DNA from: an uncultured Bacillota bacterium
GTDB taxonomy: Bacteria; Bacillota; Dehalobacteriia; UBA4068
DNA: 64,000 nucleotides
Reading direction: 5' to 3'
NCBI GenBank assembly: GCA_934271085.1
Contig: CAKQQU010000001.1
Location: 9,818 to 73,817, forward strand
The translations under genes were made by a program, and so were the position numbers. Below, piece after piece: positions 1 through 64,000 of the stretch (position 1 is the first letter of the stretch; every line of letters starts with the position of its first letter). Below the pieces are notes generated by a model that was given only the letters and a program-made list of their open reading frames with translations, searched no databases and was not told where the DNA came from.

Positions 1-387
1 CTGCGGCCAAAATCTCCCACATATGGATGAAGCCAGCTGGCTGCAAATACCGGTATGGCTATAAAAATAACTACTGCGATAATAAAGGCACTGACGATAG
101 CGCCGATGATACCGCCTGTGGAAAGCTTTTCATCCTCGCTTTCGCCGCATTGGGCTGCGGACCAGGTAAGATCCTGTACGCCGCTGACCATGGAACTGGC
201 AAAAGACACTATGCCCCGCAAAAAGGGAAAGCGGAAAGCCGGATGCCTTTTGATAAAGGAAGGCTTTTCATCGATCTTATAGACTAAACGGCCGTCTTCA
301 TTGCGTACTGCTATAGCCTTGCCCTTGGGCCCGGCCATCATTACTCCTTCGATAACAGCCTGCCCGCCATAAGAGGGTCTTGTCATA
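1..387 (-). CDS. DUF1385 family protein (N-terminal part; continues beyond window start)
   Basis: Reverse strand reads MTRPSYGGQAVIEGVMMAGPKGKAIAVRNEDGRLVYK... from the ATG at 387..385, preceded by AAAGGAAAC. It runs off the window edge, so it is missing from the ORF track. Hydrophobic C-terminal segment. Confidence 0.6.
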
Positions 388-559
388 TTTGTTTCCTTTC
401 GTAATTTTATATAATTAGCTTATTAGTAACAGCGATAAACGATAACTATAAATGTTATCAATATATTATATCATTCAAAAAGTTGTTGCGCAATATGTAT
501 AAAAGCTGTTAGCCGGGGGAATATTCAGGTTATGAAGTAAATATCAAAGAGGTGTTGAT

Positions 560-901
560 ATGGTTTCCCGCGGCGAGATCTATTTTGCGGAGCTGAACCC
601 GGTGCAAGGCTCTGAGCAGGGAGGAGTCAGACCGGTGCTGATAATCCAGAATGATATCGGCAATACCTATAGTCCCACCACCATTATTTTGGCCATTACA
701 TCACAACTGAATAAGGCGCGGCTTCCTACCCATGTGGAGCTTTCCGCAGGGGAGAGCGGGCTGAAAAAAGATTCGGTGATTTTGGCTGAACAGATGCGCA
801 CCATTGATAAAAGCCGGCTGCGGCAAAAGGTAGCGCAGCTTAACCGGCCTACCATGCAGCGCATAGAAAACGCGGTGGCTGTCAGCATCGGACTCACTTG
901 A
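560..901 (+). CDS. mazF: MazF/PemK-family endoribonuclease toxin (type II TA toxin-like)
   Basis: 113 aa with a PemK/MazF-like sequence (VSRGEIYFAELNPVQGSEQGGVRPVLIIQND...). RBS AAAGAGGTG upstream. No antitoxin ORF in the 170 bp upstream. Confidence 0.7.
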   Translation: MVSRGEIYFAELNPVQGSEQGGVRPVLIIQNDIGNTYSPTTIILAITSQLNKARLPTHVELSAGESGLKKDSVILAEQMRTIDKSRLRQKVAQLNRPTMQRIENAVAVSIGLT

Positions 902-930
902 CGGATTTATTCAGATAGGTTTATATCCAG

Positions 931-962
931 GGTATCCTGCATTTTTAGGATACCCTTTTTAT
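931..962 (+). terminator. rho-independent terminator after mazF-like gene
   Basis: GGGTATCCTGCATTTTTAGGATACCC hairpin followed by TTTTTAT. Confidence 0.7.
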
Positions 963-1255
963 ATACATTTGCCGAGGTTTGCTATACATACTTTAATATG
1001 ATATGATATCAGCAAACAGGCAAAACATAATATCTTTGCCTGTATTGGCATCTGCCGGGCGGAGTTGACTGGATAAAATTTAAGATCATTCACGGTCAGC
1101 ACAGGCAAATTGCGATTATTTGGCGGCGCCGCGAAGCCGGCAGGCATATATGCGTCCGGACAGTCCGTACAAAGATAATGCCGTTTGTATCCTGCAGGAT
1201 GCCCGATTCAGTTTGCAGATAAATCTCCCTTTGTGGAATAATACAGGAGGAAAAT

Positions 1256-1726
1256 ATGGCCATCGAAAAGGTGAAAGAGTATTTTAAAAAATATGGTATG
1301 GAAGACAGAATACAGGAATTTTCCGTATCCAGCGCTACTGTGGAGCTGGCCGCCGAAGCATTGCACTGCCAGCCCTGCCGCATAGCCAAAACGCTTTCTT
1401 TTATGGTGGACGGAAAACCGATTTTGATAGTTGCCGCCGGCGATACTAAAATAGATAATCAAAAATACAAGGCTCAGTTTTCCACCAAGGCTAAAATGCT
1501 TACGCCTGATGAAGCCGTGGAGCTGATCGGTCACTCTGTGGGCGGCGTTTGCCCCTTTGCAATAAACCAAGGGGTCAGCGTATACCTGGATGATTCTTTG
1601 AAACGGTTTGATACAGTTTTTCCCGCTTGCGGCAGCAGCAACAGCGCTATTGAACTGACTGTTGATGAGCTTGAAAAATATGCTACCTATACTTCCTGGG
1701 TGGATGTTTGCAAGGGCTGGGAATAG
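1256..1726 (+). CDS. ybaK: YbaK/ProX-family aminoacyl-tRNA deacylase (Cys-tRNA(Pro) editing protein)
   Basis: 156 aa, YbaK/EbsC-like sequence. Strong RBS ACAGGAGG, 8 nt spacer. Candidate promoter TTGCAG-N17-GGAATAAT upstream. Confidence 0.75.
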   Translation: MAIEKVKEYFKKYGMEDRIQEFSVSSATVELAAEALHCQPCRIAKTLSFMVDGKPILIVAAGDTKIDNQKYKAQFSTKAKMLTPDEAVELIGHSVGGVCPFAINQGVSVYLDDSLKRFDTVFPACGSSNSAIELTVDELEKYATYTSWVDVCKGWE

Positions 1727-1767
1727 ATTTCCCTGAAAATAACATCAAAAAGCGATACTGGAATAAA

Positions 1768-1803
1768 AATATCCCCCCGTCAAAAGACGGGGGGATATTT
1801 TAT
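1768..1803. terminator. bidirectional rho-independent terminator between convergent ybaK and surface-protein genes
   Basis: ATATCCCCCCGTC-AAAA-GACGGGGGGATAT perfect stem, flanked by A-run and T-run. Confidence 0.8.
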
Positions 1804-1838
1804 TATTACTGCATTAATGTTTGCCGGGTCTTTGGGGT

Positions 1839-4196
1839 TTACTGACCGGCAGTGTAGCTGTTGGCAGTATTCAGGGTAATGGTGTTGGTAGCGCTGCTGT
1901 AGGTCAGGCCGATATCCAGAACAGCGCAGAGCTGCCGCAGGTTGACAAAGTTGTTGCGGTTGATATTGTAGGCAACAGGATAAATGGATGCATTGTCAAG
2001 ATAGAAAGACTGGGCAGATATCTGAGGATTGGCAAGCTTAATGGCAGTATTTTCGCTGCCGTCCATGGAGGTGTAAGCAGTGCGGCTGGCCAGATAGGCT
2101 GCGTTGGTGGAAGTGTTGAAGCTGATGTTTATCTGTTTGGAGGAGCCATTCAGCAGATAAGCGATATCACGCAGTTTGATGAAGTTATTGCCATTGATAT
2201 TTACGGCATACAGATCTTTGGAGGTGCCGTTCAGAATAACTTTCTGGCTGGATACCTGATATTTGGTAGCAGCAGGCTGACGGTACACGGACAGGCAGTA
2301 GGTCTTGATGGAGCTGCCGCTGGTTACCATGACTTTGATCTCATTCAGACCCTCTTTCAGGGAAATACCGCTGCTGGTCTTTCCGCTGTTTACAGCCTGG
2401 TAAGCGCCGCTGTTGGCGAATACGGAAATGTTTGCGCCTTCAGCCCCGTAAGGAGTTACATAAATAGTATTCACACTGTTGCTGACATTGGCGATGTAGT
2501 TAAGGGTATTGGCGGAAAAAGCGGGGGATACGGATATTGAGCCCATATTTGTAGTAAAGCTCAGTCCGGTAAGAGCCACGGAACCAACGTTGATGGAGAT
2601 GGTATAAGTCTTGGTGGTCTCGCAGTCTTCTGCCATTACTACTACCTTAACGGTGTTGACGCCGTTTTTCAGATCAGAAACCTCCAGGGTCTTGCTGAAT
2701 ATCTCGCCGTTGTAAACCATTGTAGCATTCTTTTCAGCAGACATGGTCAGTCTTACGGATTTGGTACCGGTGGGAACATTGATGCTGTAATTATAGGTGG
2801 TTGCGGAGAATTCAGGACTGATCTCGGCAGTGGTTTTGTGATTGGCGCCGTATTTGGCGCTGAGGGATTTCAAATTAGCCTTGCTGCTGGCATCCTTATC
2901 AGCATAATAAACCTTGATGACATATTCGGAAGAATCTGTGCCATCGGTAACTTTGATAACAAATGTTTCATCGTCTCCGTCGGAAACAGAACCGACTTTG
3001 ACGTCTTTGTTTCTGGTAAGGTTGGTGCTGCCTGCTTTGGCGGTAATACCCTTGCCGTAATCAGCCTCAAAGAATACGTCTATTCCCCTTTTGAAATCGC
3101 TGTCGTAGGGAACAAACACAGAGTATTCAAAAGTTTTGTCATTGAATTTGCTGGGATACATGGTGTATTTCAGATCATCTTTGAGACTGCCTACGGTAAT
3201 TTCCAGATCGTCCAGGAGTACAGGCTCAGCTTCTTCCAGATAAACGGTGAAGCTGATCTCTTTATCCTTGTCGCCGTTCATTGCCGAGATGGTAACGTCA
3301 AAATCAAAGCTTTTGCCATTGGGAGTATCGATAAATCTAACGTCAAAGCCTTTGTCGGTGCTTTTAACATCAATATAGTCTTTATCAGATTTGGCTATAT
3401 CAAAATCGATCTCGCCAATATAAGTCATTTCAAGATGGAGCGCAGCCCCTTTTTTGCTGGCATAGGGATAGTTTACGGTGTAATTCCCGTGTTTGCCGGG
3501 AGTCAGTTTTACATTATTCAGGTAAAGATTGCCGCAATAGGCTACATCGTAGATCTTGTTTACGACAACAGTATAAGTTTCGGGGGTATCCCCGTTTTCG
3601 GGATATACCTTGATGGTTATTTCATTGCCGCTTACATAACCGCTGCTGTCAGCGCCCACTACTTCCACTGTGGCATTCTGGGAATCGCTGGCCGGTTTGA
3701 TGTCAAGTTTGATCTTAGCGGTATCTTCATCTACATAAGCCTGATATTTGCCGCCGGTTTTGGTCAGGGCAGCCTTGTCATAACCGGCAGTGCGGCCTTC
3801 CTTATCCACTGCGTCGGTGACCTTGATGCTGCTGATATTGGCTTTGCTTTCACCGATCAGGAAGTTGATTTTGAAAGCTTTGGACTCTTCGTTTGCTTCC
3901 TCACTATCTCCCTTGGTGTATTTGACAGTGAATGTGACTGTGTATTTGCCAGCCTCGGAGAAAGAAACAGCATCATCTTTGATGGTAGCGCCGGAAGCAG
4001 TGGTGTTGATAATTTTTACACCTTCCGCTGCGGTGGCTTGGACTGAGAGGCCATCATTAACATCTGCGTAAACATTGCTGTCGTTGTTGACAGTCTTGTT
4101 GCCGATCTTTAATGTCACATCGTCAGCAGCCATAGCGACAGAGGTAAAAGCGAATACCATTACCACTGCCATTAAAACAACTAGAAATTTTTTCAT
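1839..4196 (-). CDS. large secreted cell-surface protein with cadherin-like beta-sandwich repeats and C-terminal copper amine oxidase N-terminal-like domains
   Basis: Signal peptide MKKFLVVLMAVVMVFAFTSVAMA. Thr/Ser/Lys-rich beta-sandwich repeats (YNYSINVPTGTKSVRLT..., LNYIANVSNSVNTIYVTP...). C-terminal pair of Cu_amine_oxidN1-like repeats (YAVNINGNNFIKLRDIAYLL..., VAYNINRNNFVNLRQLCAVL...). True start taken as the ATG at 4196 with RBS AAGGAGGT; the track's 4238 start lacks an SD. Confidence 0.7.
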   Translation of the reverse strand: MKKFLVVLMAVVMVFAFTSVAMAADDVTLKIGNKTVNNDSNVYADVNDGLSVQATAAEGVKIINTTASGATIKDDAVSFSEAGKYTVTFTVKYTKGDSEEANEESKAFKINFLIGESKANISSIKVTDAVDKEGRTAGYDKAALTKTGGKYQAYVDEDTAKIKLDIKPASDSQNATVEVVGADSSGYVSGNEITIKVYPENGDTPETYTVVVNKIYDVAYCGNLYLNNVKLTPGKHGNYTVNYPYASKKGAALHLEMTYIGEIDFDIAKSDKDYIDVKSTDKGFDVRFIDTPNGKSFDFDVTISAMNGDKDKEISFTVYLEEAEPVLLDDLEITVGSLKDDLKYTMYPSKFNDKTFEYSVFVPYDSDFKRGIDVFFEADYGKGITAKAGSTNLTRNKDVKVGSVSDGDDETFVIKVTDGTDSSEYVIKVYYADKDASSKANLKSLSAKYGANHKTTAEISPEFSATTYNYSINVPTGTKSVRLTMSAEKNATMVYNGEIFSKTLEVSDLKNGVNTVKVVVMAEDCETTKTYTISINVGSVALTGLSFTTNMGSISVSPAFSANTLNYIANVSNSVNTIYVTPYGAEGANISVFANSGAYQAVNSGKTSSGISLKEGLNEIKVMVTSGSSIKTYCLSVYRQPAATKYQVSSQKVILNGTSKDLYAVNINGNNFIKLRDIAYLLNGSSKQINISFNTSTNAAYLASRTAYTSMDGSENTAIKLANPQISAQSFYLDNASIYPVAYNINRNNFVNLRQLCAVLDIGLTYSSATNTITLNTANSYTAGQ

Positions 4197-4261
4197 CTGG
4201 TAAACCTCCTTATTATTTATATATTTATTTAAAAACAAATAACAATATATGTATCCCTTTA

Positions 4262-4846
4262 CTACTGGGCTGCAGCTGCGCTGTCAGCGGCTTCTCCTAT
4301 CGTGGCAGCTTCCATCAAAGCGGTAAGCGCCGCGATCAGGTCGTCCTTGGTGGCGTTGGTCAGTATGGATACAGAATAGGTAACATCGGCGGTTTCGTCA
4401 TAGGCATCGATAACGCCTATATTCTGGGCGCTGTACAGAGCCTGGCTGTCCGGATTGGGATAGCGCACATAAGCGGAAACGCCTTTCACATCCACAGTTT
4501 CATTGTTGTCAAAAGTGCTGGTGACCTCGCTCATGTTCTCCTGATGGCCTTTGGCGATACGGCCGATAGCCTGGTTTTCGCCTACCATGAATTCTACCTG
4601 AGCCTGGATATCATTGATAATGGCGTAGCGGGTCGCGGAATATTCTTCCGGCATGGCTATAGCTATTCCCAATGTATCTTTGATCTCCTGAGCGTCTTCA
4701 ATAAGCGTCTCGCTGATAGGAGCTTCGGGATCTGCGGCCTTATCGGGGTCGTCAGTGTTTCCTTGATCGTTGGCCGGTTCATTGCCGCAGGCGGCAAAGA
4801 TCATAGTCAGACCCAAAACGAGAACCAGTAACAAAGATTTTTTCAT
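4262..4846 (-). CDS. lipoprotein, hypothetical (acidic, Asp/Glu/Ala-rich)
   Basis: MKKSLLLVLVLGLTMIFAACGNEP lipobox. RBS CAGGAGGTAA before the ATG at 4846. Confidence 0.6.
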   Translation of the reverse strand: MKKSLLLVLVLGLTMIFAACGNEPANDQGNTDDPDKAADPEAPISETLIEDAQEIKDTLGIAIAMPEEYSATRYAIINDIQAQVEFMVGENQAIGRIAKGHQENMSEVTSTFDNNETVDVKGVSAYVRYPNPDSQALYSAQNIGVIDAYDETADVTYSVSILTNATKDDLIAALTALMEAATIGEAADSAAAAQ

Positions 4847-5038
4847 AAGTTTACCTCCTGGCATAAGCCAAATCTCTGTACTTTAGAGTATAGCAAAAAA
4901 TCCAGATAATTAAAAGCACTGTAAAATAAATTAAAACAAAATTAAGATATTTCACTATCTATATAAATAAATACAATCCCAGGACGTAAAAGTCTTCGTT
5001 ACCCCGTATGACTTTTAGGTGAAATTTTTATTTCCTGG

Positions 5039-6127
5039 TTAAAACCCACCGCCGTATATAGCCAGCGGACCGTAATTATAACAGTACTGCAAAAGGCTGT
5101 TGATATCGTTTCCGTCGTATTCCAGATATTGCAGCCAGCCCAGGTCGTCCCAGATGCTGCCGGCGTCTTCCGGCAAATAATCCACCAGGGGATAGTCGTC
5201 GCCAAGATAATCCATAAGATCGCCCACAGCTTCTTCAAAGGTGCCTACTTCGTCTATCAAACCGTTGTTAAGGGCCTGGGTAGCTGTATACACACGCCCG
5301 TCCGCCAATGGTATAAGCTCTTCTTTGTCAATGGGACGGTGTTCCACTATCCAGTCCAGAAAATAACCGTAATACTCATCTATCATGGACTGGAAAATAG
5401 CGCGTGTGCTGTCTTTCATGGGTTCCAGATAACTGCCCATTGATTTTTGCTCGCCGCTGCTGATAGTATTGACCTTGATCCCGTAACGATCCAATAATAC
5501 GCTGACATCCAGCAAGCTGCCATAGGTAACGCCGATACTGCCGGTAGTGCAGAAGCGGTGGGCATAAATGCGATTGGCGGTACTGGCTATCCAGTAACCT
5601 GCAGAAGCCATGGTATTATGCCCATAGGCATATACCGGACGTTGGGTAAGCTGTTTGTATTCATCTATTTTCCGGGAAAGCTCATCGCAGGCCAATACCT
5701 CCCCGCCGGGAGTATCCAGATATATCATCAGCGCCGCATTGTTTTCGTCCCAAATCAGGCTGTCAATGGCATCCAGCAAAAATTGATGGTCATATTCACC
5801 GTTGTAGGTGCTGCTGATAGTGCCCTCCACATAAATACAGGCAACCGAAGGCTCTCCGGCAAAAGCAGGGGCAGGACCTTTGTCCCTGCCGGCCAGCACA
5901 GAGCATCCTACCACAATAAAGATCAGCACTACAGCGGCTGCTGTTATCCAGGGCCATAGCTTTCTTTTCTTTTTTTGCGGATAATAAGGGTGCTGGTAAT
6001 AGCTGCCGTAATATGGCTGCCCTTTCTGCTGGAAAGAGTTTGTTTCCTGTATATTTTTTGTATGATCGTTTATCTGAGTGTTGGCATCATTAGTTTTTTC
6101 ATTGCACAGATTGCTGTTTTGTTCCAT
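5039..6127 (-). CDS. sppA: signal peptide peptidase SppA (S49 family) with Gln/Tyr/Pro-rich N-terminal extension
   Basis: ClpP/crotonase-fold S49 motifs (IYLDTPGGEV..., GHNTMASAGYWIASTANRIYA) and one TM segment. ATG at 6127 has GAAAGAAGG upstream; an alternative TTG start at 6148 is possible. Confidence 0.7.
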   Translation of the reverse strand: MEQNSNLCNEKTNDANTQINDHTKNIQETNSFQQKGQPYYGSYYQHPYYPQKKKRKLWPWITAAAVVLIFIVVGCSVLAGRDKGPAPAFAGEPSVACIYVEGTISSTYNGEYDHQFLLDAIDSLIWDENNAALMIYLDTPGGEVLACDELSRKIDEYKQLTQRPVYAYGHNTMASAGYWIASTANRIYAHRFCTTGSIGVTYGSLLDVSVLLDRYGIKVNTISSGEQKSMGSYLEPMKDSTRAIFQSMIDEYYGYFLDWIVEHRPIDKEELIPLADGRVYTATQALNNGLIDEVGTFEEAVGDLMDYLGDDYPLVDYLPEDAGSIWDDLGWLQYLEYDGNDINSLLQYCYNYGPLAIYGGGF

Positions 6128-6157
6128 ATAATACCTTCTTTCTCGCAATTTGCAGTC

Positions 6158-7627
6158 TTATTTTTTCCAGATGCCGGGAGCGAAGAGCACCAGCACAGTA
6201 TAAAGTTCCAGGCGGCCGACCAGCATCAGGAAAGACAGTATCCATTTGGCTGCGGCAGAAACTTCCGCAAAGGAACCGGCAGGGCCTACGCTGCCGGTAG
6301 CCGGACCGACATTGCCCAGGGCTGACATTGCTCCGGTCAAAGCCTCCAGCCAGTCTATTCCCGCCAGGGTCAGCAGCAACCCGCCGATAATGGCCAGGCA
6401 AATATAAAGGAAGAAAAATGTTATCATGCGGCAGCTGACATCGCCGCTGACCAGCTTATTATTATAATATACCCGGCGGACGGCGTTTGGCCGGTATACC
6501 TTGGTGAATTCTGCGCATAGGGATTTCAGGGCTACCAGCCAGCGGCTCATCTTGATCGAGCCTGCGGTGGAACCGGAGCAGCCTCCTGCCAGCATCAGAG
6601 CAACCAGGATGAAGCGGGCAAAGTGCGGCCACAGATCAAAATCCGTAGCCACCAGCCCTGTAGTCGTAACGATGCTGGCCGTATGGAAAAGCCCCTGGCG
6701 CAGGGAATATGCGAATCCCTCCTGGACGTAGTAACCGGAGTGATGCAAAGATAAAGCAATCAGCACAGAGGATACTGCGATAACTGCCAGATACATACGC
6801 AATTCCTGGTTTTTGAAAAAGCCGCCGGCCCGTCTGCGTACTATCATCATATATATAAGCCCGTAGTTGATGCCGGCGATTATCATGAATACGGCGGTAA
6901 CCCATTCCAGATAAGCGCTGTTAAATGCAGCAATACTAAGGGTCTTGGTGGAAAAACCGCCGGTAGCTGCTATGGACATACTGTGATTGACGGCATCGAA
7001 AAAGCTCATGCCGCCTCCCAGCAAAAAGAGCATACAAAGCAGGGTTATGCCTGTATAGACGAAAAAAATATCCAGGGCATTGTCTTCTATGCGGGGAGTT
7101 ACCCGCTGAGTAAGATTGCCGCCGCTGTATTCCGCCTTAAAGATCACTACTCCCTCGCCCCGGTCATCGCCTCGCTGAATAAGGGTTACAAAGATCAGCA
7201 CTATACCGGCGCCGCCCAGCCAGTGACTGAGAGAGCGCCACAGCAGTATGCCATGGGGTTGGCTTTCCACCTGCGCCAGAGCAGACGCACCGGTGGTGGT
7301 AAAGCCGGACATGCTTTCAAAAAAGCAGGAAGCGAAATCGGGGAAGCTACCGTAAAAAAGAAAGGGCAGCGCGCCAAAAAAGGCGGCGGAAAGCCAGACT
7401 AAGGTGGCAAAAAGAAAACTGTCCCGCCGGCGCATGGTCTGACGGCGATGGCGCCTGTTAGCCAGTACCAGCAGCACACCGCAAACCAGGCAAATGATAA
7501 TTGAGATGCCAAAGGCCGCAGTATCTCCGTCCTTATAGATCAGGGAACAGGCCAGGGGCAGTATCATAGCCAGACCCAGTACTACTATGATCCGACCGAT
7601 CAGGAAAAAGATTCTTCCGATCCTCAT
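6158..7627 (-). CDS. trkH: TrkH/KtrB-family potassium uptake membrane protein
   Basis: 489 aa polytopic protein with selectivity-filter-like GNVG / TGL.. motifs. TAATG-overlapped with trkA. Confidence 0.8.
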   Translation of the reverse strand: MRIGRIFFLIGRIIVVLGLAMILPLACSLIYKDGDTAAFGISIIICLVCGVLLVLANRRHRRQTMRRRDSFLFATLVWLSAAFFGALPFLFYGSFPDFASCFFESMSGFTTTGASALAQVESQPHGILLWRSLSHWLGGAGIVLIFVTLIQRGDDRGEGVVIFKAEYSGGNLTQRVTPRIEDNALDIFFVYTGITLLCMLFLLGGGMSFFDAVNHSMSIAATGGFSTKTLSIAAFNSAYLEWVTAVFMIIAGINYGLIYMMIVRRRAGGFFKNQELRMYLAVIAVSSVLIALSLHHSGYYVQEGFAYSLRQGLFHTASIVTTTGLVATDFDLWPHFARFILVALMLAGGCSGSTAGSIKMSRWLVALKSLCAEFTKVYRPNAVRRVYYNNKLVSGDVSCRMITFFFLYICLAIIGGLLLTLAGIDWLEALTGAMSALGNVGPATGSVGPAGSFAEVSAAAKWILSFLMLVGRLELYTVLVLFAPGIWKK

Positions 7628-8982
7628 TAGTTTTCTCCTTCTCCTGTCAGCAGCTTCTCCAGCTTATCGATGGCATCCGGGCTGGAGAAAACTATTACCG
7701 AATCCCCGGGCTGCAAAATATCGGAGCCCTGTGCTATCAGATGTTCGTTGCCCCTGTTGATCATGCAGATCAAAGCCTGCGGGGGAAAATCCAGATCTTT
7801 TATGGCAAAGCCGGCGCAGGGAGCCTCGGGGCTGATAATATATTCCGTTACCTGTCCGGAGCTGTCGTTGAAACGGGTCAGGGAAAGTATACGCTTACGG
7901 TCGATAAAGCGAAGGATGCGGTCGGCGGTAAGGCGGCTGGGGCTCACCACATTATCCACGCCCACCTTTTCAATAACTGCCGCGTATTCGCTGCCGCGAA
8001 TCTGGCAGATGGTTTTGGCTGCTCCCATGCTCTTTGCCAGTACGCAGGCAAAAAGGTTTTCCTTATCATCCTCGGTGGCGGCAACAAAAACATCCGCATC
8101 GCCAATATTTTCATCGTTATAAAGGGTAACATCGCTGCCGCCGCCGTTGATTATCACAGTGTGGGCAAGGCTTTGAGCCATTTCCTCGCAGCGGGCTTGA
8201 TCGGGTTCTATCATTTTTACATTCAGACGCGGAGTGCGGCTTTCCAACTGCTCAGCAAGATAATACCCTGAAAGGGAGCTCCCGAAAATAACCACGTTGC
8301 GGGGACGCTTGGCAGCTATGCCCAGATACTCTTCTATTTTGCGGATATCGGTACGGTAGGCCAGGATAAGTATATCATCTCCGCTTTCCAGCATATCATG
8401 GCCTTTGGGGATGATAAGCTGGTTTTCCCTGTATATACCAACTATCATGCATGGTGCCGGCATGTCCAGCCTGGCAAGCTGCTGTCCCAGCCGCAGGCAT
8501 CCGTCAGGGACGGTTAGTTCCATCATCTGCATCATGCCGCCGCCGTAAAAACCTACATAATGGGCTTCCGGATATGTCAGCAGCTTGGCTATTTCTTCTG
8601 CGCTGACCTTCTCCGGATTGATAAGCATATCTATACCCAGGGCATCCATACGGCTTTTATCATCAAAATCGCTGTATCCCGGGTTGCGCACCCGGGCTAT
8701 AGTAGAAGCTGCTCCGGAATTTTTTGCTACAAAGCTGGCAACCATATTAAGCTCGTCCTTTTCCGTAACTGCTATCAGCAGATCCGCATGTTCGATATCT
8801 GCTTCACGTAAGGTCGTAAGCTTGGCGGCGTTACCTTCCACTATGTTTATGTTGAAGTGTTCTTCCATTATATCCAGCCGCCGCCTGCTGCTGTCGATTA
8901 CAGTTACCTCATGCCCTTCTTCGCAAAGATTGGCTACCAGAGAATAGCCAACTTTGCCTACGCCGATGATGATGCATTTCAT
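7627..8982 (-). CDS. trkA: Trk potassium uptake system protein TrkA (tandem TrkA-N/TrkA-C, NAD-binding)
   Basis: Two Rossmann motifs (IIGVGKVG, VIFGSSLSGY). RBS GGAGGAAG. Confidence 0.85.
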   Translation of the reverse strand: MKCIIIGVGKVGYSLVANLCEEGHEVTVIDSSRRRLDIMEEHFNINIVEGNAAKLTTLREADIEHADLLIAVTEKDELNMVASFVAKNSGAASTIARVRNPGYSDFDDKSRMDALGIDMLINPEKVSAEEIAKLLTYPEAHYVGFYGGGMMQMMELTVPDGCLRLGQQLARLDMPAPCMIVGIYRENQLIIPKGHDMLESGDDILILAYRTDIRKIEEYLGIAAKRPRNVVIFGSSLSGYYLAEQLESRTPRLNVKMIEPDQARCEEMAQSLAHTVIINGGGSDVTLYNDENIGDADVFVAATEDDKENLFACVLAKSMGAAKTICQIRGSEYAAVIEKVGVDNVVSPSRLTADRILRFIDRKRILSLTRFNDSSGQVTEYIISPEAPCAGFAIKDLDFPPQALICMINRGNEHLIAQGSDILQPGDSVIVFSSPDAIDKLEKLLTGEGEN

Positions 8983-9107
8983 AAACTTCCTCCGTAAACG
9001 TGAAACTAAATGACAGGTGTTATTTTGCAGGTATTATCCCAAGATTGTCACCGGCATTTCCCTGATTGAAAAAAGCATAAATATTGCGTTTCTCCCAATG
9101 CCAATAT

Positions 9108-9161
9108 ATATAGTAGCATAATATCATCATCTGGATATAGTAGCATAATATCATCATCTGG
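9108..9161. repeat. perfect tandem duplication of a 27-bp unit (ATATAGTAGCATAATATCATCATCTGG x2) in the trkA / WG-repeat divergent intergenic region
   Basis: Seen directly in the sequence. Each unit carries a -10-like CATAAT. Confidence 0.8.
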
Positions 9162-9271
9162 CAAAAAATCAAGAGCAGCTATAAAAATAATTGATATTTT
9201 GCAGTCTTTATATTTGCTTACGCTCCTGATTGTGTTAAAATATATAAGAATATCCAGGAGGGTACGGGTAA

Positions 9272-10132
9272 GTGGAAATAAAAGAAACACCAGGGCAAAC
9301 CTTATTGACTTTGATCAGGGTGGTCATTTATGCTGTTGCCGCTTTATGCTCCTTTGGTATAAATGATCTTGCCGATTCTTTTTTTACAGCCATACGCAGC
9401 GGCGAGGGCCTTTTCCAAGTGGAGCAGGCCCAGCAACAGCCTCCGGCTTATGGTGAACCTTATATACTTTATTATGACCAGGATCTGGGTAATGATAACA
9501 AACGCCACGTTTACCGCCAGTACTATATTTTCGGCGGTAACGATGCGTACGGATTAAAAGATTCGGTAGGCAACCAGCTACTTCCCGCCGTTTATCAGGA
9601 TATCATTGTTTTGCCGGAAAGCTATTTGCTGCAGGAAAACGGATTGTGGCGTTTTTATTCTCATGATCTGGAGCTTTTAAGCGACGATGAATGGGAGGAT
9701 GTGGAGATTGCCAAAGATGAATCCGGCAAGATCAGCAGCGATCTGGTGAAGGTCTGTCGCGATGACCTTTACGGCGCTGCCGATCAGCAGGGAGAGATCA
9801 TGGTATCTCCCCGTTGGGAAAGCCTGGAGCTTTATGCCCTCGAGGCAGGCTGGCCCCTTATCAGGGTCAGCAGCGATGGCAAATACGGCTATATTGACAG
9901 GGATGGCAATGTGGTGATACGGGTTCGCTATGATTATGCTCAGATGGGAGAATATCTGGAAACAGACAGCGACGGCCAGCAAAGAGAGGTCACTGTCATT
10001 TATGTTTACCGGGATGAACAGTGGGGTGCTATTTTTAAAAGCCGCAACGGCGATCCTTCGGAAGTGAACTGGGATATAAGTCCCAGCGAGGAAATACTGG
10101 CGGATTGGCAAGCCATGGAAGAGGATCAATAA
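9272..10132 (+). CDS. WG-repeat (KWG-like) containing protein with N-terminal membrane anchor
   Basis: DGKYGYIDRDGNVVI-type WG repeats. Hydrophobic N-terminus. GTG start after AGGAGGG. Confidence 0.5.
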   Translation: MEIKETPGQTLLTLIRVVIYAVAALCSFGINDLADSFFTAIRSGEGLFQVEQAQQQPPAYGEPYILYYDQDLGNDNKRHVYRQYYIFGGNDAYGLKDSVGNQLLPAVYQDIIVLPESYLLQENGLWRFYSHDLELLSDDEWEDVEIAKDESGKISSDLVKVCRDDLYGAADQQGEIMVSPRWESLELYALEAGWPLIRVSSDGKYGYIDRDGNVVIRVRYDYAQMGEYLETDSDGQQREVTVIYVYRDEQWGAIFKSRNGDPSEVNWDISPSEEILADWQAMEEDQ

Positions 10133-10192
10133 GTATTGATCTTATCTTATTCATAATAACAGAAGCCACAGAAAATATTCTGTGGCTTTTTG

Positions 10193-10843
10193 CTACTCTT
10201 TTTCTGCCAGTTTCTTTTCCAGCTTGGCACAGCGCTTCTGCAGTATGTCTATGGCATCGTGGAGGCGGTGGAACTCTTTCATTACCGGGTCGGGCAGATT
10301 TATCTGATTAAGGTCTGTGGAAGGAATACGCTTACTGTCCTGTTTGACCATGCGTCCGGGAACGCCGGCAACGGTAGTATTGGGAGGCACTTCCTTCAGC
10401 ACCACAGAGTTGGCGCCTATCATGGAATTATCCCCAACTTTAAAGGGGCCCAGAACCTTTGCCCCTGCGCCTATCAGAACATTATTGCCTATGGTCGGAT
10501 GGCGTTTACCGGTATCTTTACCGGTACCCCCCAGGGTGACCCCATGATAAATTGTACAGTTGTCGCCTATCTCCGCTGTTTCGCCTATTACTATGCCCAT
10601 GCCGTGATCGATGAAAAGATTTTTGCCGATAGTAGCTCCGGGATGGATCTCGATACCGGTGAAATGACGGCCCAGCTGGGAAATTAGTCTGGCAAAGGTA
10701 TACCGGTGATGACGGTAGAGAAAGTGGGCGGGCTTATGCCATACCAGAGCATGAAAGCCTGCGTAAAGAAAGACCACAGAAAGAACGCTGGTAGCTGCAG
10801 GATCTTTTTGGGCAATATTTTTGGCGTCTGACCAAAGTGACAT
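10193..10843 (-). CDS. cysE: serine O-acetyltransferase
   Basis: Left-handed beta-helix hexapeptide repeats ([35 protein letters not shown]) and a CysE-like N-terminus. Confidence 0.85.
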
Positions 10844-11081
10844 ATTTTTACCCCCTGTTATCTGGCGGCAATCCTTAGTAATATGCTAGGTTATTCTATT
10901 ATTATACTCAGCGTCTGACCAAATTGCAATCCCCGGTGATATTTTTCTGGAATAGCCCCGAGCCTTTTGCTTCCCAGATAATAAAGGATTTGCTGGTAAA
11001 CAGGCGAATATTAAACAAATCAGGAAATAATACTGATTGTCCGGTATTCTGCTCCCGGGCAATATGTAAGGAGGATATTAT

Positions 11082-11702
11082 ATGAGATGTATAGTTTGCG
11101 GTACTGAGATACCGGAAAACTGCGCCTTTTGCCCGGAATGCGGCGTTAAGGTGGAATCTATGGAAGCTGCTATACCTCAGCCGGGAGATTTTTCCGGGCA
11201 GGCTGCTGCTGTAACTTCTGCTGAGCAGGGTGAGTCTGCGCAACCTGTAGCCAGTCCCGGCGCTCCGGTGCCGCCGGTGGTAAATCCGGGTGCGCCAAAT
11301 GGTCAGCCGGTTTTGCAGCCGGTTTTCTTTGATGACAATTCCGCGCCTATCGTTACTACCGGTCATTGGCTCGTCACTTTGCTTTTATTGCTGGTGATTC
11401 CCCTTGTGGCAGGTATAGTGGCGGCCATTATCTCCAAGCTGATAAGCGGCAATATCGGCGTCCTGCCCAGCCTGGTAGCTGCCGTTATTGTTCTGGTGAT
11501 GGAGTTTATTTGGGCCTTCAGCAAAACTACCAATCCATCCAAACGTAATTTCTTCCGGGCCCAGCTTATTTATACGGCAATAATAATTGTGCTGACCATT
11601 ATTCTCATGCTGGTTTTAGGTGCCATGATGATGAACGGTGCCCTGGATCTTGGAGATTTGCAGTATTTTATTAAGCAGTATTTTATTAATATGATGGGAT
11701 AA
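11082..11702 (+). CDS. zinc-ribbon domain membrane protein (N-terminal CxxC...CxxC, Pro-rich linker, 3-4 TM helices)
   Basis: MRCIVCGTEIPENCAFCPECG zinc ribbon. RBS GTAAGGAGG. Confidence 0.55.
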   Translation: MRCIVCGTEIPENCAFCPECGVKVESMEAAIPQPGDFSGQAAAVTSAEQGESAQPVASPGAPVPPVVNPGAPNGQPVLQPVFFDDNSAPIVTTGHWLVTLLLLLVIPLVAGIVAAIISKLISGNIGVLPSLVAAVIVLVMEFIWAFSKTTNPSKRNFFRAQLIYTAIIIVLTIILMLVLGAMMMNGALDLGDLQYFIKQYFINMMG

Positions 11703-11751
11703 TATGTAGTAATATATCCTGCAGTTGAAAACTGGCTGAGGGAGGAGCTTG

Positions 11752-13053
11752 ATGGTTCAGAAAATTATTGTGATCGGCGGAGGGATTGCAGGTCTTTCCG
11801 CAGCACAGGCCGCACGGGAAACTGATCCTGCAGCTAGGATACATCTTATTTGCGGTGAAAAGCGGTTGCCATATTACCGGACCAGGATCTGCGAGATCTT
11901 TTCCGGTCTTGACCCCGATAAGCTGGTGGTCCGTAATTTTCAGTGGTTTATAGACGCCGATATAGATGTGGTGATGGCTTTCGTTACATCAGTAAATTCC
12001 GAAACACGGCAGGTGCGTTTTTCTGACGGCAGTTATCTTTATTACGATAAACTGATCATTACTACCGGCGCTAATGGCAATCTGCCGCCTGCCAGAGGTA
12101 ATGATTCTCCCAATGTGGTGCCGCTGCGGAAGATGGCCGATATAGGGAAAATCCAGTCTTTTACCGGGCCGGTGGTTGTTGTGGGGGACGGCTTGTTAGG
12201 TCTGGAAGCCGCCTGGCATCTTTCCCGGGAAGGACGCTCCGTAGTGATAGTAGGCAGAGGCGACCGTTTGCTTTCCCGGCAGCTTGATAAGGAAAGCAGT
12301 AGTTTCTTCCTGAATATTGTGGAAAAAGCCGGTATCAGGGTAGCTTTACGGGGCGATCTGGAAGCTATTGAGGATGGCCAGGCTATTTTGGCTGACGGAA
12401 GAGGATTTGACGCTGCGGCAGTGGTCTTTGCCGCCGGTATCAAAAGCGATATCACTTTGGCTAATCGTATGGGCCTGTTTTGCAACAGGGGAATTGTGGT
12501 AGACGAGCATATGCATACCAATCTGCCGGATATTTGGGCTGCAGGCGACTGCGCGGAATATGAAGGCCGGGTATATGGTCAATGGAAGGTTTCCATGGCT
12601 CAGGGAAGCGTGGCAGGCGCATGTGCCGCAGGCGCTGACAAGAGCTATGAGCCGGATCAGCCGGCTTATCTGATGAACGCCATGGGAACCAAAGTCTGGA
12701 GCAGCGGTGATATCGATGCCGCAGACAGCCTTTGCGAAAAAGATACCCATAAGGGCAATCTGATAAAGCTGTTTTTTGCTGATGGTATTCTTGCAGGCGC
12801 AGAGCTGATAGGGGATACTGCAAAAATGCTGGGACTGAAAAAAGCTATTGATCAGGGTATCAGCAGGGATAAAGCTATTGAACAATTTTTGAATATAAAA
12901 CAGGAGGAAATAAAAATGCAGAAATACGAATGCAAAATATGCGGTTATGTTTATGACCCGGCGGAAAATGATGGAGTTCCCTTTGAGCAGTTGCCTGATG
13001 ATTGGGTATGCCCCCTTTGCGGTGTAGGCAAGTCTGAATTTGAGGCCCAATAG
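11752..13053 (+). CDS. NAD(P)H:rubredoxin oxidoreductase (FAD pyridine nucleotide-disulfide oxidoreductase) fused in-frame to a C-terminal rubredoxin domain
   Basis: GGGIAG FAD motif and a second Rossmann motif (VVVGDGLLG). C-terminal [15 protein letters not shown]...[10 protein letters not shown] rubredoxin. An internal AGGAGG sits 8 nt before the rubredoxin Met (12916), with no stop between the domains. Confidence 0.75.
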
Positions 13054-13091
13054 CCCATAATAAAACGGGCTCCAACCCTTTGCTGCATATA

Positions 13092-13132
13092 AAAAGAGGA
13101 GGTCTTTTTAAAAGGCCTCCTCTTTTATTTTG
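13092..13132. terminator. bidirectional terminator between rubredoxin-fusion gene and HAD hydrolase gene
   Basis: AAAAAGAGGAGGTC-TTTTTAAAA-GGCCTCCTCTTTT. Confidence 0.75.
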
Positions 13133-13151
13133 ATCTGCCTAACTAAGCAGA

Positions 13152-13787
13152 TCAAACCAGTGATAACAGCAGTTTTCGCAGCTGGTCTGCATCATGGCAG
13201 ATATAGTCCGCGCCTATTTCCCGGAAAGCCTTTTCACTGCTGGCCCCCCAGGTAACACCTACGGTATCCATACCGGCATTTTTGCCGCATGCTATATCGT
13301 GTATGCTGTCGCCGATAAAATAGCATTCCCCGGGCGGGGTAGCCAGTTCTTCCGCAGCGCCCAGAGCAGGTCCTGCTTCGGGCTTGCAGCCATAACCGCT
13401 TTCGCAGTTGATTATTGCTGAAAAGTATTTTTTGAGCCCGATCTTCTCCAGGCTTTCATGGGCGGGCTGGCGGCGTTTGGAGGTACATACCCCCAGGGCG
13501 GCGCCTGCTGCTTCCAGATCGGACAGCATTCTGTCCATGCCGGGGAAAGCCTGCAGATCAAAAACTGTTTTGGCATATGTTTCCATATAGGCGTCGGCAT
13601 ATTCCCGGCCCCTGCCGGGTCCCAGCAGATCCTCACCGGTCTGGATCAAAGGTATGCCCACATACTCGATGATAGTATCTTCACTGACTGTTTTGCCCAA
13701 CCGGGCAAAGCTGCGTTTGGCCACATCCAGAATATTGGGGATGCTGTCTGCCAATGTACCGTCCAGATCAAAGATAAAAGCAGTCAT
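13152..13787 (-). CDS. HAD-IA family hydrolase (phosphoglycolate phosphatase-like)
   Basis: FIFDLDGTLADS motif I and a motif IV DxxxD-like signature (GDSIHD). Confidence 0.75.
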   Translation of the reverse strand: MTAFIFDLDGTLADSIPNILDVAKRSFARLGKTVSEDTIIEYVGIPLIQTGEDLLGPGRGREYADAYMETYAKTVFDLQAFPGMDRMLSDLEAAGAALGVCTSKRRQPAHESLEKIGLKKYFSAIINCESGYGCKPEAGPALGAAEELATPPGECYFIGDSIHDIACGKNAGMDTVGVTWGASSEKAFREIGADYICHDADQLRKLLLSLV

Positions 13788-13847
13788 GTTTATTCCTTTT
13801 CATTTGTTGCAGTATATATATTATCAAAATATGCAGCATCCGCAGTT

Positions 13848-15014
13848 TTATGCCTGTTTATTCAAATATGCCGCAATAGTTGCATTGTAGACCTGCTTGA
13901 AAGTGGTATTGTGCTGCTGGGCTGCCAAAGCAACTTCATCAGCCTCCGGGGCTGCTGTATCGCCGCTGATCTTAATGCTTATATTGCCGTAAGGGGTGGA
14001 AACCTTTTCCCAGCGGCGGGGCATTATCAGCCTTTGCTTGCTTTCTACGCGCAGGCCTATGGTACTGGTATGCTTAAAAACCAGGTCGGCGAATTTCTCT
14101 GCCTGCCCTTTGGGTACTATCATTTCCAACTGCCAGCCGGGCCGGCCTTTTTTCATCAGCATAGGCAGGTAACTCATATCCAGTGCTCCCAGCTCAGCCG
14201 ATTTTCCCCACAGTTGTCCCAATAATTCTCCGCTGGCGTCGTCTATATTGGTAGTTAGCACATCTACTGTGTCATGGGCAAATTTTTGGGGATAAGAGCC
14301 TGTTTCTCCCAGCATTGCCCGAAGAATATTTGGCTGACAGGAAAAGTCTTTGGTTCCCGCGCCGCAGCCTATATTAAGCAGGGTAAAATCCGGCTTCTCC
14401 TGTATGGCGCCGCTGCCCCGCAGAATGGCTGCCCCGGTAGGGGTAATAGTCTCGCCGGTGACAGGGCTGGCGAAAAGCTGCCATCCCTGCAGCAGGATAG
14501 CAGCCGCAGGGGCGGGAACAGGCAGGCGGCCATGTTCGCAATCCACAAATCCTGAGGAAAGGGGAAGCGGGGAAAAATATATCTGTTCTATATCCAGCAT
14601 ATCGATGGCCAGCGCAGCACCGCAAATATCCAGCAGGGAATCCACGGCTCCCGCTTCATGAAAATGTACATCGTCCACAGGGCAGCCATGGGCTTTTGCT
14701 TCGGCCTCTGCCAGACAGGCGAATATATCCAGGGCCAGCTTTTTGCCACGCGCCGGCCAGTCCATAGGTTCAATCATTTCCCTGATGCTTCGATAGGAGC
14801 GGTGATGATGCTGGTGGGGAAAAGTGAAGTCCAGATGCAGGCCGCTGATTCCATGCCTGCTGACGTCAGCCAGCTCCATTTGCCAATCATGCAAAGGCAG
14901 CTTGCTCAATTCTCTAAGCAGAATATCTTTTTCTGCGCCCAACTGCAGCATAGCTGCTAAAAACATATCTCCCGCAATACCGCTGGCACAATCCAGATAA
15001 AGTATTTTGTTCAT
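13848..15014 (-). CDS. larC: nickel-pincer cofactor biosynthesis protein LarC (DUF111 nickel insertion CTP-dependent enzyme)
   Basis: N-terminus MNKILYLDCASGIAGDMFLAAMLQLGA is typical of LarC/DUF111. 388 aa. Confidence 0.75.
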   Translation of the reverse strand: MNKILYLDCASGIAGDMFLAAMLQLGAEKDILLRELSKLPLHDWQMELADVSRHGISGLHLDFTFPHQHHHRSYRSIREMIEPMDWPARGKKLALDIFACLAEAEAKAHGCPVDDVHFHEAGAVDSLLDICGAALAIDMLDIEQIYFSPLPLSSGFVDCEHGRLPVPAPAAAILLQGWQLFASPVTGETITPTGAAILRGSGAIQEKPDFTLLNIGCGAGTKDFSCQPNILRAMLGETGSYPQKFAHDTVDVLTTNIDDASGELLGQLWGKSAELGALDMSYLPMLMKKGRPGWQLEMIVPKGQAEKFADLVFKHTSTIGLRVESKQRLIMPRRWEKVSTPYGNISIKISGDTAAPEADEVALAAQQHNTTFKQVYNATIAAYLNKQA

Positions 15015-15877
15015 GCTTTCCCCTTTATTTTATGTTTTCTTTGGGAGGTTTTATCGTAGCTGCCGCTGACAAGTCCCGCCAGATCCAGGCATACGTAATT
15101 AAATCCCACCTGCTGTAATTGATCGGTGATCTCTTTTCTGTGCTCCATGACCAGTATCTCCTCCTGGGGATCAATTTCCAGGCGGGCCAGATCTCCATGT
15201 ACCCGCAGGCGCAAATTATCCATTCCCAGCTGTCTTAAAACTGATTCGCCATCCTCCGCCATTTCCAGTGCCTTTTTCGTGATAAGCGTATTGTAAGGGA
15301 AACGGCTGATAAGGCAGGGCGAGGCGGGCCGGTTATAATTACGCAGACCCAGTTCTTTGCTTTGGGCCCGGATATCTTCTTTAGTGAATCCGGCATCTAT
15401 CAGTGGATGGAGCACGCCCGTTTCATCTGCGGCTTTGGTTCCCGGGCGATAGACGTCAGGAGCTATATCATCCATATTGCAGCCGTCGGCAATATAATGG
15501 TATCCCTGCTCCCTCGCCAGATCAGCCGCAGCCTCATAAAGGGCTTTCTTGCAAAAATAGCAGCGGCTTTCTTCATTATTTAAAACCTGGGGGATATTAA
15601 GGGTGTTAAGCTCCAATATCTGATGGGAAAGCGCCAGTTCCCTGCCTATAGCTGCCGCCTCGGTAAGGTCGCGGCGGGCTATTGTGGGAGTCATAAAAGT
15701 AAGAAGAAGCGGTTGGCAGCCTGCTTCTTTGGCCGAGGCTGCAAGCATGGTGCTGTCTACACCGCCGGAAAAGCAGATGACCAGGCCGTCTTTTCCAAGT
15801 TTTTGCAGATCAAGGCAAAGCTTATTGAATTTTTTTTGCAGGGTGGCATTGGTAAGGTTCTTGTTCATTTTACTCAT
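15011..15877 (-). CDS. larE: ATP-dependent sacrificial sulfur transferase LarE (PP-loop ATP pyrophosphatase)
   Basis: SGGVDS PP-loop plus the conserved PASPCLISR cysteine motif. ATGA overlap with larC. Confidence 0.75.
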   Translation of the reverse strand: MSKMNKNLTNATLQKKFNKLCLDLQKLGKDGLVICFSGGVDSTMLAASAKEAGCQPLLLTFMTPTIARRDLTEAAAIGRELALSHQILELNTLNIPQVLNNEESRCYFCKKALYEAAADLAREQGYHYIADGCNMDDIAPDVYRPGTKAADETGVLHPLIDAGFTKEDIRAQSKELGLRNYNRPASPCLISRFPYNTLITKKALEMAEDGESVLRQLGMDNLRLRVHGDLARLEIDPQEEILVMEHRKEITDQLQQVGFNYVCLDLAGLVSGSYDKTSQRKHKIKGKA

Positions 15878-15879
15878 TC

Positions 15880-17709
15880 CTATTCGTTTTCCAGAGTTTT
15901 GGTCATGGCTGTAAAAATATCCAGGGCTTTTTTCAGCGGTTGGGTATCAGTCATATCTACTCCTGCCGCTTTCAGCAGATCAATAGGATCAGCGCTGCTT
16001 CCGGAGGAAAGAAAATGCAGGTAACGGTTGCGGGCTTCTTCTGCTTTAGCCGGGTCTTCAGCCAGCAGCCCGGCGGCCAGGGCGCTGGCTGCGCAAAAGC
16101 CTGTGGCATATTTATAAACATAATAGGCTCTGTAAAAATGGGGTATGCGCATCCATTCTTTGGAAATCCGCTGGTCTACATCTACCTGGGGCCCGAAATA
16201 ATCCAGGTTAAGCTGATAATAAATCTCGTCCATCTGGCGGGCGGTCAGTGATTCGCCGTTTTGGGCCAACAGATGTATTTTCAGCTCGAATTCGGCAAAC
16301 ATGGTTTGGCGGAATACCGTTCCCCGGAATTCTTCCAGATAATGGTTTACCAGATAATGCATTTCGTCTTTGCTGGCAGCATTTTTCAGCAGATAATCCA
16401 CAAGCAGGTTTTCATTTACCGTGCTGGCTACTTCCGCGACAAAGATGCGGTAATCGCTGTAAATATAGGGCTGATGACGGCGGGAATAAAGGGAATGCAT
16501 GGAATGGCCGGCCTCATGAGCCAAAGTGAAAACGCTGCTGAGGTTCTCCTTATAGTTCAGCAATATATAGGGATCAGTGCCATATACTCCTGATGAATAG
16601 GCTCCGGAGCTTTTACCTTTCGTCTCATAAACATCGACCCAGCCGTTATCTATGCCTTGCCGCAGTTCTCTGGTATATTCTTCGCCCAGAGGATAAAGTG
16701 CCTTTTCTACGATATTCTTAGCTTCCTGCCAGCTAAAGGTAAGCGGTAATTCCGGATATAACGGTACATACAGATCGTACATAGCCAGCTTATCAAGTCC
16801 CAGACGGCGGCGGCGTACTTCCAGATACCGCTGAAAAGCCGGCAAATAACTGCGCACGGTGGCAATAAGCTGATGATAAACATCCTGGGGGATATTATCC
16901 CCATCCAAAGACGCGGCCAAGGCATTTTCGTAACCCCGGGCACGGGCATAAAAGTTGTCTTTTTTTACCGAAGAACTGAGAGTGGCGCCAATGGTATTGG
17001 TATATTTGCCATAGGTATCATACAGCGCTTCATAAGCATTACGCCTTAACTGGCGGTCGGTAGATTGCAGCAGCAGAATATAATTGCCGGAAGAAAGCTG
17101 TATGCTTTTTCCGTTGCTGTCGGTCACCTGGGGGAATTCTATATCCGCATCGGTAAGCATGGAGTAAATGGTATCAAAGCTGCCTGCCATTTCTCCTGCT
17201 CCTGCCAGCAGTTTTTCCTGATCGGGGCTGAGGGTATGGGGTCTCATCCTGGTAATATCATTGATATAGCGCCTGTATATGCCAAGATCTTCCCGTTCCA
17301 GCCAGGACTGCAGCTTTTTCTCATCCATGGCCAGTATCTCCGGGGAGAAGAAAGAGAGCAGGACAGATGCTTCCACCGCAACTGATTCAGCGGCGCTGCG
17401 CATGGCCTGCGCTGCAGGATCGCCGTTATCTTCATCCTGCCTCATAGCGGCATAGACATAGACTTTTTCGATAAGCTGGGAAAGCTTTTCGTCCCAAGTC
17501 AGAAAATCCCTTAATTTTTCGGGGCTTTCAGCCAAATGCCCCTGAAACTCCTTTGCCTGGGGAAGCAGGGATTTTATTTTTTCCAGATCAGCCTTCCAGG
17601 AAGCTTCATCTGCATATATTTTATCTATGCGCCATTTATATTCCGGGGCTATTTTATCTCTGGTAGGTATTTTATCGCTCATGGGTATCCTCTTTTTACT
17701 GTTGATCAT
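15880..17709 (-). CDS. pepF: oligoendopeptidase F (M3B family)
   Basis: 609 aa with the HEAGHSMHS zincin motif. Confidence 0.85.
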
Positions 17710-19804
17710 TGCCGCGGGAATTTATTTTTTCCTGTATTGATTTATCTGCTTCCGCTGCCTCCGCAAAGATCCGCTCTTCCAGTGCTTTTACATTTGCCAG
17801 AATGTCTTCCAGCGAGATCGTATTCTCGCTGACTGCATCCGCAGGCTGCTGCGGTTTTGCCGCAAAGCTGTTTTCTGCAGTTGCGGTAGCCGGGGCATTG
17901 TGGACATTGGCGGCCGGATTATCATTTGATTTGCCGGTTTCCGTGTTTTCCGCAGCAGGCTGACTGCTCTCTTTGTTGGCTGCTGCCCTTTCGCAAATGG
18001 CGTTCTTGGCTTTATCGCGTTCCCGCCAGAGCCCCCTGGCAGCAGCTGCGGCATATGCATTAGCAGTGCTGGCACGATAAGCAGCTACCACATCAGGGTC
18101 GGGTTGACTATTAATAATAGGATGTGGCGTTACTGTGCTTTGCTGTGCGTATTCGCCTTTTACGGGAGCGGTGTCGCCGCTGTTATGATTCCAGAATTTT
18201 TCCTCATCTGTATTTTCTTTTTGATCCACCGGTTTTTCAGAAGCATTTTTTTCCAAATCTGCCAGCTCGTTAATGGCAGCCCCGCAAATAATGCAGAATG
18301 CAAATTCCGGCTGCAGCGGAGAGCCGCATACCGGACAGAATTTGTAGTTGTGTCCGGATCCTGCGTCTGCGATATCCTTGGGGAAATTATGTTCTTTAGT
18401 TTCTTCCGCAGGAAGGGAAGTTATGCCCGGCTCTGCTTTTGCGTCAGCATTTTCAGTCAGCGCTGAGATGGCAGCAGCATTCTGCAGTGCAGCTTCCTGT
18501 TTGGCTGCTTCTTTGGCAGCTTTGCGGCGGGCAAAAAAGCCTTTTTTATGTACAGGCTCGTCTTCTACTGCAGGCTGGGCTTCTGCTGCAGGCTCTGCCT
18601 CTGCCGCAGGCTGGGCTTCTACTGCAGGCTCTGCCTCTTCTGCAGGCTGGGCTTCTGCCGCAGGCTGGGCCTCTGCCACAGGCTGGGCCTCTGCCACAGG
18701 CTCGTCTTCTACTGCAGGTTCGGCTTCTGCTGCAGGCTCGTCTTCTACTGCAGGTTCGGCTTCTGCTGCAGGCTGGGCTTCTGCTGCAGGCTGCGCTTCT
18801 TCTGCAGGCTCGGCTTCTACTGCAGGTTCGGCTTCTGCTGCAGGCTCGTCTTCTACTGCAGGCTGGGCTTCTGCCGCAGGCTGGGCTTCCGGTTGGATGC
18901 GGGTGCCGCAGATAATACAGAAAGCACAATCAGATTCCAGACGGGCGCCGCATTCACGGCAAAGCCGTTCCGGATCATCCCGAAGGATCAGGGGCGGATC
19001 AGCTTCCTTTGTATCAGTCTCCTGCTGAGGTTCTGGATTTGTTTCAGGGGAGGTTATATCTTCGGTAACAAGGGTCTGAGCTGCTTCAGATACTTCTGCA
19101 GATTCCTCTTTATCAGAAATTTCATCGGGTATAAATTCTTCGGCGGCAGTTTGGCTGATAGTAGATCCTTCTGTATTTTCTGCGGGTTTTTCCTGCACGG
19201 GGTATTCGACTATAGCCGGTTCCTGCCAGAAATTATAAGCAGGAGCTGCCATTATTTTTTCCAGATCAAGGCTGTCCTTGTCGTCTGCATCCGGAGTTTC
19301 TTCCGCCTCGGCCGGTTCATTGTCAATATTTTCCTGTTCTGGGGAAGCTGTGGCGCTGGGTTCATTCGAAAAAACTTCGGTGGTATCTTCCTGCAGAATA
19401 GTGTTTTCCTGTGTGATATTTATATCAGACGTCTCTTCCTGGGGCTCATGCTCCATAGCCAAATCTTCCAAGGCTATTCTTTGCAGATCCGGAATAACTG
19501 TGGTAGTGCCCATTATATCCTGCTCGGTATTGTTTTCTTCGGGAGTGTTGTCGGCAGAATCTCCTGATTTTGTCAGTTCGCTGTTGACAAAAGCGGCTAT
19601 TTCCGCTCTTTCCTCATCGGATTTGGCGTTTTGATAAAGGCTGATTATGGCCGGATCGCCATATTCTTCCACAGCCTTTTCCCATTGATATCGGGGGGAG
19701 GCTGCCAGTTCCTTTTGCCCGGCCTTTTTAAAAAGGGCCAGCAACAGGATAATGGCAAGGATTCCGATTACCAGATAGATCACAGGAAGTAAGAAATTTA
19801 ACAT
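17696..19804 (-). CDS. membrane-anchored double zinc-ribbon protein with long acidic (P/A/E/Q) octapeptide repeat region
   Basis: N-terminal TM helix. Two CxxC-x(10-12)-CxxC zinc ribbons ([19 protein letters not shown] and [19 protein letters not shown]). About 20 copies of [24 protein letters not shown]. Confidence 0.55.
18556..18893. repeat. tandem array of ~24-bp repeats (CTGCAGGCTGGGCTTCTG... family) encoding the PAxEA octapeptide repeats
   Basis: Directly visible near-identical 24-nt units. They produce several spurious long ORFs on both strands. Confidence 0.8.
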
Positions 19805-19838
19805 AATAGACCTCCGTTATGTTGGATTGCAATAGGAA

Positions 19839-21236
19839 TTATTTGGCCAGCAGCCAGATGGCCCGGGCATATATTTTGGCCGCATCTATAAAATCTTTCT
19901 TGCTTATATACTCATTGGCCTGATGGCAAAGTTTGGGAGTATGCTCAAATTCCGGACCAAAGGCCAGAAAACCGCTGAGCTCTTTGGCATAGGTGCCGCC
20001 GCCTATTACTTTAGGCTGGGAAAAGTCACCGGTATAGTCGCGGTATGCCTTTAACAGCACTTCCGCTGTAAAGTCGTCTTTCCCGGCATATAGAGGGTCG
20101 GCGCTGTTGATTATGCCAAGCTGCATGTTTTCTTTTTCCGCCAGCCTGGAAACTGCTTCCAGATAATGCTTTTTACTGTGAGTTACGGGGAAGCGCATAT
20201 CACAGGTCAAACAGGCGGTGCCTTCAGAAATATGCAGAACGGAAGGTATCAGGGTCAGGATGCTGGCATCATCCGCTGCTTTAAGCCCCATGCTTTCACC
20301 GTAACTGTCATCTGCCAGCAGTCTGTCCAGCTGTTGCAGATAAGAGGCAGCGCCGTCGGGGGCCAGAGGAAGTTTGGCAAGATAATGGACCAGCATAGCC
20401 AGGGCATTGCGTCCATCCTCCGGCATGGAGGCATGGGCTGCCTTGCCCAGGGCGGTAACGGTAATGATATCGCCATTTTTTTCTATATTGATATTTTCCG
20501 CCGGAGCGGGGATTTCCGCAGTCGGTGCCTGCAGTACCGCCTTGGCAGATCCGGGTACGATATTGGTAACGCTGCCGCTGTCAAAACTCAGCAGATTAAG
20601 GCCTGGGGATAGATTATTATCCCATTTTGCGGATAAGGTGAATTGGCATATGCCCTTTTCTCCCACGATAAGGGGGAATTCAGCATCCGGGGAAAAGCCG
20701 TATTTGGGAGGTTGGTATTTGCTTAAATAGTATTCTATGCAGCGGCAGCCGGATTCCTCATTGCAGCCGTACATAAAGCTGACTGTTTTGTTCAGGGGTA
20801 TGCCTGCTTCCCTCAGGGCTATCCCGGCATAAAGAGCTGCTATCAGCGGCCCCTTATCATCCAGGGCGCCCCGGCCGTAAATGCGGTCTTCTTTTACTGT
20901 CGGTTCAAAAGGCGGGTTATCCCATTCCTCGGCAGCCGCAGGTACCACATCCACATGGGCAAGTACGCCGATATTTTCCTCGGTTGCTCCTTTCATATCG
21001 GCTATACCTACATATCCGTCAATATTGCGGCAATCCAGCCCCAGTTTTTTGCTGATATCCAGCGCTGTGATCAGTGCCTCGTGGACATTTTTGCCAAAAG
21101 GCATGCCTTCTCCGGCCGGAGCATCCTCTACGCTGGGGCAGGCTATCAATGCCAGCAGATCCCTTTCCATTTGGGGATAGCTTGCCTCTATCAGTTCATC
21201 AACTTTGCGGAAATCTATCATTTTATTATCATCCAT
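19839..21236 (-). CDS. M20-family metallopeptidase (PepV/Sapep-like dipeptidase)
   Basis: HVDVVP metal ligand, GALDDKG motif, dimerisation-domain region. 465 aa. Confidence 0.75.
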   Translation of the reverse strand: MDDNKMIDFRKVDELIEASYPQMERDLLALIACPSVEDAPAGEGMPFGKNVHEALITALDISKKLGLDCRNIDGYVGIADMKGATEENIGVLAHVDVVPAAAEEWDNPPFEPTVKEDRIYGRGALDDKGPLIAALYAGIALREAGIPLNKTVSFMYGCNEESGCRCIEYYLSKYQPPKYGFSPDAEFPLIVGEKGICQFTLSAKWDNNLSPGLNLLSFDSGSVTNIVPGSAKAVLQAPTAEIPAPAENINIEKNGDIITVTALGKAAHASMPEDGRNALAMLVHYLAKLPLAPDGAASYLQQLDRLLADDSYGESMGLKAADDASILTLIPSVLHISEGTACLTCDMRFPVTHSKKHYLEAVSRLAEKENMQLGIINSADPLYAGKDDFTAEVLLKAYRDYTGDFSQPKVIGGGTYAKELSGFLAFGPEFEHTPKLCHQANEYISKKDFIDAAKIYARAIWLLAK

Positions 21237-21457
21237 GTAAAGTTTCCTCGAAGAAATATATATTTACACTAATCTTATTTTATTCTAGGAAAGTCCTGTT
21301 CTTCCTTTTTTTATTCCTATATAGGCAATTTATCCGGCAGCTTTTAGCAGGGTAGCTGATAATGGCGGAAAAGAGGATTTTTATAATGGCGGGCGAAAAC
21401 AATAATACTTTTATTATTGGGTATTTATTGGGTAATAAGCGGAGTGGAGGAGATAAA

Positions 21458-22189
21458 TTGACTGATATTATCAGCGGCAGGAATGCCGTACTTGAGGCTC
21501 TGAAAGCCGGCCTTACTATAAATAAGGTGATGATAGCCGAAAATATAGACGGGAACTTTGCCGGGACGGTAATGCGGCTTTGCCGGGAAAACCATATTCC
21601 CGTACGCAGGCTGCCCAAGGCTAAGCTTAATCAGATAGCCGGACCGGATAACAGAGGTGTTGCCGCCGAGCTGGCCGCTATGGATTATGCTTCCATTCAG
21701 GATATACTGGACTCTGCCGCCTCTGCCGGCGAACCGCCGCTGGTGGTATTGCTGGACGGGATCGAAGACCCGCATAATCTGGGTGCTATTATCCGCAGCG
21801 CTTATTGCCTTGGGGCCCATGGCGTGGTGATAGGTTCCCGCAGGGCTGCTCAGGTAAATGAAACAGTTATGAAAACTTCTGCCGGCGCCGCGGCTTTGCT
21901 GCCTGTGGCCAGGGTAAATAATCTTAATCAGGCGCTGGATGAGCTGAAAAACAAAGGATGCTGGGCAGCTGCCATTGATATGGACGGGGAATCCCTGTGG
22001 AAAAGCGATCTTAGCGGAGGTCTGGTGCTGGTAATGGGCAGCGAGGGCGCGGGTATATCGCCGCTGCTTAAGCGTAATTGCGATATGGTAATCAGTATAC
22101 CTATGCAGCGGAAGGAAATAGGCAGCCTGAATGTAAGCAATGCCGCGGCTTTGCTCTTATGTGAGGCTGCCCGTCAAAAAATGCGCTGA
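21458..22189 (+). CDS. rlmB: 23S rRNA (guanosine-2'-O)-methyltransferase RlmB (SpoU/TrmH family)
   Basis: GRNAVLEAL N-terminal motif and a SPOUT C-terminal domain (LVMGSEGAGIS, IPMQRKEIGSLNVSNAAALLL). Start taken as the TTG at 21458 after GGAGGAG; the ORF-track ATG at 21362 gives an atypical N-terminal extension. Confidence 0.8.
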   Translation: MTDIISGRNAVLEALKAGLTINKVMIAENIDGNFAGTVMRLCRENHIPVRRLPKAKLNQIAGPDNRGVAAELAAMDYASIQDILDSAASAGEPPLVVLLDGIEDPHNLGAIIRSAYCLGAHGVVIGSRRAAQVNETVMKTSAGAAALLPVARVNNLNQALDELKNKGCWAAAIDMDGESLWKSDLSGGLVLVMGSEGAGISPLLKRNCDMVISIPMQRKEIGSLNVSNAAALLLCEAARQKMR

Positions 22190-22346
22190 GCAGCCAAAGT
22201 TTCGATCAGCGTCAAACATCTTTGGTTTAACCGGGATAGTAAAATTATTGTATATGTTCATATAAAATAAAACCTTGCTATTTACTGCACTTGAGTAGTA
22301 TAATAACAAATAATATTCTTAAGCTTATATGCAAGGAGGCAACATT

Positions 22347-23411
22347 ATGGATATCAAAATCACCAGGACAACCGCGCCGAAAACAAAACCAAATGGTGAG
22401 GATCTGACCTTTGGCTCTGTTTTTACCGACCATATGTTCCTAATGGACTATACTGAGGGCGAAGGATGGCATGATGCCCGTATAGTGCCCTTTGCCGATA
22501 TTGCTTTGCATCCGGCGGCAGTAGTGCTGCATTACGGAGTAGAAATTTTTGAAGGAATGAAAGCCTACAATGCTCCTGACGGCCGCCTGCTGCTGTTCCG
22601 TCCTGATGCCAATGGACGCCGCATGAATAATTCCGGAGCGCGTCTGTTAATACCCGAGATTCCTGTGGATGATTTTGTGGAGGCTGTTAAAGCTCTGGTA
22701 TCAATTGACAGAGATTGGGTACCCCGCCGTCAGGATCAGAGCCTGTATATCCGCCCCTTTACCTTTGCCACCCAGCCTCATCTGGGCGTATCCCGCTCCA
22801 ATACCTATACTTTCTGCATTATCCTTTCACCGGTGGGCGCTTATTATCCCGAGGGTCTGGATCCGGTCAAGATCTATATCGAGGACGATTATGCCCGTTC
22901 CGTCAAGGGCGGTACCGGTTATATCAAATGCGGCGGCAATTATGCCGGCAGCCTGGCAGCTCAGTATAAAGCCAAACAGTTTGGTTATTCTCAGGTACTG
23001 TGGCTGGACGGAGCCGAAAAGAAATATATCGATGAAGTGGGTACGATGAATGTTATGTTCGTTATCGGCGATGAAGTTATCACTCCCGAGCTTTCCGGTA
23101 CCATCCTGCCGGGAATTACCCGCGACAGCATTCTTACTATGCTGCGGGATTGGGGCGTAAAAGCTACCGAGCGCCGCATTACCCTGGATGAGCTGCAAAA
23201 AGCCGCCAAGGATGGCACCCTGCGGGAAGCTTTTGGCGTAGGTACTGCCGCCGTTATTTCGCCTATCGGCGAATTCAATATCCACGGCGTAAAGTATACT
23301 GTGGGCAATGGCGGTATCGGCCTGCTCTCCCAGAAGATATACAATGCTCTCACTGATATACAGTGGGGCCGTACTGAGGATAAATACGGCTGGACTGTGG
23401 AAGTTAAATAG
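22347..23411 (+). CDS. ilvE: branched-chain amino acid aminotransferase
   Basis: Class IV aminotransferase sequence (FTDHMF..., EGMKAY, GGTG.IK). RBS CAAGGAGG. Promoter TTGCTA-N18-TATAAT upstream. Confidence 0.85.
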   Translation: MDIKITRTTAPKTKPNGEDLTFGSVFTDHMFLMDYTEGEGWHDARIVPFADIALHPAAVVLHYGVEIFEGMKAYNAPDGRLLLFRPDANGRRMNNSGARLLIPEIPVDDFVEAVKALVSIDRDWVPRRQDQSLYIRPFTFATQPHLGVSRSNTYTFCIILSPVGAYYPEGLDPVKIYIEDDYARSVKGGTGYIKCGGNYAGSLAAQYKAKQFGYSQVLWLDGAEKKYIDEVGTMNVMFVIGDEVITPELSGTILPGITRDSILTMLRDWGVKATERRITLDELQKAAKDGTLREAFGVGTAAVISPIGEFNIHGVKYTVGNGGIGLLSQKIYNALTDIQWGRTEDKYGWTVEVK

Positions 23412-23425
23412 TTTTTGTTTTAAAG

Positions 23426-23464
23426 CAAGCGCCTTTGCCAATATGCAGAGGCGCTTTTCTTTTC
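23426..23464 (+). terminator. rho-independent terminator after ilvE
   Basis: AAGCGCCTTTGCCAATATGCAGAGGCGCTTTTCTTTT. Confidence 0.75.
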
Positions 23465-23669
23465 CGGCATTTTTCATGCTTGATAAATCGTTTAAGGCAG
23501 AGCCAGGCCAAAAGCTTATTGGTATGGCCTCGCTGCGCTGATGATCATGGTAGCTAACTGTGGATTGCTTTTTAGGGCTGAAGCCATGGCGGCTGCCATG
23601 ATGATTTTACCAGCAATAGCGGCAATAGCTTTTTACTATAGGCAGGGTAATAGCGGCAGCTGTAATAAA

Positions 23670-23710
23670 GGTAAATAAATAAGCACCAGCTTAGCTGGTG
23701 CTTATTTGTG
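23670..23710 (-). terminator. rho-independent terminator after class-V aminotransferase gene
   Basis: AATAAGCACCAGC-TTAG-CTGGTGCTTATT hairpin with flanking T/A runs. Confidence 0.7.
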
Positions 23711-23731
23711 TATGTGCCAAAGCACAGGTTT

Positions 23732-24844
23732 TTATTTGAGTATATCTTTTACAGCGTTCATCAGGGTATCTACATTATAGGGCTGGGCATTGTATCCCAT
23801 AAAGCCTACCCGGATGATCTTGCCTTCAAGAGCGCCCAGTCCTACGCCGATCTCAATATTGTACTCATTGAGCAGGCGGTCATGGAGCATGGTGGGGTCA
23901 ATGCCCTCTGGTAGAGTGATGGCGTTGACCATGGGCATTTGCGCGGAAGGTTCTACCAGCATACCCCAGCCCAGCTCTTCCACAGCGGCTACCAGCTGAT
24001 CGTGGACTGCATAGTGACGGGCAAATACCTTTTCCGGGCCTTCCTCGAAAATATTGTACAGTCCCTGATAAAGGCTGTATATCATATTAATGGGCGCGGT
24101 ATGATGATAAACGCGTTTGGTGCCGCCCCAATAGCCCATCAGCTGGGAAACATCCATATACCAGTCGCCTACCGGTTTTTTGCGTTTGCTCATCATATCC
24201 ATGGCTTTAGGGGAGAAGGTGATGGGAGCCAGGCCGGGAGGGCAGGAAAGGCATTTCTGGGAGCCGGAATAGCATATATCGATACCCCATTGGTCTACCA
24301 TCAGGGGGCAGCCGCCCATGGTGGGAACCGCGTCTACCAGAAAAATGGTATCGGTATCCTTCAGCAGGCCGCCGATCTCCGGCACAGGATTGAGCACGCC
24401 GGTAGAGGTCTCGCCGTAAATCATGCCCACCACTTTGTAATGGCGTTTTTTCAGTTCTGCTTCTACAACCTCGGTGCGTACAGGTTCGCCCCAGGGAAAT
24501 TCCAGCACAGTCAGATCAGCTTCCAGGCGGCGGGCCATTTCAGACATACGTTCGCTGAAAACGCCGTTTTGCAGGATCAGCACCGGATCTCCGGGTTCTA
24601 CGCTGTTGGCAAAAGCTGCCGCCATACCGCCGCTGCCGCTGGTGGAAAGAGGTACGGTCAGTTGGTTATCAGTGTTCATAAGCTGCTGCAAAAATTCCTT
24701 GACCCCATCCATGACCTTAATGAAATAAGGATGCATATGGCCAAGGATAGGTGCAGCCAGGGCGTGATAGGTTGCGGGTGCTATATTGCTGGGGCCTGCG
24801 CCCAACAGTAAGGTGTTCGGTAGTTCGTTCATCAGATTTTTCAT
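23732..24844 (-). CDS. class V pyridoxal-phosphate aminotransferase (alanine-glyoxylate / serine-pyruvate aminotransferase family)
   Basis: AGT-family sequence (SGSQKCL PLP-lysine region). Start probably the ATG at 24844 (MKNLMNELPN...); the track's TTG at 24892 lacks an SD. Confidence 0.7.
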   Translation of the reverse strand: MKNLMNELPNTLLLGAGPSNIAPATYHALAAPILGHMHPYFIKVMDGVKEFLQQLMNTDNQLTVPLSTSGSGGMAAAFANSVEPGDPVLILQNGVFSERMSEMARRLEADLTVLEFPWGEPVRTEVVEAELKKRHYKVVGMIYGETSTGVLNPVPEIGGLLKDTDTIFLVDAVPTMGGCPLMVDQWGIDICYSGSQKCLSCPPGLAPITFSPKAMDMMSKRKKPVGDWYMDVSQLMGYWGGTKRVYHHTAPINMIYSLYQGLYNIFEEGPEKVFARHYAVHDQLVAAVEELGWGMLVEPSAQMPMVNAITLPEGIDPTMLHDRLLNEYNIEIGVGLGALEGKIIRVGFMGYNAQPYNVDTLMNAVKDILK

Positions 24845-24992
24845 AGGTGATTCCTGCCTTTCTAAGGTAATAAGCAATGCTTGCTTTGACAATTTATTTC
24901 GGCGGTAGGCCGCAAAAATTCAGGAAAATTCAAAAAAAATTAAAATTTATTGTATCAGTAATAGCATAAATTGTCAAATATTTTGTATCCGG

Positions 24993-25928
24993 TCAGATAA
25001 TGGAAAGCAAACGCAGTATATACACTATCAAAAACAGGCTGCCCATAGCAAAGGTGTTGGTAAAGGCTATTATCATACCTGAAAGTTTGGCGTCCGCACC
25101 CATCTGATAGGCCATGGGGAAGCAGGATACCGCGGATGGGGAAGCAAAGGCTACCAAGCATAGTATCATATCTATACCCCGGAATCCCAGCAAATAAGCT
25201 ATGGGCAAAAAGACCAGAGGGATAAAAAGGACTTTGATAAGGGAAGCCGTTATGGAGCGGGGGATATTGGCATCCCCGTGTTTGAAGCTGATGGATGCGC
25301 CCAGCGTAAGCAGAGAAAGGGGCAGCGCCATATCTCCCATCATGTTTATGGGGGAGCGCAGCAGATCCGGCAGCTTGAACCCTACAGCAGCCAGTATCAG
25401 GCCCAAAGTTGTGGATATGATGACAGGGTTGGTGATAAGGCTTTTAAGTATATGATGCTCGGCCGTTCCTTTTGTGGCTTCTGCCAGAACCAGTACGCTG
25501 AGGATATTATACAGCGGCCCAACAAAGCAAAGAAGCATGGAAGCCTTAGCCAGAGCAGGCGCGCCGCCCATGGAATCGATCAGGGCAAATCCGATTATCA
25601 GATAATTACTGCGGAACGCCCCCTGAATGAAAGCAGTCCATTCCCGCGGGTCCTTGATGATGCCGGGGGTGATGAGCCGCAGTATCAATACGGTCAACAG
25701 TGTTACCCCTACTACAAATATTATCAGCTTGGGGTCAAAGGTATCATCGATGCTGGCATCTATTATATTGGGAAAGACCATGCAGGGAATGGCCACGGTG
25801 AAGGTGATCTTGGTGCCGATCTTGATAAAATTATCATTAATAATTCCGATATGATTGAGAAAATATCCCAGCGCCATCACCAGAAAAATAGGAAAAACAG
25901 CATTAAAGCTGAATAGGAAAGCGTCCAA
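24993..25928 (-). CDS. AEC (auxin efflux carrier) family transporter
   Basis: 311 aa, 8-10 TM, AEC/malate-permease-like repeats. Confidence 0.7.
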   Translation of the reverse strand: MDAFLFSFNAVFPIFLVMALGYFLNHIGIINDNFIKIGTKITFTVAIPCMVFPNIIDASIDDTFDPKLIIFVVGVTLLTVLILRLITPGIIKDPREWTAFIQGAFRSNYLIIGFALIDSMGGAPALAKASMLLCFVGPLYNILSVLVLAEATKGTAEHHILKSLITNPVIISTTLGLILAAVGFKLPDLLRSPINMMGDMALPLSLLTLGASISFKHGDANIPRSITASLIKVLFIPLVFLPIAYLLGFRGIDMILCLVAFASPSAVSCFPMAYQMGADAKLSGMIIAFTNTFAMGSLFLIVYILRLLSII

Positions 25929-26161
25929 AATATTACCTCCGCAAAACCTGGATATCTATTTTTTATATATTTTAACATTATATTAGTAATGGAACAACAA
26001 AAACAGCCATAAATAATTGCTTTGTAAGGGATTTTCTTTTGGGTTTGGCAATCGCTGCCCTTTATTTTCTGACAGCTGTTTGTTATACTAATGATATATA
26101 TTTCTGCCATCCGATATATCAATATGGTTTTCTGCAAATTGCGGAAGAAAGTGAGTGGTTT

Positions 26162-26809
26162 ATGCCTGAACAGGGAATCGTCATTCTGGGCATTGTTATC
26201 GTGATTATTTTGCTGTTACTGGCCCAATTATATCTTTCCACAAGAAAAGGACGAGCCTGGGGACTGATCCTGCCGGTAATATTTTTGGCGGTGTTTATTT
26301 ATGTTAAGCTGGATATACGGCTTTTCCCTATAGATATTGTCCCTAATCAGGTGGCGGTAAATTATTATTTGACTGTGAGTTTGCTGGGGTTGACCGCATC
26401 TGCGGCTATCTATATAGCCGGACGGGCTTTGCGCCGCAGATATCTTAAGCGCAAGGAGCAGCAGCGGCAAATGCGCCTGATAGCCAAAGAGCAGCGCCAG
26501 ATTGCCGCGGCCTGCGGGGAAAACAGTTTTGATGCTACCAGAAACTGGGAGAAGCAAAAACAGCGTATGGATGAGTACCGGCGCCGTCAGCTTAGTGCAG
26601 GCAGACAGCAGGGAGAGGTTTTGGCAGCCAAAGAGCAGGCCAAAAGAGAATCCAGAACAGTACGCCGTCAAAAACTGGAGTCGGCAAGCGAGCGTATTCG
26701 TCAGCAGCGGCAGAAGCATTATGACGCCCGGCTGAAGCAGGCGCAAAAAGCCGTGGAAGCCAGGCAGGCTGCCGCCAGAGAACAGGCGGAAACAAGGGAT
26801 AAGCATTGA
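26162..26809 (+). CDS. membrane protein with C-terminal Arg/Gln/Lys-rich coiled-coil tail, hypothetical
   Basis: 3 TM helices followed by RRRYLKRKEQQRQMR... The start is uncertain (ATG 26162, or TTG 26039 as in the track). Confidence 0.4.
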   Translation: MPEQGIVILGIVIVIILLLLAQLYLSTRKGRAWGLILPVIFLAVFIYVKLDIRLFPIDIVPNQVAVNYYLTVSLLGLTASAAIYIAGRALRRRYLKRKEQQRQMRLIAKEQRQIAAACGENSFDATRNWEKQKQRMDEYRRRQLSAGRQQGEVLAAKEQAKRESRTVRRQKLESASERIRQQRQKHYDARLKQAQKAVEARQAAAREQAETRDKH

Positions 26810-26885
26810 AATCAGCTTAATTGATATATAAAACCAGGTATGATAAAAGATATTGCAGTGATGATCGCAGATAGCGGGGAAAAAA

Positions 26886-28829
26886 ATGCAGATTGCAGCA
26901 GGCCATGAACTGAGCGTGTCCTTTGTGACACGCCGCCTTTTTGACAACGTAAATTTTCAGATAAACAATAATTCCCATGTGGGGCTGGTGGGAATGAACG
27001 GCTGTGGTAAATCCACCCTTTTTAAAGTTATTTCCGGTCGTTTGCAGCCAGACCAGGGACAGGTGACTTTCAGCAGGGAGACGCGTCTGGCTTATATGGA
27101 GCAGTTTCTGTCTTCCGGGGAGGATGATACCCTTTATCAGGCAGTGCGGCAGGTATTTGCTGATCTGATAAAAATGGATCAGCAGATCAACCAGATAAAC
27201 GACCGGCTGGAAGAAAACCATTCTTCTGCCCTTATTGCAGAGCAGCAAAGCTTGCGGGAGCAGTATGCCGACCGGGGCGGCTATACTTACGAAGCCCGCA
27301 TACGCTCCACTTTATTGGGGCTGGGCTTTGAGGAAAGGGATCTGCTACTGCCGGTAAAGGCTCTTTCCGGCGGTCAGCGTTCCAAAGCGGCCCTGGCCAG
27401 AGTATTGCTGAGCGACGCAAATCTGCTGCTGCTGGACGAGCCCACCAATCATCTGGATATTGCCAGTATAGAATGGCTGGAAAACTTTTTGAGCAATTAC
27501 CGGGGCGCCTTTGTGGTTATTTCTCACGACCGCTATTTTCTTGATAAGGTTACTAATGAGACCTGGGCGTTTGATCATGGATCCCTGCGCTGTTTCAGCG
27601 GCAATTACAGCGCCCATCTGGAAAAAAAGGCTGGCCAGGACGAGGCTGTTCGCCGTCGTTATCAGAACCAGATGCGGGAGATACGGCGGATAGAGGGCAT
27701 AATAGCCCAGCAGAAGAAATTTAATCAGGCCCGTAATTATGTAACCATTGCCAGCAAGCAAAAGCAATTGGACCGTATTAAGGCAGAGCTGGTGGCTCCG
27801 GAAAGCGCCGAGCGCACTTTGGGTTTTAATTTCAATTCGCCGCCTCCCGGCGGTAATGATGTGCTGGAATTGCATCAGCTTTCCAAAAGTTTTGGCGGCA
27901 AACGGCTTTTTGGTAATCTGGATCTTCATGTGCAGCGTGGAGAACGTATTTTTCTGCTTGGCCGCAACGGCTGCGGCAAATCAACGCTGATGAAGATCAT
28001 TGTTGGCCAGGAGCAGGCTGACAGCGGACTGGTGCAGCTGGGGACCAATATAATCCCGGCCTATTACGATCAGATCCATAGCGGGCTTAGCGGCAGTGAA
28101 AGCATACTTGAATATTTTACCGCCAAATATCCCTTGATGACCCAGACGCATATCCGTACCATGCTGGGAAGCTTCCTCTTTTCCGGAGAAAGTGTGGAGA
28201 AAAGTATCAGCGATCTTTCCGGTGGTGAAAAGGCGCGCTTGCAGTTGCTGGAGCTGATAATGCAGCCTGCTAATCTGCTGCTGCTGGATGAGCCCTCCAA
28301 CCATCTGGATATTGACAGCAAGGAGGCTGTGGAGGAAGCTCTGATGGAGTATCCCGGTGCTATGCTGGTGGTATCTCATGACCGTTATTTGATAAACCGG
28401 CTGGCAGACAGAATATATCATATGGATGAGAACGGGCTTTCCGAGAGCATCGGTAATTATGACGACTATCTGGAGCAGCTTAATAAAGGATTCGGTATCA
28501 AAACCAGTTTTTTTGCTCCCGCAGATGTTATGACCGGCGATGACAAACCGGCAGAGGATACATCGGTATCCACAGGGGCTGACGACTACCGCCGCCGCAA
28601 AGAGATACAGGCTGAACAGCGAAGGCTGGCTAAAAAGAAAAGCAGGCTGCAGGAAGAGATAGCCCAAAAAGAGGAGGATCTGGACGGGATAAACGAGCAG
28701 ATAGCAGCCTGCGCTCCCGAAGATTATCTGCTTCTTATGGAATTTGCCGAAGAAAAGGATAAGCTGGAAGAAGAATTGCTGGAGCTTATGGAAAACCTGG
28801 AAGATCTTGGTAATTGCGGGCAAGATTAA
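26886..28829 (+). CDS. ABC-F family ATPase (tandem ABC domains, no TMD; Uup/YdiF-like with C-terminal coiled-coil domain)
   Basis: Two Walker A motifs (GMNGCGKST, GRNGCGKST), two LSGGQ/LSGGE signatures, ~80-aa inter-domain linker, C-terminal charged coiled coil. Confidence 0.85.
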   Translation: MQIAAGHELSVSFVTRRLFDNVNFQINNNSHVGLVGMNGCGKSTLFKVISGRLQPDQGQVTFSRETRLAYMEQFLSSGEDDTLYQAVRQVFADLIKMDQQINQINDRLEENHSSALIAEQQSLREQYADRGGYTYEARIRSTLLGLGFEERDLLLPVKALSGGQRSKAALARVLLSDANLLLLDEPTNHLDIASIEWLENFLSNYRGAFVVISHDRYFLDKVTNETWAFDHGSLRCFSGNYSAHLEKKAGQDEAVRRRYQNQMREIRRIEGIIAQQKKFNQARNYVTIASKQKQLDRIKAELVAPESAERTLGFNFNSPPPGGNDVLELHQLSKSFGGKRLFGNLDLHVQRGERIFLLGRNGCGKSTLMKIIVGQEQADSGLVQLGTNIIPAYYDQIHSGLSGSESILEYFTAKYPLMTQTHIRTMLGSFLFSGESVEKSISDLSGGEKARLQLLELIMQPANLLLLDEPSNHLDIDSKEAVEEALMEYPGAMLVVSHDRYLINRLADRIYHMDENGLSESIGNYDDYLEQLNKGFGIKTSFFAPADVMTGDDKPAEDTSVSTGADDYRRRKEIQAEQRRLAKKKSRLQEEIAQKEEDLDGINEQIAACAPEDYLLLMEFAEEKDKLEEELLELMENLEDLGNCGQD

Positions 28830-28837
28830 AAAAGACC

Positions 28838-28897
28838 TTTACAAATATTTCTCCTTATGATAATATATTGTGGCTGGCATTTATACAGTAATGCCAG
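28838..28897 (+). promoter_or_regulatory. rpmE promoter (TTTACA-N17-TAATAT) followed by a 5'-leader stem-loop (CTGGCATT-N8-AATGCCAG)
   Basis: Hexamers at 28838-28843 and 28861-28866. Hairpin at 28874-28897, directly upstream of the L31 RBS. Confidence 0.5.
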
Positions 28898-28923
28898 GAA
28901 TGTGGATGAAAGAGGTGACCAGA

Positions 28924-29124
28924 GTGAAAAAAGGTATCCATCCTGAATATCATGAGGCAGAAGTTATTTGCGCATGCGGTAACCGTTTTAAGACCGGATC
29001 TACCAAAAAAGAGATTAAAGTCGAAGTTTGCTCCGCTTGCCATCCGTTTTATACCGGCACTAAAAGACTTATGGTCGAGGCCGGCGGTCGCGTAGATAAG
29101 TTCAAAAAGAAATACGGTCTGTAA
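28924..29124 (+). CDS. rpmE: 50S ribosomal protein L31 (zinc-ribbon type A)
   Basis: [20 protein letters not shown]...[13 protein letters not shown] start with RBS AAAGAGGTGA; the track's longer ORF starts upstream without an SD. Confidence 0.85.
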
Positions 29125-29140
29125 ACCGACGATTTTCTTA

Positions 29141-29172
29141 AAGAAGCCGCTCAAAGCGGCTTCTTTTCTTTA
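29141..29172 (+). terminator. rho-independent terminator after rpmE
   Basis: AAGAAGCCGCTCAAAGCGGCTTCTTTTCTTT. Confidence 0.8.
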
Positions 29173-29302
29173 TACGGGAAAAGGATATTATATGTTTTTT
29201 TGTAAATTTTTGCGATAATTTACCGCGCTATGGAAAAGTAAAAGAAGCAGTGGTATTATGAAATCAGCAAACATAGCTTGCGTCAAGAAGGAGGATGAAA
29301 AT

Positions 29303-30295
29303 ATGAAACGAAATCTGTTTTTGTTGTTGATCCTTGTCTTATGTATGGCTCTGGTTTTTACCGCTTGCGGCAATGATGAACAGGCCCCGCCGGTAGATGA
29401 TGACGGCGAAGAAGGAGATGAGGTCGTGCCTACCGCCTGGTATGATATGGTAAAAGTGGATTGGGAGGAAAAAACCGTTGACCTGGATACCGGCATAACC
29501 ATGGCCTATATGGTCTGCGGCCCCGAGGACGGCACTCCTATCGTGTTGATACACGGAGCCACCGACAGCCGTATTTCCTGGGCCCAGGTAGCGCCTATCC
29601 TGGCTGAAAAATACCGTGTTTATGTGCCTGAACTGCGCGGTCATGGCAATACTGATAAGCCCGATCCTGCGGAAGGCGCCTACACAGTTGATCAGCATAC
29701 CCAGGACATAGTTGCTTTCCTGAAAGCCGTTGGTCTGGAAAAGGCTAATATAGCCGGTCATTCCCTGGGTTCCTTCATTGCCCAGCAGTTGGCTGTTCAG
29801 GCTCCCGATATGGTCAGCACCATTACCCTGATAGCTTCCGGCGCTGTTACTACCGGGAATGAAACTTTGGGTTGGGTCTATAATGGTGATGGTACTGATT
29901 ATCTGGGCGTACATGGTTATGATGCCGAACAGGCCATGCCCGAAGGCTTCCTCCGCGACTGGACTGCCTGCACCAATGAGGATGCTGATTTTTGCGAGGC
30001 TATTTATCAGCACGCTGCCGCTTTGCCCTATGCTGACTGGGCCTATATCTTTGGCGGTATATTGGAATATGACAGCAGCGCCCAACTGGCAGAGATAACC
30101 TGCCCGGTACAGATCATCTGGGGTACAGAGGATGTTATCTTTTCTGCCGAGGACGAGCAGGCCTTGCAGGATGGTCTGACTTCTGCTGAAACTGTCAAGT
30201 TTGAGCAGATCGAAGGCGCCTCTCACAATACCCATTGGGACAGCAAGGCTATCGCTTCTCAGGTAGCAGGCTTGATCGGTGACTTTGCTAAATAG
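29303..30295 (+). CDS. alpha/beta-hydrolase fold lipoprotein (secreted esterase/lipase-like)
   Basis: Lipobox LVFTAC. GHSLGS nucleophile elbow; HG oxyanion motif (LIHGATDS). RBS GAAGGAGG. Confidence 0.7.
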   Translation: MKRNLFLLLILVLCMALVFTACGNDEQAPPVDDDGEEGDEVVPTAWYDMVKVDWEEKTVDLDTGITMAYMVCGPEDGTPIVLIHGATDSRISWAQVAPILAEKYRVYVPELRGHGNTDKPDPAEGAYTVDQHTQDIVAFLKAVGLEKANIAGHSLGSFIAQQLAVQAPDMVSTITLIASGAVTTGNETLGWVYNGDGTDYLGVHGYDAEQAMPEGFLRDWTACTNEDADFCEAIYQHAAALPYADWAYIFGGILEYDSSAQLAEITCPVQIIWGTEDVIFSAEDEQALQDGLTSAETVKFEQIEGASHNTHWDSKAIASQVAGLIGDFAK

Positions 30296-30342
30296 TTGTT
30301 ATGCTGCAAGCTGGGTTTGCGTAAATTAAATATTAAAAGCAA

Positions 30343-30376
30343 AAATACCCAACGGTTATGCCGTTGGGTATTTTTG
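30343..30376 (+). terminator. rho-independent terminator after hydrolase gene
   Basis: AAAATACCCAACGG-TTAT-GCCGTTGGGTATTTTT. Confidence 0.8.
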
Positions 30377-30612
30377 ACCTGCATGGGGATAAAGCAGTTG
30401 GAAGTGAGGAATAGCTTGCTATTTCTGCTGTTCCTGTTCCTGCTGTTGCTGGCACTGCTGATCCTGCTGCATGTTTTTGGCCTTATCAGTATTTTTCTTG
30501 ATCTGACCTCCAATACTTGTTTTATTGCGGCATTGCTAGTATGCCCCTGCCACAGTTGATTATTCGTGTTAAAAATGCTATTATTAAAAAAATTCCATTG
30601 GGAGGTGTAACC

Positions 30613-31044
30613 ATGGCTGTTAAACAAATTTCTGTTTTTATTGAAAACAGGCCGGGACGTTTGCTTAAAGTAACCCAGTGCCTGACTGAAAAAGGGGTCA
30701 ATATACATGCTCTTTCCGCTGCAGATACTGCAGATTTCGGCATACTCAGGCTGATAGTGGATAAATCAGATGTGGCTTATCAGGCTTTAAAAGAAGAGGG
30801 CTTTACCGTTTTGGAAAACGAGGTGCTGGTTATCAAAGTTGCGGATCGTCCAGGTGGCCTTAATGAGGCGCTGCAGGTTCTGGATGCCGCCGGTATCGGT
30901 GTGGATTATATTTATGCTTTTTATAACAGCGATAAGGCTACTGCCCTTAATATCATCAAGGTCGACGATATGGAAAAGGCTGTAACTGCCCTGGCTGCCG
31001 CAGGTATCCGTTTGCTGGATAATAAAGATTTTTGCGCCTGTTAG
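30613..31044 (+). CDS. tandem ACT-domain protein
   Basis: Two ACT-like repeats (ISVFIENRPGRLLKV..., LVIKVADRPGGLNEA...). RBS GGGAGGTG. 143 aa. Confidence 0.65.
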   Translation: MAVKQISVFIENRPGRLLKVTQCLTEKGVNIHALSAADTADFGILRLIVDKSDVAYQALKEEGFTVLENEVLVIKVADRPGGLNEALQVLDAAGIGVDYIYAFYNSDKATALNIIKVDDMEKAVTALAAAGIRLLDNKDFCAC

Positions 31045-31146
31045 TATTTTTTTGTTCTCGGGCTGAAAAGATTTTCAGAGAGCTGTTCTGCGAACGGCTC
31101 TCTTTTCATATATTGCCACAAAAGGGCAAAGAAAGGTCTGAGAATA

Positions 31147-31847
31147 TGAAAATATCCAAAATATTTTTTATCGCACTGATCTCTATTTCTATTTTACTTT
31201 TGGCCGGCTGCGGTTTGGTTGATAATCTGCAAAATTATAAAGACAGCGGCAGCGCAGAGGATATACCTGAGCCGGATAACGGGCAGACTATACAGCAGCA
31301 GGTGGAATTGACGGATCAGGATCAGCAGGGGCCTGTTGATGAAAAAGATACGGATGAGCAACCTACTGCCAGCAGCGGCGATATAACAGGCGATCCCAAA
31401 GGTGAAGACGGCAGTCAGAATGAGCAGCAAAAACCGGTGGTCGGTGATAATGAGCTGGAAGTTGTGCTTTATTTTATGAACAGCGACGGTTCCTCCCTGG
31501 AAGGGGAGACCAGAGTTATCCCCAAGCAGGAAGGTCTGGCCCGCGCTACCATTAATCAGCTTATAGCAGGTCCCAAAAGTGCTTCCCTTAGCCCGACATT
31601 GCCCTCTTCAGCCTCTCTGGAAGGTATTAATATAGCAAACGGCGTTTGTACAGTAGATTTTAATTCCTCGCTGCTGAATGATATGTCAGAGGATACGGAC
31701 GATCAACTGCTGGCTCTTTACAGCATAGTCAATACCCTTACCCAGTTCGATACCATTGATCAGGTAAAGATACTGGTAGGCGGCAGGACATTGGATACTC
31801 TGGGCGGGGTGGATGTTTCTTCTGCTCTTGCTCCCATGAAATTCTAA
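31147..31847 (+). CDS. GerMN-domain lipoprotein (spore germination/sporulation GerM-like)
   Basis: Lipobox LLLAGCG. Acidic linker. GerMN-like domain (LEVVLYFMNSDGSSLEGETRVIP...). Confidence 0.6.
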
Positions 31848-31867
31848 CTTGCTGCTATTATATACGG

Positions 31868-31908
31868 CAAAAAGCCCTTTCATAAAAAATATGAAAGGGC
31901 TTTTTTTT
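31868..31908. terminator. bidirectional terminator between GerMN lipoprotein gene and rdgB
   Basis: AAAGCCCTTTCAT-AAAAAAT-ATGAAAGGGCTTTTTTTT. Confidence 0.8.
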
Positions 31909-31936
31909 GACTGAATAAGGAAATATCATAGACTGT

Positions 31937-32545
31937 TTATATTTTTTTCAGCATAGCGGCAATTTTGCTCATGGCGCGTCCCCGATGGCTTATAGCGTTT
32001 TTTTCTTCGTCAGTAAGCTGCGCCATGGTTTTGGCCAGTTCCGGCAGGTAAAACAGGCTGTCATAGCCAAAGCCGTTTTCGCCGCATTCTAAATGAGCTA
32101 TCCTTCCGGGGCAGCGGCCTTCGATGAAAACCGCTTCTCCTTCCGGAGTTGCCAGGGCCGCGGTACATACAAAAGCTGCGGTGCGCTGATTATCGGGTAC
32201 ATCTTTCATGGCCGAAAGCAGTTTGGCCCGGTTGGCAGCATCGTCATGAGTATGGCCGTTTTTGTCCGCATAACGGGCGGAATGGATGCCGGGAGCGCCG
32301 TCCAGGGCGTCTACTGTAAGGCCGCTGTCATCCGCCAGGGTCAGCAGACCGCTCATGGAAGAGGCTGCCAAAGCCTTGATGGCGGCGTTTTCCGCAAAGG
32401 TTTCGCCGTTTTCCTCGGGAGCCTCATAATCCGGATAATCGTTGAGCGATACCAGTTCCCAGTTATCCAGGCCTGCTTCGGCCATTATTTTTTTTATTTC
32501 CTCCAGCTTATGCTGGTTGGTTGTGGCTATCAATAATCGCTTCAT
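31937..32545 (-). CDS. rdgB: non-canonical purine NTP pyrophosphatase (dITP/XTP pyrophosphatase, Ham1/RdgB)
   Basis: ATTNQHKLEE N-terminal motif, FGYD, EEKNAISHRGRA C-terminal motif. Confidence 0.85.
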   Translation of the reverse strand: MKRLLIATTNQHKLEEIKKIMAEAGLDNWELVSLNDYPDYEAPEENGETFAENAAIKALAASSMSGLLTLADDSGLTVDALDGAPGIHSARYADKNGHTHDDAANRAKLLSAMKDVPDNQRTAAFVCTAALATPEGEAVFIEGRCPGRIAHLECGENGFGYDSLFYLPELAKTMAQLTDEEKNAISHRGRAMSKIAAMLKKI

Positions 32546-32546
32546 T

Positions 32547-33494
32547 TTATTTCTTTTTTGCCAGTACCTGTTTGATGCGTGTGGCTACGTTTTCCGCATC
32601 CAGACCATAATGCTTAAGCAAGGCAGCAGGTGAGCCGCTTTGACCGAAGCAATCCTCAATGCCGCAGCGGGCAAAAGGAGCGTCGCTGTTGCCGGCCAGC
32701 GTTTCCGCTACAGCAGAGCCAAGGCCGCCGATAATACTGTGTTCTTCCAAAGTCATAGCAGCGCCGCAGCGGGCTGTCATATCCAAAATCAGATCGGTAT
32801 CCAGTGGTTTGATAGTATGTATATCGGCTACAGCCACGCTGATACCTTCCGCAGCCAGCAGTTCTGCGGCTTCCAGGGCAGTTGCTACCATCATACCGCA
32901 AGCGAAGACCACAATATCGCCGCCCATTCTGACTATTTCTCCCCGCTCCCATTTGAAAGCGGTATCTTCGGAATATATGATAGGCGCGGCCAATCGGCCA
33001 AGACGGAGGTAAACAGGTCCATCGTATTCGGCCGCCTGCTTTACCAGCCAATTGGTGCATACTGCATCGGAAGGAACCAAAACTGTCATATTGGGCAGGG
33101 CCCGCATTACGGCGATATCGGCAATAGCCTGATGGGTACCGCCATCCTCGCCTACGGTAAGACCGGCGTGAGAGCCGGCGATCTTTACATTAAGCCGGGG
33201 ATAGCAGACGCTGTTGCGGATCTGATCCAGAGCGCGGCCGGTAACGAATACGGCAAAGCTGCTGGCGAAAACAGTTTTGCCCATAGCTGCCATGCCCGCG
33301 GCAACACCAATCATATTGGCTTCCGCGATGCCTGCATTGAAAAAGCGCTCAGGGCAGACTTTGGCAAAAGCAGCGCTTTTGGTAGATTGGGACAGGTCTG
33401 CATCCATAACGATAAGGTCTTTTTTCTCGGCGGCCAGTTCTGCCAGTGCTTTGCCGTAGGCATCTCTGGTGGCCATGGCTTTGATCTCAGTCAT
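32547..33494 (-). CDS. transketolase, C-terminal (pyrimidine-binding) subunit
   Basis: Split-transketolase C-subunit sequence. Start is the ATG at 33494 after GGGAGGAT. Confidence 0.8.
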   Translation of the reverse strand: MTEIKAMATRDAYGKALAELAAEKKDLIVMDADLSQSTKSAAFAKVCPERFFNAGIAEANMIGVAAGMAAMGKTVFASSFAVFVTGRALDQIRNSVCYPRLNVKIAGSHAGLTVGEDGGTHQAIADIAVMRALPNMTVLVPSDAVCTNWLVKQAAEYDGPVYLRLGRLAAPIIYSEDTAFKWERGEIVRMGGDIVVFACGMMVATALEAAELLAAEGISVAVADIHTIKPLDTDLILDMTARCGAAMTLEEHSIIGGLGSAVAETLAGNSDAPFARCGIEDCFGQSGSPAALLKHYGLDAENVATRIKQVLAKKK

Positions 33495-33511
33495 TTTATT
33501 ATCCTCCCTGG

Positions 33512-34330
33512 CTAATCTTCCCAAAACAGCTCGGCAAGAGCTTGCTGAGCCTGTTCGCTGTTAGGGGCTACTCCATGCCATCCGGCCTGGTCTTCCATAA
33601 AACTGACGCCTTTACCCTTGACTGTCTCGGCAATTATCATGGTGGGTTTGCCCTGGATGCTGTGGGCTTCCCGGACGGCTGTACGTATCGCGGCAGTGTC
33701 ATGACCATCTATGCCGATAACATGCCAGCCAAAGGCCCGCCATTTGGCAGCTTCCGGTTCGGGGGACATAACGTCGGTGATACGGCCGTCTATCTGCAAA
33801 TGGTTATGATCCAGAAAAGCGGTAAGATTATCCAGCTTATAATGGGCAGCCAGCATGGCGGCCTCCCATACCTGGCCTTCCTGGGTTTCTCCATCTCCCA
33901 GCAGGGCATAGACCCGGTTCTTCAGGCCATCCATTTTGGATACCATAGCCATACCGCAGGCGGCGGAGATTCCCTGTCCCAGGGAACCGGTGGACATATC
34001 TATACCGGGAAGCTTATGCATATCGGGATGTCCCTGCAGTCTGCTGCCCAGCTTGCGCAGATCAGCCAGTTCCTCCACCGGGAAGAAGCCTTTAAGAGCC
34101 AGAGCAGCGTAAAGAGCAGGTGCTGCATGGCCTTTGCTCAGCACAAAGCGATCCCGGTCATATTTTCCGGGATCATCGGGATCCACATTAAGTATGTCAT
34201 TGTAAAGTACGGCGATAATATCTGCGGCCGAAAGGGAGCCGCCCGGGTGACCGCTGCCTGCAGCCGCGATCATTTTGATGATTTCCCGCCTGATTTGGAC
34301 GGCAAATCTGTCGGTATCAGCAAAATTCAT
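33512..34330 (-). CDS. transketolase, N-terminal (thiamine diphosphate-binding) subunit
   Basis: [17 protein letters not shown]-binding motifs. Confidence 0.8.
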
Positions 34331-34375
34331 GTTGTTCTCCTCCTCATTATTGATAAATACCTGTTATTCAAGAGT

Positions 34376-35474
34376 TTAGTCTTTTGAGGCATATTGGCGA
34401 AGATAAGCGGCGATAAATCCATCCAGATCTCCATCCATCACTGCATCTGTATTGCCCATTTCATAACCGGTACGGTGATCTTTTACCAGCCGGTAGGGCT
34501 GGAATACATAGGAGCGTATCTGACTGCCCCAGCCTATATCCTGCTGCTCGCCTCTGAGAGCCGCCATCTCCGCTTCCCGTTCCCGGATCTTTTTATCCAG
34601 AAGCTTAGCCTTGAGAAGCTGCATGGCTCTGTCCTTGTTGGCGAACTGACTGCGCTCATCCTGGCATTGCACCACTATGCCGGTGGGTATATGGGTAATG
34701 CGCACTGCCGAATCTGTTTTGTTAAGATGCTGACCTCCCTTGCCGGAGCTGCGGTAGGTATCAATGCGCATTTCTTCTGCAGGTATTACTATTTCATTAT
34801 CATCCGCCACCTGGGGAAGAACGTCTACCGAAGCAAAGGAGGTGTGTCTGCGTCCCTGGGCGTCAAAGGGTGATATGCGTACCAGACGATGCACGCCCCG
34901 CTCGCTTTTAAGATAGCCGTAGGCATTGGCTCCGGTTACCGACAGGGTGGCTGATTTCATTCCTCCCTCGTCCGCAGGCAGGCAGTCTATCAGCTCAGCC
35001 TTGTAATGATGCCGCTCCGCCCAGCGTGTAAACATACGCAGCAGCATTTCAGCCCAATCCTGGGCTTCCAGCCCGCCTGCTCCCGCATGGATGGCAAGTA
35101 TGGCGTCGTGGCTGTCGTATTCGCCGGATAGCATCTGGGAAAGCTCCAGCTCCTCCAGGAGCTTTTCAAAGGCGGCTGCGGCATGTTCAGCCTCTTTAAG
35201 AAAGCTGTCATCCTCCAGCGCCAGCTCTAAGGCTGCCTCTGCTTCGTCGCAGGCATTCCGGGCATTCTCATAGCTTTTGACAACTTCCCGGCGGCGGTTC
35301 AGCTTATCCACAAGGGCCTGAGCAGCTTCCCTGTCATCCCAAAAGCCGGCAGCACAGGTCTGCTCTTCCATTTTATTAATGGCTTCCTGCTTGGCCTCGA
35401 TGTCAAAGAGACCTCCTGAGTGCGTCAAGACGTTTTTGCCCCTCCTGAATCAGAGGGCGGATATCTTCTATCAT
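34376..35474 (-). CDS. prfB: peptide chain release factor 2, with programmed +1 ribosomal frameshift
   Basis: Frame 0 reads ATG(35474) MIEDIRPLIQEGQKRLDALRRSL then TGA. The site AGGAGG-TCT-CTT-TGA-C at ~35405 is the canonical RF2 shift site. The +1 frame continues DIEAKQEA...SPF...GGQ to 34376. Confidence 0.9.
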
Positions 35475-35497
35475 ATATCCTCCTTAAAATTATGGTC

Positions 35498-38152
35498 TTA
35501 TTGGTTTCTGCCGCAGCAGTTTTTGTATTTTTTGCCACTGCCGCAGGGGCAGGGATCATTACGGCCCACTTTTTCCGCAGCGGTTTTGCGCACCGGCTGC
35601 TTTTTGGCAGGCGGGCCGCCGTGACTGGAGGTAATGTTCTGTCTTTCCTGAGGACGCTCCACCAGCTCGGCTATCATGCACATTCTGGTGACTTCCAACT
35701 GAATATCCTTGATCAGGGATTCGAACATGGCAAATGCTTCCTGCTTATAGGCGATCAGCGGATTGACCTGGCCGTAGGCCCGTAATCCTATGCCCTGACG
35801 AAGCTGATCCATAGCGTCGAGATGATCCATCCAGTTACGATCCACTACCTGCAGGACCACAGCATGCTCCAGAATGTTCAGTTTGTCTGCGCCCATATCT
35901 TCTGCCCTTTGGGCATAATAGGCATGAGCCCTTTCCCTGAACAGCTCGGTTACCTCATCCCTGGTAATAGCTTTAAGTTCATCCTCGCTGGGCATACCCA
36001 CCGGCAGATAAGCGGCCATATCCTGCAGCAGGGCAGGAAGATCCCATTCTTCGGGATACTGGCTTACCCCGGAATAACGGCCTACAATCTCTTCCATGGC
36101 GGCGTCCATCATGGCCAGTACGCTTTCGTGAATGTCATCTTCGAAGAGGGCTTTACGCCGCTCGGAGTAGATCAGCTCTCGCTGGGCATTCATTACGTCG
36201 TCGTAATCCAGAACAGTTTTACGGGCATCAAAGTTGCGCTCTTCCACCCGCTTCTGGGCTGTTTCGATACTACGGCTGACCAAAGCGGAATTGATGGGCA
36301 TGGAATCGTCCATACCTATTCTGTCCATGATATGGCTAAGATTATCTCCGCCAAACCGCTTCATCAAATCATCTTCCATGGAAAGATAAAAGCGGGTGCT
36401 GCCAGGATCGCCCTGACGGCCTGCACGGCCCCGCAGCTGATTATCGATACGCCGGGATTCGTGGCGCTCTGTACCAATGATATGCAGGCCGCCCAACTCT
36501 ACTACCCGGTCATGCTCCTGCTGGGTGCTGGTCTTGTATTCCTCTATCAGCGCCAGGCGTTCCTGGTCGTCATATTCCTTGCCCTTGAGCTTATCCTCGG
36601 CTATTTTGACCATAGCCAGCGCCTCGCCGTTGCCGCCCAACACGATATCAGTACCGCGGCCTGCCATATTGGTGGATATGGTGACAGCTCCTTCCCGGCC
36701 GGCTTGGGCGATTATGGCTGCTTCTTTTTCGTGATACTTGGCATTCAGCACCTGATGGGGTATGCCCCGGCGGCTGAGCATTTTGCTTAGCTGCTCGGAT
36801 TTTTCGATGCTGATGGTGCCTACCAGTACCGGACGGCCCTTGGCGTGTTCTTCTGCCAGCTCGTCAAGAAGGGCATTGAATTTTCCCTGCTCTGTGTGGT
36901 AGACTATGTCCGGATTATCTATTCTGGCCATAGGCTTGTTGGTGGGTATGACTACCACATCAAAATGATATATCTTGCGGAATTCTTCTTCTTCGGTACT
37001 GGCGGTACCGGTCATACCGGCCAGTTTTTCGTACATACGGAAATAGTTCTGGAAGGTGATGGTGGCCAGAGTCTGGTTTTCCCGCTCTATCTTCACATGT
37101 TCTTTGGCTTCAATGGCCTGATGCAGACCATCGCTGTAACGCCGGCCGAACATCAGGCGGCCGGTGAATTCGTCAACGATGATGACCTGGCCGTCCTTGA
37201 CCACATAATCCTTATCCCGCTTGAAGATGAACTGGGCTTTAAGCGCTTGATTGATGTAATGGGAAAGCTCGGTATTTTTGGGATCGTACAGGTTTTCGAT
37301 GCCCAGCGCCTGCTCCACCTTTGCCACGCCTTCTTCGGTAAGGGCGCATTGGCGGGTCTTCAGATCGATGGTAAAATCGCCGTGACATTCTTCATCATCC
37401 GGATCCACTTTTTCTTTGAGCCGGGGTACGATAGTAGCTGCCTTGGCATACATATCAGAGCTTTTGGCCGAGGGGCCGGAAATGATAAGCGGAGTCCGGG
37501 CTTCATCGATAAGGATGCTGTCTACTTCGTCCACGATGGCATAGTAAAGGGGGCGCTGCACCATGTTTTCTTTGCGAAAGCACATATTGTCCCGCAGATA
37601 GTCAAAGCCAAACTCATTATTGGTGCCATAGGTGATATCAGCCGCATAGGCCTGTTTTTTGGCTGCAGGCTCCATGCCGTGAATGACCAGGCCGACTGTA
37701 AGCCCCAAAAATTTATATATCCTGCCCATCCATTCACTGTCGCGGCTGGCCAAATAATCATTGACGGTAATAACATGTACGCCTTTGCCGAACAGGGCAT
37801 GAAGATAAGCAGGGCAGGTGGCTACCAGAGTTTTACCTTCACCGGTCTTCATCTCCGCGATACGGCCGTCGGCCAGCACCATGCCGCCGATAAGCTGTAC
37901 GTCAAAGTGGCGCATCCCCAGTACCCTGCGGCTGGCTTCCCGCACAACTGCAAAAGCCTCTACCAGCAGATCCTGGGGCTTCAGCTCCGGATCAGCGGCA
38001 ATGCGCTGCCTGAATTCGGCAGTTTTGGCCTGCAGCTCTTCATCGGAAAGAGCAGCTATGGAAGGCTCCAGAGCATTTATCTGCTCCACTATTTTACTGT
38101 ATTTTTTGATATCTTTGGCATTGTCATCAAAGAGGTTGCTGAAAAAGCCCAT
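35498..38152 (-). CDS. secA: preprotein translocase ATPase SecA
   Basis: 884 aa; DEAD-like motor domains; C-terminal zinc finger [25 protein letters not shown]. Confidence 0.95.
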
Positions 38153-38299
38153 ATATTTCCTCCATAATATGTTTATATGTATTTTTACTTTATGACAATC
38201 GGACTTATCAATTAATTATACCATCCCCGGGACTAAAGTCAAATAGCTGCCAGGTGATGAAATGCTGATTTATTGGCGAAATGTGATGTAAGCTGATAT

Positions 38300-38340
38300 T
38301 ATATATAAAAAGACCGCCGGGAGTTTCCTGCGGTCTTTCA
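38300..38340 (-). terminator. rho-independent terminator after amino-acid ABC transporter operon
   Basis: On the minus strand AGACCGCAGGAAACTCCCGGCGGTCT is followed by TTTTATATAT. Confidence 0.7.
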
Positions 38341-38381
38341 TTTCTTTCAATATGAAGCAGTATCGGTATCCTGTCTTTGGA

Positions 38382-39155
38382 TCAGAGCATTTTGTCCAGA
38401 AAAGCTTTGACCCGGGGATGTGCCTGATTGTCAAAAAACTCTTTTGGCGGACAGTTGACTACGATATTCTTGCCGTCGATGAAGATGACCCGATCCGCTA
38501 TTTCCCGGGCAAAGGCCATCTCATGGGTAACTACCACCATGGTCATATGCTCTTCGGCCAGCTTAAGAATAACTTCCAGCACCTCGCCCACCAGTTCCGG
38601 GTCAAGGGCGGAGGTAGGTTCGTCAAAAAGCATCACATCAGGCCCCATAGCCAGTGCGCGGGCAATGGCTACCCGTTGTTTTTGGCCGCCGGACAGCTTG
38701 GAGGGATAAGCATCGGCCTTATCTGCCAGACCTACTCTGGCCAGCTGGGACATGGCTATTTCTCTGGCTTCCGGCTTTTTTAGTTTTTTTACGGTGAGCA
38801 GGGCTTCCATTACATTACCCACGGCTGTGCGGTGGGGAAAGAGATTAAAGTTCTGAAAGACCATGCCGGTCTTGCCCAGCACCCTTTTGATATCAGCCTT
38901 GTCTGCCAGAGGATACTCCGGCATACCTTTGGATTCGATAGTTATGCCTTCGATACGGATAGCGCCCTGATCGATCTTTTCCAGCTTGTTGATACAGCGC
39001 AGCAGGGTGCTTTTGCCTGATCCGGAAGGGCCTATGACCGAGATGACCTCACCCTTATATACATCCAGATTAACTCCATCCAGCACCTGCACATCACCGA
39101 AGGATTTATGGATATTCAGCATCTGTATCATTGGTGTATTGTTGACATTATTCAT
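38382..39155 (-). CDS. polar amino acid ABC transporter ATP-binding protein (GlnQ-like)
   Basis: Walker [18 protein letters not shown] signature, Walker [11 protein letters not shown]. Confidence 0.9.
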
Positions 39156-39177
39156 GTGTTTACCTCGTTAAGGTTGC

Positions 39178-39828
39178 TTATGCGCGGGCTTTGGCCCTTT
39201 TTTCCAGTCTGGAGAAGATGAACACCAGAATGGAGGCAAAAAGCAGGTAGAAGAAGAGAGCTATTACAAAAGCGTCTGCTCGGGCGCTTTTGATGGCCAG
39301 ATTTTTTGCTGCCCGCAGCAGGTCAAATTTGGCTATAGCCGTGACAAGAGATGTATCTTTAAACAGAATGATAGCCTCTGAACAGGTGGGAGGCAGCACT
39401 TTGCGTATGGTTTGGGGTATCACTACCCGCAGCATGGTCTGCCGAAAATTCATACCCAAAGCCTGACAGGCTTCATACTGGCCTTTTTCAATGCTGATAA
39501 GTCCGCCCCGCACTACTTCTGTTTCATAGGCGGTAGCGGAAAGAATGAATATGGTAAAAATTACGGTATCCGGTTCCAGTATTATCCCCAGCTCCGGCAA
39601 TCCGTAATAAGCCAGGCAAAGCTGGAGCAGCATGGGGGAACCCCTGAATACCCAGGTGTAAAAATTAAGTATAGCTTTAGCCCAGCGGGGGCCAAAGGTT
39701 TTGATGATGGCAAAGATGATGGAAAGAGGAAAGCCCACCACCGCCACTATGCAGAAAAGTTTAACCGAGAAAGCCAGACCGTTTAAAAGGTAGGGCACGG
39801 AATCGATCGCATAGGTCAAAAAATCCAC
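39178..39828 (-). CDS. amino acid ABC transporter permease (His/Glu/Gln/Arg/opine family)
   Basis: EAA-loop-containing permease, 216 aa. Confidence 0.85.
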   Translation of the reverse strand: MDFLTYAIDSVPYLLNGLAFSVKLFCIVAVVGFPLSIIFAIIKTFGPRWAKAILNFYTWVFRGSPMLLQLCLAYYGLPELGIILEPDTVIFTIFILSATAYETEVVRGGLISIEKGQYEACQALGMNFRQTMLRVVIPQTIRKVLPPTCSEAIILFKDTSLVTAIAKFDLLRAAKNLAIKSARADAFVIALFFYLLFASILVFIFSRLEKRAKARA

Positions 39829-39843
39829 GGCATGTCCTCCTTT

Positions 39844-40485
39844 TTAATCGTAGGCTGTGAAGCGCTTTTCCAGGCGGCCGAAAAGATATACCATCAGGCT
39901 GGTGAGCCCCAGATAAATTATAAAAACTATCAGATAGGCTGTGAGCATATGATCCCTGCTGACTATCTGGTTGGCTACCCGCACCATATCCTGCATGCCT
40001 ATAACACAGATAAGCGCTGTATCCTTAATAAGGTTGATGGCTTCCGAGCAGGCGGGGGGAAGAGCTATGCGGATGGATTGGGGCAGGATTATCCGGAGCA
40101 TTGTTTTGTGGTAGGGAATGCCCAGGGCTTTGCAGGCCTCATACTGGCCCTTATCTACGGATTCAATGGCGGCGCGCATGATCTCGGTGATATACGCAGC
40201 CATATTGAGGGTAAATACGCCTACAACTGCCCAGTATACAGGGATCTGTATGCCCATGAGGGGAAATCCGAATTTTGCAATGAAAAGCTGCAGCAGCAAA
40301 GGGGTCCCGCGCCATCCCCAGGTATAGATATTAAGAAGCCAGCGAAGCGGCTTTGGTCCCATAACTTTGCAGACAGCAAAAAAAATACCCAAGGGCAACA
40401 CGGGCAAAATGGCTAGAAAATACATTTTAAGAGTATTAACCATGCCTACCCATATCTGAGGCATGATAGAGATAGCATAATCCAT
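39844..40485 (-). CDS. amino acid ABC transporter permease (second TMD)
   Basis: Paralogous permease, 213 aa. Confidence 0.85.
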   Translation of the reverse strand: MDYAISIMPQIWVGMVNTLKMYFLAILPVLPLGIFFAVCKVMGPKPLRWLLNIYTWGWRGTPLLLQLFIAKFGFPLMGIQIPVYWAVVGVFTLNMAAYITEIMRAAIESVDKGQYEACKALGIPYHKTMLRIILPQSIRIALPPACSEAINLIKDTALICVIGMQDMVRVANQIVSRDHMLTAYLIVFIIYLGLTSLMVYLFGRLEKRFTAYD

Positions 40486-40613
40486 ATGAAAATCCCTGAA
40501 AGTTGTGCTCCCGGCTTTTTATAAACCGAAAAAATCAGTTAATTCTGCGCCGGCCTGAAAAAAGACCGGCGCAGAATTACATTTGAACGTAAGAGATATT
40601 TTCCTTATAGGTT

Positions 40614-41462
40614 TTAAAGCAATATATCCTCACCGAACCATTTTTCGCTGATCTCAGCAGCCTTGCCGCTTTCTTTCAGAGCTTTAATGGCTTCGTTGAG
40701 CTTATCGGTGAAGGTGTCGTCTGCCTGGCGGACGCCGATGGCATAGAGCTCTTCGCCAAAGTTTTCTTCCAGAGCTTTATAGGCGGTGGGGTTTTTAACA
40801 TTGAAATCGCCGTAGAAAACGATGCTGTCAATAACAACTGCGTCAACCCGGTCATTGTCCAGATCCATCATAGCGTTGACGAAGGTATCATATTCTTTCA
40901 GTTCGCCAAAAGAATCCATAACTTCCGGTTCGGTTTCCAGAGCGCTAATGCTGGAGCTGGCCATCTGGGTGCCTACGATTTTGCCTGCCAGATCAGCCTT
41001 GGTGTTGATATCGCTGTCGGCTTTGGTAACGATGATCTGGGTGCTGGCTACGTAAGGATCGGTGAAATCCATGACTTTGGCCCGGTCTTCGGTGATGGAA
41101 AGGCCGTTCCAGATGCAGTCTATCTCATTGGTGTTCAGGCTCATTTCCACAGTGGACCAGTCAACAGGCTGGAGTTTTACTTCGATGCCGTAATACTCGG
41201 CTACAGCACTGGCCAGATCGATATCAAAACCGACTATCTCATTGTTTTCATCACGGAAGCCCATGGGCGGGAAAGCGTCATCCAGACCAAGGATGAAATA
41301 ACCTTTTGCTACGATATCATCCCAGGAAGTGTCAGCGGCGGTATTGCCTTCTTCGTTATTGCCGGTCTCGCCGTTATCTGCAGAATCCTCAGCGCCGCAT
41401 CCGGTAGCTACCAGTGCAAAGGCCATAAGCATGATAGCCAATAATAACCATATCTTTTTCAT
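40614..41462 (-). CDS. amino acid ABC transporter substrate-binding lipoprotein (family 3 SBP)
   Basis: Lipobox LVATGCG. Periplasmic-binding-protein type II fold sequence. A 13-bp perfect inverted repeat (AATTCTGCGCCGG...CCGGCGCAGAATT) lies between this gene and the permeases. Confidence 0.85.
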   Translation of the reverse strand: MKKIWLLLAIMLMAFALVATGCGAEDSADNGETGNNEEGNTAADTSWDDIVAKGYFILGLDDAFPPMGFRDENNEIVGFDIDLASAVAEYYGIEVKLQPVDWSTVEMSLNTNEIDCIWNGLSITEDRAKVMDFTDPYVASTQIIVTKADSDINTKADLAGKIVGTQMASSSISALETEPEVMDSFGELKEYDTFVNAMMDLDNDRVDAVVIDSIVFYGDFNVKNPTAYKALEENFGEELYAIGVRQADDTFTDKLNEAIKALKESGKAAEISEKWFGEDILL

Positions 41463-41803
41463 TTTCTTTTATCCCTCCGAATAGTGTTTTGCGGATCAAA
41501 GGGCATAAAATCCTTTTGATCAATATCTCTGATAAATTATATCTCTAATGTACTAAAAAGTCAAGGATTTTGAGGCCATTGTATTTTTTGGCGAAAAAAG
41601 GAAAAATTTGTCGGAAGATGCAGCTAAAACAGTTCATTTTTTGTCATTTATGGGTATAAATAATGGGGGTTCCTGAAAAAATAATAATGATTTGCTTAAA
41701 AATCATTTTTCCTGCATCTGAAAAAATAAAGTCATATTCAGGATAACCTAAAGCAAAATTAATAAAGGTTGATCTGTGCGAACCTTGATTTGGAGGATAT
41801 TTT

Positions 41804-42619
41804 ATGAAAAAATTTTTTACTGTTTTATTTCTAAGCGGATTTATTTTCTTTACGGCTGCAGGTACAGCCTGGGCGGACAGCGGTTACTATATTTCCTCCG
41901 GCGGAGAAAGTATCGGCAAGGTGGCTGATTTATTGGGCGTGGATCATAAATTGTTGTCTTTGATTAATGATCTGGACGAAAACCAGCTTTTGCCAGCCGG
42001 CAAACTGCTGCGTTTGCCCCAATCGCCCTGCCTGAAAATTACAGTAGCTTCAGGCGATACTCTGGATTCTCTGGCAAAAGGTTATGATATCAGCGTTGAC
42101 CGTCTGGCTTCCTGCAATGGGCTGCGTCTCTCTGACCGTCTTTATCCGGGGCAGCAACTGCTGGTGCCTTTGGATGATGAAGAGGCTGTCTGCGCCTTTG
42201 AACCGGTAGAAGAACCGGAGCGTGCAGTGCATACGGCCTTTATGCTGGATGATTATTTGTGGCCTGCCATAGGAGCTATCAGCTCGCCTTACGGAGAGCG
42301 TTGGGGTACTTTTCACTGGGGATTGGATATCGCTGTGGATGAGGGCACCCCGGTACTGGCCGCTGCCAGCGGTTGGGTAGAGGAGGCTGGCTGGAAGAAC
42401 GATGCTTACGGTTATGCGGTAATGCTGGATCACAGCAACGGCAGGGAGACCCTTTACGGACATGCCTCAAAAGTAGCTGTGCAGCCCGGGGAATGGGTGG
42501 AGGCCGGGCAGGTGATTGCCTATTCCGGCAGTACAGGCAACAGCACAGGCCCCCATGTGCATTTTGAAATAAGGCTGGATGGCAGCTGTGTTGATCCTCT
42601 GCAGTATTTACCGGAATAA
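41804..42619 (+). CDS. LysM-domain M23 family peptidoglycan endopeptidase
   Basis: Signal peptide, two LysM-like segments, M23 motifs (HWGLDIA, HVHFE). Confidence 0.8.
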   Translation: MKKFFTVLFLSGFIFFTAAGTAWADSGYYISSGGESIGKVADLLGVDHKLLSLINDLDENQLLPAGKLLRLPQSPCLKITVASGDTLDSLAKGYDISVDRLASCNGLRLSDRLYPGQQLLVPLDDEEAVCAFEPVEEPERAVHTAFMLDDYLWPAIGAISSPYGERWGTFHWGLDIAVDEGTPVLAAASGWVEEAGWKNDAYGYAVMLDHSNGRETLYGHASKVAVQPGEWVEAGQVIAYSGSTGNSTGPHVHFEIRLDGSCVDPLQYLPE

Positions 42620-42689
42620 AACGGGCAATAATAATTAAGCGGGGCAGTATCCCCGCACAAAAATAAATGTAAAATCAAGGAGGTAGAAC

Positions 42690-43562
42690 ATGAACAAGCC
42701 GGCAATTTGGCAAAAAGTTACACTGGTTGCTATGCTTATAGCCGCTTTTGCATTATTTGCTGCATGCGGCAATAACGGCACCAATGGAAACGATGTGAAT
42801 GGGGACGATAATGATAATCAGGTAGCAGGCGCAAGCCAGAAAATGGAATATGGCTATATTCTGGAAGTAAATCCCCAGGCAAAGACCATTCTGGTAGAAA
42901 GTTTCCGCATGGTTCCCCAAGTGGATCAGGCTGCTTTGGAGCGGGAAGGGCTTACCGCCGACAGTGAAGGGTTTTATAATGGGTATTATTTGATCACAGG
43001 CGGTTCCCGTATGCTTTATCCTTTGGCAGACAGCGTAGATCTGAAGCTCAGCGATCTGGATTACAGTACCAATAGTTATTATCTGGACAGATACGGTATG
43101 CGAAATTCTGCCGAATGGCTGGAATCCCAGGGAGGGCAGGAAGCTGCCGCCAGCGGCATGGGCGATAATTCTCCCTCGGCTGCTGCCGACGGAGTCAATG
43201 ACCTGACGGAACAGAATGATACTTTTGGCGCAGGCAAAGATACTTTGAATGACACAAATACCGCTGCTGGTAACAATAACGTTAAAAATAATGACGCTGC
43301 CAACAGCGTCAATAAAGGCAACAATGCTCTTGATAACAATAATCTTAATAACAATAATACAGCAAATAATGGGCTGACCAGTGATCTCACTGATAACCGG
43401 GCCGGGAATAATAATACCAATGATACCTGGCGTGCTTATAGCGGCAATGATATTACTTATCTGAATATCCGTATCGGCGCTTATCAGCATATACCTTTCT
43501 GCATTTATCTGGAAAACGGTAAGGTGGTCCGTATCGTAGAGATGGATACCATTTACCGCTGA
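42690..43562 (+). CDS. lipoprotein with Asn-rich low-complexity region, hypothetical
   Basis: Lipobox LFAACGN. Long N/D/G/T-rich tract. RBS AAGGAGGT. Confidence 0.5.
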   Translation: MNKPAIWQKVTLVAMLIAAFALFAACGNNGTNGNDVNGDDNDNQVAGASQKMEYGYILEVNPQAKTILVESFRMVPQVDQAALEREGLTADSEGFYNGYYLITGGSRMLYPLADSVDLKLSDLDYSTNSYYLDRYGMRNSAEWLESQGGQEAAASGMGDNSPSAAADGVNDLTEQNDTFGAGKDTLNDTNTAAGNNNVKNNDAANSVNKGNNALDNNNLNNNNTANNGLTSDLTDNRAGNNNTNDTWRAYSGNDITYLNIRIGAYQHIPFCIYLENGKVVRIVEMDTIYR

Positions 43563-44521
43563 TCCAGATATTTACGGGCTTCCTCCAGAGCAAAGCTGTC
43601 TGTCATACCGGCGATATAATCGCAGACAGCTCTTTCCCTGGAAAAGCAGTGAAATTCCTGTGGCAGAAGCTCGAAATGGGAAAGATAGTAGCTGTAAAGG
43701 CCAAAAATCAGTTCTTTAAGCTTGTCCTCCTGTTCCAGCATATCTGGACGGAAATAGACGTTTTGGAACATGAATTCCCGCAATTCCTGCATGGCAGCAG
43801 CTACCGCATCAGACATTTTGATCTCCGGTATGCCGCTGCTTTGACGGATAATATCAGTAACCATGGTATTGATGCGCTGGGCATGGGTCTCTCCCAGGAC
43901 TTGCCGTATTCGCCGGGGCAGTTTGTCATTGCTTAAATAGCCGCTGCTGATGGCGTCATCAATATCATGATTAAGGTATGCGATACGGTCGCAGTAGCGG
44001 ATCAGCATACCTTCCAGAGTAAAGGGCAGTTCCTCGCCGCTGTGATGAAGTATGCCGTCGCGTACCTCGTGGGTGAGGTTCAGCCCTTTTCCTGCTTTTT
44101 CCAGAATATCTATTTGCCGCAGGCTCTGGCGGCAGTGGTTGAAGCTGGGATCAAGCTTGTTCAGAGCCCGCTCTCCAATATGGCCGAAGGGCGTGTGGCC
44201 CAGATCATGTCCCAGGGCAATGGCCTCTGTAAGATCTTCATTCAGGCGTAAAGCCCTGGCAAGAGTGCGGGATATCTGGGCGACCTCCAGGGTATGGGTA
44301 AGCCGTGTGCGTACATGATCCCCCTGGGGATTGATGAAAACCTGGGTTTTGTGTTTGAGCCTGCGGAATGATTTGGAGTGGATGATGCGATCCCTGTCCC
44401 GTTGCCATACCGTTCGGATAGGGCATTCTTCTTCCGGTTGGGGGCGGCCTTTGCTTTCATAGCTGTGGGAAGCATAGGGCGCCAGATATATTTTTTCTAT
44501 TTTCTGCCAGTCTTTTCGCAT
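43553..44521 (-). CDS. dgt: dGTP triphosphohydrolase-like HD-domain phosphohydrolase
   Basis: HD motif region HVRTRLTHTLEVAQISR...LGHDLGHTPFGH. Start taken as the ATG at 44521, which overlaps the upstream gene's TGA (ATGA). Confidence 0.75.
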   Translation of the reverse strand: MRKDWQKIEKIYLAPYASHSYESKGRPQPEEECPIRTVWQRDRDRIIHSKSFRRLKHKTQVFINPQGDHVRTRLTHTLEVAQISRTLARALRLNEDLTEAIALGHDLGHTPFGHIGERALNKLDPSFNHCRQSLRQIDILEKAGKGLNLTHEVRDGILHHSGEELPFTLEGMLIRYCDRIAYLNHDIDDAISSGYLSNDKLPRRIRQVLGETHAQRINTMVTDIIRQSSGIPEIKMSDAVAAAMQELREFMFQNVYFRPDMLEQEDKLKELIFGLYSYYLSHFELLPQEFHCFSRERAVCDYIAGMTDSFALEEARKYLDQR

Positions 44522-44862
44522 CAGATCTTTGCCTTTTCCAGATATTTTTCCAGTTCCTCCACAGGAATGATAAAACGCCTCCCGCATTTACATGCAGGCA
44601 GGTTGCCTTTTTTGATCTCCTCTATGATGAAAGCATAGGAAAGAGGCAGGATGTTCATCAATTCCTTGATGGTGTAGCCTTTGACTGCGGCCAGTTTACG
44701 GCGGCAGGCAGCATAGTTTTCGGCGTCGGCCGCTGCTATAAAGTATTTACGACCTACTTTATAGGCAGGAATATTGCCATTATCTATATCCCTTTTTACC
44801 GTGGCATAGGCGGTATGGGTCATCTCCGCCGTTTCTTTAAGGGTGAGATACCTGTTTTCCAT
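44521..44862 (-). CDS. tandem helix-turn-helix (excisionase/MerR-type HTH_17 x2) DNA-binding protein
   Basis: Two repeats of LT.KE.AEM...V.R....G.IPA.KVGR.Y.I. RBS GGAGGT 6 nt before the second ATG (MENRY...). Confidence 0.55.
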   Translation of the reverse strand: MENRYLTLKETAEMTHTAYATVKRDIDNGNIPAYKVGRKYFIAAADAENYAACRRKLAAVKGYTIKELMNILPLSYAFIIEEIKKGNLPACKCGRRFIIPVEELEKYLEKAKI

Positions 44863-44934
44863 GGGCATACCTCCAGCTGCTTTCTACATTAAAGGTATGC
44901 GGGAAATGTCGGGTTAATGAATGATAGCAAGGAA

Positions 44935-46647
44935 TTAATTGCCAAAATATATGGCGGTACGCTGGATAATGGCCGCTACCTGAGCCCTGGTGGCGTATGT
45001 GCGCGGAGAAAATAGGTTGCCCGGCATACCGGTGATGATCCCCTTGTCGCTGCACCAGCTTACACCTGTTTTAGCCCATTGGGAAATGCTGCTGCCGTCC
45101 GAATAATTAGGTAAGCTGCCTTCATATATAGTGATATTGCTGCCCATTATTTCCGCAAAAAGGGAGATTATTTTGGCCATCTGCTCGCGGGTGATTTCGT
45201 CATTAGGGCCGAAAAGCCCGTTGCCGTACCCGGATATCAGCCCGTTTTCAACCGCCCACTCCAGATAAGGGAAATAATAGGCATTACTGTCTGTATCAGA
45301 AAAAGAGACAATCCCGCTATGGGTTATTTCGCCACCCAGCTTTTCGTAAAGACGGCCGATTACTGTTACGAACATAGCGCGGGTCATGGATTGTTCGGGG
45401 GCGAATTTGTTGGTGCTTATCCCGTTAAAAAGGCTGTTGCTGACGCAGTAGGTTATGGCGGATTGAGCCCAGTGCCCGTCGATATCATTAAAGGCTTCCC
45501 AGTGTTCGCCGGGCATAAGATAAGCTCCGAAACCCACCGTAACATCATTGTTTGCCGCGGTATAGCTGTAGTTAATCAGTTCATCGCTGAGCGAGCCTTC
45601 ACGGAAAAAGATGTAACGGCAACTATTATCAATATTGGCAAAATATGTCCACTTTACAAATTTTTGGATAATACCGTTATTTTCATAGGTATAAGTAAAG
45701 GTAGGATCCGCGGTTATCCAGCCGGTATCCGGCAGATAGAACTCCACCCAGGCGTGGCGCAGGTTTTCCAGATTGATGCGGCCGTTTATCTGATCCACAT
45801 ATTCGGCAGTGGTATGTACCTGAGGCAGATAAAGATAGCCGTTTTGCCTTTTAGCCGCGATGCCGGCTGCCCGCAGGCAGGAAATATAAAGGTTTGCATA
45901 TCCCTGGCAGTTGGCGGTGCCCCTGGCCAGCACAGCCGCTCCGTCCTGATCCGCTTCCGGATCATTAATATAGGTCAGATAAAGATTTACCGCCGAAAAT
46001 ATTGCCCGGGCTTTCTGATAGGGGTCGCTAAGGGAGCCTACGGCTTTTTGGGTGAAGGCAATTATTTGGGGATCGGTGGAATTGATGCCTTCCCCTGGGT
46101 AGAGATAATTGCTCAGCGCCGGCAGCTCCTCCGCGGAATACTGATCAGGAATATTGGTGCGGTCAAACTGATAGCTCATGGCAGAAACATCTATTACAAA
46201 TCTTTGGGTAAGCTTGATGCTTTGATTGCCGTAAAGATAATCGAAAGTGTAGACCGCGTTGCGGTGACCTTCTTCGTCTTCGGTTATACTAACTGCAGCA
46301 GGCGAAAGGACTTCTCCCCGAATACTGGCATATTCAGGCATCTTGCCATCTATAAGTGGAGTGGTGACCTTAACATTAAAGGCCATGGAACGGCTGTTAT
46401 TGCGGATAGTATATTCGTGGATCAGGGTATAAGTCCATGTACCTGTTTTTTGATAATAAACCCGGTCTGCCAATATGGCTTCATTATCTGATCCTGGGCC
46501 TTCCGGATCGTCAGCAACAATATCTGTGTTGGCAGGCTCCAGATCTTCAAGGGAATTATCGGCTCCGTCGCTGATTGCGGAAGCAGCGGGAGATATCAGC
46601 AACAGCAGCAAAAAAGCAACAGCAAAGACATTAAGTTTTTTAAACAT
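44935..46647 (-). CDS. transglutaminase-like cysteine protease domain protein with three C-terminal SLH (S-layer homology) domains
   Basis: Signal peptide MFKKLNVFAVAFLLLLLISPAASA. TGase core Cys (GTANCQGYANLY), His (HAWVEF) and Asp (DPT). Three SLH repeats (FNDIDGHWAQSAI..., FSDTDSNAYYFPYLEWA..., YSDGSSISQWAKTG...). Confidence 0.7.
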   Translation of the reverse strand: MFKKLNVFAVAFLLLLLISPAASAISDGADNSLEDLEPANTDIVADDPEGPGSDNEAILADRVYYQKTGTWTYTLIHEYTIRNNSRSMAFNVKVTTPLIDGKMPEYASIRGEVLSPAAVSITEDEEGHRNAVYTFDYLYGNQSIKLTQRFVIDVSAMSYQFDRTNIPDQYSAEELPALSNYLYPGEGINSTDPQIIAFTQKAVGSLSDPYQKARAIFSAVNLYLTYINDPEADQDGAAVLARGTANCQGYANLYISCLRAAGIAAKRQNGYLYLPQVHTTAEYVDQINGRINLENLRHAWVEFYLPDTGWITADPTFTYTYENNGIIQKFVKWTYFANIDNSCRYIFFREGSLSDELINYSYTAANNDVTVGFGAYLMPGEHWEAFNDIDGHWAQSAITYCVSNSLFNGISTNKFAPEQSMTRAMFVTVIGRLYEKLGGEITHSGIVSFSDTDSNAYYFPYLEWAVENGLISGYGNGLFGPNDEITREQMAKIISLFAEIMGSNITIYEGSLPNYSDGSSISQWAKTGVSWCSDKGIITGMPGNLFSPRTYATRAQVAAIIQRTAIYFGN

Positions 46648-46975
46648 TTTTTTCTCCGTAATAAGCAGGCGGCTTATTATAAGCCGGTATTCGATCAATA
46701 TATCAATCAATATAATAAACAGGAAAGATTTGTTCCCATTGTATTTGCCGCACAGGTTTTCAGGAATATTTTCCGGAATACGCGCAAGATTATTGTTAAG
46801 TAAGTTTTTGAGATATGCTAAATTTTAAAAGCTGTTTTTTAATAAAGCCTTTAACAGTTTTATTTCTCTGTTCCTATTCGATAATCCTTTATGCTGCTTA
46901 TTGGACAATAGGTTCAATAAATGGTAATATTATGATAATAAAGAGGTATCTGTATATAAAAGTGGGGAGAGTTTT

Positions 46976-47446
46976 ATGAAAACAGCCGTATACGCCGGAA
47001 CATTTGACCCTATCACCAACGGCCATGTGGATATTGCCCAAAGGGCGGCTTCTCTTTTTAACAAGGTTATAGTGGCGGTGGCCAAGGAGAATTATAAAAA
47101 TAATATGTTTTCCCTGGATGAGCGCTGCGCCCTGGCCAGAGAGGCATTAGCTGATATAAAGAATATCGAAGTAGTGGAATTTGATGGTCTGTTGGTGGAT
47201 TTTTGCCATCAGCAGGGTGCGGACGCCATTATCCGCGGCCTGCGGGCTGTTTCCGATTTTGATGCGGAGTTCCAGATGGCCCTGCTCAACAGAAAGCTTA
47301 ATGGCGGTATGGATACGGTTTTTTTGATGAGCGACGCCAAATATCAGTTTATCAGCAGCAGCATTATCCGTAACTGCGCTGGTTTAGGCGCCGAGATAAC
47401 GGACATGGTTCCCGCCTGCGTGGCAGAGGCCCTTAAACGCCGTTGA
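46976..47446 (+). CDS. coaD: phosphopantetheine adenylyltransferase
   Basis: GTFDPITNGH motif, 156 aa. Confidence 0.9.
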   Translation: MKTAVYAGTFDPITNGHVDIAQRAASLFNKVIVAVAKENYKNNMFSLDERCALAREALADIKNIEVVEFDGLLVDFCHQQGADAIIRGLRAVSDFDAEFQMALLNRKLNGGMDTVFLMSDAKYQFISSSIIRNCAGLGAEITDMVPACVAEALKRR

Positions 47447-47453
47447 TTTTGCG

Positions 47454-48095
47454 CTATTTTGACTTTAGGCAGCTGGGGCAAAGCCGGGCTATAGGGCAAT
47501 CGCCGCATTGGGGATTACGGGCGCTGCATCTTTTACGCCCATGCCAGATAAGCCAGTGATGGGCCTCCCCCCATTTTTCTTTTGGGATAAGGGCGCATAA
47601 TGCAGCCTCTGTTTGCTGGGGTGTTTTGGCGTCTGCCAGCCCCATCCGGTTCGCTACCCGGAAAACATGGGTATCTACTGCCAGAGCAGGGATGCCATAC
47701 CCTACGGCCAACACTACATTGGCGGTTTTACCTCCTACCCCCGGAAGAGCTACCAGCTCTTCCTTATCGGCGGGTACCTGCCCGCCGTAGTTGTCGTTGA
47801 TTATGCGGCTGGCCGCTACAATATTCTTGGCCTTATTCTTATAAAGGCCGCAGGAACTGATAAGTGGTTCCAGTTCTTCCGGGGTAAGCGCGGCGAATGA
47901 TGCCGCATCCGGATATAAAGGAAACAGCTTATCCGTGATACGGTTGACCTGGTTGTCATTAGTCTGGGCAGAAAGCATTACCGCAATAAGCAGCTGAAAT
48001 ACCGAGCCGAATTTAAGGGCAGAACCTGTTCCCCTGTATGTTTCTTCCAGAATCGCCAAAATGGCGTCTGCGGTTTTTTTATCTACAGTGCTCAT
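47454..48095 (-). CDS. nth: endonuclease III (DNA glycosylase/AP lyase, 4Fe-4S)
   Basis: HhH-GPD sequence (LPGVGGKTANVVL), C-x6-C-x2-C-x5-C cluster at the C-terminus. Confidence 0.9.
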   Translation of the reverse strand: MSTVDKKTADAILAILEETYRGTGSALKFGSVFQLLIAVMLSAQTNDNQVNRITDKLFPLYPDAASFAALTPEELEPLISSCGLYKNKAKNIVAASRIINDNYGGQVPADKEELVALPGVGGKTANVVLAVGYGIPALAVDTHVFRVANRMGLADAKTPQQTEAALCALIPKEKWGEAHHWLIWHGRKRCSARNPQCGDCPIARLCPSCLKSK

Positions 48096-48215
48096 TTTTA
48101 CCTCACGTATTATAATATTTTATTTTACATCATAGCCCTTAAAATGACAATGGGCAGGCAATTTCTCTTCTTTGCGGCATATATTGCAATGTAGCGCAAA
48201 GAAGGGGTGAGATAT

Positions 48216-48410
48216 ATGGGAAATAATTTTTTCGGCAAGGTGAAAAATTCCCTGACCAGTACCTTTGACCATTGTTTTGGAGAAAATATCGGCAATATAG
48301 TGTTGATGGTGGTAGCAGCCCTGCTGCTTATATCCCTTATGCTTTCGCCGGCTATTTTGATAGCGCTGGCTCTTTTCGGGCTTTTTTTATGGGCATTGCT
48401 TTATTGCTGA
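48216..48410 (+). CDS. small hydrophobic membrane protein, hypothetical (64 aa)
   Basis: ATG after GAAGGGGTGAG. One or two TM segments. Confidence 0.35.
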   Translation: MGNNFFGKVKNSLTSTFDHCFGENIGNIVLMVVAALLLISLMLSPAILIALALFGLFLWALLYC

Positions 48411-48502
48411 TATATTCTGTGTATGATATATTTAATATCATAAAAAAACAAGTATAAATAGTTCTGTCATTATTGATTGATTCTTTAAAGGAGAAGTGTT
48501 TT

Positions 48503-49198
48503 ATGAAGCTGATTTATGAGGGACATGCCTGTTTTCAGATTATCACCGGAGGCGTCAATATCCTGATCGATCCTTATATAAGCGGCAATCCTCTTTGCCG
48601 AAAAACTCCGGATGATTTTACTCCGGATCTGATACTGGTCACCCATGGCCATGGGGATCATCTTGGCGATACCCTGGCTATAGCCCGCCGCTGCGGCGCT
48701 ACTGTCGCCGGGCAGGTGGATCTGATCAATGCCCTTGACTGCCGGGGGATAGATGCGGTCGCTTTTAATTTAGGCGGCAGCTTTGATTTTCGGGGTATAA
48801 GGATAACCATGGTGCCGGCCTGGCACGGTAACGGGATAAGAACCGGCGAGGGCAATATTTATGCCGGAATTGCCTGCGGTTATATAGTAGATGATGGAGA
48901 AAGCCGGGTATACCATGCCGGAGACACCTGTCTTTTCGGCGATATGGCGGCTGTTATTTCCAGATATGACCTGGATTGCGCCTTGCTTCCCATAGGAGAT
49001 TTTTATACTATGGGCCCGGATGACGCGCTGCTTGCTGCCGACTGGCTGAAAGCAGGGACAGTTATCCCCATGCATTACAATACCTTTGATGTTATCCGGC
49101 AGGATGCCGCTGGCTTTGCGGCCAGGGTAGAGCAGAAGACGACCAGCCGCGCAATAGTGCTGAATCCCGGGGATGACTGTTTAATAGGGGATAAATAA
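48503..49198 (+). CDS. UPF0173-family metal-dependent hydrolase (MBL fold)
   Basis: HGHGDH metallo-beta-lactamase motif. RBS AAAGGAGAAG before MKLIYEGHACF. Confidence 0.75.
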   Translation: MKLIYEGHACFQIITGGVNILIDPYISGNPLCRKTPDDFTPDLILVTHGHGDHLGDTLAIARRCGATVAGQVDLINALDCRGIDAVAFNLGGSFDFRGIRITMVPAWHGNGIRTGEGNIYAGIACGYIVDDGESRVYHAGDTCLFGDMAAVISRYDLDCALLPIGDFYTMGPDDALLAADWLKAGTVIPMHYNTFDVIRQDAAGFAARVEQKTTSRAIVLNPGDDCLIGDK

Positions 49199-49218
49199 TG
49201 TTTTTTTGTAAAAAACTC

Positions 49219-49247
49219 TTGCCAAATAGTTTTTTATACTGTATAAT
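49219..49247 (+). promoter_or_regulatory. sigma-A type promoter for tRNA-Thr (TTGCCA-N17-TATAAT)
   Basis: Hexamers seen directly, ~25 nt upstream of the tRNA 5' end. Confidence 0.6.
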
Positions 49248-49274
49248 AATTTTTGCTGCGAGACCGCAGCAGAT

Positions 49275-49350
<76 letters not shown>

Positions 49351-49352
49351 TA

Positions 49353-49388
49353 AACCTTCTGCGATAGCGGAAGGTTTTTGTTTTTTTA
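49353..49388 (+). terminator. rho-independent terminator after tRNA-Thr
   Basis: AACCTTCTGCGATAGCGGAAGGTTTTTGTTTTTTT. Confidence 0.8.
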
Positions 49389-49444
49389 AGCACTGGGGGA
49401 TTATTAACAAGATAATTATCTTCGGCAGCTGACAGGGGGCGGCA

Positions 49445-50221
49445 ATGAAAAACTTTTTAATAGAATCTGCCCTGCTTACCCATGGTCTGGTTTCTCTTAA
49501 GGACGATTTTATGGAGCAGTTTTGGCCCAAAGACCTGGATAATATTGCTTGGGTAGACGGAGGACAGATAAGGACAGGGTCTATAGCGGATTATCTTTTT
49601 TTTCGCCGCAGCCATGAAAAGCTGCTGCGTATAGATTCCGCCAGCCTTTCTTCCGCTTTATCAGAAGGTTGCTCCGGTGGGCTTACTGCCTCCGGTACTA
49701 TGGCAGCCTGCCTGCTGCAAGGGCTGAGCCTGGCTGTTACCTGCGGCATGGGCGGTATCGGCAATATTCGCGGAGCGGAGTTTTCTGCTGACCTGACAGC
49801 CCTGAGCCGGCTGCCGGTGGCTTTGATAGCAACATCCCCCAAAGATATGCTGGATATACCGGCTACTATAAACTGGCTGGCGGAGCATGGGGTAAAAGTT
49901 TTGGGCTACGGCAGTTCTTTCTGCGATGGATTTATTTTCCCTGGCGCCAAAACAGAGCTGGCAGGTTGTATGGAGTGGGGGGCGGAACGGCCGCTGCTTC
50001 CGGGAGAGCTTTTGCTTAATGCTATAAGCAAAGAGTGCAGGCTGCAGGATACTGACTTTTTGCGGCAGGGGATCGAGGTTGGCAAAGTCGCTGTAAAAAA
50101 AGGAGAATATTTTCATCCTGCCGCCAATGGTACGATAGACCGTTTGAGCAAAGGACAAAGCGCCATGATACAGCTTCGATCGCTTATAGCCAATGCATTA
50201 CTGGCAGAGCGCTGCTGTTGA
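49445..50221 (+). CDS. pseudouridine-5'-phosphate glycosidase family protein (PsuG/IndA-like, short form)
   Basis: Recalled PsuG motifs: ESALLTHGL (cf. ESTIISHGMP) and GMGGIGNIRGAEFSADL...VALIATSPKDMLDIPATINWLAEHGVKVLGY (cf. GGIGGVHRGAE..DISADL..VVCAGAKSILDL..TLEYLET.GVP.IGY). No psuK partner nearby. Confidence 0.55.
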   Translation: MKNFLIESALLTHGLVSLKDDFMEQFWPKDLDNIAWVDGGQIRTGSIADYLFFRRSHEKLLRIDSASLSSALSEGCSGGLTASGTMAACLLQGLSLAVTCGMGGIGNIRGAEFSADLTALSRLPVALIATSPKDMLDIPATINWLAEHGVKVLGYGSSFCDGFIFPGAKTELAGCMEWGAERPLLPGELLLNAISKECRLQDTDFLRQGIEVGKVAVKKGEYFHPAANGTIDRLSKGQSAMIQLRSLIANALLAERCC

Positions 50222-50241
50222 CCTTGAAAATATCCAGATGC

Positions 50242-50278
50242 AAATACCCGGTACTGCAAAACAGTACCGGGTATTTTG
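50242..50278. terminator. bidirectional terminator between psuG-like gene and lipoprotein gene
   Basis: AAATACCCGGTACTG-CAAAA-CAGTACCGGGTATTTT perfect 15-bp stem. Confidence 0.85.
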
Positions 50279-50306
50279 GGAGGATGTGATTTACCCATAT
50301 TGGGAT

Positions 50307-51800
50307 TTAGCCGGCGCTGCGTATCAGCTGTATGGTTTTGCCCAACTCACTGTCCAGCAGGGGTCGGCCGGTGAGGCAGCGCATATCCAGCTTCATATAA
50401 TCATCTTTGTTGACATTCAGCAGCAGCGCTCCGCTATAGCCGTCTTCATAATAGCTGTTATAATAATAGACCATGCCTTCCTGGGTCATTCCCAGATACG
50501 CTATGTTGCCCACCAGAATGGGGGAATCATATCCTGTCTGATCGGAATAGATGGTCAGGCTGGCTTCTCCGGGATATATATCTACAAAATAAAAGGTGTT
50601 TGCTGTGGAATAGCCCCAGGAATCGCAAATATTATATGGTAAGACGCTCCCTGCCGCAAGCGCCGGGTCAGTCAGCTCATGGCTTTGCCCTTGGGAATCG
50701 ACAGCAAAAACAGCGGCATATGAATTATCGCTGTTGGGACGGGCTTCAAAGGATACTATATCCCTTATCCCGGCCAGGCGCCCGCCGCAGACCAGATAGC
50801 CCGCCTGCAGCCCCATGCTGATATCTGCGTATTCCACATGGCCGTCCTCTGTAAGCAGGAAAAGATAGACAAAGTTGTCATTAACTATAGGACCTACAAA
50901 AATGTCGCTGTAATTATTATAGGCCCCCTGCAGCAGATAAGTACCGCTTTCCGCCCCCAGTGACGCCAGAAAATCAGCGCCTTCCGGGGTGTCTTCTATA
51001 TCAATAGTGATCTCGCCGCCTTCTAGTGTGGCGCGGACAGGGCCCCATTGGGAAGCTTTTTCCGGCTGGGATGGGGCGGCATTAACAGTAATAAGCTGAT
51101 AATACCAGCTTGCCCCTGCAATAGAGCCGATAGGCTGGGCCACTTCAAGCTGACCTTCATCGTTAAGATAAAGCAGTCCGTCTATGCTGATATTATCATT
51201 GCCAATAGTCCAGCTGCGCTGGATATAATTATCATAGTTTAATTCGCTGCCGTCAATATCGCCGTACATATCATCGAAGGTGTTGATTGCCGCTGCCCGC
51301 AGCTGGGTGAGAAACTCTTCCCGGCTAAGGCCTGCTATTGCCAGCAGCTGTTCATTGTCCAACTGTTCGTCTGCCTCAAAATCATAGTTGAATATGCAAT
51401 ATTCAGTATAGTCATTATCCATATATATGGCGATGACCAGTGAAAGCAGGCTGCCGTTCCAGTGGCTTTGCCAGTTGATGTTACTGGGAGTATAAAGCCA
51501 TCCCTGATCCATGTTATAGTGAGCTTCTTCCATTATAGGGTCAAAAACAGTCGCTATTTGCTGATTTATGCTCTCGGCTCCCGGGGTTTCTGCCAGAATC
51601 TGGGGAATGTGATAGGAATAATTCCAGGTATTGCCATAGGTGTCGGTAGCGCTGCCTTCTTCACTGTAAATTTCGCCGATCAGGCTGTCGTCATAGACGC
51701 TCTGGCTGTTGGGATCATCCGTCGGATCTTTGCCGCAGCCTGCCAGCAGTAAAGCTAGCATCATGGCTGCAATGGCAAGCAATAATAATTTATGTTTCAT
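50307..51800 (-). CDS. large lipoprotein, hypothetical (498 aa)
   Basis: Lipobox LLLAGCGKDP after MKHKLLLLAIAAMMLA. RBS AAAGGAGGAT. No recognisable catalytic motif. Long (~285 bp) ORF-free upstream region. Confidence 0.55.
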   Translation of the reverse strand: MKHKLLLLAIAAMMLALLLAGCGKDPTDDPNSQSVYDDSLIGEIYSEEGSATDTYGNTWNYSYHIPQILAETPGAESINQQIATVFDPIMEEAHYNMDQGWLYTPSNINWQSHWNGSLLSLVIAIYMDNDYTEYCIFNYDFEADEQLDNEQLLAIAGLSREEFLTQLRAAAINTFDDMYGDIDGSELNYDNYIQRSWTIGNDNISIDGLLYLNDEGQLEVAQPIGSIAGASWYYQLITVNAAPSQPEKASQWGPVRATLEGGEITIDIEDTPEGADFLASLGAESGTYLLQGAYNNYSDIFVGPIVNDNFVYLFLLTEDGHVEYADISMGLQAGYLVCGGRLAGIRDIVSFEARPNSDNSYAAVFAVDSQGQSHELTDPALAAGSVLPYNICDSWGYSTANTFYFVDIYPGEASLTIYSDQTGYDSPILVGNIAYLGMTQEGMVYYYNSYYEDGYSGALLLNVNKDDYMKLDMRCLTGRPLLDSELGKTIQLIRSAG

Positions 51801-52085
51801 GTTATCCTCCTTTTTGCTGTGGGCTGTCAGACTGAGTGAGCTGTCTGCTTTCGAGCATTTTCCACAATGCATTATCTACATTTTAGCCTAGGGAATAGGG
51901 GTTGTCACTAGCACTTTTGCCAGTTTGTTCTTAACCCGGCTTTGCCCCATCCTTTGCCGCTGTAGACAGAGCCCAGGTGCGGCTATAGACAGGTATATAT
52001 GGGCCTATGTTATTTTATTGGCGCTGTCTTTGGTCGGTGTATGGCCTGAATAGACCAGGGGCGGAGGCAGGCTTAAATACGGTAA

Positions 52086-52125
52086 TAAAAAGAGCAAGCC
52101 GCAGCAGCCAGCTTGCTCTTTTTAT
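52086..52125 (-). terminator. rho-independent terminator downstream of the GRE-operon SDR gene
   Basis: AAAAAGAGCAAGC-CGCAGCAGCCAG-CTTGCTCTTTTT. Confidence 0.75.
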
Positions 52126-52148
52126 GTTCTTCTGTAAGCAGTTGCGTT

Positions 52149-52949
52149 TTATTTTTCGGGGTCGTAGGTGAAAACACGGGTGCAGGCCCAGCCGCCGTCT
52201 ACCAGGAAGGTCTGACCGGTGACGAATTTACCGGCTTCGCTGGCCAGGAAAAGGGCTATGCCCAGATAATCGTCAGTTTCGGACATTCTGCCCATGGGTA
52301 CCTGAGCGATAGCGGCATCCAGATAGGACTGGGGGCGCTGAGCCATCATGGGGGTGTTGATCCAGATGGGAGCGATACCGTTGACGGTGACGCCCTTGGG
52401 AGCCATTTCTACGGCAAAGAAACGGGTAGACTGCATAACGCCGGCTTTGCTCACTGCATAGGCCATAGCATCGTTGGCATTGACGGAGAAAGCATCGATG
52501 GAATTGTAATCGATGATGCGGCCCCAGCCATTCTTAACCATGACTTTACCGACTTCCTGATTGAGGAATATGGAGCCCAGCAGATTTGTCTCCAAAGTGC
52601 TTCTTAAGGTTTCTTCCCGGAATTTCAGGGTGTTTTCCACGAAGCAGTTAGCGGCAGTATGGATAAGTACGTCGATGCGGCCGTATCTTTTTTCTACCTC
52701 GGCTACCTTGGCAATGATATCGGCATGATCGGCAATATCCATCTGGATAGTATCAATAGTCAGGCCCTCGTCAGCCAGCATTTTTTTAACTTCTTCCAGT
52801 TGCTCGGCACGTCTGGTTGCCACAATGACTTTGGAGCCGTTTTTGGCAAAGCAGCGGGCATTGGCTTTGGCTACGCCGCCGCCGCCGGTGATCAGGACTA
52901 TTTTGCCGCTAACGTCAAACATGTTTTCGATCAGTTGCATATCTTTCAT
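52149..52949 (-). CDS. SDR-family NAD(P)-dependent oxidoreductase, last gene of the glycyl-radical-enzyme operon
   Basis: TGGGGVAKA Rossmann motif and YAVSK (YxxxK) catalytic motif. RBS GGAGGAAA, 23 nt after the activase stop. Confidence 0.8.
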   Translation of the reverse strand: MKDMQLIENMFDVSGKIVLITGGGGVAKANARCFAKNGSKVIVATRRAEQLEEVKKMLADEGLTIDTIQMDIADHADIIAKVAEVEKRYGRIDVLIHTAANCFVENTLKFREETLRSTLETNLLGSIFLNQEVGKVMVKNGWGRIIDYNSIDAFSVNANDAMAYAVSKAGVMQSTRFFAVEMAPKGVTVNGIAPIWINTPMMAQRPQSYLDAAIAQVPMGRMSETDDYLGIALFLASEAGKFVTGQTFLVDGGWACTRVFTYDPEK

Positions 52950-52972
52950 CGATGTTTCCTCCGTTTAAATTT

Positions 52973-53890
52973 TTATATTCCTTGGCCGATGATCTCAGCC
53001 TTGATACCATATTGGGCAAATGTATCTTTGATTTCCAGCAAACGCTGATCTGTGGGCGGAGCATATTCCTGTACATCTCTGTCCAGGGAGCGTAATTTGG
53101 ATATGCCCAGCTTGTGATAGGGTATCAGTACTACATCCCGTATGTCCAGCCCATCCAGAAAAACGGCTGTATCTTCTATGATGGCAGGCGTATCATTCAT
53201 ATCCTTAAGCAGCGGCATCCGGATCTGGATCTTCTCCCGTAAGCCGGGCTCTCCGGAAAGCTTACGTAAATTTTCCAGGATCAGGCTGTTGCTTTGTCCG
53301 GCATATCTGAGATGCACTTCATCATCCAGGGATTTGATGTCGTAGAGGATGATCTGAGCCTGTGAGGCTATTTCCCGCAAATCTTCATATTTGCAAAAAC
53401 CGCTGGTATCGATGGCTACACGTATGCCTGCCTTTTGACAGGCAGCCAGCATTTCCCGGGCAAACCGGGGATGCTGCATGATCTCGCCGCCGGAAAGGGT
53501 CACTCCTCCATTGGTCTTGTCATAAAACTCTTTATCCTGCAATACCTGCTCCATGATCTGCTCTATGGTCATATAATTGGCAGACCAGCGCAGGGCGCCG
53601 CTGTAACACTGCTCCACACAGGCCCCGCAATCGCAGCACTTGTCCCTGAGTATCATAATGGGTTTATCTTTTCCCGGCTGCAGGGCGCCGCTGGGGCAGG
53701 CTTCTATACAGGCTCCGCAGGAAATACAACGGTTTTGGCTGTAAAATAACTCCCTTTCTGCGAACATCATTTCCGGATTATGACACCATTTGCAGCGCAG
53801 AGGACAGCCTTTGATAAAAACGGAGGTGCGTATGCCCGGACCGTCGGAAGTGGAAAATTTTTGGATGCCGCCAATGAGGTACTTTTGCAT
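52973..53890 (-). CDS. glycyl-radical enzyme activating protein (radical SAM, PflA family with two auxiliary ferredoxin-like [4Fe-4S] clusters)
   Basis: CPLRCKWCHNP radical-SAM CxxxCxxC. Additional CISCGACIEACP and CCDCGACVEQC clusters, typical of activases of non-PFL glycyl radical enzymes. RBS AAAGGAG directly after the GRE stop. Confidence 0.85.
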   Translation of the reverse strand: MQKYLIGGIQKFSTSDGPGIRTSVFIKGCPLRCKWCHNPEMMFAERELFYSQNRCISCGACIEACPSGALQPGKDKPIMILRDKCCDCGACVEQCYSGALRWSANYMTIEQIMEQVLQDKEFYDKTNGGVTLSGGEIMQHPRFAREMLAACQKAGIRVAIDTSGFCKYEDLREIASQAQIILYDIKSLDDEVHLRYAGQSNSLILENLRKLSGEPGLREKIQIRMPLLKDMNDTPAIIEDTAVFLDGLDIRDVVLIPYHKLGISKLRSLDRDVQEYAPPTDQRLLEIKDTFAQYGIKAEIIGQGI

Positions 53891-53899
53891 ATGGCTCCT

Positions 53900-56275
53900 T
53901 TAGCAGCTGTGTGCTGTCCTTCTGATAATATCTTCCTGAACATTACGGTCCAGATCGGTGAAGAAGGCTAAATATCCGGCAACCCGCACTACCAGACCGC
54001 GGTAAGCTTCCGGATTATCCATGGCTTTGCGTAAAGTAGCATCATCCACCACATTGATCTGAATATGCTCGCCGTAATGATCGAAGAAGGTTTTGACCAC
54101 GCCCTCGATGATCTCGGTGCCCCTCTCGCCCTCCAGACCGTTGGGATCAAAACGCAGGTTGAACAGGGTTCCATCGAAGGTGTGGAGCTGATCGATATTG
54201 GATACGGATTTTACAGTAGCAGTGGGCCCGGAAATATCCCGTCCGCCGGCGGGAGAAGCATTGTCGCTTAAGGGATCGCCTGCCAGACGACCGTCGGGGG
54301 TAGCGCCGCAGAACTCGCCAAAGAGCAGATTGATGGTTTGGGAGAGATTGCTGACGCAGTATTGGCCGCCCCGGGAATCCCGGAACTGCTGTACATAATC
54401 ACTGCAGGAAACTATGATATCCCTGTAGACTTTATCTACGGAAGGATTGTCATTACCGAATTTATTGGGACGGTTGATAAGCAGCTGACGCAGGCGTTCT
54501 TCTCCATCGTAATTGCTGTCGAGAATGGAGATCAGCTTATCCATGGGCACATTATGGTTCTGGAATACTGCGTAATCCAGCGCTTCGATAGCGTCAGCCA
54601 AGCTGGCCGGGCAGCTGAAGAAGACGCCGGTGTAGTTATGATGGCAGCCGCCTTCCTGTACGGAGATGCCCTTATCTATGCAATCATCCATTATCAGGGA
54701 GGAAAAGATCACCGGCAGCTGTACCGCATGGAAGGGAACTACCCGGTTATAGGCAGAGATAAGCAGATCAAACATATGCTTAAGCTGGGCGATGACCGCA
54801 TCCAACACATCCTGTTTGCAGGTAAAGCTTGCAGGGTCGCCGGTTTCAATGCCGGAGCGCTCGCCGCTGACCGGATCTATGCCATTGTGAAGCACCAGTT
54901 CCAGGGCTTTCATGGCATTGATATAGCCGCCGATGGGGCTGGCATCGGTGCCGCCGCCGCCGGGATGAGGCTCTACGCAGCCCACTACGCTCCAATCGCG
55001 GCATTCTTCCAGGGTGCCGCCTTTGGCTAGGCAGATGGGGATAGCGGCCTTGTCGTTAAAGAAAGCGGGATTGCCGAAGCCGGTCTGCACCATGCGCACG
55101 CCCTTTTTAAACAGATCTTCCGGGGTGCCTTCGTGGATGCGCAGGCCTACTGCGGGCTGATGAAGCTGCACTTCGTTTTGGGCCTCCAGGCACAGATAAG
55201 TGAGATCGTTGGTAGCGTCGTTGCCGTCTTTGTCAACGCCGCCCACCATCAGGATCTGCCACAGGGGGTAACCGGCGAATTTTTTGGCGTCCTCATTGCT
55301 GCGGACGATCAAAAGCTCGCTGGTCTTGATGTAGAAACATTCTATAAGTTCCAGAGCGTCGTCGGGAGTGATAACGCCCTGCTGGATATCTTTTTGATAA
55401 TAAGGCAGCATATACTGGTCATAACGGCCGAAACCGTTGCCGGCGCCGTTGGATTCTACATGAACCAGTAATTGCATGAACCAGACGAACTGTACTGCCT
55501 GCCAGAAGGTCTGGGGGGTATGCTCGGGTACTACCCGGCAGTTGGCGGCGATAGTCAGCAGCTCGCCCCGGCGCTTTTCGTCATCGGTGGCAGCCGCCAT
55601 TTGCTCGGCCAGATCGGCATAGCGATGGGCATAACGGATTATAGCTTCGCATTCGATAATGCAGGCGTTCCAAAAGTCCAGCTTTTCCCGTTCTTCTTTG
55701 GTAACGCCGGCTGTTTCAGATATTTTTTGGCGGCAGCGGTCTATATAGCCGCTGAGGCCTTCTTTCATCAGACGGGCATGATTGGGCATGGTGCCGCTGG
55801 AAGGCATGGTACGGTTGCCAACGATAATCATCCCCAGACGGCGGGCCTGCTGCACATCATCAGGGAGTATGGCTTCGATATTGTGTTCGGAGCTTTTGCC
55901 GAACCACCATGGCAGGTTTTCTTCCAGCAGGGCACGGTTTTCCGCGTCCAGTTCAAAGGGGTCTGTGGTGCGGGTCTGGATATTGTCCAGATTTTCCAGC
56001 AGCCATTCGGCCCGCATATATTCCGGATGGAAGGATACACCCCGCTGCTTTTTGGCCTGGCTGCCGATTACCAGTTCGCCCGGAAAGATCGACAGATCCA
56101 TATGGTCAAGCACATAGGCAAAAACATGAGCCCTGAATAAGGCCGGCGCTTCGCCGGAATATTTGATATATGCGTCTTTGGCCAATACTACCCATTCTGC
56201 GCTGAGATTGGGCCTGGCATCCAGCATATTTTCTTTAAGCATTCTGACTCTGTCTCTCACAGTGCATCCCTCCAT
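53900..56275 (-). CDS. glycyl radical enzyme, eliminase/dehydratase class (single catalytic Cys in GCVEP loop; glycyl motif RVAGY); substrate unknown
   Basis: 791 aa PFL-fold protein. C-terminal VVRVAGYLAFF glycyl radical motif. Cys loop VVGCVEPHPGGGG with Glu at +2 (CutC/HypD/glycerol-dehydratase-like, not the PFL CC pair). Alternative GTG start at 56260 (VRDRVRMLKENML) after GGAGGG may be the true start. Confidence 0.85.
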   Translation of the reverse strand: MEGCTVRDRVRMLKENMLDARPNLSAEWVVLAKDAYIKYSGEAPALFRAHVFAYVLDHMDLSIFPGELVIGSQAKKQRGVSFHPEYMRAEWLLENLDNIQTRTTDPFELDAENRALLEENLPWWFGKSSEHNIEAILPDDVQQARRLGMIIVGNRTMPSSGTMPNHARLMKEGLSGYIDRCRQKISETAGVTKEEREKLDFWNACIIECEAIIRYAHRYADLAEQMAAATDDEKRRGELLTIAANCRVVPEHTPQTFWQAVQFVWFMQLLVHVESNGAGNGFGRYDQYMLPYYQKDIQQGVITPDDALELIECFYIKTSELLIVRSNEDAKKFAGYPLWQILMVGGVDKDGNDATNDLTYLCLEAQNEVQLHQPAVGLRIHEGTPEDLFKKGVRMVQTGFGNPAFFNDKAAIPICLAKGGTLEECRDWSVVGCVEPHPGGGGTDASPIGGYINAMKALELVLHNGIDPVSGERSGIETGDPASFTCKQDVLDAVIAQLKHMFDLLISAYNRVVPFHAVQLPVIFSSLIMDDCIDKGISVQEGGCHHNYTGVFFSCPASLADAIEALDYAVFQNHNVPMDKLISILDSNYDGEERLRQLLINRPNKFGNDNPSVDKVYRDIIVSCSDYVQQFRDSRGGQYCVSNLSQTINLLFGEFCGATPDGRLAGDPLSDNASPAGGRDISGPTATVKSVSNIDQLHTFDGTLFNLRFDPNGLEGERGTEIIEGVVKTFFDHYGEHIQINVVDDATLRKAMDNPEAYRGLVVRVAGYLAFFTDLDRNVQEDIIRRTAHSC

Positions 56276-56317
56276 CTTTGGATTTACTTGCTATGTACTG
56301 TAATGTTAAAGCAATAT

Positions 56318-56341
56318 CAATATTGCAATATCATTATAGCA
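56318..56341 (-). promoter_or_regulatory. extended -10 promoter (TGCTATAAT) for the GRE gene, with an adjacent 12-bp perfect palindrome ATATTGCAATAT (candidate operator)
   Basis: On the minus strand: CATGCTATAATGATATTGCAATATTGATATTGC. The palindrome is at 56320-56331 and the -10 at 56338-56333. Confidence 0.45.
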
Positions 56342-56401
56342 TGTTTTAAATAAATGTTGAGCAGATTAATAATATTTTGACAAAGTTATTGAGAATTCCT
56401 A

Positions 56402-57886
56402 CTATTTAGCTTCTGCTTCGGCAGCTTTTTTCTCGGCATTAATCTGAGATTTGGGGCAGCCGATACCGGTGAGGGCTGTGATCAGTCCAAACAGAGGAGT
56501 AAGGAAGCCCATGAAATAATACATGAAGAACTGGCTCATGGGAACGCCGAAGCACTGAACTACGAAAACGCCGGAAACGCCCCAGGGAACGATGGGCTGC
56601 TGGACGCAGGCTGCATCGGAAATGGTACGGGACAGAACAGCGCGGTCAACATCCAGCTCCTCGTATTTATCACCCAAAGCATTGCAGGGGATAACGCCGC
56701 CGATGAAAGGATCGCCGGTCATGAAGCTCATTACGGTGCTGGAAGTGAAGGTGGAAACGATCAGGCTGAAACGGCTGCGGATGATATTGGCAATACGGTT
56801 TACCATGATGACCAGAACCTTGGTACGACCCAATACTGCGCCGAAGGAGAGAGAGCAGATCAACATAGTCATGTTGTAAACCATGCTGGTCATGCCGCCG
56901 CGGTTGCAGATGGAATCGACAACAGCGGAACCGGATTCGATGCTGAAACCGCCGTAGAGGCAGCCCAGAACTCCACCCAGGCTGGCGCCCTGAGCAAATA
57001 CCGCTACCAGAATGGCAGAAACGGCGCTGAGGATCAGGGAATGGGTGGCAGGCATCTTCATGATAATGGTGATAGCCAGAACTACCAGGGGGATCAGCAT
57101 GGAAATATTAAAGTTGAAGGTGTTGGCCAAACCGTCAATAATGGCCTGGATCTGAGACATATCGGTGGTATGTCCGCTGAACTGGAAGCCCATGATCAGG
57201 AAGATGACAAAGGATACCAGCAAAGCAGGGCCGGAGGTGTAAAGCATATAATGGCAATGACGGTAAATATTGGTTTTGGATACGCCGGCGGCAAATACGG
57301 CATAGTCGGAAATGGGGGACTGTTTGTCGCCGAAGAAAGCGCCGCAGACGATAGCGCCTACAGTCATGCCCAGGGGTATACCCAGGCCCATGGCGATACC
57401 GATGAAGGCCACGCCCAGGGTGCCGCAGGTAGTCCAGGAGGAACCGGTGGCAGTAGACAGGATAGCGCAGATCAGAACTACAAAGGCCAGGAACCAGGTG
57501 GGACTGATCAGTTTCAGGCCAAGATATACCAGGTAAGGAATAGTACCGCTGGCCACCCAGGAGGCGATCAGGATACCGATAGACAACAGGATGAGGAAAG
57601 GAATGTCACCCATGGCTTTCAACATGGATTTCTCCAGATCTACCAGAGAAATATGCAGCACCAGGCGACCGTACAGGGTAACTACGATGACGGCGGCGAT
57701 CAGCGGTACATGAGCGGAGAGGCCCAGCCCCAGGATGCCGAACATCAGAATAGCAGCAGTCAGAAGAAAGACCACGATGGACATGCCCAGCGTGCCCTCT
57801 CGTTCAGGTTTTTTGATTTTTTGGGGCTTTTTTTCCTGAACTTCTTCTGCCGCTGCTTCAGCATTCAGTTCTTTGTTTTCTTCCAT
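56402..57886 (-). CDS. NhaC-family transporter (Na+/H+ antiporter / substrate:cation antiporter family), first gene of the GRE locus
   Basis: 494 aa, ~12 TM, NhaC/MleN-like sequence. RBS GAAGGGAG. Acidic N-terminal tail. Confidence 0.75.
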   Translation of the reverse strand: MEENKELNAEAAAEEVQEKKPQKIKKPEREGTLGMSIVVFLLTAAILMFGILGLGLSAHVPLIAAVIVVTLYGRLVLHISLVDLEKSMLKAMGDIPFLILLSIGILIASWVASGTIPYLVYLGLKLISPTWFLAFVVLICAILSTATGSSWTTCGTLGVAFIGIAMGLGIPLGMTVGAIVCGAFFGDKQSPISDYAVFAAGVSKTNIYRHCHYMLYTSGPALLVSFVIFLIMGFQFSGHTTDMSQIQAIIDGLANTFNFNISMLIPLVVLAITIIMKMPATHSLILSAVSAILVAVFAQGASLGGVLGCLYGGFSIESGSAVVDSICNRGGMTSMVYNMTMLICSLSFGAVLGRTKVLVIMVNRIANIIRSRFSLIVSTFTSSTVMSFMTGDPFIGGVIPCNALGDKYEELDVDRAVLSRTISDAACVQQPIVPWGVSGVFVVQCFGVPMSQFFMYYFMGFLTPLFGLITALTGIGCPKSQINAEKKAAEAEAK

Positions 57887-58049
57887 TAGAATACTCCCTT
57901 CGTAAAAATGATTTGAGAAATAAGTTCATAGCTGATTCAGCAAAACTCCCACTTGCTTTGCTGAATCCGGCCTATGCCAAGGGGATTTCTCCCAAAATTC
58001 AGAAGCATACACAAAATGTGTATTTTATCTGAAAGTTCTTAGCTATCAT

Positions 58050-58078
58050 ATAATAATAAAATTTCAGTAATGTGTCAA
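58050..58078 (-). promoter_or_regulatory. sigma-A type promoter for the NhaC transporter gene (TTGACA-N17-TATTAT)
   Basis: Minus-strand hexamers. A ~165-nt leader follows, containing a 17-bp palindrome ATACACAAAATGTGTAT (57999-58015) and a 10-bp-stem hairpin (57943-57975). Confidence 0.45.
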
Positions 58079-58158
58079 GTTAAAGCGCTTATTGTCGGAT
58101 AATATCATTAATTTGTTTGAAATATGCTATAATGATAAATGACGAGAAAGGATAAAAT

Positions 58159-58869
58159 ATGGAAAAGAAAAAACTGACAGAATCTGTATGCAAAATAATT
58201 GCCCGCATTCATACGGATTTTCCGGAAAAATTCGGGGTGCCGCGGCAAAGCGGACTGATAGATACTCTTTACGGAACGGTTACCTTTGAACCGGCCTACA
58301 GAGACCCGGCCGCAGTGCGGGGTCTGGATGAGTTTTCCCATATATGGCTGCTGTGGCAGTTCTCCCAATGCCTTAGGGAAGGTTGGTCGCCTACGGTTCG
58401 TCCGCCCCGGTTGGGCGGTAATACCAGGATGGGCGTTTTTGCCACCCGTTCTCCCTATCGCCCCAACGCTATCGGACTTTCCTGTGTTCGGCTGCTGAAG
58501 GTGGTTCCGGAAACTCCGGATGGGCCTTTGCTTTATGTTGCCGGCGCCGATCTGGTGGACGGTACGCCAATTTATGATATCAAGCCCTATCTTCCTTTTA
58601 CCGATAGTCATCCCGAGGCTGAAGGAGGCTTTGCCGAGCTGGTAAAGGATCATGCTTTGCAGGTGTTTTGCAGTGATGATCTGTTGGCTATGGTGCCGGA
58701 ATCCAGGCGCGCTTCGCTCCTGGCTGTGCTGGCTCATGATCCCCGGCCTGCTTATCACCATGATCCAGAGCGAATCTACGGTCTGGATTTTGCCGGAATG
58801 TCTGTGCGCTTTCAGGTAAAGGAGCAGAAGCTGACTGTAATAAGCCTGGAACAGGCTGCTGAAGATTAA
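58159..58869 (+). CDS. tsaA: tRNA (adenine37-N6)-methyltransferase TsaA/TrmO (YaeB family)
   Basis: YaeB-family sequence (GVPRQSGL, HIWLLW, PNAIGLS, GTPIYDIKPY). Promoter with extended -10 TGCTATAAT upstream. Confidence 0.8.
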   Translation: MEKKKLTESVCKIIARIHTDFPEKFGVPRQSGLIDTLYGTVTFEPAYRDPAAVRGLDEFSHIWLLWQFSQCLREGWSPTVRPPRLGGNTRMGVFATRSPYRPNAIGLSCVRLLKVVPETPDGPLLYVAGADLVDGTPIYDIKPYLPFTDSHPEAEGGFAELVKDHALQVFCSDDLLAMVPESRRASLLAVLAHDPRPAYHHDPERIYGLDFAGMSVRFQVKEQKLTVISLEQAAED

Positions 58870-58891
58870 TTGTTATGTGGGGAGGTGCCAT

Positions 58892-59737
58892 ATGGCTTTA
58901 AAGGAATTATCTGCTCAGGCACAGGAGGCGATACTGGCAGAGCAGCAGCGGGCATTTAGCCCTGAACTGGCTTTTTTGACGGGAGAAAGCGATACCGCCT
59001 TTTTCCCCGGCTGCTCCATGATGGCCCATGACGCAGCTTTGGTAATGCGGGTCTGGCGGTATCTGGCAACTATTTATCCCGGGCTGGCACTTTGTACTTG
59101 CTGCTGCGGCGGACATTCGGCCTATGTGGGCTTGGATAAGTACTTTGAGCGCAGCAGCCAGATAAGGCAAATGCTGGACAAAGGCGGAGTCAAAAGGCTG
59201 ATAGTCTGCTGCCCTAACTGCCGCGGGTTGTTCAGCCATTTCAAAGGGCTGGAGGTAATCACTGTCTGGCAGGTATTGGATGAGCATCCTCCCCGGTTTC
59301 AGTCTGTCCCGGCAGATATTCCCCGCTATTTTCTGCATGATCCCTGCCCGGCCAGGCAGGATACAGCTTCCCAGGATCAGGTGCGCCGTCTTTTGCAGCG
59401 AGCCGGCCTTCCTTATGAGGAAATGACCCTTTCCCGGCAAAAGACTGTTTGCTGCGGCCGTAAACATATACTGCATCTGCGGGATCCTCAGACCGCGGAA
59501 AAGCTGCGGCAGCTTTCCCTTTCCCAGTTAAAAGGCAGATATCTTATATGCTGGTGTTTTTCCTGTTGCGCCAGTTTCAGCCAGGCCGGCTGCCGCTGCT
59601 TGCATCCGCTGGAAATAGCTTTCCCCGACCCCCGGCATCCTTTTGAGCCCTTTTGCCGCAGCGAGGAGGAAGGCTGGCGGCAAAGGCAGTTGCTTTCCCT
59701 GCTGGCCGGAGATTTGTCTGATGGGGCGCAACTATGA
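58892..59737 (+). CDS. double CCG-domain cysteine-rich Fe-S protein (HdrB/LutA/GlpC-like)
   Basis: Two copies of C...CCG...CxxC (FPGCSMM..CTCCCGG..CCPNC and HDPCPA..VCCGRK..CWCFSCC). RBS GGGGAGGTG. Confidence 0.6.
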   Translation: MALKELSAQAQEAILAEQQRAFSPELAFLTGESDTAFFPGCSMMAHDAALVMRVWRYLATIYPGLALCTCCCGGHSAYVGLDKYFERSSQIRQMLDKGGVKRLIVCCPNCRGLFSHFKGLEVITVWQVLDEHPPRFQSVPADIPRYFLHDPCPARQDTASQDQVRRLLQRAGLPYEEMTLSRQKTVCCGRKHILHLRDPQTAEKLRQLSLSQLKGRYLICWCFSCCASFSQAGCRCLHPLEIAFPDPRHPFEPFCRSEEEGWRQRQLLSLLAGDLSDGAQL

Positions 59738-60588
59738 GCAGGGTACTGCGCTATCAGGTAGCAGATGCTGAAAAGGGTCTGCGTCTTGGCAGTTTTTTGC
59801 GGCGGCGTGGCTATGCTCAGGGATTGCTGGCTGCTTTGCGGCAAAGCGATGGGGTAAGGGTAAACGGCAGGCTCCGGTATATGCGGGATCAGGTGTATGG
59901 CGGCGATATAATACAGGTCTGCCTGCCTGAGGACAGGCCTTCTCTGCAGGCAAATCCGGGCCTGCAGGTTACGGTGCTGTATGAGGATGAGGATATTCTG
60001 CTGGTGGATAAGCCTGCCGGTATGCTGACTCATCCGGCAGGAGAAGGCTTTGATGACGCATTGGGCAATTTTTTCACCGCCCATTGTCCGGGGCTGAGCT
60101 TTCGCCCCATAGGCCGGCTGGATCGCAATACTACCGGTGTTTGCCTGCTGGCCAAAAACCGGTTTGCTGCCGGTATGCTCAGCGGTAAAACGGAAAAGAT
60201 TTATTATGCCGTGGCGGAAGGGATAATAAGACCGGAAAGCGGGATAATAGATCGTCCACTGATAGCTGAACCGGGCGGCAGTAATAAGCGGCTGGTGGAT
60301 CCCTTGGGGAAGCCCAGTATTACCCTTTATCAGGTGTTAAGAAGGCTGCCTGACCACACTTTTTTGCGTCTGCAGCCTGTTACCGGCCGTACCCATCAGC
60401 TACGCGCTCATCTTAGCTGGCTGGGATATCCGCTGGCGGGAGATGTTTTGTACGGCGGTTCCCTGGACTGTATAAACAGGCAGGCCCTTCACTGCGGATG
60501 TCTGCGTTTTGTTCATCCTGTTGATGGCAGGCAAATGGTAATAAATGCGCCTTTACCACCGGATATCTGCACCTTGCTTGGCTTATAG
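59734..60588 (+). CDS. RluA-family 23S rRNA/tRNA pseudouridine synthase (with N-terminal S4-like domain)
   Basis: GRLDRNTTG catalytic Asp motif. ATGA overlap with the upstream gene. Confidence 0.8.
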   Translation: MSRVLRYQVADAEKGLRLGSFLRRRGYAQGLLAALRQSDGVRVNGRLRYMRDQVYGGDIIQVCLPEDRPSLQANPGLQVTVLYEDEDILLVDKPAGMLTHPAGEGFDDALGNFFTAHCPGLSFRPIGRLDRNTTGVCLLAKNRFAAGMLSGKTEKIYYAVAEGIIRPESGIIDRPLIAEPGGSNKRLVDPLGKPSITLYQVLRRLPDHTFLRLQPVTGRTHQLRAHLSWLGYPLAGDVLYGGSLDCINRQALHCGCLRFVHPVDGRQMVINAPLPPDICTLLGL

Positions 60589-60685
60589 ATATTATCTATA
60601 TTAGCTTTTTATTTATTAATATTTACAATAGTCGAATATTGTAAAAACTATTGCAAACGGATTAAGCGCTTATTATAATAATTAA

Positions 60686-60808
60686 TGTGTTCAGGCCACA
60701 ATAAATTAGAATTTATCCTCTCCTTCTGGCAAGCAAGTAATTCTCAAATTTGCTGCAAAAAAGCAACAGGGCTTCTGTTCGTAGACAGAGGCTCTGTTGC
60801 TTTTTATT
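60686..60808 (+). ncRNA. candidate small RNA or transcription-attenuation leader: consensus promoter (TTGCAA-N17-TATAAT at 60651-60679) followed ~120 nt later by a strong intrinsic terminator
   Basis: Terminator hairpin GCAACAGGGCTTCTG...CAGAGGCTCTGTTGC followed by TTTTTATTATT (60760-60808). The transcript contains the CU-rich tract AUCCUCUCCUUCUGG. The only ORF here (67 aa) has no RBS. Confidence 0.3.
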
Positions 60809-60992
60809 ATTACGTGGTTTTGCCTTATTTGTTTAGCAGCAGTTTCAATGGTATTGCGCCATATTTTAAAGTATTATGGCAAAATTGATTGTTTTATAAA
60901 AGTTCCGGGGGGATTCTTGTCCCCAGATAACGGCTGTTGTATACTAATAATAATTGAAGAAAAGATATGAGACCAACAGAAAAGGATACCAT

Positions 60993-62213
60993 ATGAGACA
61001 GCAGTTGATAATCATCGGCGGCGGCGCGGCAGGGATGATGGCTGCCTTGACCGCAGCGGAAAACGGTATATCCGTGACCCTTTTGGAAAAGAACGAGCGT
61101 TTGGGCAAAAAACTTGCCGCTACCGGCAACGGACGCTGCAATATAGCCAACAGTAAGCTTGACTGCAGCTTTTTCCGGGGAGCAGACCCTTCTTTTGTCA
61201 GGCCGGCGCTTGAGGCCTTCGGCCTGGATAAGACAATAGAATTTTTCCGGCGTATCGGCGTTGTTATCCGGGAAGATGAGGAAGGCAAGCTGTATCCCAT
61301 GTCAAATCAGGCTTCATCGGTGGTGGATTGCCTGCGTTTTGCATTGGATAATGCAGGGGTTAAGGTACGTACCGGTTTCTGCGCGGAGCAGATCCGCCGG
61401 GAAAAGCAGGGCTTCAGCATAATCGGCAACGGGGAAGAATTAAGCTGCTGCCGGCTGATAGTTACCGCAGGCGGGGAGGCCGCTCCTGCCTTGGGAGGTT
61501 CGGCCGGCGGATATAAGCTTTTGGAAATGCTGGGGCATCACAGCACTTCCCGTTATCCTTCGTTGGTACAGCTGAAAACGGATAATACTTATCCCAAAGC
61601 CCTCCAGGGCTTAAAGCTGGATGCCGTGGTTTCTTTGGAAGTGTCCGGTAAGTGCAGGGAAAAGGGAACTGGTGAGCTTCTTTTTACTCAGTACGGCGTT
61701 TCCGGGCCGGCGGCTTTTGCCGTATCCCGCAGCGCCGCCTTGGCTTTGGCTGCCAAAAAGCCGGCAAGCCTGCTGTTGGATCTGCTGCCTGAGCTGAACG
61801 AGGATCAGTTGCTGTATTTGCTGCGGCAAAGACAACATAACTGCGCTTATCTTACCCTGGAAAACTTTTTTGCCGGATTGATCCATAAAAAGCTGGGTAT
61901 CATGATTTTCCGCTATTGCGGAATGCAGCCCCTGTCCCGCTCCTGCGGTGAGCTTTCTTTTGACCAGCTTCGGCAGGTAGCTGCTGCTGTGAAGAATTTT
62001 CGGCTGCCCCTGAAAGGCACTACCGGTTTTGCCAATGCCCAGGTAACGGCAGGGGGGATAAAAACCTCAGAGGTGTATCCCCAGACCCTGGCCTCCCATC
62101 TGGTGCCGGGACTGTATCTGGCAGGGGAGATACTGGATATTGACGGTCTTTGCGGAGGATATAATCTGCAGTGGGCCTGGAGCAGCGGGCATTTGGCAGC
62201 GCAGTTGTTATAA
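60993..62213 (+). CDS. HI0933/BaiN-family NAD(P)/FAD-dependent flavoprotein (aminoacetone oxidase-like)
   Basis: IIGGGAAGMMAA dinucleotide motif, HI0933-like. ATG at 60993 after AAAGGA. Confidence 0.75.
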   Translation: MRQQLIIIGGGAAGMMAALTAAENGISVTLLEKNERLGKKLAATGNGRCNIANSKLDCSFFRGADPSFVRPALEAFGLDKTIEFFRRIGVVIREDEEGKLYPMSNQASSVVDCLRFALDNAGVKVRTGFCAEQIRREKQGFSIIGNGEELSCCRLIVTAGGEAAPALGGSAGGYKLLEMLGHHSTSRYPSLVQLKTDNTYPKALQGLKLDAVVSLEVSGKCREKGTGELLFTQYGVSGPAAFAVSRSAALALAAKKPASLLLDLLPELNEDQLLYLLRQRQHNCAYLTLENFFAGLIHKKLGIMIFRYCGMQPLSRSCGELSFDQLRQVAAAVKNFRLPLKGTTGFANAQVTAGGIKTSEVYPQTLASHLVPGLYLAGEILDIDGLCGGYNLQWAWSSGHLAAQLL

Positions 62214-62234
62214 GGATACGCACGGGGAGATTTT

Positions 62235-63836
62235 ATGATAAGGATAGACCAATTAAAGCTGGCTTTGGATCAGGAAGAGGGGGATCTGCTGGCCGCCGCA
62301 GCCAAGGCTTTGCGGCTACCCCCTTCCGCCATCCGGGAATGGCATATATATAAAAAAGCTGTGGACGCCCGCAAAAAGCAGGATGTGCATTTTGTGTGCA
62401 GTATCAACGCAGTGGTGGACTGCGATGAGAAAAAGCTGCTGGCCAGGAATAAAAACAGCCATATCCGCCTGGCAGAGGATAAGCCGCTGCAGCTGCCTTT
62501 TTACGGAGAGCAGGCTTTACCTCCGCTGGTGGTGGGCTTTGGACCGGCCGGGATGTTCGCTGCTTTGACCCTGGCCCGAATGGGAACGAAGCCCATTGTG
62601 ATAGAACGGGGGCGCCCTGCGGCGGAAAGGATGGCTGCGGTAGAACGATTCTGGCAGAAGGGACAGCTGCAGCCGGAAAACAATGTGCAGTTCGGAGAGG
62701 GCGGCGCAGGTACGTTTTCCGACGGCAAGCTGACTACCGGTACCAAAAGCCCCTATATACCCTATATCCTGCGGGAGCTGGCCGCCTGCGGAGGGGGTCA
62801 GGATATACTTTATGAAGCCAAGCCTCATATCGGTACTGACAGGCTGGTAAAGGTGGTGTCCGCACTGCGTCGGGAGATATGTGAGCTGGGCGGTCAGGTG
62901 TTGTTTTCCCACAAGCTGCGGGGCCTTGATATCAAGGACGGTTCTCTTCGCGGGGTGCAGGTGCTGACAGAGCAGGGAGCAGAGGATATTCCCTGCAGTT
63001 GTTGCCTCCTGGCTTTGGGACACAGCGCCCGGGATACCTTTGAATTGTTGCAAAAGCAGGGACTGGCTTTAAGCCCCAAAGCTTTTGCCATGGGGCTGCG
63101 TATAGAGCATAGCCAGGACTTTATCGATACTGCGCAGTATGGCAGCTTTGCCGGGCATCCGGCCCTGCCTGCTGCTGATTATAAGCTGGCGGTGCATCTG
63201 CCCGATGGCCATACGGCTTACAGCTTTTGTATGTGTCCCGGAGGGCAGGTGGTGGCAGCAGCCAGCGAGCCGGGGGGTATTGTTACCAATGGAATGAGCC
63301 TGTCCGCCCGTGACGGGAGCAATGCCAACAGCGCCCTGCTTATATCTCTTACTCCCGCTGATTTTCCTTCTGAAGGCGGCCCTTTGGCGGGGATGTACTG
63401 GCAGCGGCAGATCGAGCAGCGCTGCTTTGCCGCTGGGAGCGGAGACTACCGGGCGCCTGCTCAGCTTGTTGGGGATTTTTTGGCAGGACGTCCCTCCGGG
63501 AGAGGCGGCAGCATTATTCCCAGCTATCGGCCGGGAGTAAGCTGGCAGAGTATAGAAGGATTGCTGCCTGATCTGATCTGTACCGATCTGCGCCAGGGGC
63601 TGCTGGCTATGGATAGGCAAATACCCGGGTTTGCTCAGGCGGAGGCGGTGCTTACCGCACCGGAGACCCGTAGTTCATCCCCGGTGCGCATTGAGCGGGA
63701 CGGTAATTGCCAGACCGCAGTTGAGGGGCTTTTTGCCTGTGGGGAAGGCGCGGGCTATGCCGGCGGCATTATGTCCTCGGCTGCTGATGGCATGAAATGC
63801 GCCCTGGCCGCAGGCTCATTCCTTGCCAAAAAATAA
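62235..63836 (+). CDS. FAD-dependent oxidoreductase (COG2509-like uncharacterised FAD-dependent dehydrogenase)
   Basis: GFGPAGMFAAL FAD-binding motif and C-terminal GEGAGYAGGI motif. RBS GGGGAGA. Confidence 0.7.
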   Translation: MIRIDQLKLALDQEEGDLLAAAAKALRLPPSAIREWHIYKKAVDARKKQDVHFVCSINAVVDCDEKKLLARNKNSHIRLAEDKPLQLPFYGEQALPPLVVGFGPAGMFAALTLARMGTKPIVIERGRPAAERMAAVERFWQKGQLQPENNVQFGEGGAGTFSDGKLTTGTKSPYIPYILRELAACGGGQDILYEAKPHIGTDRLVKVVSALRREICELGGQVLFSHKLRGLDIKDGSLRGVQVLTEQGAEDIPCSCCLLALGHSARDTFELLQKQGLALSPKAFAMGLRIEHSQDFIDTAQYGSFAGHPALPAADYKLAVHLPDGHTAYSFCMCPGGQVVAAASEPGGIVTNGMSLSARDGSNANSALLISLTPADFPSEGGPLAGMYWQRQIEQRCFAAGSGDYRAPAQLVGDFLAGRPSGRGGSIIPSYRPGVSWQSIEGLLPDLICTDLRQGLLAMDRQIPGFAQAEAVLTAPETRSSSPVRIERDGNCQTAVEGLFACGEGAGYAGGIMSSAADGMKCALAAGSFLAKK

Positions 63837-64000
63837 GGGATGCGGCGTTTTTTACTTCACAGCAATTTGCCCCAGAGTATTTTATATAAACATCGTCAGT
63901 GGCAATGATCGCCCCCGGGCCAACTTGCTTTTGTGTCGGCAATTTCAGCCGCAGGCAGGCTGGGTTTTCCCTGCGATATATGACAGTCTGTCTGCGCGCC

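Follow-up and report, generated by a model that had tools for sequence, protein, structure and literature searches.

The pairing of a glycyl radical enzyme (GRE) with a reductase follows a familiar logic, seen in HpfG/HpfD, in glycerol dehydratase with 1,3-propanediol dehydrogenase and in HypD with P5C reductase. The partner of the diol dehydratases is an iron-type alcohol dehydrogenase, whereas that of the locus described here is an SDR. In isethionate breakdown the reductase stands on the other side of the GRE: sulfoacetaldehyde is converted to isethionate by SarD/IsfD, ahead of IslA. The HplG pathway of Duan et al. 2022 reportedly has no SDR.

For HpfG/HpfD, PMC11489063 describes a DHPS dehydratase GRE followed directly by a 3-sulfopropionaldehyde reductase, which gives a reduced, excreted product. 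The Arg189/Gln193/Arg678 triad that binds the sulfonate in IslA is confined to IslA homologues (PMC8473560). According to a June 2026 review of GREs, the CxE motif is kept by all eliminases and isomerases. The locus analysed here comes from a human-gut Clostridia genome and lies in a 64,000-nucleotide stretch of DNA (the window).

Organization of the locus

The four minus-strand ORFs that an earlier note had described were all present in the translation of the window (Table 1). Judging from the signals around them, they are predicted to form a single operon, opened by a promoter and a structured leader and closed by a terminator.

Table 1. Positions of the genes and predicted signals of the locus, counted from the first letter of the window
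Feature	Position	Strand	Basis
Probable operon promoter, TTGACA-17 nt-TATTAT	58050..58078	-	11/12 consensus matches, best of the region; predicted
Structured 5' leader, ~160 nt, upstream of the NhaC gene	57887..58045	-	Predicted fold
NhaC-family secondary transporter, 494 aa	56402..57886	-	PF03553, TIGR00931
Promoter-like site and inverted repeat GCAATATTGATATTGC in the NhaC-GRE spacer	56311..56360	-	Sequence motifs
Glycyl radical enzyme, 1,2-eliminase/isomerase type, 791-aa ORF	53900..56275	-	PF02901 and PF01228, alignments, AF2
GRE-activating radical SAM enzyme, 305 aa	52973..53890	-	TIGR02494, Radical_SAM and Fer4
Classical SDR, 266 aa	52149..52949	-	adh_short, adh_short_C2
Intrinsic terminator 3' of the SDR gene, AGAGCAAGC ... 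GCTTGCTCT then T-run	52084..52119	-	Inner stem from scan; predicted

The leader has an MFE of −49.7 kcal/mol (z = −4.43 against 200 shuffles), and its predicted fold contains a 13-bp hairpin and a helix pairing with the GGGAG RBS. It gave no match in an Rfam search and was not conserved in a comparison with relatives. The activase ATG lies 9 nt past the GRE stop, which an AAGGAG directly abuts, and the SDR ATG, with GGAGG as RBS, follows the activase stop by 23 nt. The tight spacing claimed previously therefore holds for the GRE/activase and activase/SDR junctions but not for NhaC/GRE, because these two genes are 126 nt apart and the gap holds a promoter-like site (TCAACA, 16 nt, TG-TATAAT). 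The exact inverted repeat of this spacer occurs only once in the window, and the site and the repeat possibly act as internal promoter and operator.

The earlier note had described the window as free of BMC shell, aldehyde dehydrogenase, P5C reductase and cut/pdu/dha genes, and this proved true across the whole 64 kb. A Pfam scan of the 51 other predicted genes of the window returned housekeeping and unrelated genes only, phmmer searches of all window ORFs with PduA and EutN gave zero matches, and the window contains no sulfoglycolysis genes. Relatives have two genes that the window lacks, one for an HTH-cupin regulator and one small ORF of unknown function. Several independent gut metagenomes contain identical copies.

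Class and fold of the GRE

The GRE matches PF02901 over residues 8-653 (584 bits, E 5e-175) and PF01228 (E 1.7e-27), and its key residues are C433, E435 and G767. In full-length alignments with seven solved GREs, GCVEP (C433, E435) and RVAGY (G767) fell in register with the Cys and Gly loops of HplG, glycerol/propanediol dehydratase and CutC, as the earlier note had read them; RVAGY also matches the RVAGY of 9RCO. The single Cys with CxE, in place of the CC pair of PFL, agrees with the eliminase-type assignment made before, and E435 is invariant across a 22-sequence alignment of the CxE clade. By these motifs the protein is assigned to the 1,2-eliminase/isomerase class, and as a GRE it is expected to be sensitive to oxygen. 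The length of 791 aa stands for the ORF but probably not for the protein: GTG 56260, which would give 786 aa, is the probable start because it has GGAGGG 7 nt upstream, ATG 56275 has no RBS, and relatives measure 786-787 aa.

The AF2 model of the GRE (pTM 0.84) gave Foldseek TM-scores of 0.92-0.93 against glycerol dehydratase, propanediol dehydratase and HplG. At the level of the model, this confirmed a PFL-like fold, with the ten-stranded barrel and the Cys finger loop. Model confidence is below 50 at the active-site loops (156-162, 275-279, 332-337, 431-446 and 759-791), so that the geometry of the pocket is unreadable from it.

Comparison with characterised GREs

The GRE shares 28-37% identity with characterised GREs, HplG being the highest (37%, 582 bits), and 28-36% with all solved GREs by Foldseek. 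This bears out the suggestion that it has no close characterised relative, that is, none above 60% identity. Its equivalog scores are about half of the NCBIfam cut-offs, none of which was passed: 559.3 bits for NF043068 (HypD; cut-off 1100), 492.2 for TIGR04394 (CutC; 1050), and 507.6 and 505.8 for the C-S lyase/HpfG models NF048011 and NF048009 (1000). The score for TIGR01774, a PFL2-3 subfamily model, was 678.1 against a cut-off of 678.2.

HplG has an equal length and the same fold (TM 0.93), and the CxE Cys loop, the GRYDQYM segment and the beta8 S/T-Q segment are common to both enzymes. However, HplG His157 (beta1) is replaced by G161, its beta2 Asp-His by G279-N280 and its beta3 Asp by Phe333. 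The Cys loop of the window GRE (EPHPGGGG) is one residue longer than that of HplG (EPQVLG), and the HplG partners Hyp epimerase and OrtAB are not in the window. In the tree the GRE family is monophyletic, with HplG outside as a long-branch sister. The identification as HplG was rejected on the 37% identity, the replaced beta1, beta2 and beta3 contact residues and the position of HplG outside the clade.

The top structural matches were the glycerol/1,2-propanediol dehydratases (1R8W, 5I2A, 9RCO; TM 0.92), which share the CxE motif and in which the carbonyl formed by dehydration is reduced with NAD(P)H to dispose of electrons. Their identity to the window GRE is only 33-35% (35% for glycerol dehydratase), and their BMC shell and pdu/dha genes are not found in the window. 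The beta1 "common site" is occupied by His (glycerol dehydratase, HypD), Asp (CutC) or Gln (IslA), and by G161 in the window GRE; the position of the glycerol dehydratase His was given as Gly161 by MAFFT and as Thr162 by HMMER. His164, Asp447 and Ser282 of the diol dehydratases correspond to Gly161, Ile448 and Gly279. This identification was rejected since the equivalents of His164 and Asp447, both of which handle the leaving hydroxyl, are missing.

In gut Clostridia, HypD, HpyG and HpzG likewise serve as CxE eliminases for hydroxy amino acids, and an NAD(P)H enzyme reduces the product. The HypD-type dehydratases share 31-32% identity with the window GRE, which has no equivalents of HypD His160 and Asp278; HypD was rejected on the NF043068 score and the lack of P5C reductase in the window. 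CutC is a CxE C-N eliminase whose beta3 Phe389 corresponds to Phe333, but identity is 30-32% and the equivalent of its Asp216 is Gly. It was rejected on the TIGR04394 score, Gly161 at the common site and the absence of BMC/cut genes. The alignment with known enzymes that the earlier note had proposed thus showed that the window GRE lacks the residues with which HplG, HypD and the diol dehydratases contact their substrates.

Among the sulfonate enzymes, HpfG/HpfD resembles the locus as a pair of GRE eliminase and reductase, yet the HpfG equivalog HMM gives the window GRE 506 bits against its cut-off of 1000. IslA/IseG also has a reductase partner (SarD/IsfD). It shares 28-30% identity with the window GRE, in which the Arg678-equivalent segment is YCVSNLSQT, without Arg, and neither BMC nor sulfite-reductase genes are nearby. 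Identity with IslA/IseG, HpsG or HpfG was rejected on the equivalog scores and, with less certainty, on the absent triad.

The June 2026 review, which lists every characterised GRE, contains no enzyme with NhaC and SDR partners, in line with the earlier view that this partner set is unlike the described GRE pathways. Phylogeny and similarity place the GRE in a widespread uncharacterised family, the sister group of HplG, and its substrate is likely new. Many other clades of GREs are likewise uncharacterised.

The activase and the SDR

The activase scored 315.7 bits against TIGR02494 (cut-off 174) and stayed below the cut-offs of all substrate-specific activase equivalog models. Its radical SAM motif CX3CX2C is C29/C33/C36. 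The two extra CxxCxxCxxxC clusters attributed to it were located in the translation at C55/C58/C61/C65 and C85/C88/C91/C95. An activase gene adjoins the GRE gene in nearly all relatives.

The SDR carries PF00106 and PF13561, with TGGGGVA as its Gly-rich motif and the tetrad N122, S150, Y164 and K168 conserved among 66 family members. In the family alignment R46 is conserved and an acidic residue after beta2 is absent, a cofactor signature of NADP type; the protein is probably an NADP(H)-dependent keto-reductase. It reached no equivalog cut-off and its best PDB match scored just 138 bits. The SDR family has a sharp edge, with 67 matches at or above 219 bits and the next ones at or below 170, and those of its members that are named belong to the genomes that also have the GRE relatives. 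A homologue of this SDR scoring 150 bits or more is the neighbour of the GRE in every one of the 15 distinct CxE-clade loci whose flanks are complete. The SDR, proposed earlier as a partner, is therefore a genuine one; it is dedicated to the GRE, and the GRE-activase-SDR linkage is family-wide. Gene order does not reveal whether the SDR step comes ahead of the GRE step or follows it.

Transporters and neighbourhoods of relatives

The transporter belongs to the NhaC family, TC 2.A.35, with 374.2 bits against TIGR00931 (cut-off 370), and scored 312 bits, below the cut-off, against an ArcD-type model. Its conserved co-occurrence with the GRE, which the earlier note had proposed to look for, was seen at all loci of the closest subclade (63-75% GRE identity) and does not extend further. 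Transporters differ by GRE subclade (NhaC, TRAP DctPQM, polar-amino-acid ABC, SSF, MFS and BCCT), and all these types carry small polar solutes. The next-nearest NhaC relatives, at 48-51% identity and without a GRE, lie within amino-acid fermentation clusters. The carrier is presumed to be a substrate importer or a substrate/product antiporter; it passes the NCBIfam Na+/H+ antiporter equivalog cut-off and could also be an ion antiporter only.

Sister subclades contain aminotransferases and an HcnABC/D-hydroxyproline-dehydrogenase-like gene set, and in one of them SDR-GRE-activase is joined by a class I/II aminotransferase gene and by an ABC transporter for amino acids. The sister subclades that give these amino-acid hints have His at the beta1 residue, against Gly/Asn, and their substrates may differ from that of the window subclade.

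Proposed function and alternatives

The operon is proposed to be self-contained and to carry out the anaerobic conversion of one imported small polar hydroxy compound, by 1,2-elimination on the GRE and reduction of the resulting carbonyl by the SDR; this reading is given a probability of about 0.55. The substrate is probably of the amino-acid or carboxylate type. We infer this class, as well as the cofactor of the SDR and the direction in which it works. The NhaC-type carrier would bring in the substrate, most likely a carboxylate or amino-acid type compound with a hydroxyl beside the leaving group, possibly in antiport with the product. The three-cluster activase and SAM would generate the glycyl radical on G767, which would pass to C433. 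The thiyl radical would take the carbinol hydrogen while E435 deprotonates the hydroxyl. The ketyl radical would then lose the neighbouring amine or hydroxyl, or open a ring, and return of the hydrogen would give a ketone or aldehyde. The NADP(H)-type SDR would turn this carbonyl into an alcohol, so that the module would double as a redox sink.

A narrower proposal, tentative at best, is that the family, its NhaC-linked subclade included, comprises C-N (or C-O) lyases of a new GRE class. Their substrates would be hydroxy amino acids or beta-hydroxy amines so far not known to be used by GREs, with hydroxylysine-, GABOB- or carnitine-type compounds as examples, and the SDR would reduce the product. 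By analogy with the sister HplG, the product may be a methyl-ketone acid.

Placing the SDR upstream appears unlikely. An imported or aminotransferase-derived keto compound or aldehyde would then be reduced to the alcohol that the GRE cleaves, as with SarD/IsfD and IslA, and the product would enter central metabolism directly. The aminotransferase, SDR and GRE set of the one sister subclade parallels the taurine pathway in its order (aminotransferase, reductase, GRE), several subclades have the SDR gene ahead of the GRE gene, and the window genes include no aldehyde- or ketone-consuming enzyme for the product. However, the minimal cassette of the window subclade is transporter, GRE, activase and SDR alone. 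The scheme also needs a keto compound or aldehyde to be available as a free nutrient, and such nutrients are rarer than hydroxy compounds. Most known GRE-adjacent reductases (HpfD, 1,3-propanediol dehydrogenase, P5C reductase) act downstream. The IslA anion triad, moreover, is not reproduced at the Arg678-equivalent position.

That the genes are merely adjacent, with NhaC a generic Na+/H+ antiporter or the cluster decaying or inactive through loss of its regulator, is very improbable. The TIGR00931 match, the promoter-like site in the 126-nt spacer and the missing HTH-cupin regulator and small ORF would fit it, but NhaC-GRE-activase-SDR synteny is held at 63-75% GRE identity across Oscillospiraceae and Lachnospiraceae, all ORFs are intact with catalytic residues in place and good RBSs, and identical copies recur between metagenomes. 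Despite the HplG top match and the TM-scores of 0.92-0.93, there is hardly any case for a diverged orthologue of HplG, HypD, diol dehydratase, CutC or a sulfonate lyase that kept its substrate and gained the SDR as a lineage-specific accessory, given the 28-37% identity, the halved equivalog scores, the exchanged contact residues, the separate clade and a window devoid of OrtAB, Hyp epimerase, P5C reductase, BMC shell and aldehyde dehydrogenase.

The cassette is a clean experimental target, although the enzyme is of a known kind and specialists are unlikely to be surprised. If the C-N/C-O lyase proposal is true, the operon would represent a previously unreported anaerobic pathway, in the human gut, for a compound supplied by the host or the diet, and in the BCCT-linked relatives this pathway could release amines such as trimethylamine, as a source so far overlooked.

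Organization of the operon and its putative signals

The four genes reported in the earlier note were all recovered at the positions given there, and the family assignments of their products, an NhaC-type transporter, a glycyl radical enzyme (GRE), its radical SAM activator (activase) and a short-chain-type reductase (SDR), were backed by both Pfam and NCBIfam. The activase carries a CX3CX2C motif and two CxxCxxCxxxC motifs. The tight junctions that had been described also held, the AAGGAG ribosome-binding site (RBS) of the activase gene lying directly after the GRE stop codon and the SDR start 23 nt past the activase stop. Since the ATG of the GRE at 56275 has no RBS, the GTG at 56260 has GGAGGG upstream, and the relatives are 786-787 aa long, the protein is probably 786 aa long and initiated at this GTG.

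Features of the operon and its immediate surroundings
Feature	Position	Strand	Remarks
NhaC-type transporter	56402-57886	minus	494 aa
GRE	53900-56275	minus	791 aa as ORF
Activase	52973-53890	minus	305 aa
SDR	52149-52949	minus	266 aa
Putative near-consensus promoter	58078-58050	minus	sequence match: TTGACA, 17 nt, TATTAT
Structured leader of the NhaC gene	57887-58045	minus	about 160 nt, after the promoter
Extended -10 promoter-like site and inverted repeat	56311-56360	minus	TCAACA, 16 nt, TG-n-TATAAT; in the 126-nt NhaC-GRE spacer
Predicted terminator	about 52119-52084	minus	hairpin and T-run after the SDR gene
Predicted lipoprotein	50307-51872	minus	521 aa, no Pfam match; just downstream of the operon terminator

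The leader of the NhaC gene is predicted to fold with -49.7 kcal/mol (z = -4.4, none of the shuffles folding equally well) and contains a 13-bp hairpin and a helix pairing with the RBS. It matched no Rfam family, the sole match being a chance-level preQ1-II on the opposite strand (E 0.89), and BLAST against all fetched loci of relatives returned chance-level AT-rich matches only and no homologue. The leader, a single sequence, could be a candidate regulatory RNA. Many of the relatives' loci bear an HTH_3 and cupin domain regulator; relatives have a protein regulator where the window has a structured leader. This regulator is not present in the window, and a tblastn search with it and with a small ORF of the relatives detected no remnant there. 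In the NhaC-GRE spacer, the promoter-like site is directly followed by a perfect 7+7 inverted repeat, GCAATATTGATATTGC, which occurs once in the window; the two form a possible internal promoter with operator.

The GRE is distant from all characterised enzymes

The GRE could be aligned over its full length with seven solved GREs. In this alignment the two motifs of the earlier note were in register with the solved enzymes, GCVEP placing C433 and E435 on the Cys loop and RVAGY placing G767 on the Gly loop. The top solved relative was HplG (582 bits, 37% identity); identity to glycerol dehydratase was 35%, and identities to the characterised GREs as a whole, including HypD, HpyG, HpzG, CutC, PflD, YbiW, IseG, IslA and HpsG, ranged from about 28 to 37%. 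Equivalog scores reached about half of the cut-offs for HypD (559 vs 1100), CutC (492 vs 1050), HpsG (508 vs 1000) and HpfG (506 vs 1000). The June 2026 review of all characterised GREs has no entry with the present set of partners. With such low identities, half-cut-off scores and nothing comparable in the review, no characterised GRE reached the over 60% identity that the earlier note named as refuting its view, and none accompanied by the same partners was found. Against TIGR01774 (PFL2-3 subfamily) the GRE scored 678.1 bits, 0.1 bit short of the curated cut-off of 678.2, a near-miss which illustrates that its family is peripheral to the curated models. The AlphaFold model (pTM 0.84) gave TM scores of 0.92-0.93 to glycerol dehydratase, propanediol dehydratase and HplG, and served fold assignment only, its active-site loops having pLDDT below 50.

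More than 3,000 GRE relatives, none of them specifically named, came up in a protein search. The family occurs in gut Clostridia of humans, mice and ruminants and in Synergistota. Relatives at least 55% identical retain GC[V/I]EPHPGGG, that is, the catalytic Cys with Glu at +2 (CxE). A second large clade (CxQ; at most 54% identity), which includes Aminipila luticellarii, shows GC[I/T]QP, with Gln replacing the catalytic Glu; some of its 90%-identity clusters hold 600-900 sequences. It was represented by proteins P0023-P0034, P0039, P0053, P0070, P0074, P0092, P0093 and P0101 and by loci L005, L020-L036, L042, L047, L048 and L057. In the neighbour-joining tree the CxE and CxQ clades group with each other, and HplG sits apart on a long branch of its own. 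CxQ proteins carry a Glu (SGET) at the beta1 'common site' and an Asp where glycerol dehydratase has Asp447, and about half of their loci have an SDR, of a more generic type (60-130 bits). Because CxE is retained by all known eliminases and isomerases according to the June 2026 review, the CxQ clade may use a relocated base or other chemistry. The A. luticellarii locus (Nramp transporter, amino-acid permease and aldo-keto reductase) was dropped as context, as alignment placed it in the CxQ clade.

Some genomes bear three-GRE loci (L016-L019, e.g. Ventrimonas faecis L019, 3352-15796). Their layout comprises an HTH-cupin regulator, an SSF transporter, an SDR, a GRE, an activase and another GRE that shares about 50% identity with the query, with a third, distant GRE and activase on the opposite strand. 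Residues at beta1, at beta2 and in the Cys loop are not the same in the tandem paralogues.

Active site of the GRE

In the IslA structure, the beta1 'common site' touches the substrate; IslA has Gln193 there, CutC Asp216 and HypD His160 (PMC8473560). In a MAFFT alignment, G161 of the query stands opposite His164 of glycerol dehydratase, whose Asp447 is replaced by I448 and whose Ser282, an Asp in HplG, is replaced by G279. With these replacements the GRE lacks the residues that serve acid/base catalysis and amine binding in the diol dehydratases, HypD and HplG, those of HplG being assigned by alignment only. The beta3 residue Phe333 is shared with CutC and glycerol dehydratase. The Cys loop has one extra residue and carries a clade-specific His437. 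Gly or Asn occupies the beta1 site in the closest, NhaC-linked subclade; sister CxE subclades have His there, the SSF group Lys, the BCCT group Ala and the CxQ clade Glu, a pattern that suggests related but distinct substrates.

Two readings of the enzyme were set aside on these alignments: a diol dehydratase, whose His and Asp are missing, and a sulfonate lyase, since unlike IslA the GRE seems to have no Arg/Gln/Arg triad.

The SDR is a conserved partner and the transporters vary

Partners were surveyed in 48 loci from named genomes and in extra metagenomic contigs, the flanks being scored with the window proteins. The activase adjoins the GRE essentially always in the fetched loci. Each of the 15 distinct CxE-clade loci whose flanks extend 3 kb or more in both directions has a close homologue of the window's SDR (150 bits or more) no farther than 3.5 kb from the GRE, which bears out the partnership proposed in the earlier note. 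The SDR family is sharply bounded, with 67 matches of at least 219 bits and the next at most 170 bits; the top PDB SDR scored 138 bits. Because the named members of this family come from genomes that carry GRE relatives, the SDR is a dedicated, co-inherited partner of the GRE. It keeps N122, S150, Y164 and K168, and its conserved Arg, with no acidic residue after beta2, points to NADP(H) as cofactor by the usual SDR rule.

The proposed NhaC partnership stood for the closest subclade (63-75% GRE identity), to which NhaC is restricted, but not for the others. This subclade includes a Hadza Oscillospiraceae MAG, a mouse Dorea sp. and the cultured Lachnospiraceae bacterium 3-2 (L015, cassette 69% identical), with the cassette [160-240 aa ORF]-NhaC-GRE-activase-SDR-[regulator]. 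The ORF directly before NhaC in the closest relatives (L001 6007-6498, L006 427-1161, L007 2390-3001 and L011 8011-8499) has the motifs NLC[MV]QAF, TNGTCWL and VQLALQL, matches no Pfam family and is absent from the window. Other subclades have a TRAP DctPQM carrier with a LysR regulator, a polar-amino-acid ABC system with a GntR regulator and an HcnABC/D-hydroxyproline-dehydrogenase-like set, an amino-acid ABC system with an aminotransferase, or SSF, MFS, MatE or BCCT carriers. Outside GRE loci, the closest relatives of NhaC (48-51% identity) lie in amino-acid fermentation clusters. This location and the variety of transporters point to small, polar, carboxylate- or amino-acid-like substrates that differ between subclades.

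Cassettes of the form GRE-activase-(SDR)-BCCT were seen in L044 (Dorea sp. MAG, 9992-15745), L045 (4650-9624) and L052 (Cloacibacillus MAG, 9086-15969, with an HTH-cupin regulator). Their GREs are distant CxE members (44-49% identity), and the BCCT link suggests a quaternary amine or compatible solute as substrate, e.g. carnitine or a hydroxylated betaine. Literature searches found no GRE acting on quaternary-amine or compatible-solute compounds besides choline. They likewise yielded nothing on hydroxylysine, sulfolactate, hydroxyethylphosphonate, hydroxyglutamate, dihydroxybutyrate, hydroxyornithine or carnitine as a GRE substrate, nor on a GRE linked to an SDR.

Genomic context and origin

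The absence of microcompartment and pathway genes was confirmed for the whole 64-kb window: a Pfam scan of all 51 other predicted genes and searches of every ORF with PduA and EutN turned up neither microcompartment shell proteins nor an aldehyde dehydrogenase, a P5C reductase or any of the cut/pdu/dha genes. The other genes are housekeeping or unrelated (SecA, RF2, split transketolase, CoaD, Nth, TrmO, RluA, TrkAH, peptidases), and include a MazF toxin and an amino-acid ABC system 11 kb from the operon. The cassette is flanked by housekeeping genes, TrmO on one side and a PsuG-like gene and CoaD on the other. The predicted lipoprotein gene has its own promoter-like site (51908-51880) and adjoins the SDR gene in same-species contigs L064 and L065; as it is absent from other cassette carriers, it is probably unrelated to the operon.

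The G+C content of the cassette (52000-58000) is slightly raised, at 0.50-0.54 vs 0.47-0.48 in the preceding 6 kb, and its nearest relatives belong to different families (Oscillospiraceae, 75%; Lachnospiraceae, 68-69%), which is consistent with horizontal spread among gut Clostridia. Exact copies of the operon genes were found in one NCBI assembly and on contigs from Hadza gut metagenomes. The Hadza copies mark the source as a human-gut organism.

Proposed pathway and significance

Taken together, the sequence comparisons uphold both the observation and the interpretation of the earlier note: the GRE is assigned as an uncharacterised member of the eliminase/isomerase GREs with a dedicated SDR. 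In the CxE chemistry, which is well established in the review, the thiyl radical takes the carbinol hydrogen and the Glu removes the proton of the hydroxyl; loss of the neighbouring group then gives a carbonyl. Most likely, NhaC would import a hydroxy compound, the GRE would turn it into a ketone or aldehyde by elimination, and the NADP(H)-type SDR would reduce this carbonyl product. The net effect would be a deoxygenation or deamination that also discards reducing equivalents, a logic like that of HpfG/HpfD and of the pair formed by glycerol dehydratase and 1,3-propanediol dehydrogenase. The main rival has the SDR acting first, before the GRE, as IsfD/SarD act before IslA. That the beta1 site offers no general acid hints that the leaving group needs no protonation, e.g. 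ammonium, and the kinship with HplG hints that a C-N bond is cleaved to yield a methyl ketone.

No concept is overturned, since unassigned GRE clades are known to be numerous (whole clades lack an assignment according to the June 2026 review). A GRE with a reductase is a familiar design. Each GRE assigned a substrate has revealed gut anaerobic chemistry affecting the host, such as trimethylamine from choline, H2S from sulfonates and the use of collagen hydroxyproline. With only four genes, the locus offers compact access to an unassigned GRE family, whose partner SDR and varying transporters narrow substrate screening; carried by a human-gut organism, it makes a good target for experiments.

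Follow-up and report, generated by a model that had tools for sequence, protein, structure and literature searches.

A species-specific spacer with a putative secondary promoter and a 14-bp tandem repeat ahead of a glycyl radical enzyme gene in an uncultured Bacillota bacterium

Introduction

Are the enzyme genes of a glycyl radical enzyme (GRE) operon expressed only together with the transporter gene that precedes them, or does the region between the two hold a promoter of its own, and does the perfect palindrome in this region serve as its operator? The question is raised by a locus of an uncultured Bacillota bacterium, which we analyzed within a stretch of 64,000 nucleotides (64 kb), hereafter called the window. 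A preliminary description had proposed an internal promoter on the minus strand between the transporter and GRE genes, with a palindrome and a repeated half-site laid out as an operator over the transcription start. It had also suggested that the unit of GRE, activase and SDR genes is substrate-inducible independently of the transporter. All sequence elements named in that description are found on the minus strand at the coordinates given for them. Their interpretation is the subject of the following sections.

Operon context and start of the GRE gene

The genes concerned form an operon on the minus strand, which runs from a promoter candidate in the divergent trmO/nhaC intergenic region to an intrinsic terminator behind the SDR gene. 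Its features are the following:

58050..58078, minus strand: candidate for the primary operon promoter, TTGACA-17-TATTAT (11/12), in the divergent trmO/nhaC intergenic region
56402..57886, minus strand: gene of an NhaC-family transporter, 494 aa (Pfam Na_H_antiporter, TIGR00931)
56261..56401, minus strand: nhaC-GRE spacer, 141 nt, 28% GC, species-specific (15-49 nt in orthologues)
56258..56273, minus strand: ribosome-binding site (RBS) GGAGGG (56273..56268) and probable GTG start (56260..56258) of GRE
53900..56260, minus strand: GRE gene, of an uncharacterised clade (Pfam PFL-like and Gly_radical)
52973..53890, minus strand: gene of the GRE-activating radical-SAM enzyme (TIGR02494)
52149..52949, minus strand: SDR oxidoreductase gene, the last of the operon
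about 52085..52123, minus strand: intrinsic terminator (AAAAAGAGCAAGC ... GCTTGCTCTTTTT) closing the operon

The GRE reaches none of the NCBIfam equivalog cut-offs (HypD, CutC, HpsG/HpfG, PflD and others), and its nearest solved structure is HplG, trans-4-hydroxy-D-proline lyase (7vua, E = 1.7e-173). The SDR resembles gluconate-5-dehydrogenase. Kinship to HplG, combined with an SDR and a transporter of NhaC type (or of TRAP type, in the related locus L063), suggests an uncharacterised GRE substrate; that this is a hydroxy acid is a guess. No paper linking a GRE, an SDR and NhaC was found in the searched literature. Some other features lie around these genes. Downstream of the operon terminator is a 521-aa ORF (50307-51872, minus strand) without a Pfam or NCBIfam match. 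In the nhaC leader, a perfect 7-3-7 inverted repeat, ATACACAtttTGTGTAT, occupies 58007-58023 (minus strand; ~+21 to +37 relative to the nhaC promoter), and one of its pairs is broken by a C/T polymorphism at 58011 in three contigs. The leader also contains a hairpin with an 11-bp stem (GATTCAGCAAA ... TTTGCTGAATC; 57934-57967, minus strand), about 50 nt before the start codon.

The transporter gene ends with a TAG stop codon at 56404..56402 (minus strand). The preliminary description placed the gap behind this codon correctly, but its length of 126 nt depends on an ATG at 56275 as the start of GRE. This ATG has no ribosome-binding site. The sole Shine-Dalgarno sequence, GGAGGG (56273..56268), is situated 7 nt ahead of a GTG at 56260. 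In addition, the GRE protein is 786 aa long in 9 out of 12 database versions, and the alignments of orthologues to it begin at residue 5-8. Because of this ribosome-binding site, the 786-aa versions and the orthologue alignments, GRE probably starts at GTG 56260 and not at ATG 56275, in which case the gap measures 141 nt (56401..56261) rather than 126 nt.

No terminator (a G+C-rich hairpin with a T run behind it) is present in 56261..56401; the only strong one follows the SDR gene. In view of the lack of a terminator-like site between nhaC and GRE, read-through from the nhaC promoter is expected and an internal promoter would add to it, which speaks against a GRE unit that is independent of the transporter. 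The earlier remark that the locus encodes no regulator is correct for this window, as a regulator gene was found neither near the operon, in the genes that flank it, nor in the small ORFs that were sampled.

A putative promoter in the spacer

On the minus strand, the spacer comprises an extended -10 element preceded by a -35-like hexamer:

56355..56360, minus strand: -35-like hexamer TCAACA (4/6), followed by a 16-nt spacer
56333..56341, minus strand: extended -10 element TGCTATAAT
56324..56327, minus strand: transcription start predicted from promoter geometry, ~7 nt past the -10 element, with a leader of ~66 nt
58111..58137, plus strand: trmO core promoter ATTTGTTTGAAATATGCTATAATGATA, 24/27 identical to 56355..56329 of the minus strand

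The match has the features of an extended -10 promoter of the sigma-70/SigA class, namely a TATAAT hexamer with TG at -15/-14. It also has a -35 hexamer, TCAACA, within the 16-18 nt expected for this class (at 16 nt) and an overall match above chance; the -35 element itself is weak (4/6). The combination TCAACA-16-TGCTATAAT is among five sites in the 64 kb with at least 10/12 matches plus the TG, compared to 0.77 ± 0.82 in shuffled sequences, and so good a match on the sense strand of the shuffled spacer has a probability of P = 0.006. Of the other sites of that class, two lie in intergenic gaps ahead of genes (38242..38215 and 24977..24949), and a third (5103..5075) falls within an ORF, in its 3' end and ahead of the gene that follows. 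Promoter-like strings arise easily in AT-rich spacers, and matches are present on both strands here. The plus strand of the spacer contains TTGACA-17-TACTAT (10/12; 56377-56405), directed antisense into the 3' end of nhaC, which could be a chance match in AT-rich DNA.

The core of the spacer element (56355..56329; ATTTATTTAAAACATGCTATAATGATA) is identical in 24 of 27 positions to the core promoter of the divergent trmO gene. The score of this alignment is reached by 0 out of 2000 shuffles (E = 0.007 in the window), and the trmO core is the only notable match to the spacer within the window. The -10 element of trmO ends 26 nt before the trmO ATG. Because trmO needs a promoter exactly at this place, the trmO promoter must be real, and likeness to it supports the GRE element as a working promoter. 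The spacer core is either a local copy of the trmO promoter or an instance of a promoter architecture that both share. The two cores part right after GATA, where a 14-bp duplication begins in the spacer.

One tandem repeat behind the palindrome and the repeated half-site

The region around the predicted start is built as follows:

56310..56341, minus strand: tandem repeat with a 14-bp period, consisting of GCTATAATGATATT, GCAATATTGATATT and GC (Tandem Repeats Finder: 2.3 copies, 83% match)
56320..56331, no strand assigned: perfect 12-bp palindrome ATATTGCAATAT where repeat units 1 and 2 meet, at ~-5 to +7 of the predicted start
56311..56326, no strand assigned: 7-2-7 inverted repeat GCAATAT-TG-ATATTGC, at ~+1 to +16 of the predicted start

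The palindrome had been described as following the -10 element immediately; its position is right, although a single base (G 56332) separates it from TATAAT. The half-site TGATATTGC occurs at 56333..56325, where it shares the last T of the -10 element, and as a direct repeat at 56319..56311 (minus strand). Palindrome and direct repeat had been treated as separate features. They are a single one, as Tandem Repeats Finder assigns both to one array with a 14-bp unit. This array starts within the -10 element, and unit 1 includes the -10 hexamer. Dyad axes recur every 7 bp (GCTATAA-TG-ATATTGC, ATATTG/CAATAT, GCAATAT-TG-ATATTGC) because the repeated 14-bp unit is nearly self-complementary.

The palindrome by itself is not unusual. 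Perfect palindromes of at least 12 bp occur 18 times in the window, compared to 20.5 ± 4.6 times in dinucleotide shuffles, and at least one is expected in the shuffled 28%-GC spacer with P = 0.096. A palindrome together with a 9-nt repeat within 20 nt is rarer (P = 0.0017 against shuffles), and one short tandem duplication by slippage accounts for both just as well. Short tandem duplications are common in the window, which contains 68 other nearby 9-mer repeat pairs, many of them overlapping inside the same repeats. Dense repeats with an 18-nt period are found at 18568-18780 inside a 702-aa ORF (17696..19804, minus strand).

Further copies of the palindrome, which might have outlined a regulon, do not exceed expectation in the 64-kb window: six copies with at most two mismatches are present where 6.4 are expected, and none is located at the nhaC promoter. 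The half-site with at most one mismatch is found 46 times (26 expected), scattered and mostly within long ORFs, which makes this excess uninformative with respect to a regulon. The sole intergenic copy of the palindrome with one mismatch, ATATTGCAATGT (48181-48192), is contained in the loop of a hairpin of 10 bp (CTTCTTTGCG ... CGCAAAGAAG; 48165-48215), just 5' of a small ORF that starts at 48217 and apparently encodes a hydrophobic peptide of ~60 aa. In the searched literature, the palindrome was not found as a reported binding site; the exact 12-mer is mentioned there only in connection with eukaryotes or primers, in unrelated contexts.

Orthologous operons

The same gene order, nhaC-GRE-activase-SDR, is found in six other species (L001/L027, L041, L042/43, L044-46 and L062). 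Protein identities amount to 66-75% for GRE, 68-74% for nhaC, 52-59% for the activase and 71-80% for full-length SDRs. The nhaC-GRE gap in these six orthologous operons is 15-49 nt long and holds an RBS only, so the spacer of the window is ~100 nt longer than that of any orthologous operon. In L063, whose GRE is 63% identical, a TRAP transporter and an SDR precede GRE instead. Conservation of the palindrome in orthologous loci would have been expected of an operator according to the preliminary description. The palindrome is absent from L001, L027, L041-L046, L062, L063 and all more distant GRE loci. In the databases searched, no relative has an identity of 76-98%: a protein search gave relatives only at 99% or at 75% and below, and genome and metagenome scans revealed no relative closer than 75%. 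The nearest relatives are metagenome-assembled genomes of Oscillospiraceae and other Clostridia. As far as these comparisons reach, the spacer, its predicted promoter and the palindrome appear to be innovations of this species.

The orthologous operons also comprise two genes that the window lacks:

L041 7335-7859: ORF of ~175 aa right after SDR
L044 8697-9239: ORF of ~175 aa right after SDR
L001 10258-10779: ORF of ~175 aa right after SDR
L041 866-1486: gene of a ~200-aa protein ahead of nhaC
L044 2390-3001: gene of a ~200-aa protein ahead of nhaC
L042 3016-3498: gene of a ~200-aa protein ahead of nhaC
L001 3849-4517: gene of a ~200-aa protein ahead of nhaC

The ORF after SDR is present in the four orthologous operons whose downstream sequence can be read (L001, L041, L044-46); the remaining contigs stop before its position. 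It is confirmed as a regulator with HTH_3 (XRE) and Cupin_2 domains in L041 and L044-46, and the ORF of L001 has the same size and position. This HTH-cupin regulator is a natural candidate for the substrate sensor of the GRE pathway. The protein ahead of nhaC (160-220 aa, no Pfam family) is conserved in most orthologous operons and absent from the window and L062. It carries an N-terminal motif N(L/I)C(V/M)QAFQE and a C-terminal motif VQLxLQLxPV. A tblastn search of the window for remnants of the regulator or of the ~200-aa gene returned nothing below E = 0.8.

Two of the orthologous operons have a perfect palindrome of their own in common. ACAAGTACTTGT is located at the upstream operon promoter in both L001 (3841-3852), where it lies 5 nt past a TACTAT -10 element, and L041 (802-813), where it overlaps TTGACA. 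The window does not contain it, even when two mismatches are allowed. As an operator candidate, ACAAGTACTTGT is better supported than the palindrome of the window.

Variation within the species

To compare the spacer with its surroundings, 17 conspecific contigs (98.1-100% identical) were aligned, with a mean of 16 sequences per spacer position, window included. At the 4-fold degenerate sites of nhaC and GRE, 57 out of 626 vary (9.1%). Only 2 of the 141 spacer sites do so (P = 0.0001-0.0002 compared to the 4-fold sites), which corresponds to a diversity ~6 times lower. Both variable sites, 56300 and 56286, fall in the leader, past the repeat. Between the nhaC stop codon and the last base of the repeat, a stretch of 92 nt, all sites are invariant, where 8.4-8.8 variable ones are expected (P = 0.0001-0.0002), and the palindrome is unchanged in all 15 conspecific contigs that cover it. 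Mutational bias was considered as a cause of the low spacer diversity and rejected, since A/T and G/C 4-fold sites are polymorphic to a similar extent (9.9% vs 8.7%). The spacer thus appears to be under purifying selection within the species. This is not specific to the spacer, as the divergent nhaC/trmO region is equally constrained (6 out of 272 sites vary). Neither can the low polymorphism be localised to the repeat, with P = 0.11 for the 23 nt past the -10 element and P = 0.047 for the whole 32-nt array.

RNA-level and mobile-element checks

With a start at ~56326, the first 16 nt of the transcript would fold as GCAAUA-UUGA-UAUUGC, which amounts to a weak 5'-terminal hairpin of 6 bp. Neither the whole spacer (z = 0.18) nor the leader (z = -0.64) folds better than shuffled sequences. 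A search of 47-60 kb against Rfam in E-value mode gave no relevant family and only a sub-threshold microRNA match (E = 0.13). A cis-regulatory RNA (riboswitch, leader or attenuator) is supported neither by these folds nor by an Rfam match. A remnant of a mobile element was rejected: viral contigs contain no exact match, and plasmids and phages only short chance matches.

Discussion

The spacer probably holds an extra promoter that is found only in this species. The internal promoter that the preliminary description placed ahead of GRE is the part of it that stands, as far as can be judged from the sequence: it is supported by the quality of the match (P = 0.006), the likeness to the trmO promoter (24/27), a spacer that is ~100 nt longer than elsewhere and low polymorphism. 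That the promoter actually fires we rate at somewhat more than an even chance. The best explanation in our opinion, with a probability just above one half, is a secondary promoter whose symmetry is derived from a duplication. A 141-nt AT-rich spacer, confined to this species, would have been inserted in the otherwise tightly packed nhaC-GRE-activase-SDR operon and would carry a secondary extended -10 promoter for the housekeeping sigma factor, TCAACA-16-TGCTATAAT. Judging from promoter geometry, transcription would begin near 56326, ~66 nt before the GTG of GRE. GRE, activase and SDR would then be transcribed from two sources, i.e., read-through from nhaC and the internal start, which may raise the expression of the enzymes relative to the transporter. 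The 14-bp unit over the -10 region would have been duplicated in tandem, with the symmetry as a by-product. Binding of a regulator to the symmetric block is possible.

Such binding is central to an alternative that we consider doubtful, in which the palindrome/repeat block (~-12 to +16) acts as operator for a dimeric regulator whose gene lies elsewhere, and the promoter is substrate-inducible or repressible. The dyad symmetry spans the predicted start, by its geometry a classic position for a repressor. The two substitutions in unit 2 (GCTATAAT to GCAATATT) seem to be exactly those that perfect the junction palindrome, and no variation occurs in the 32-nt array among the conspecific contigs covering it (P≈0.047). 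Moreover, L001 has a different perfect palindrome, ACAAGTACTTGT, at the same position just past the -10 element of its operon promoter, so an operator over the start may be the rule in this family of operons. The palindrome of the window, however, is at chance level when taken alone (18 vs 20.5 in the window, P≈0.10 in the spacer) and is fully accounted for by the tandem duplication. Its near copies in the window are also at chance level (6 vs 6.4), with none at the nhaC promoter, and it is missing from every orthologous locus. Neither the flanking genes nor the small ORFs sampled in the window include a recognizable regulator gene, and the searched literature does not report the sequence as an operator. 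To our knowledge, it also fits none of the Fur/PerR 7-1-7, Rex, CcpA cre, CodY, FNR/CRP or LacI-type consensus sequences. The operator function originally attributed to the palindrome is thus not borne out. A more specific version of this alternative, quite unlikely in our view, would be that the HTH-cupin regulator was lost, that a promoter of trmO type was copied before GRE, and that the 14-bp duplication and its two substitutions yielded a new operator for a regulator encoded elsewhere. If true, this would be a recent and traceable birth of a promoter and operator that rewires an uncharacterised gut GRE pathway.

Conversely, the spacer may be mere AT-rich filler from local rearrangement or slippage, with only the nhaC promoter active and all promoter matches coincidental. 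All orthologues manage with 15-49 nt, an internal promoter is unneeded where no upstream terminator is present, AT-rich DNA gives promoter-like matches on both strands, and short tandem duplications are common in the window. Yet so good a promoter match is infrequent in the shuffled spacer (P = 0.006), the core is identical to the trmO promoter in 24/27 positions, and a diversity ~6 times below that of 4-fold sites among 17 conspecific contigs is unexpected of filler, which makes this explanation unlikely. The repeat may also act in the RNA, either as a 5' stem-loop that shields the GRE mRNA from decay dependent on the 5' end or through a -10-like unit 2 that causes promoter-proximal sigma-dependent pausing. 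Stabilising 5'-terminal stem-loops exist in Bacillota, as in the ermC and aprE leaders, and a start at ~56326 would put the stem-loop exactly at the 5' end of the transcript. We nevertheless regard a role in the RNA as very improbable: the hairpin is weak with six A/U-rich pairs, folding is at the level of shuffles (z = -0.64 for the leader, z = 0.18 for the spacer), no Rfam family matches, and the element offers no covariation to draw on, being identical throughout the species and missing elsewhere.

As a secondary promoter, the GRE-spacer element adds a further example to a class of elements that is very familiar. Extended -10 promoters (TGnTATAAT), recognized by the housekeeping sigma factor (sigma-70 / SigA), are common in Gram-positive bacteria. 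Like them, the spacer element combines a perfect TATAAT, a TG one base ahead of it and a weak -35 at a distance of 16 nt; the region upstream is A/T-rich, and the predicted ~66-nt leader ends in a strong RBS. It differs from the class in that it occurs in one species only and is predicted from sequence. In E. coli, focA-pflB is transcribed from several promoters, some of them inside focA, that raise the expression of the GRE above that of the transporter and depend on FNR and ArcA with mapped sites. Both loci have a transporter gene followed by a GRE gene without a terminator in between, and a candidate extra start just before the enzyme gene. On the other hand, no site resembling those of FNR or CRP can be seen in the present locus, whose transporter and enzyme belong to families other than those of focA-pflB. 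Operators that overlap a start (LacI O1, LexA boxes, TetR/MarR-type) are comparable insofar as the dyads span ~-5 to +7 and +1 to +16 of the predicted start. Unlike in those operators, no cognate regulator, second site or conservation is found, and the symmetry comes from the 14-bp duplication. Finally, the orthologous layout is [~200-aa unknown protein]-nhaC-GRE-activase-SDR-[HTH_3+Cupin_2 regulator], of which the window shares the four core genes in the same order. It lacks the ~200-aa gene, the regulator gene and ACAAGTACTTGT, and its spacer measures 141 nt compared to 15-49 nt.

If the promoter is real, GRE, activase and SDR could be expressed above, or apart from, the transporter, while the operon of the relatives is one tightly coupled unit. 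It would also be a small example of regulatory rewiring after the loss of a locally encoded regulator. No new mechanism is revealed, and the element is of no help toward the GRE substrate. More useful leads on this GRE clade are contained in the orthologous operons, i.e., the HTH-cupin regulator, the ~200-aa protein and the ACAAGTACTTGT palindrome.

A minor observation relates to the sequence past the -10 element at other sites. At two other extended -10 promoters of the window (465-473 and 38215-38223, minus strand; TATAATataTTGATAAC and TATAATtaaTTGATAAG), TTGATAA follows three bases past TATAAT, and TTGATA is also part of the GRE repeat. The shared TTGATA(A) may reflect a preference in the start region or a coincidence.
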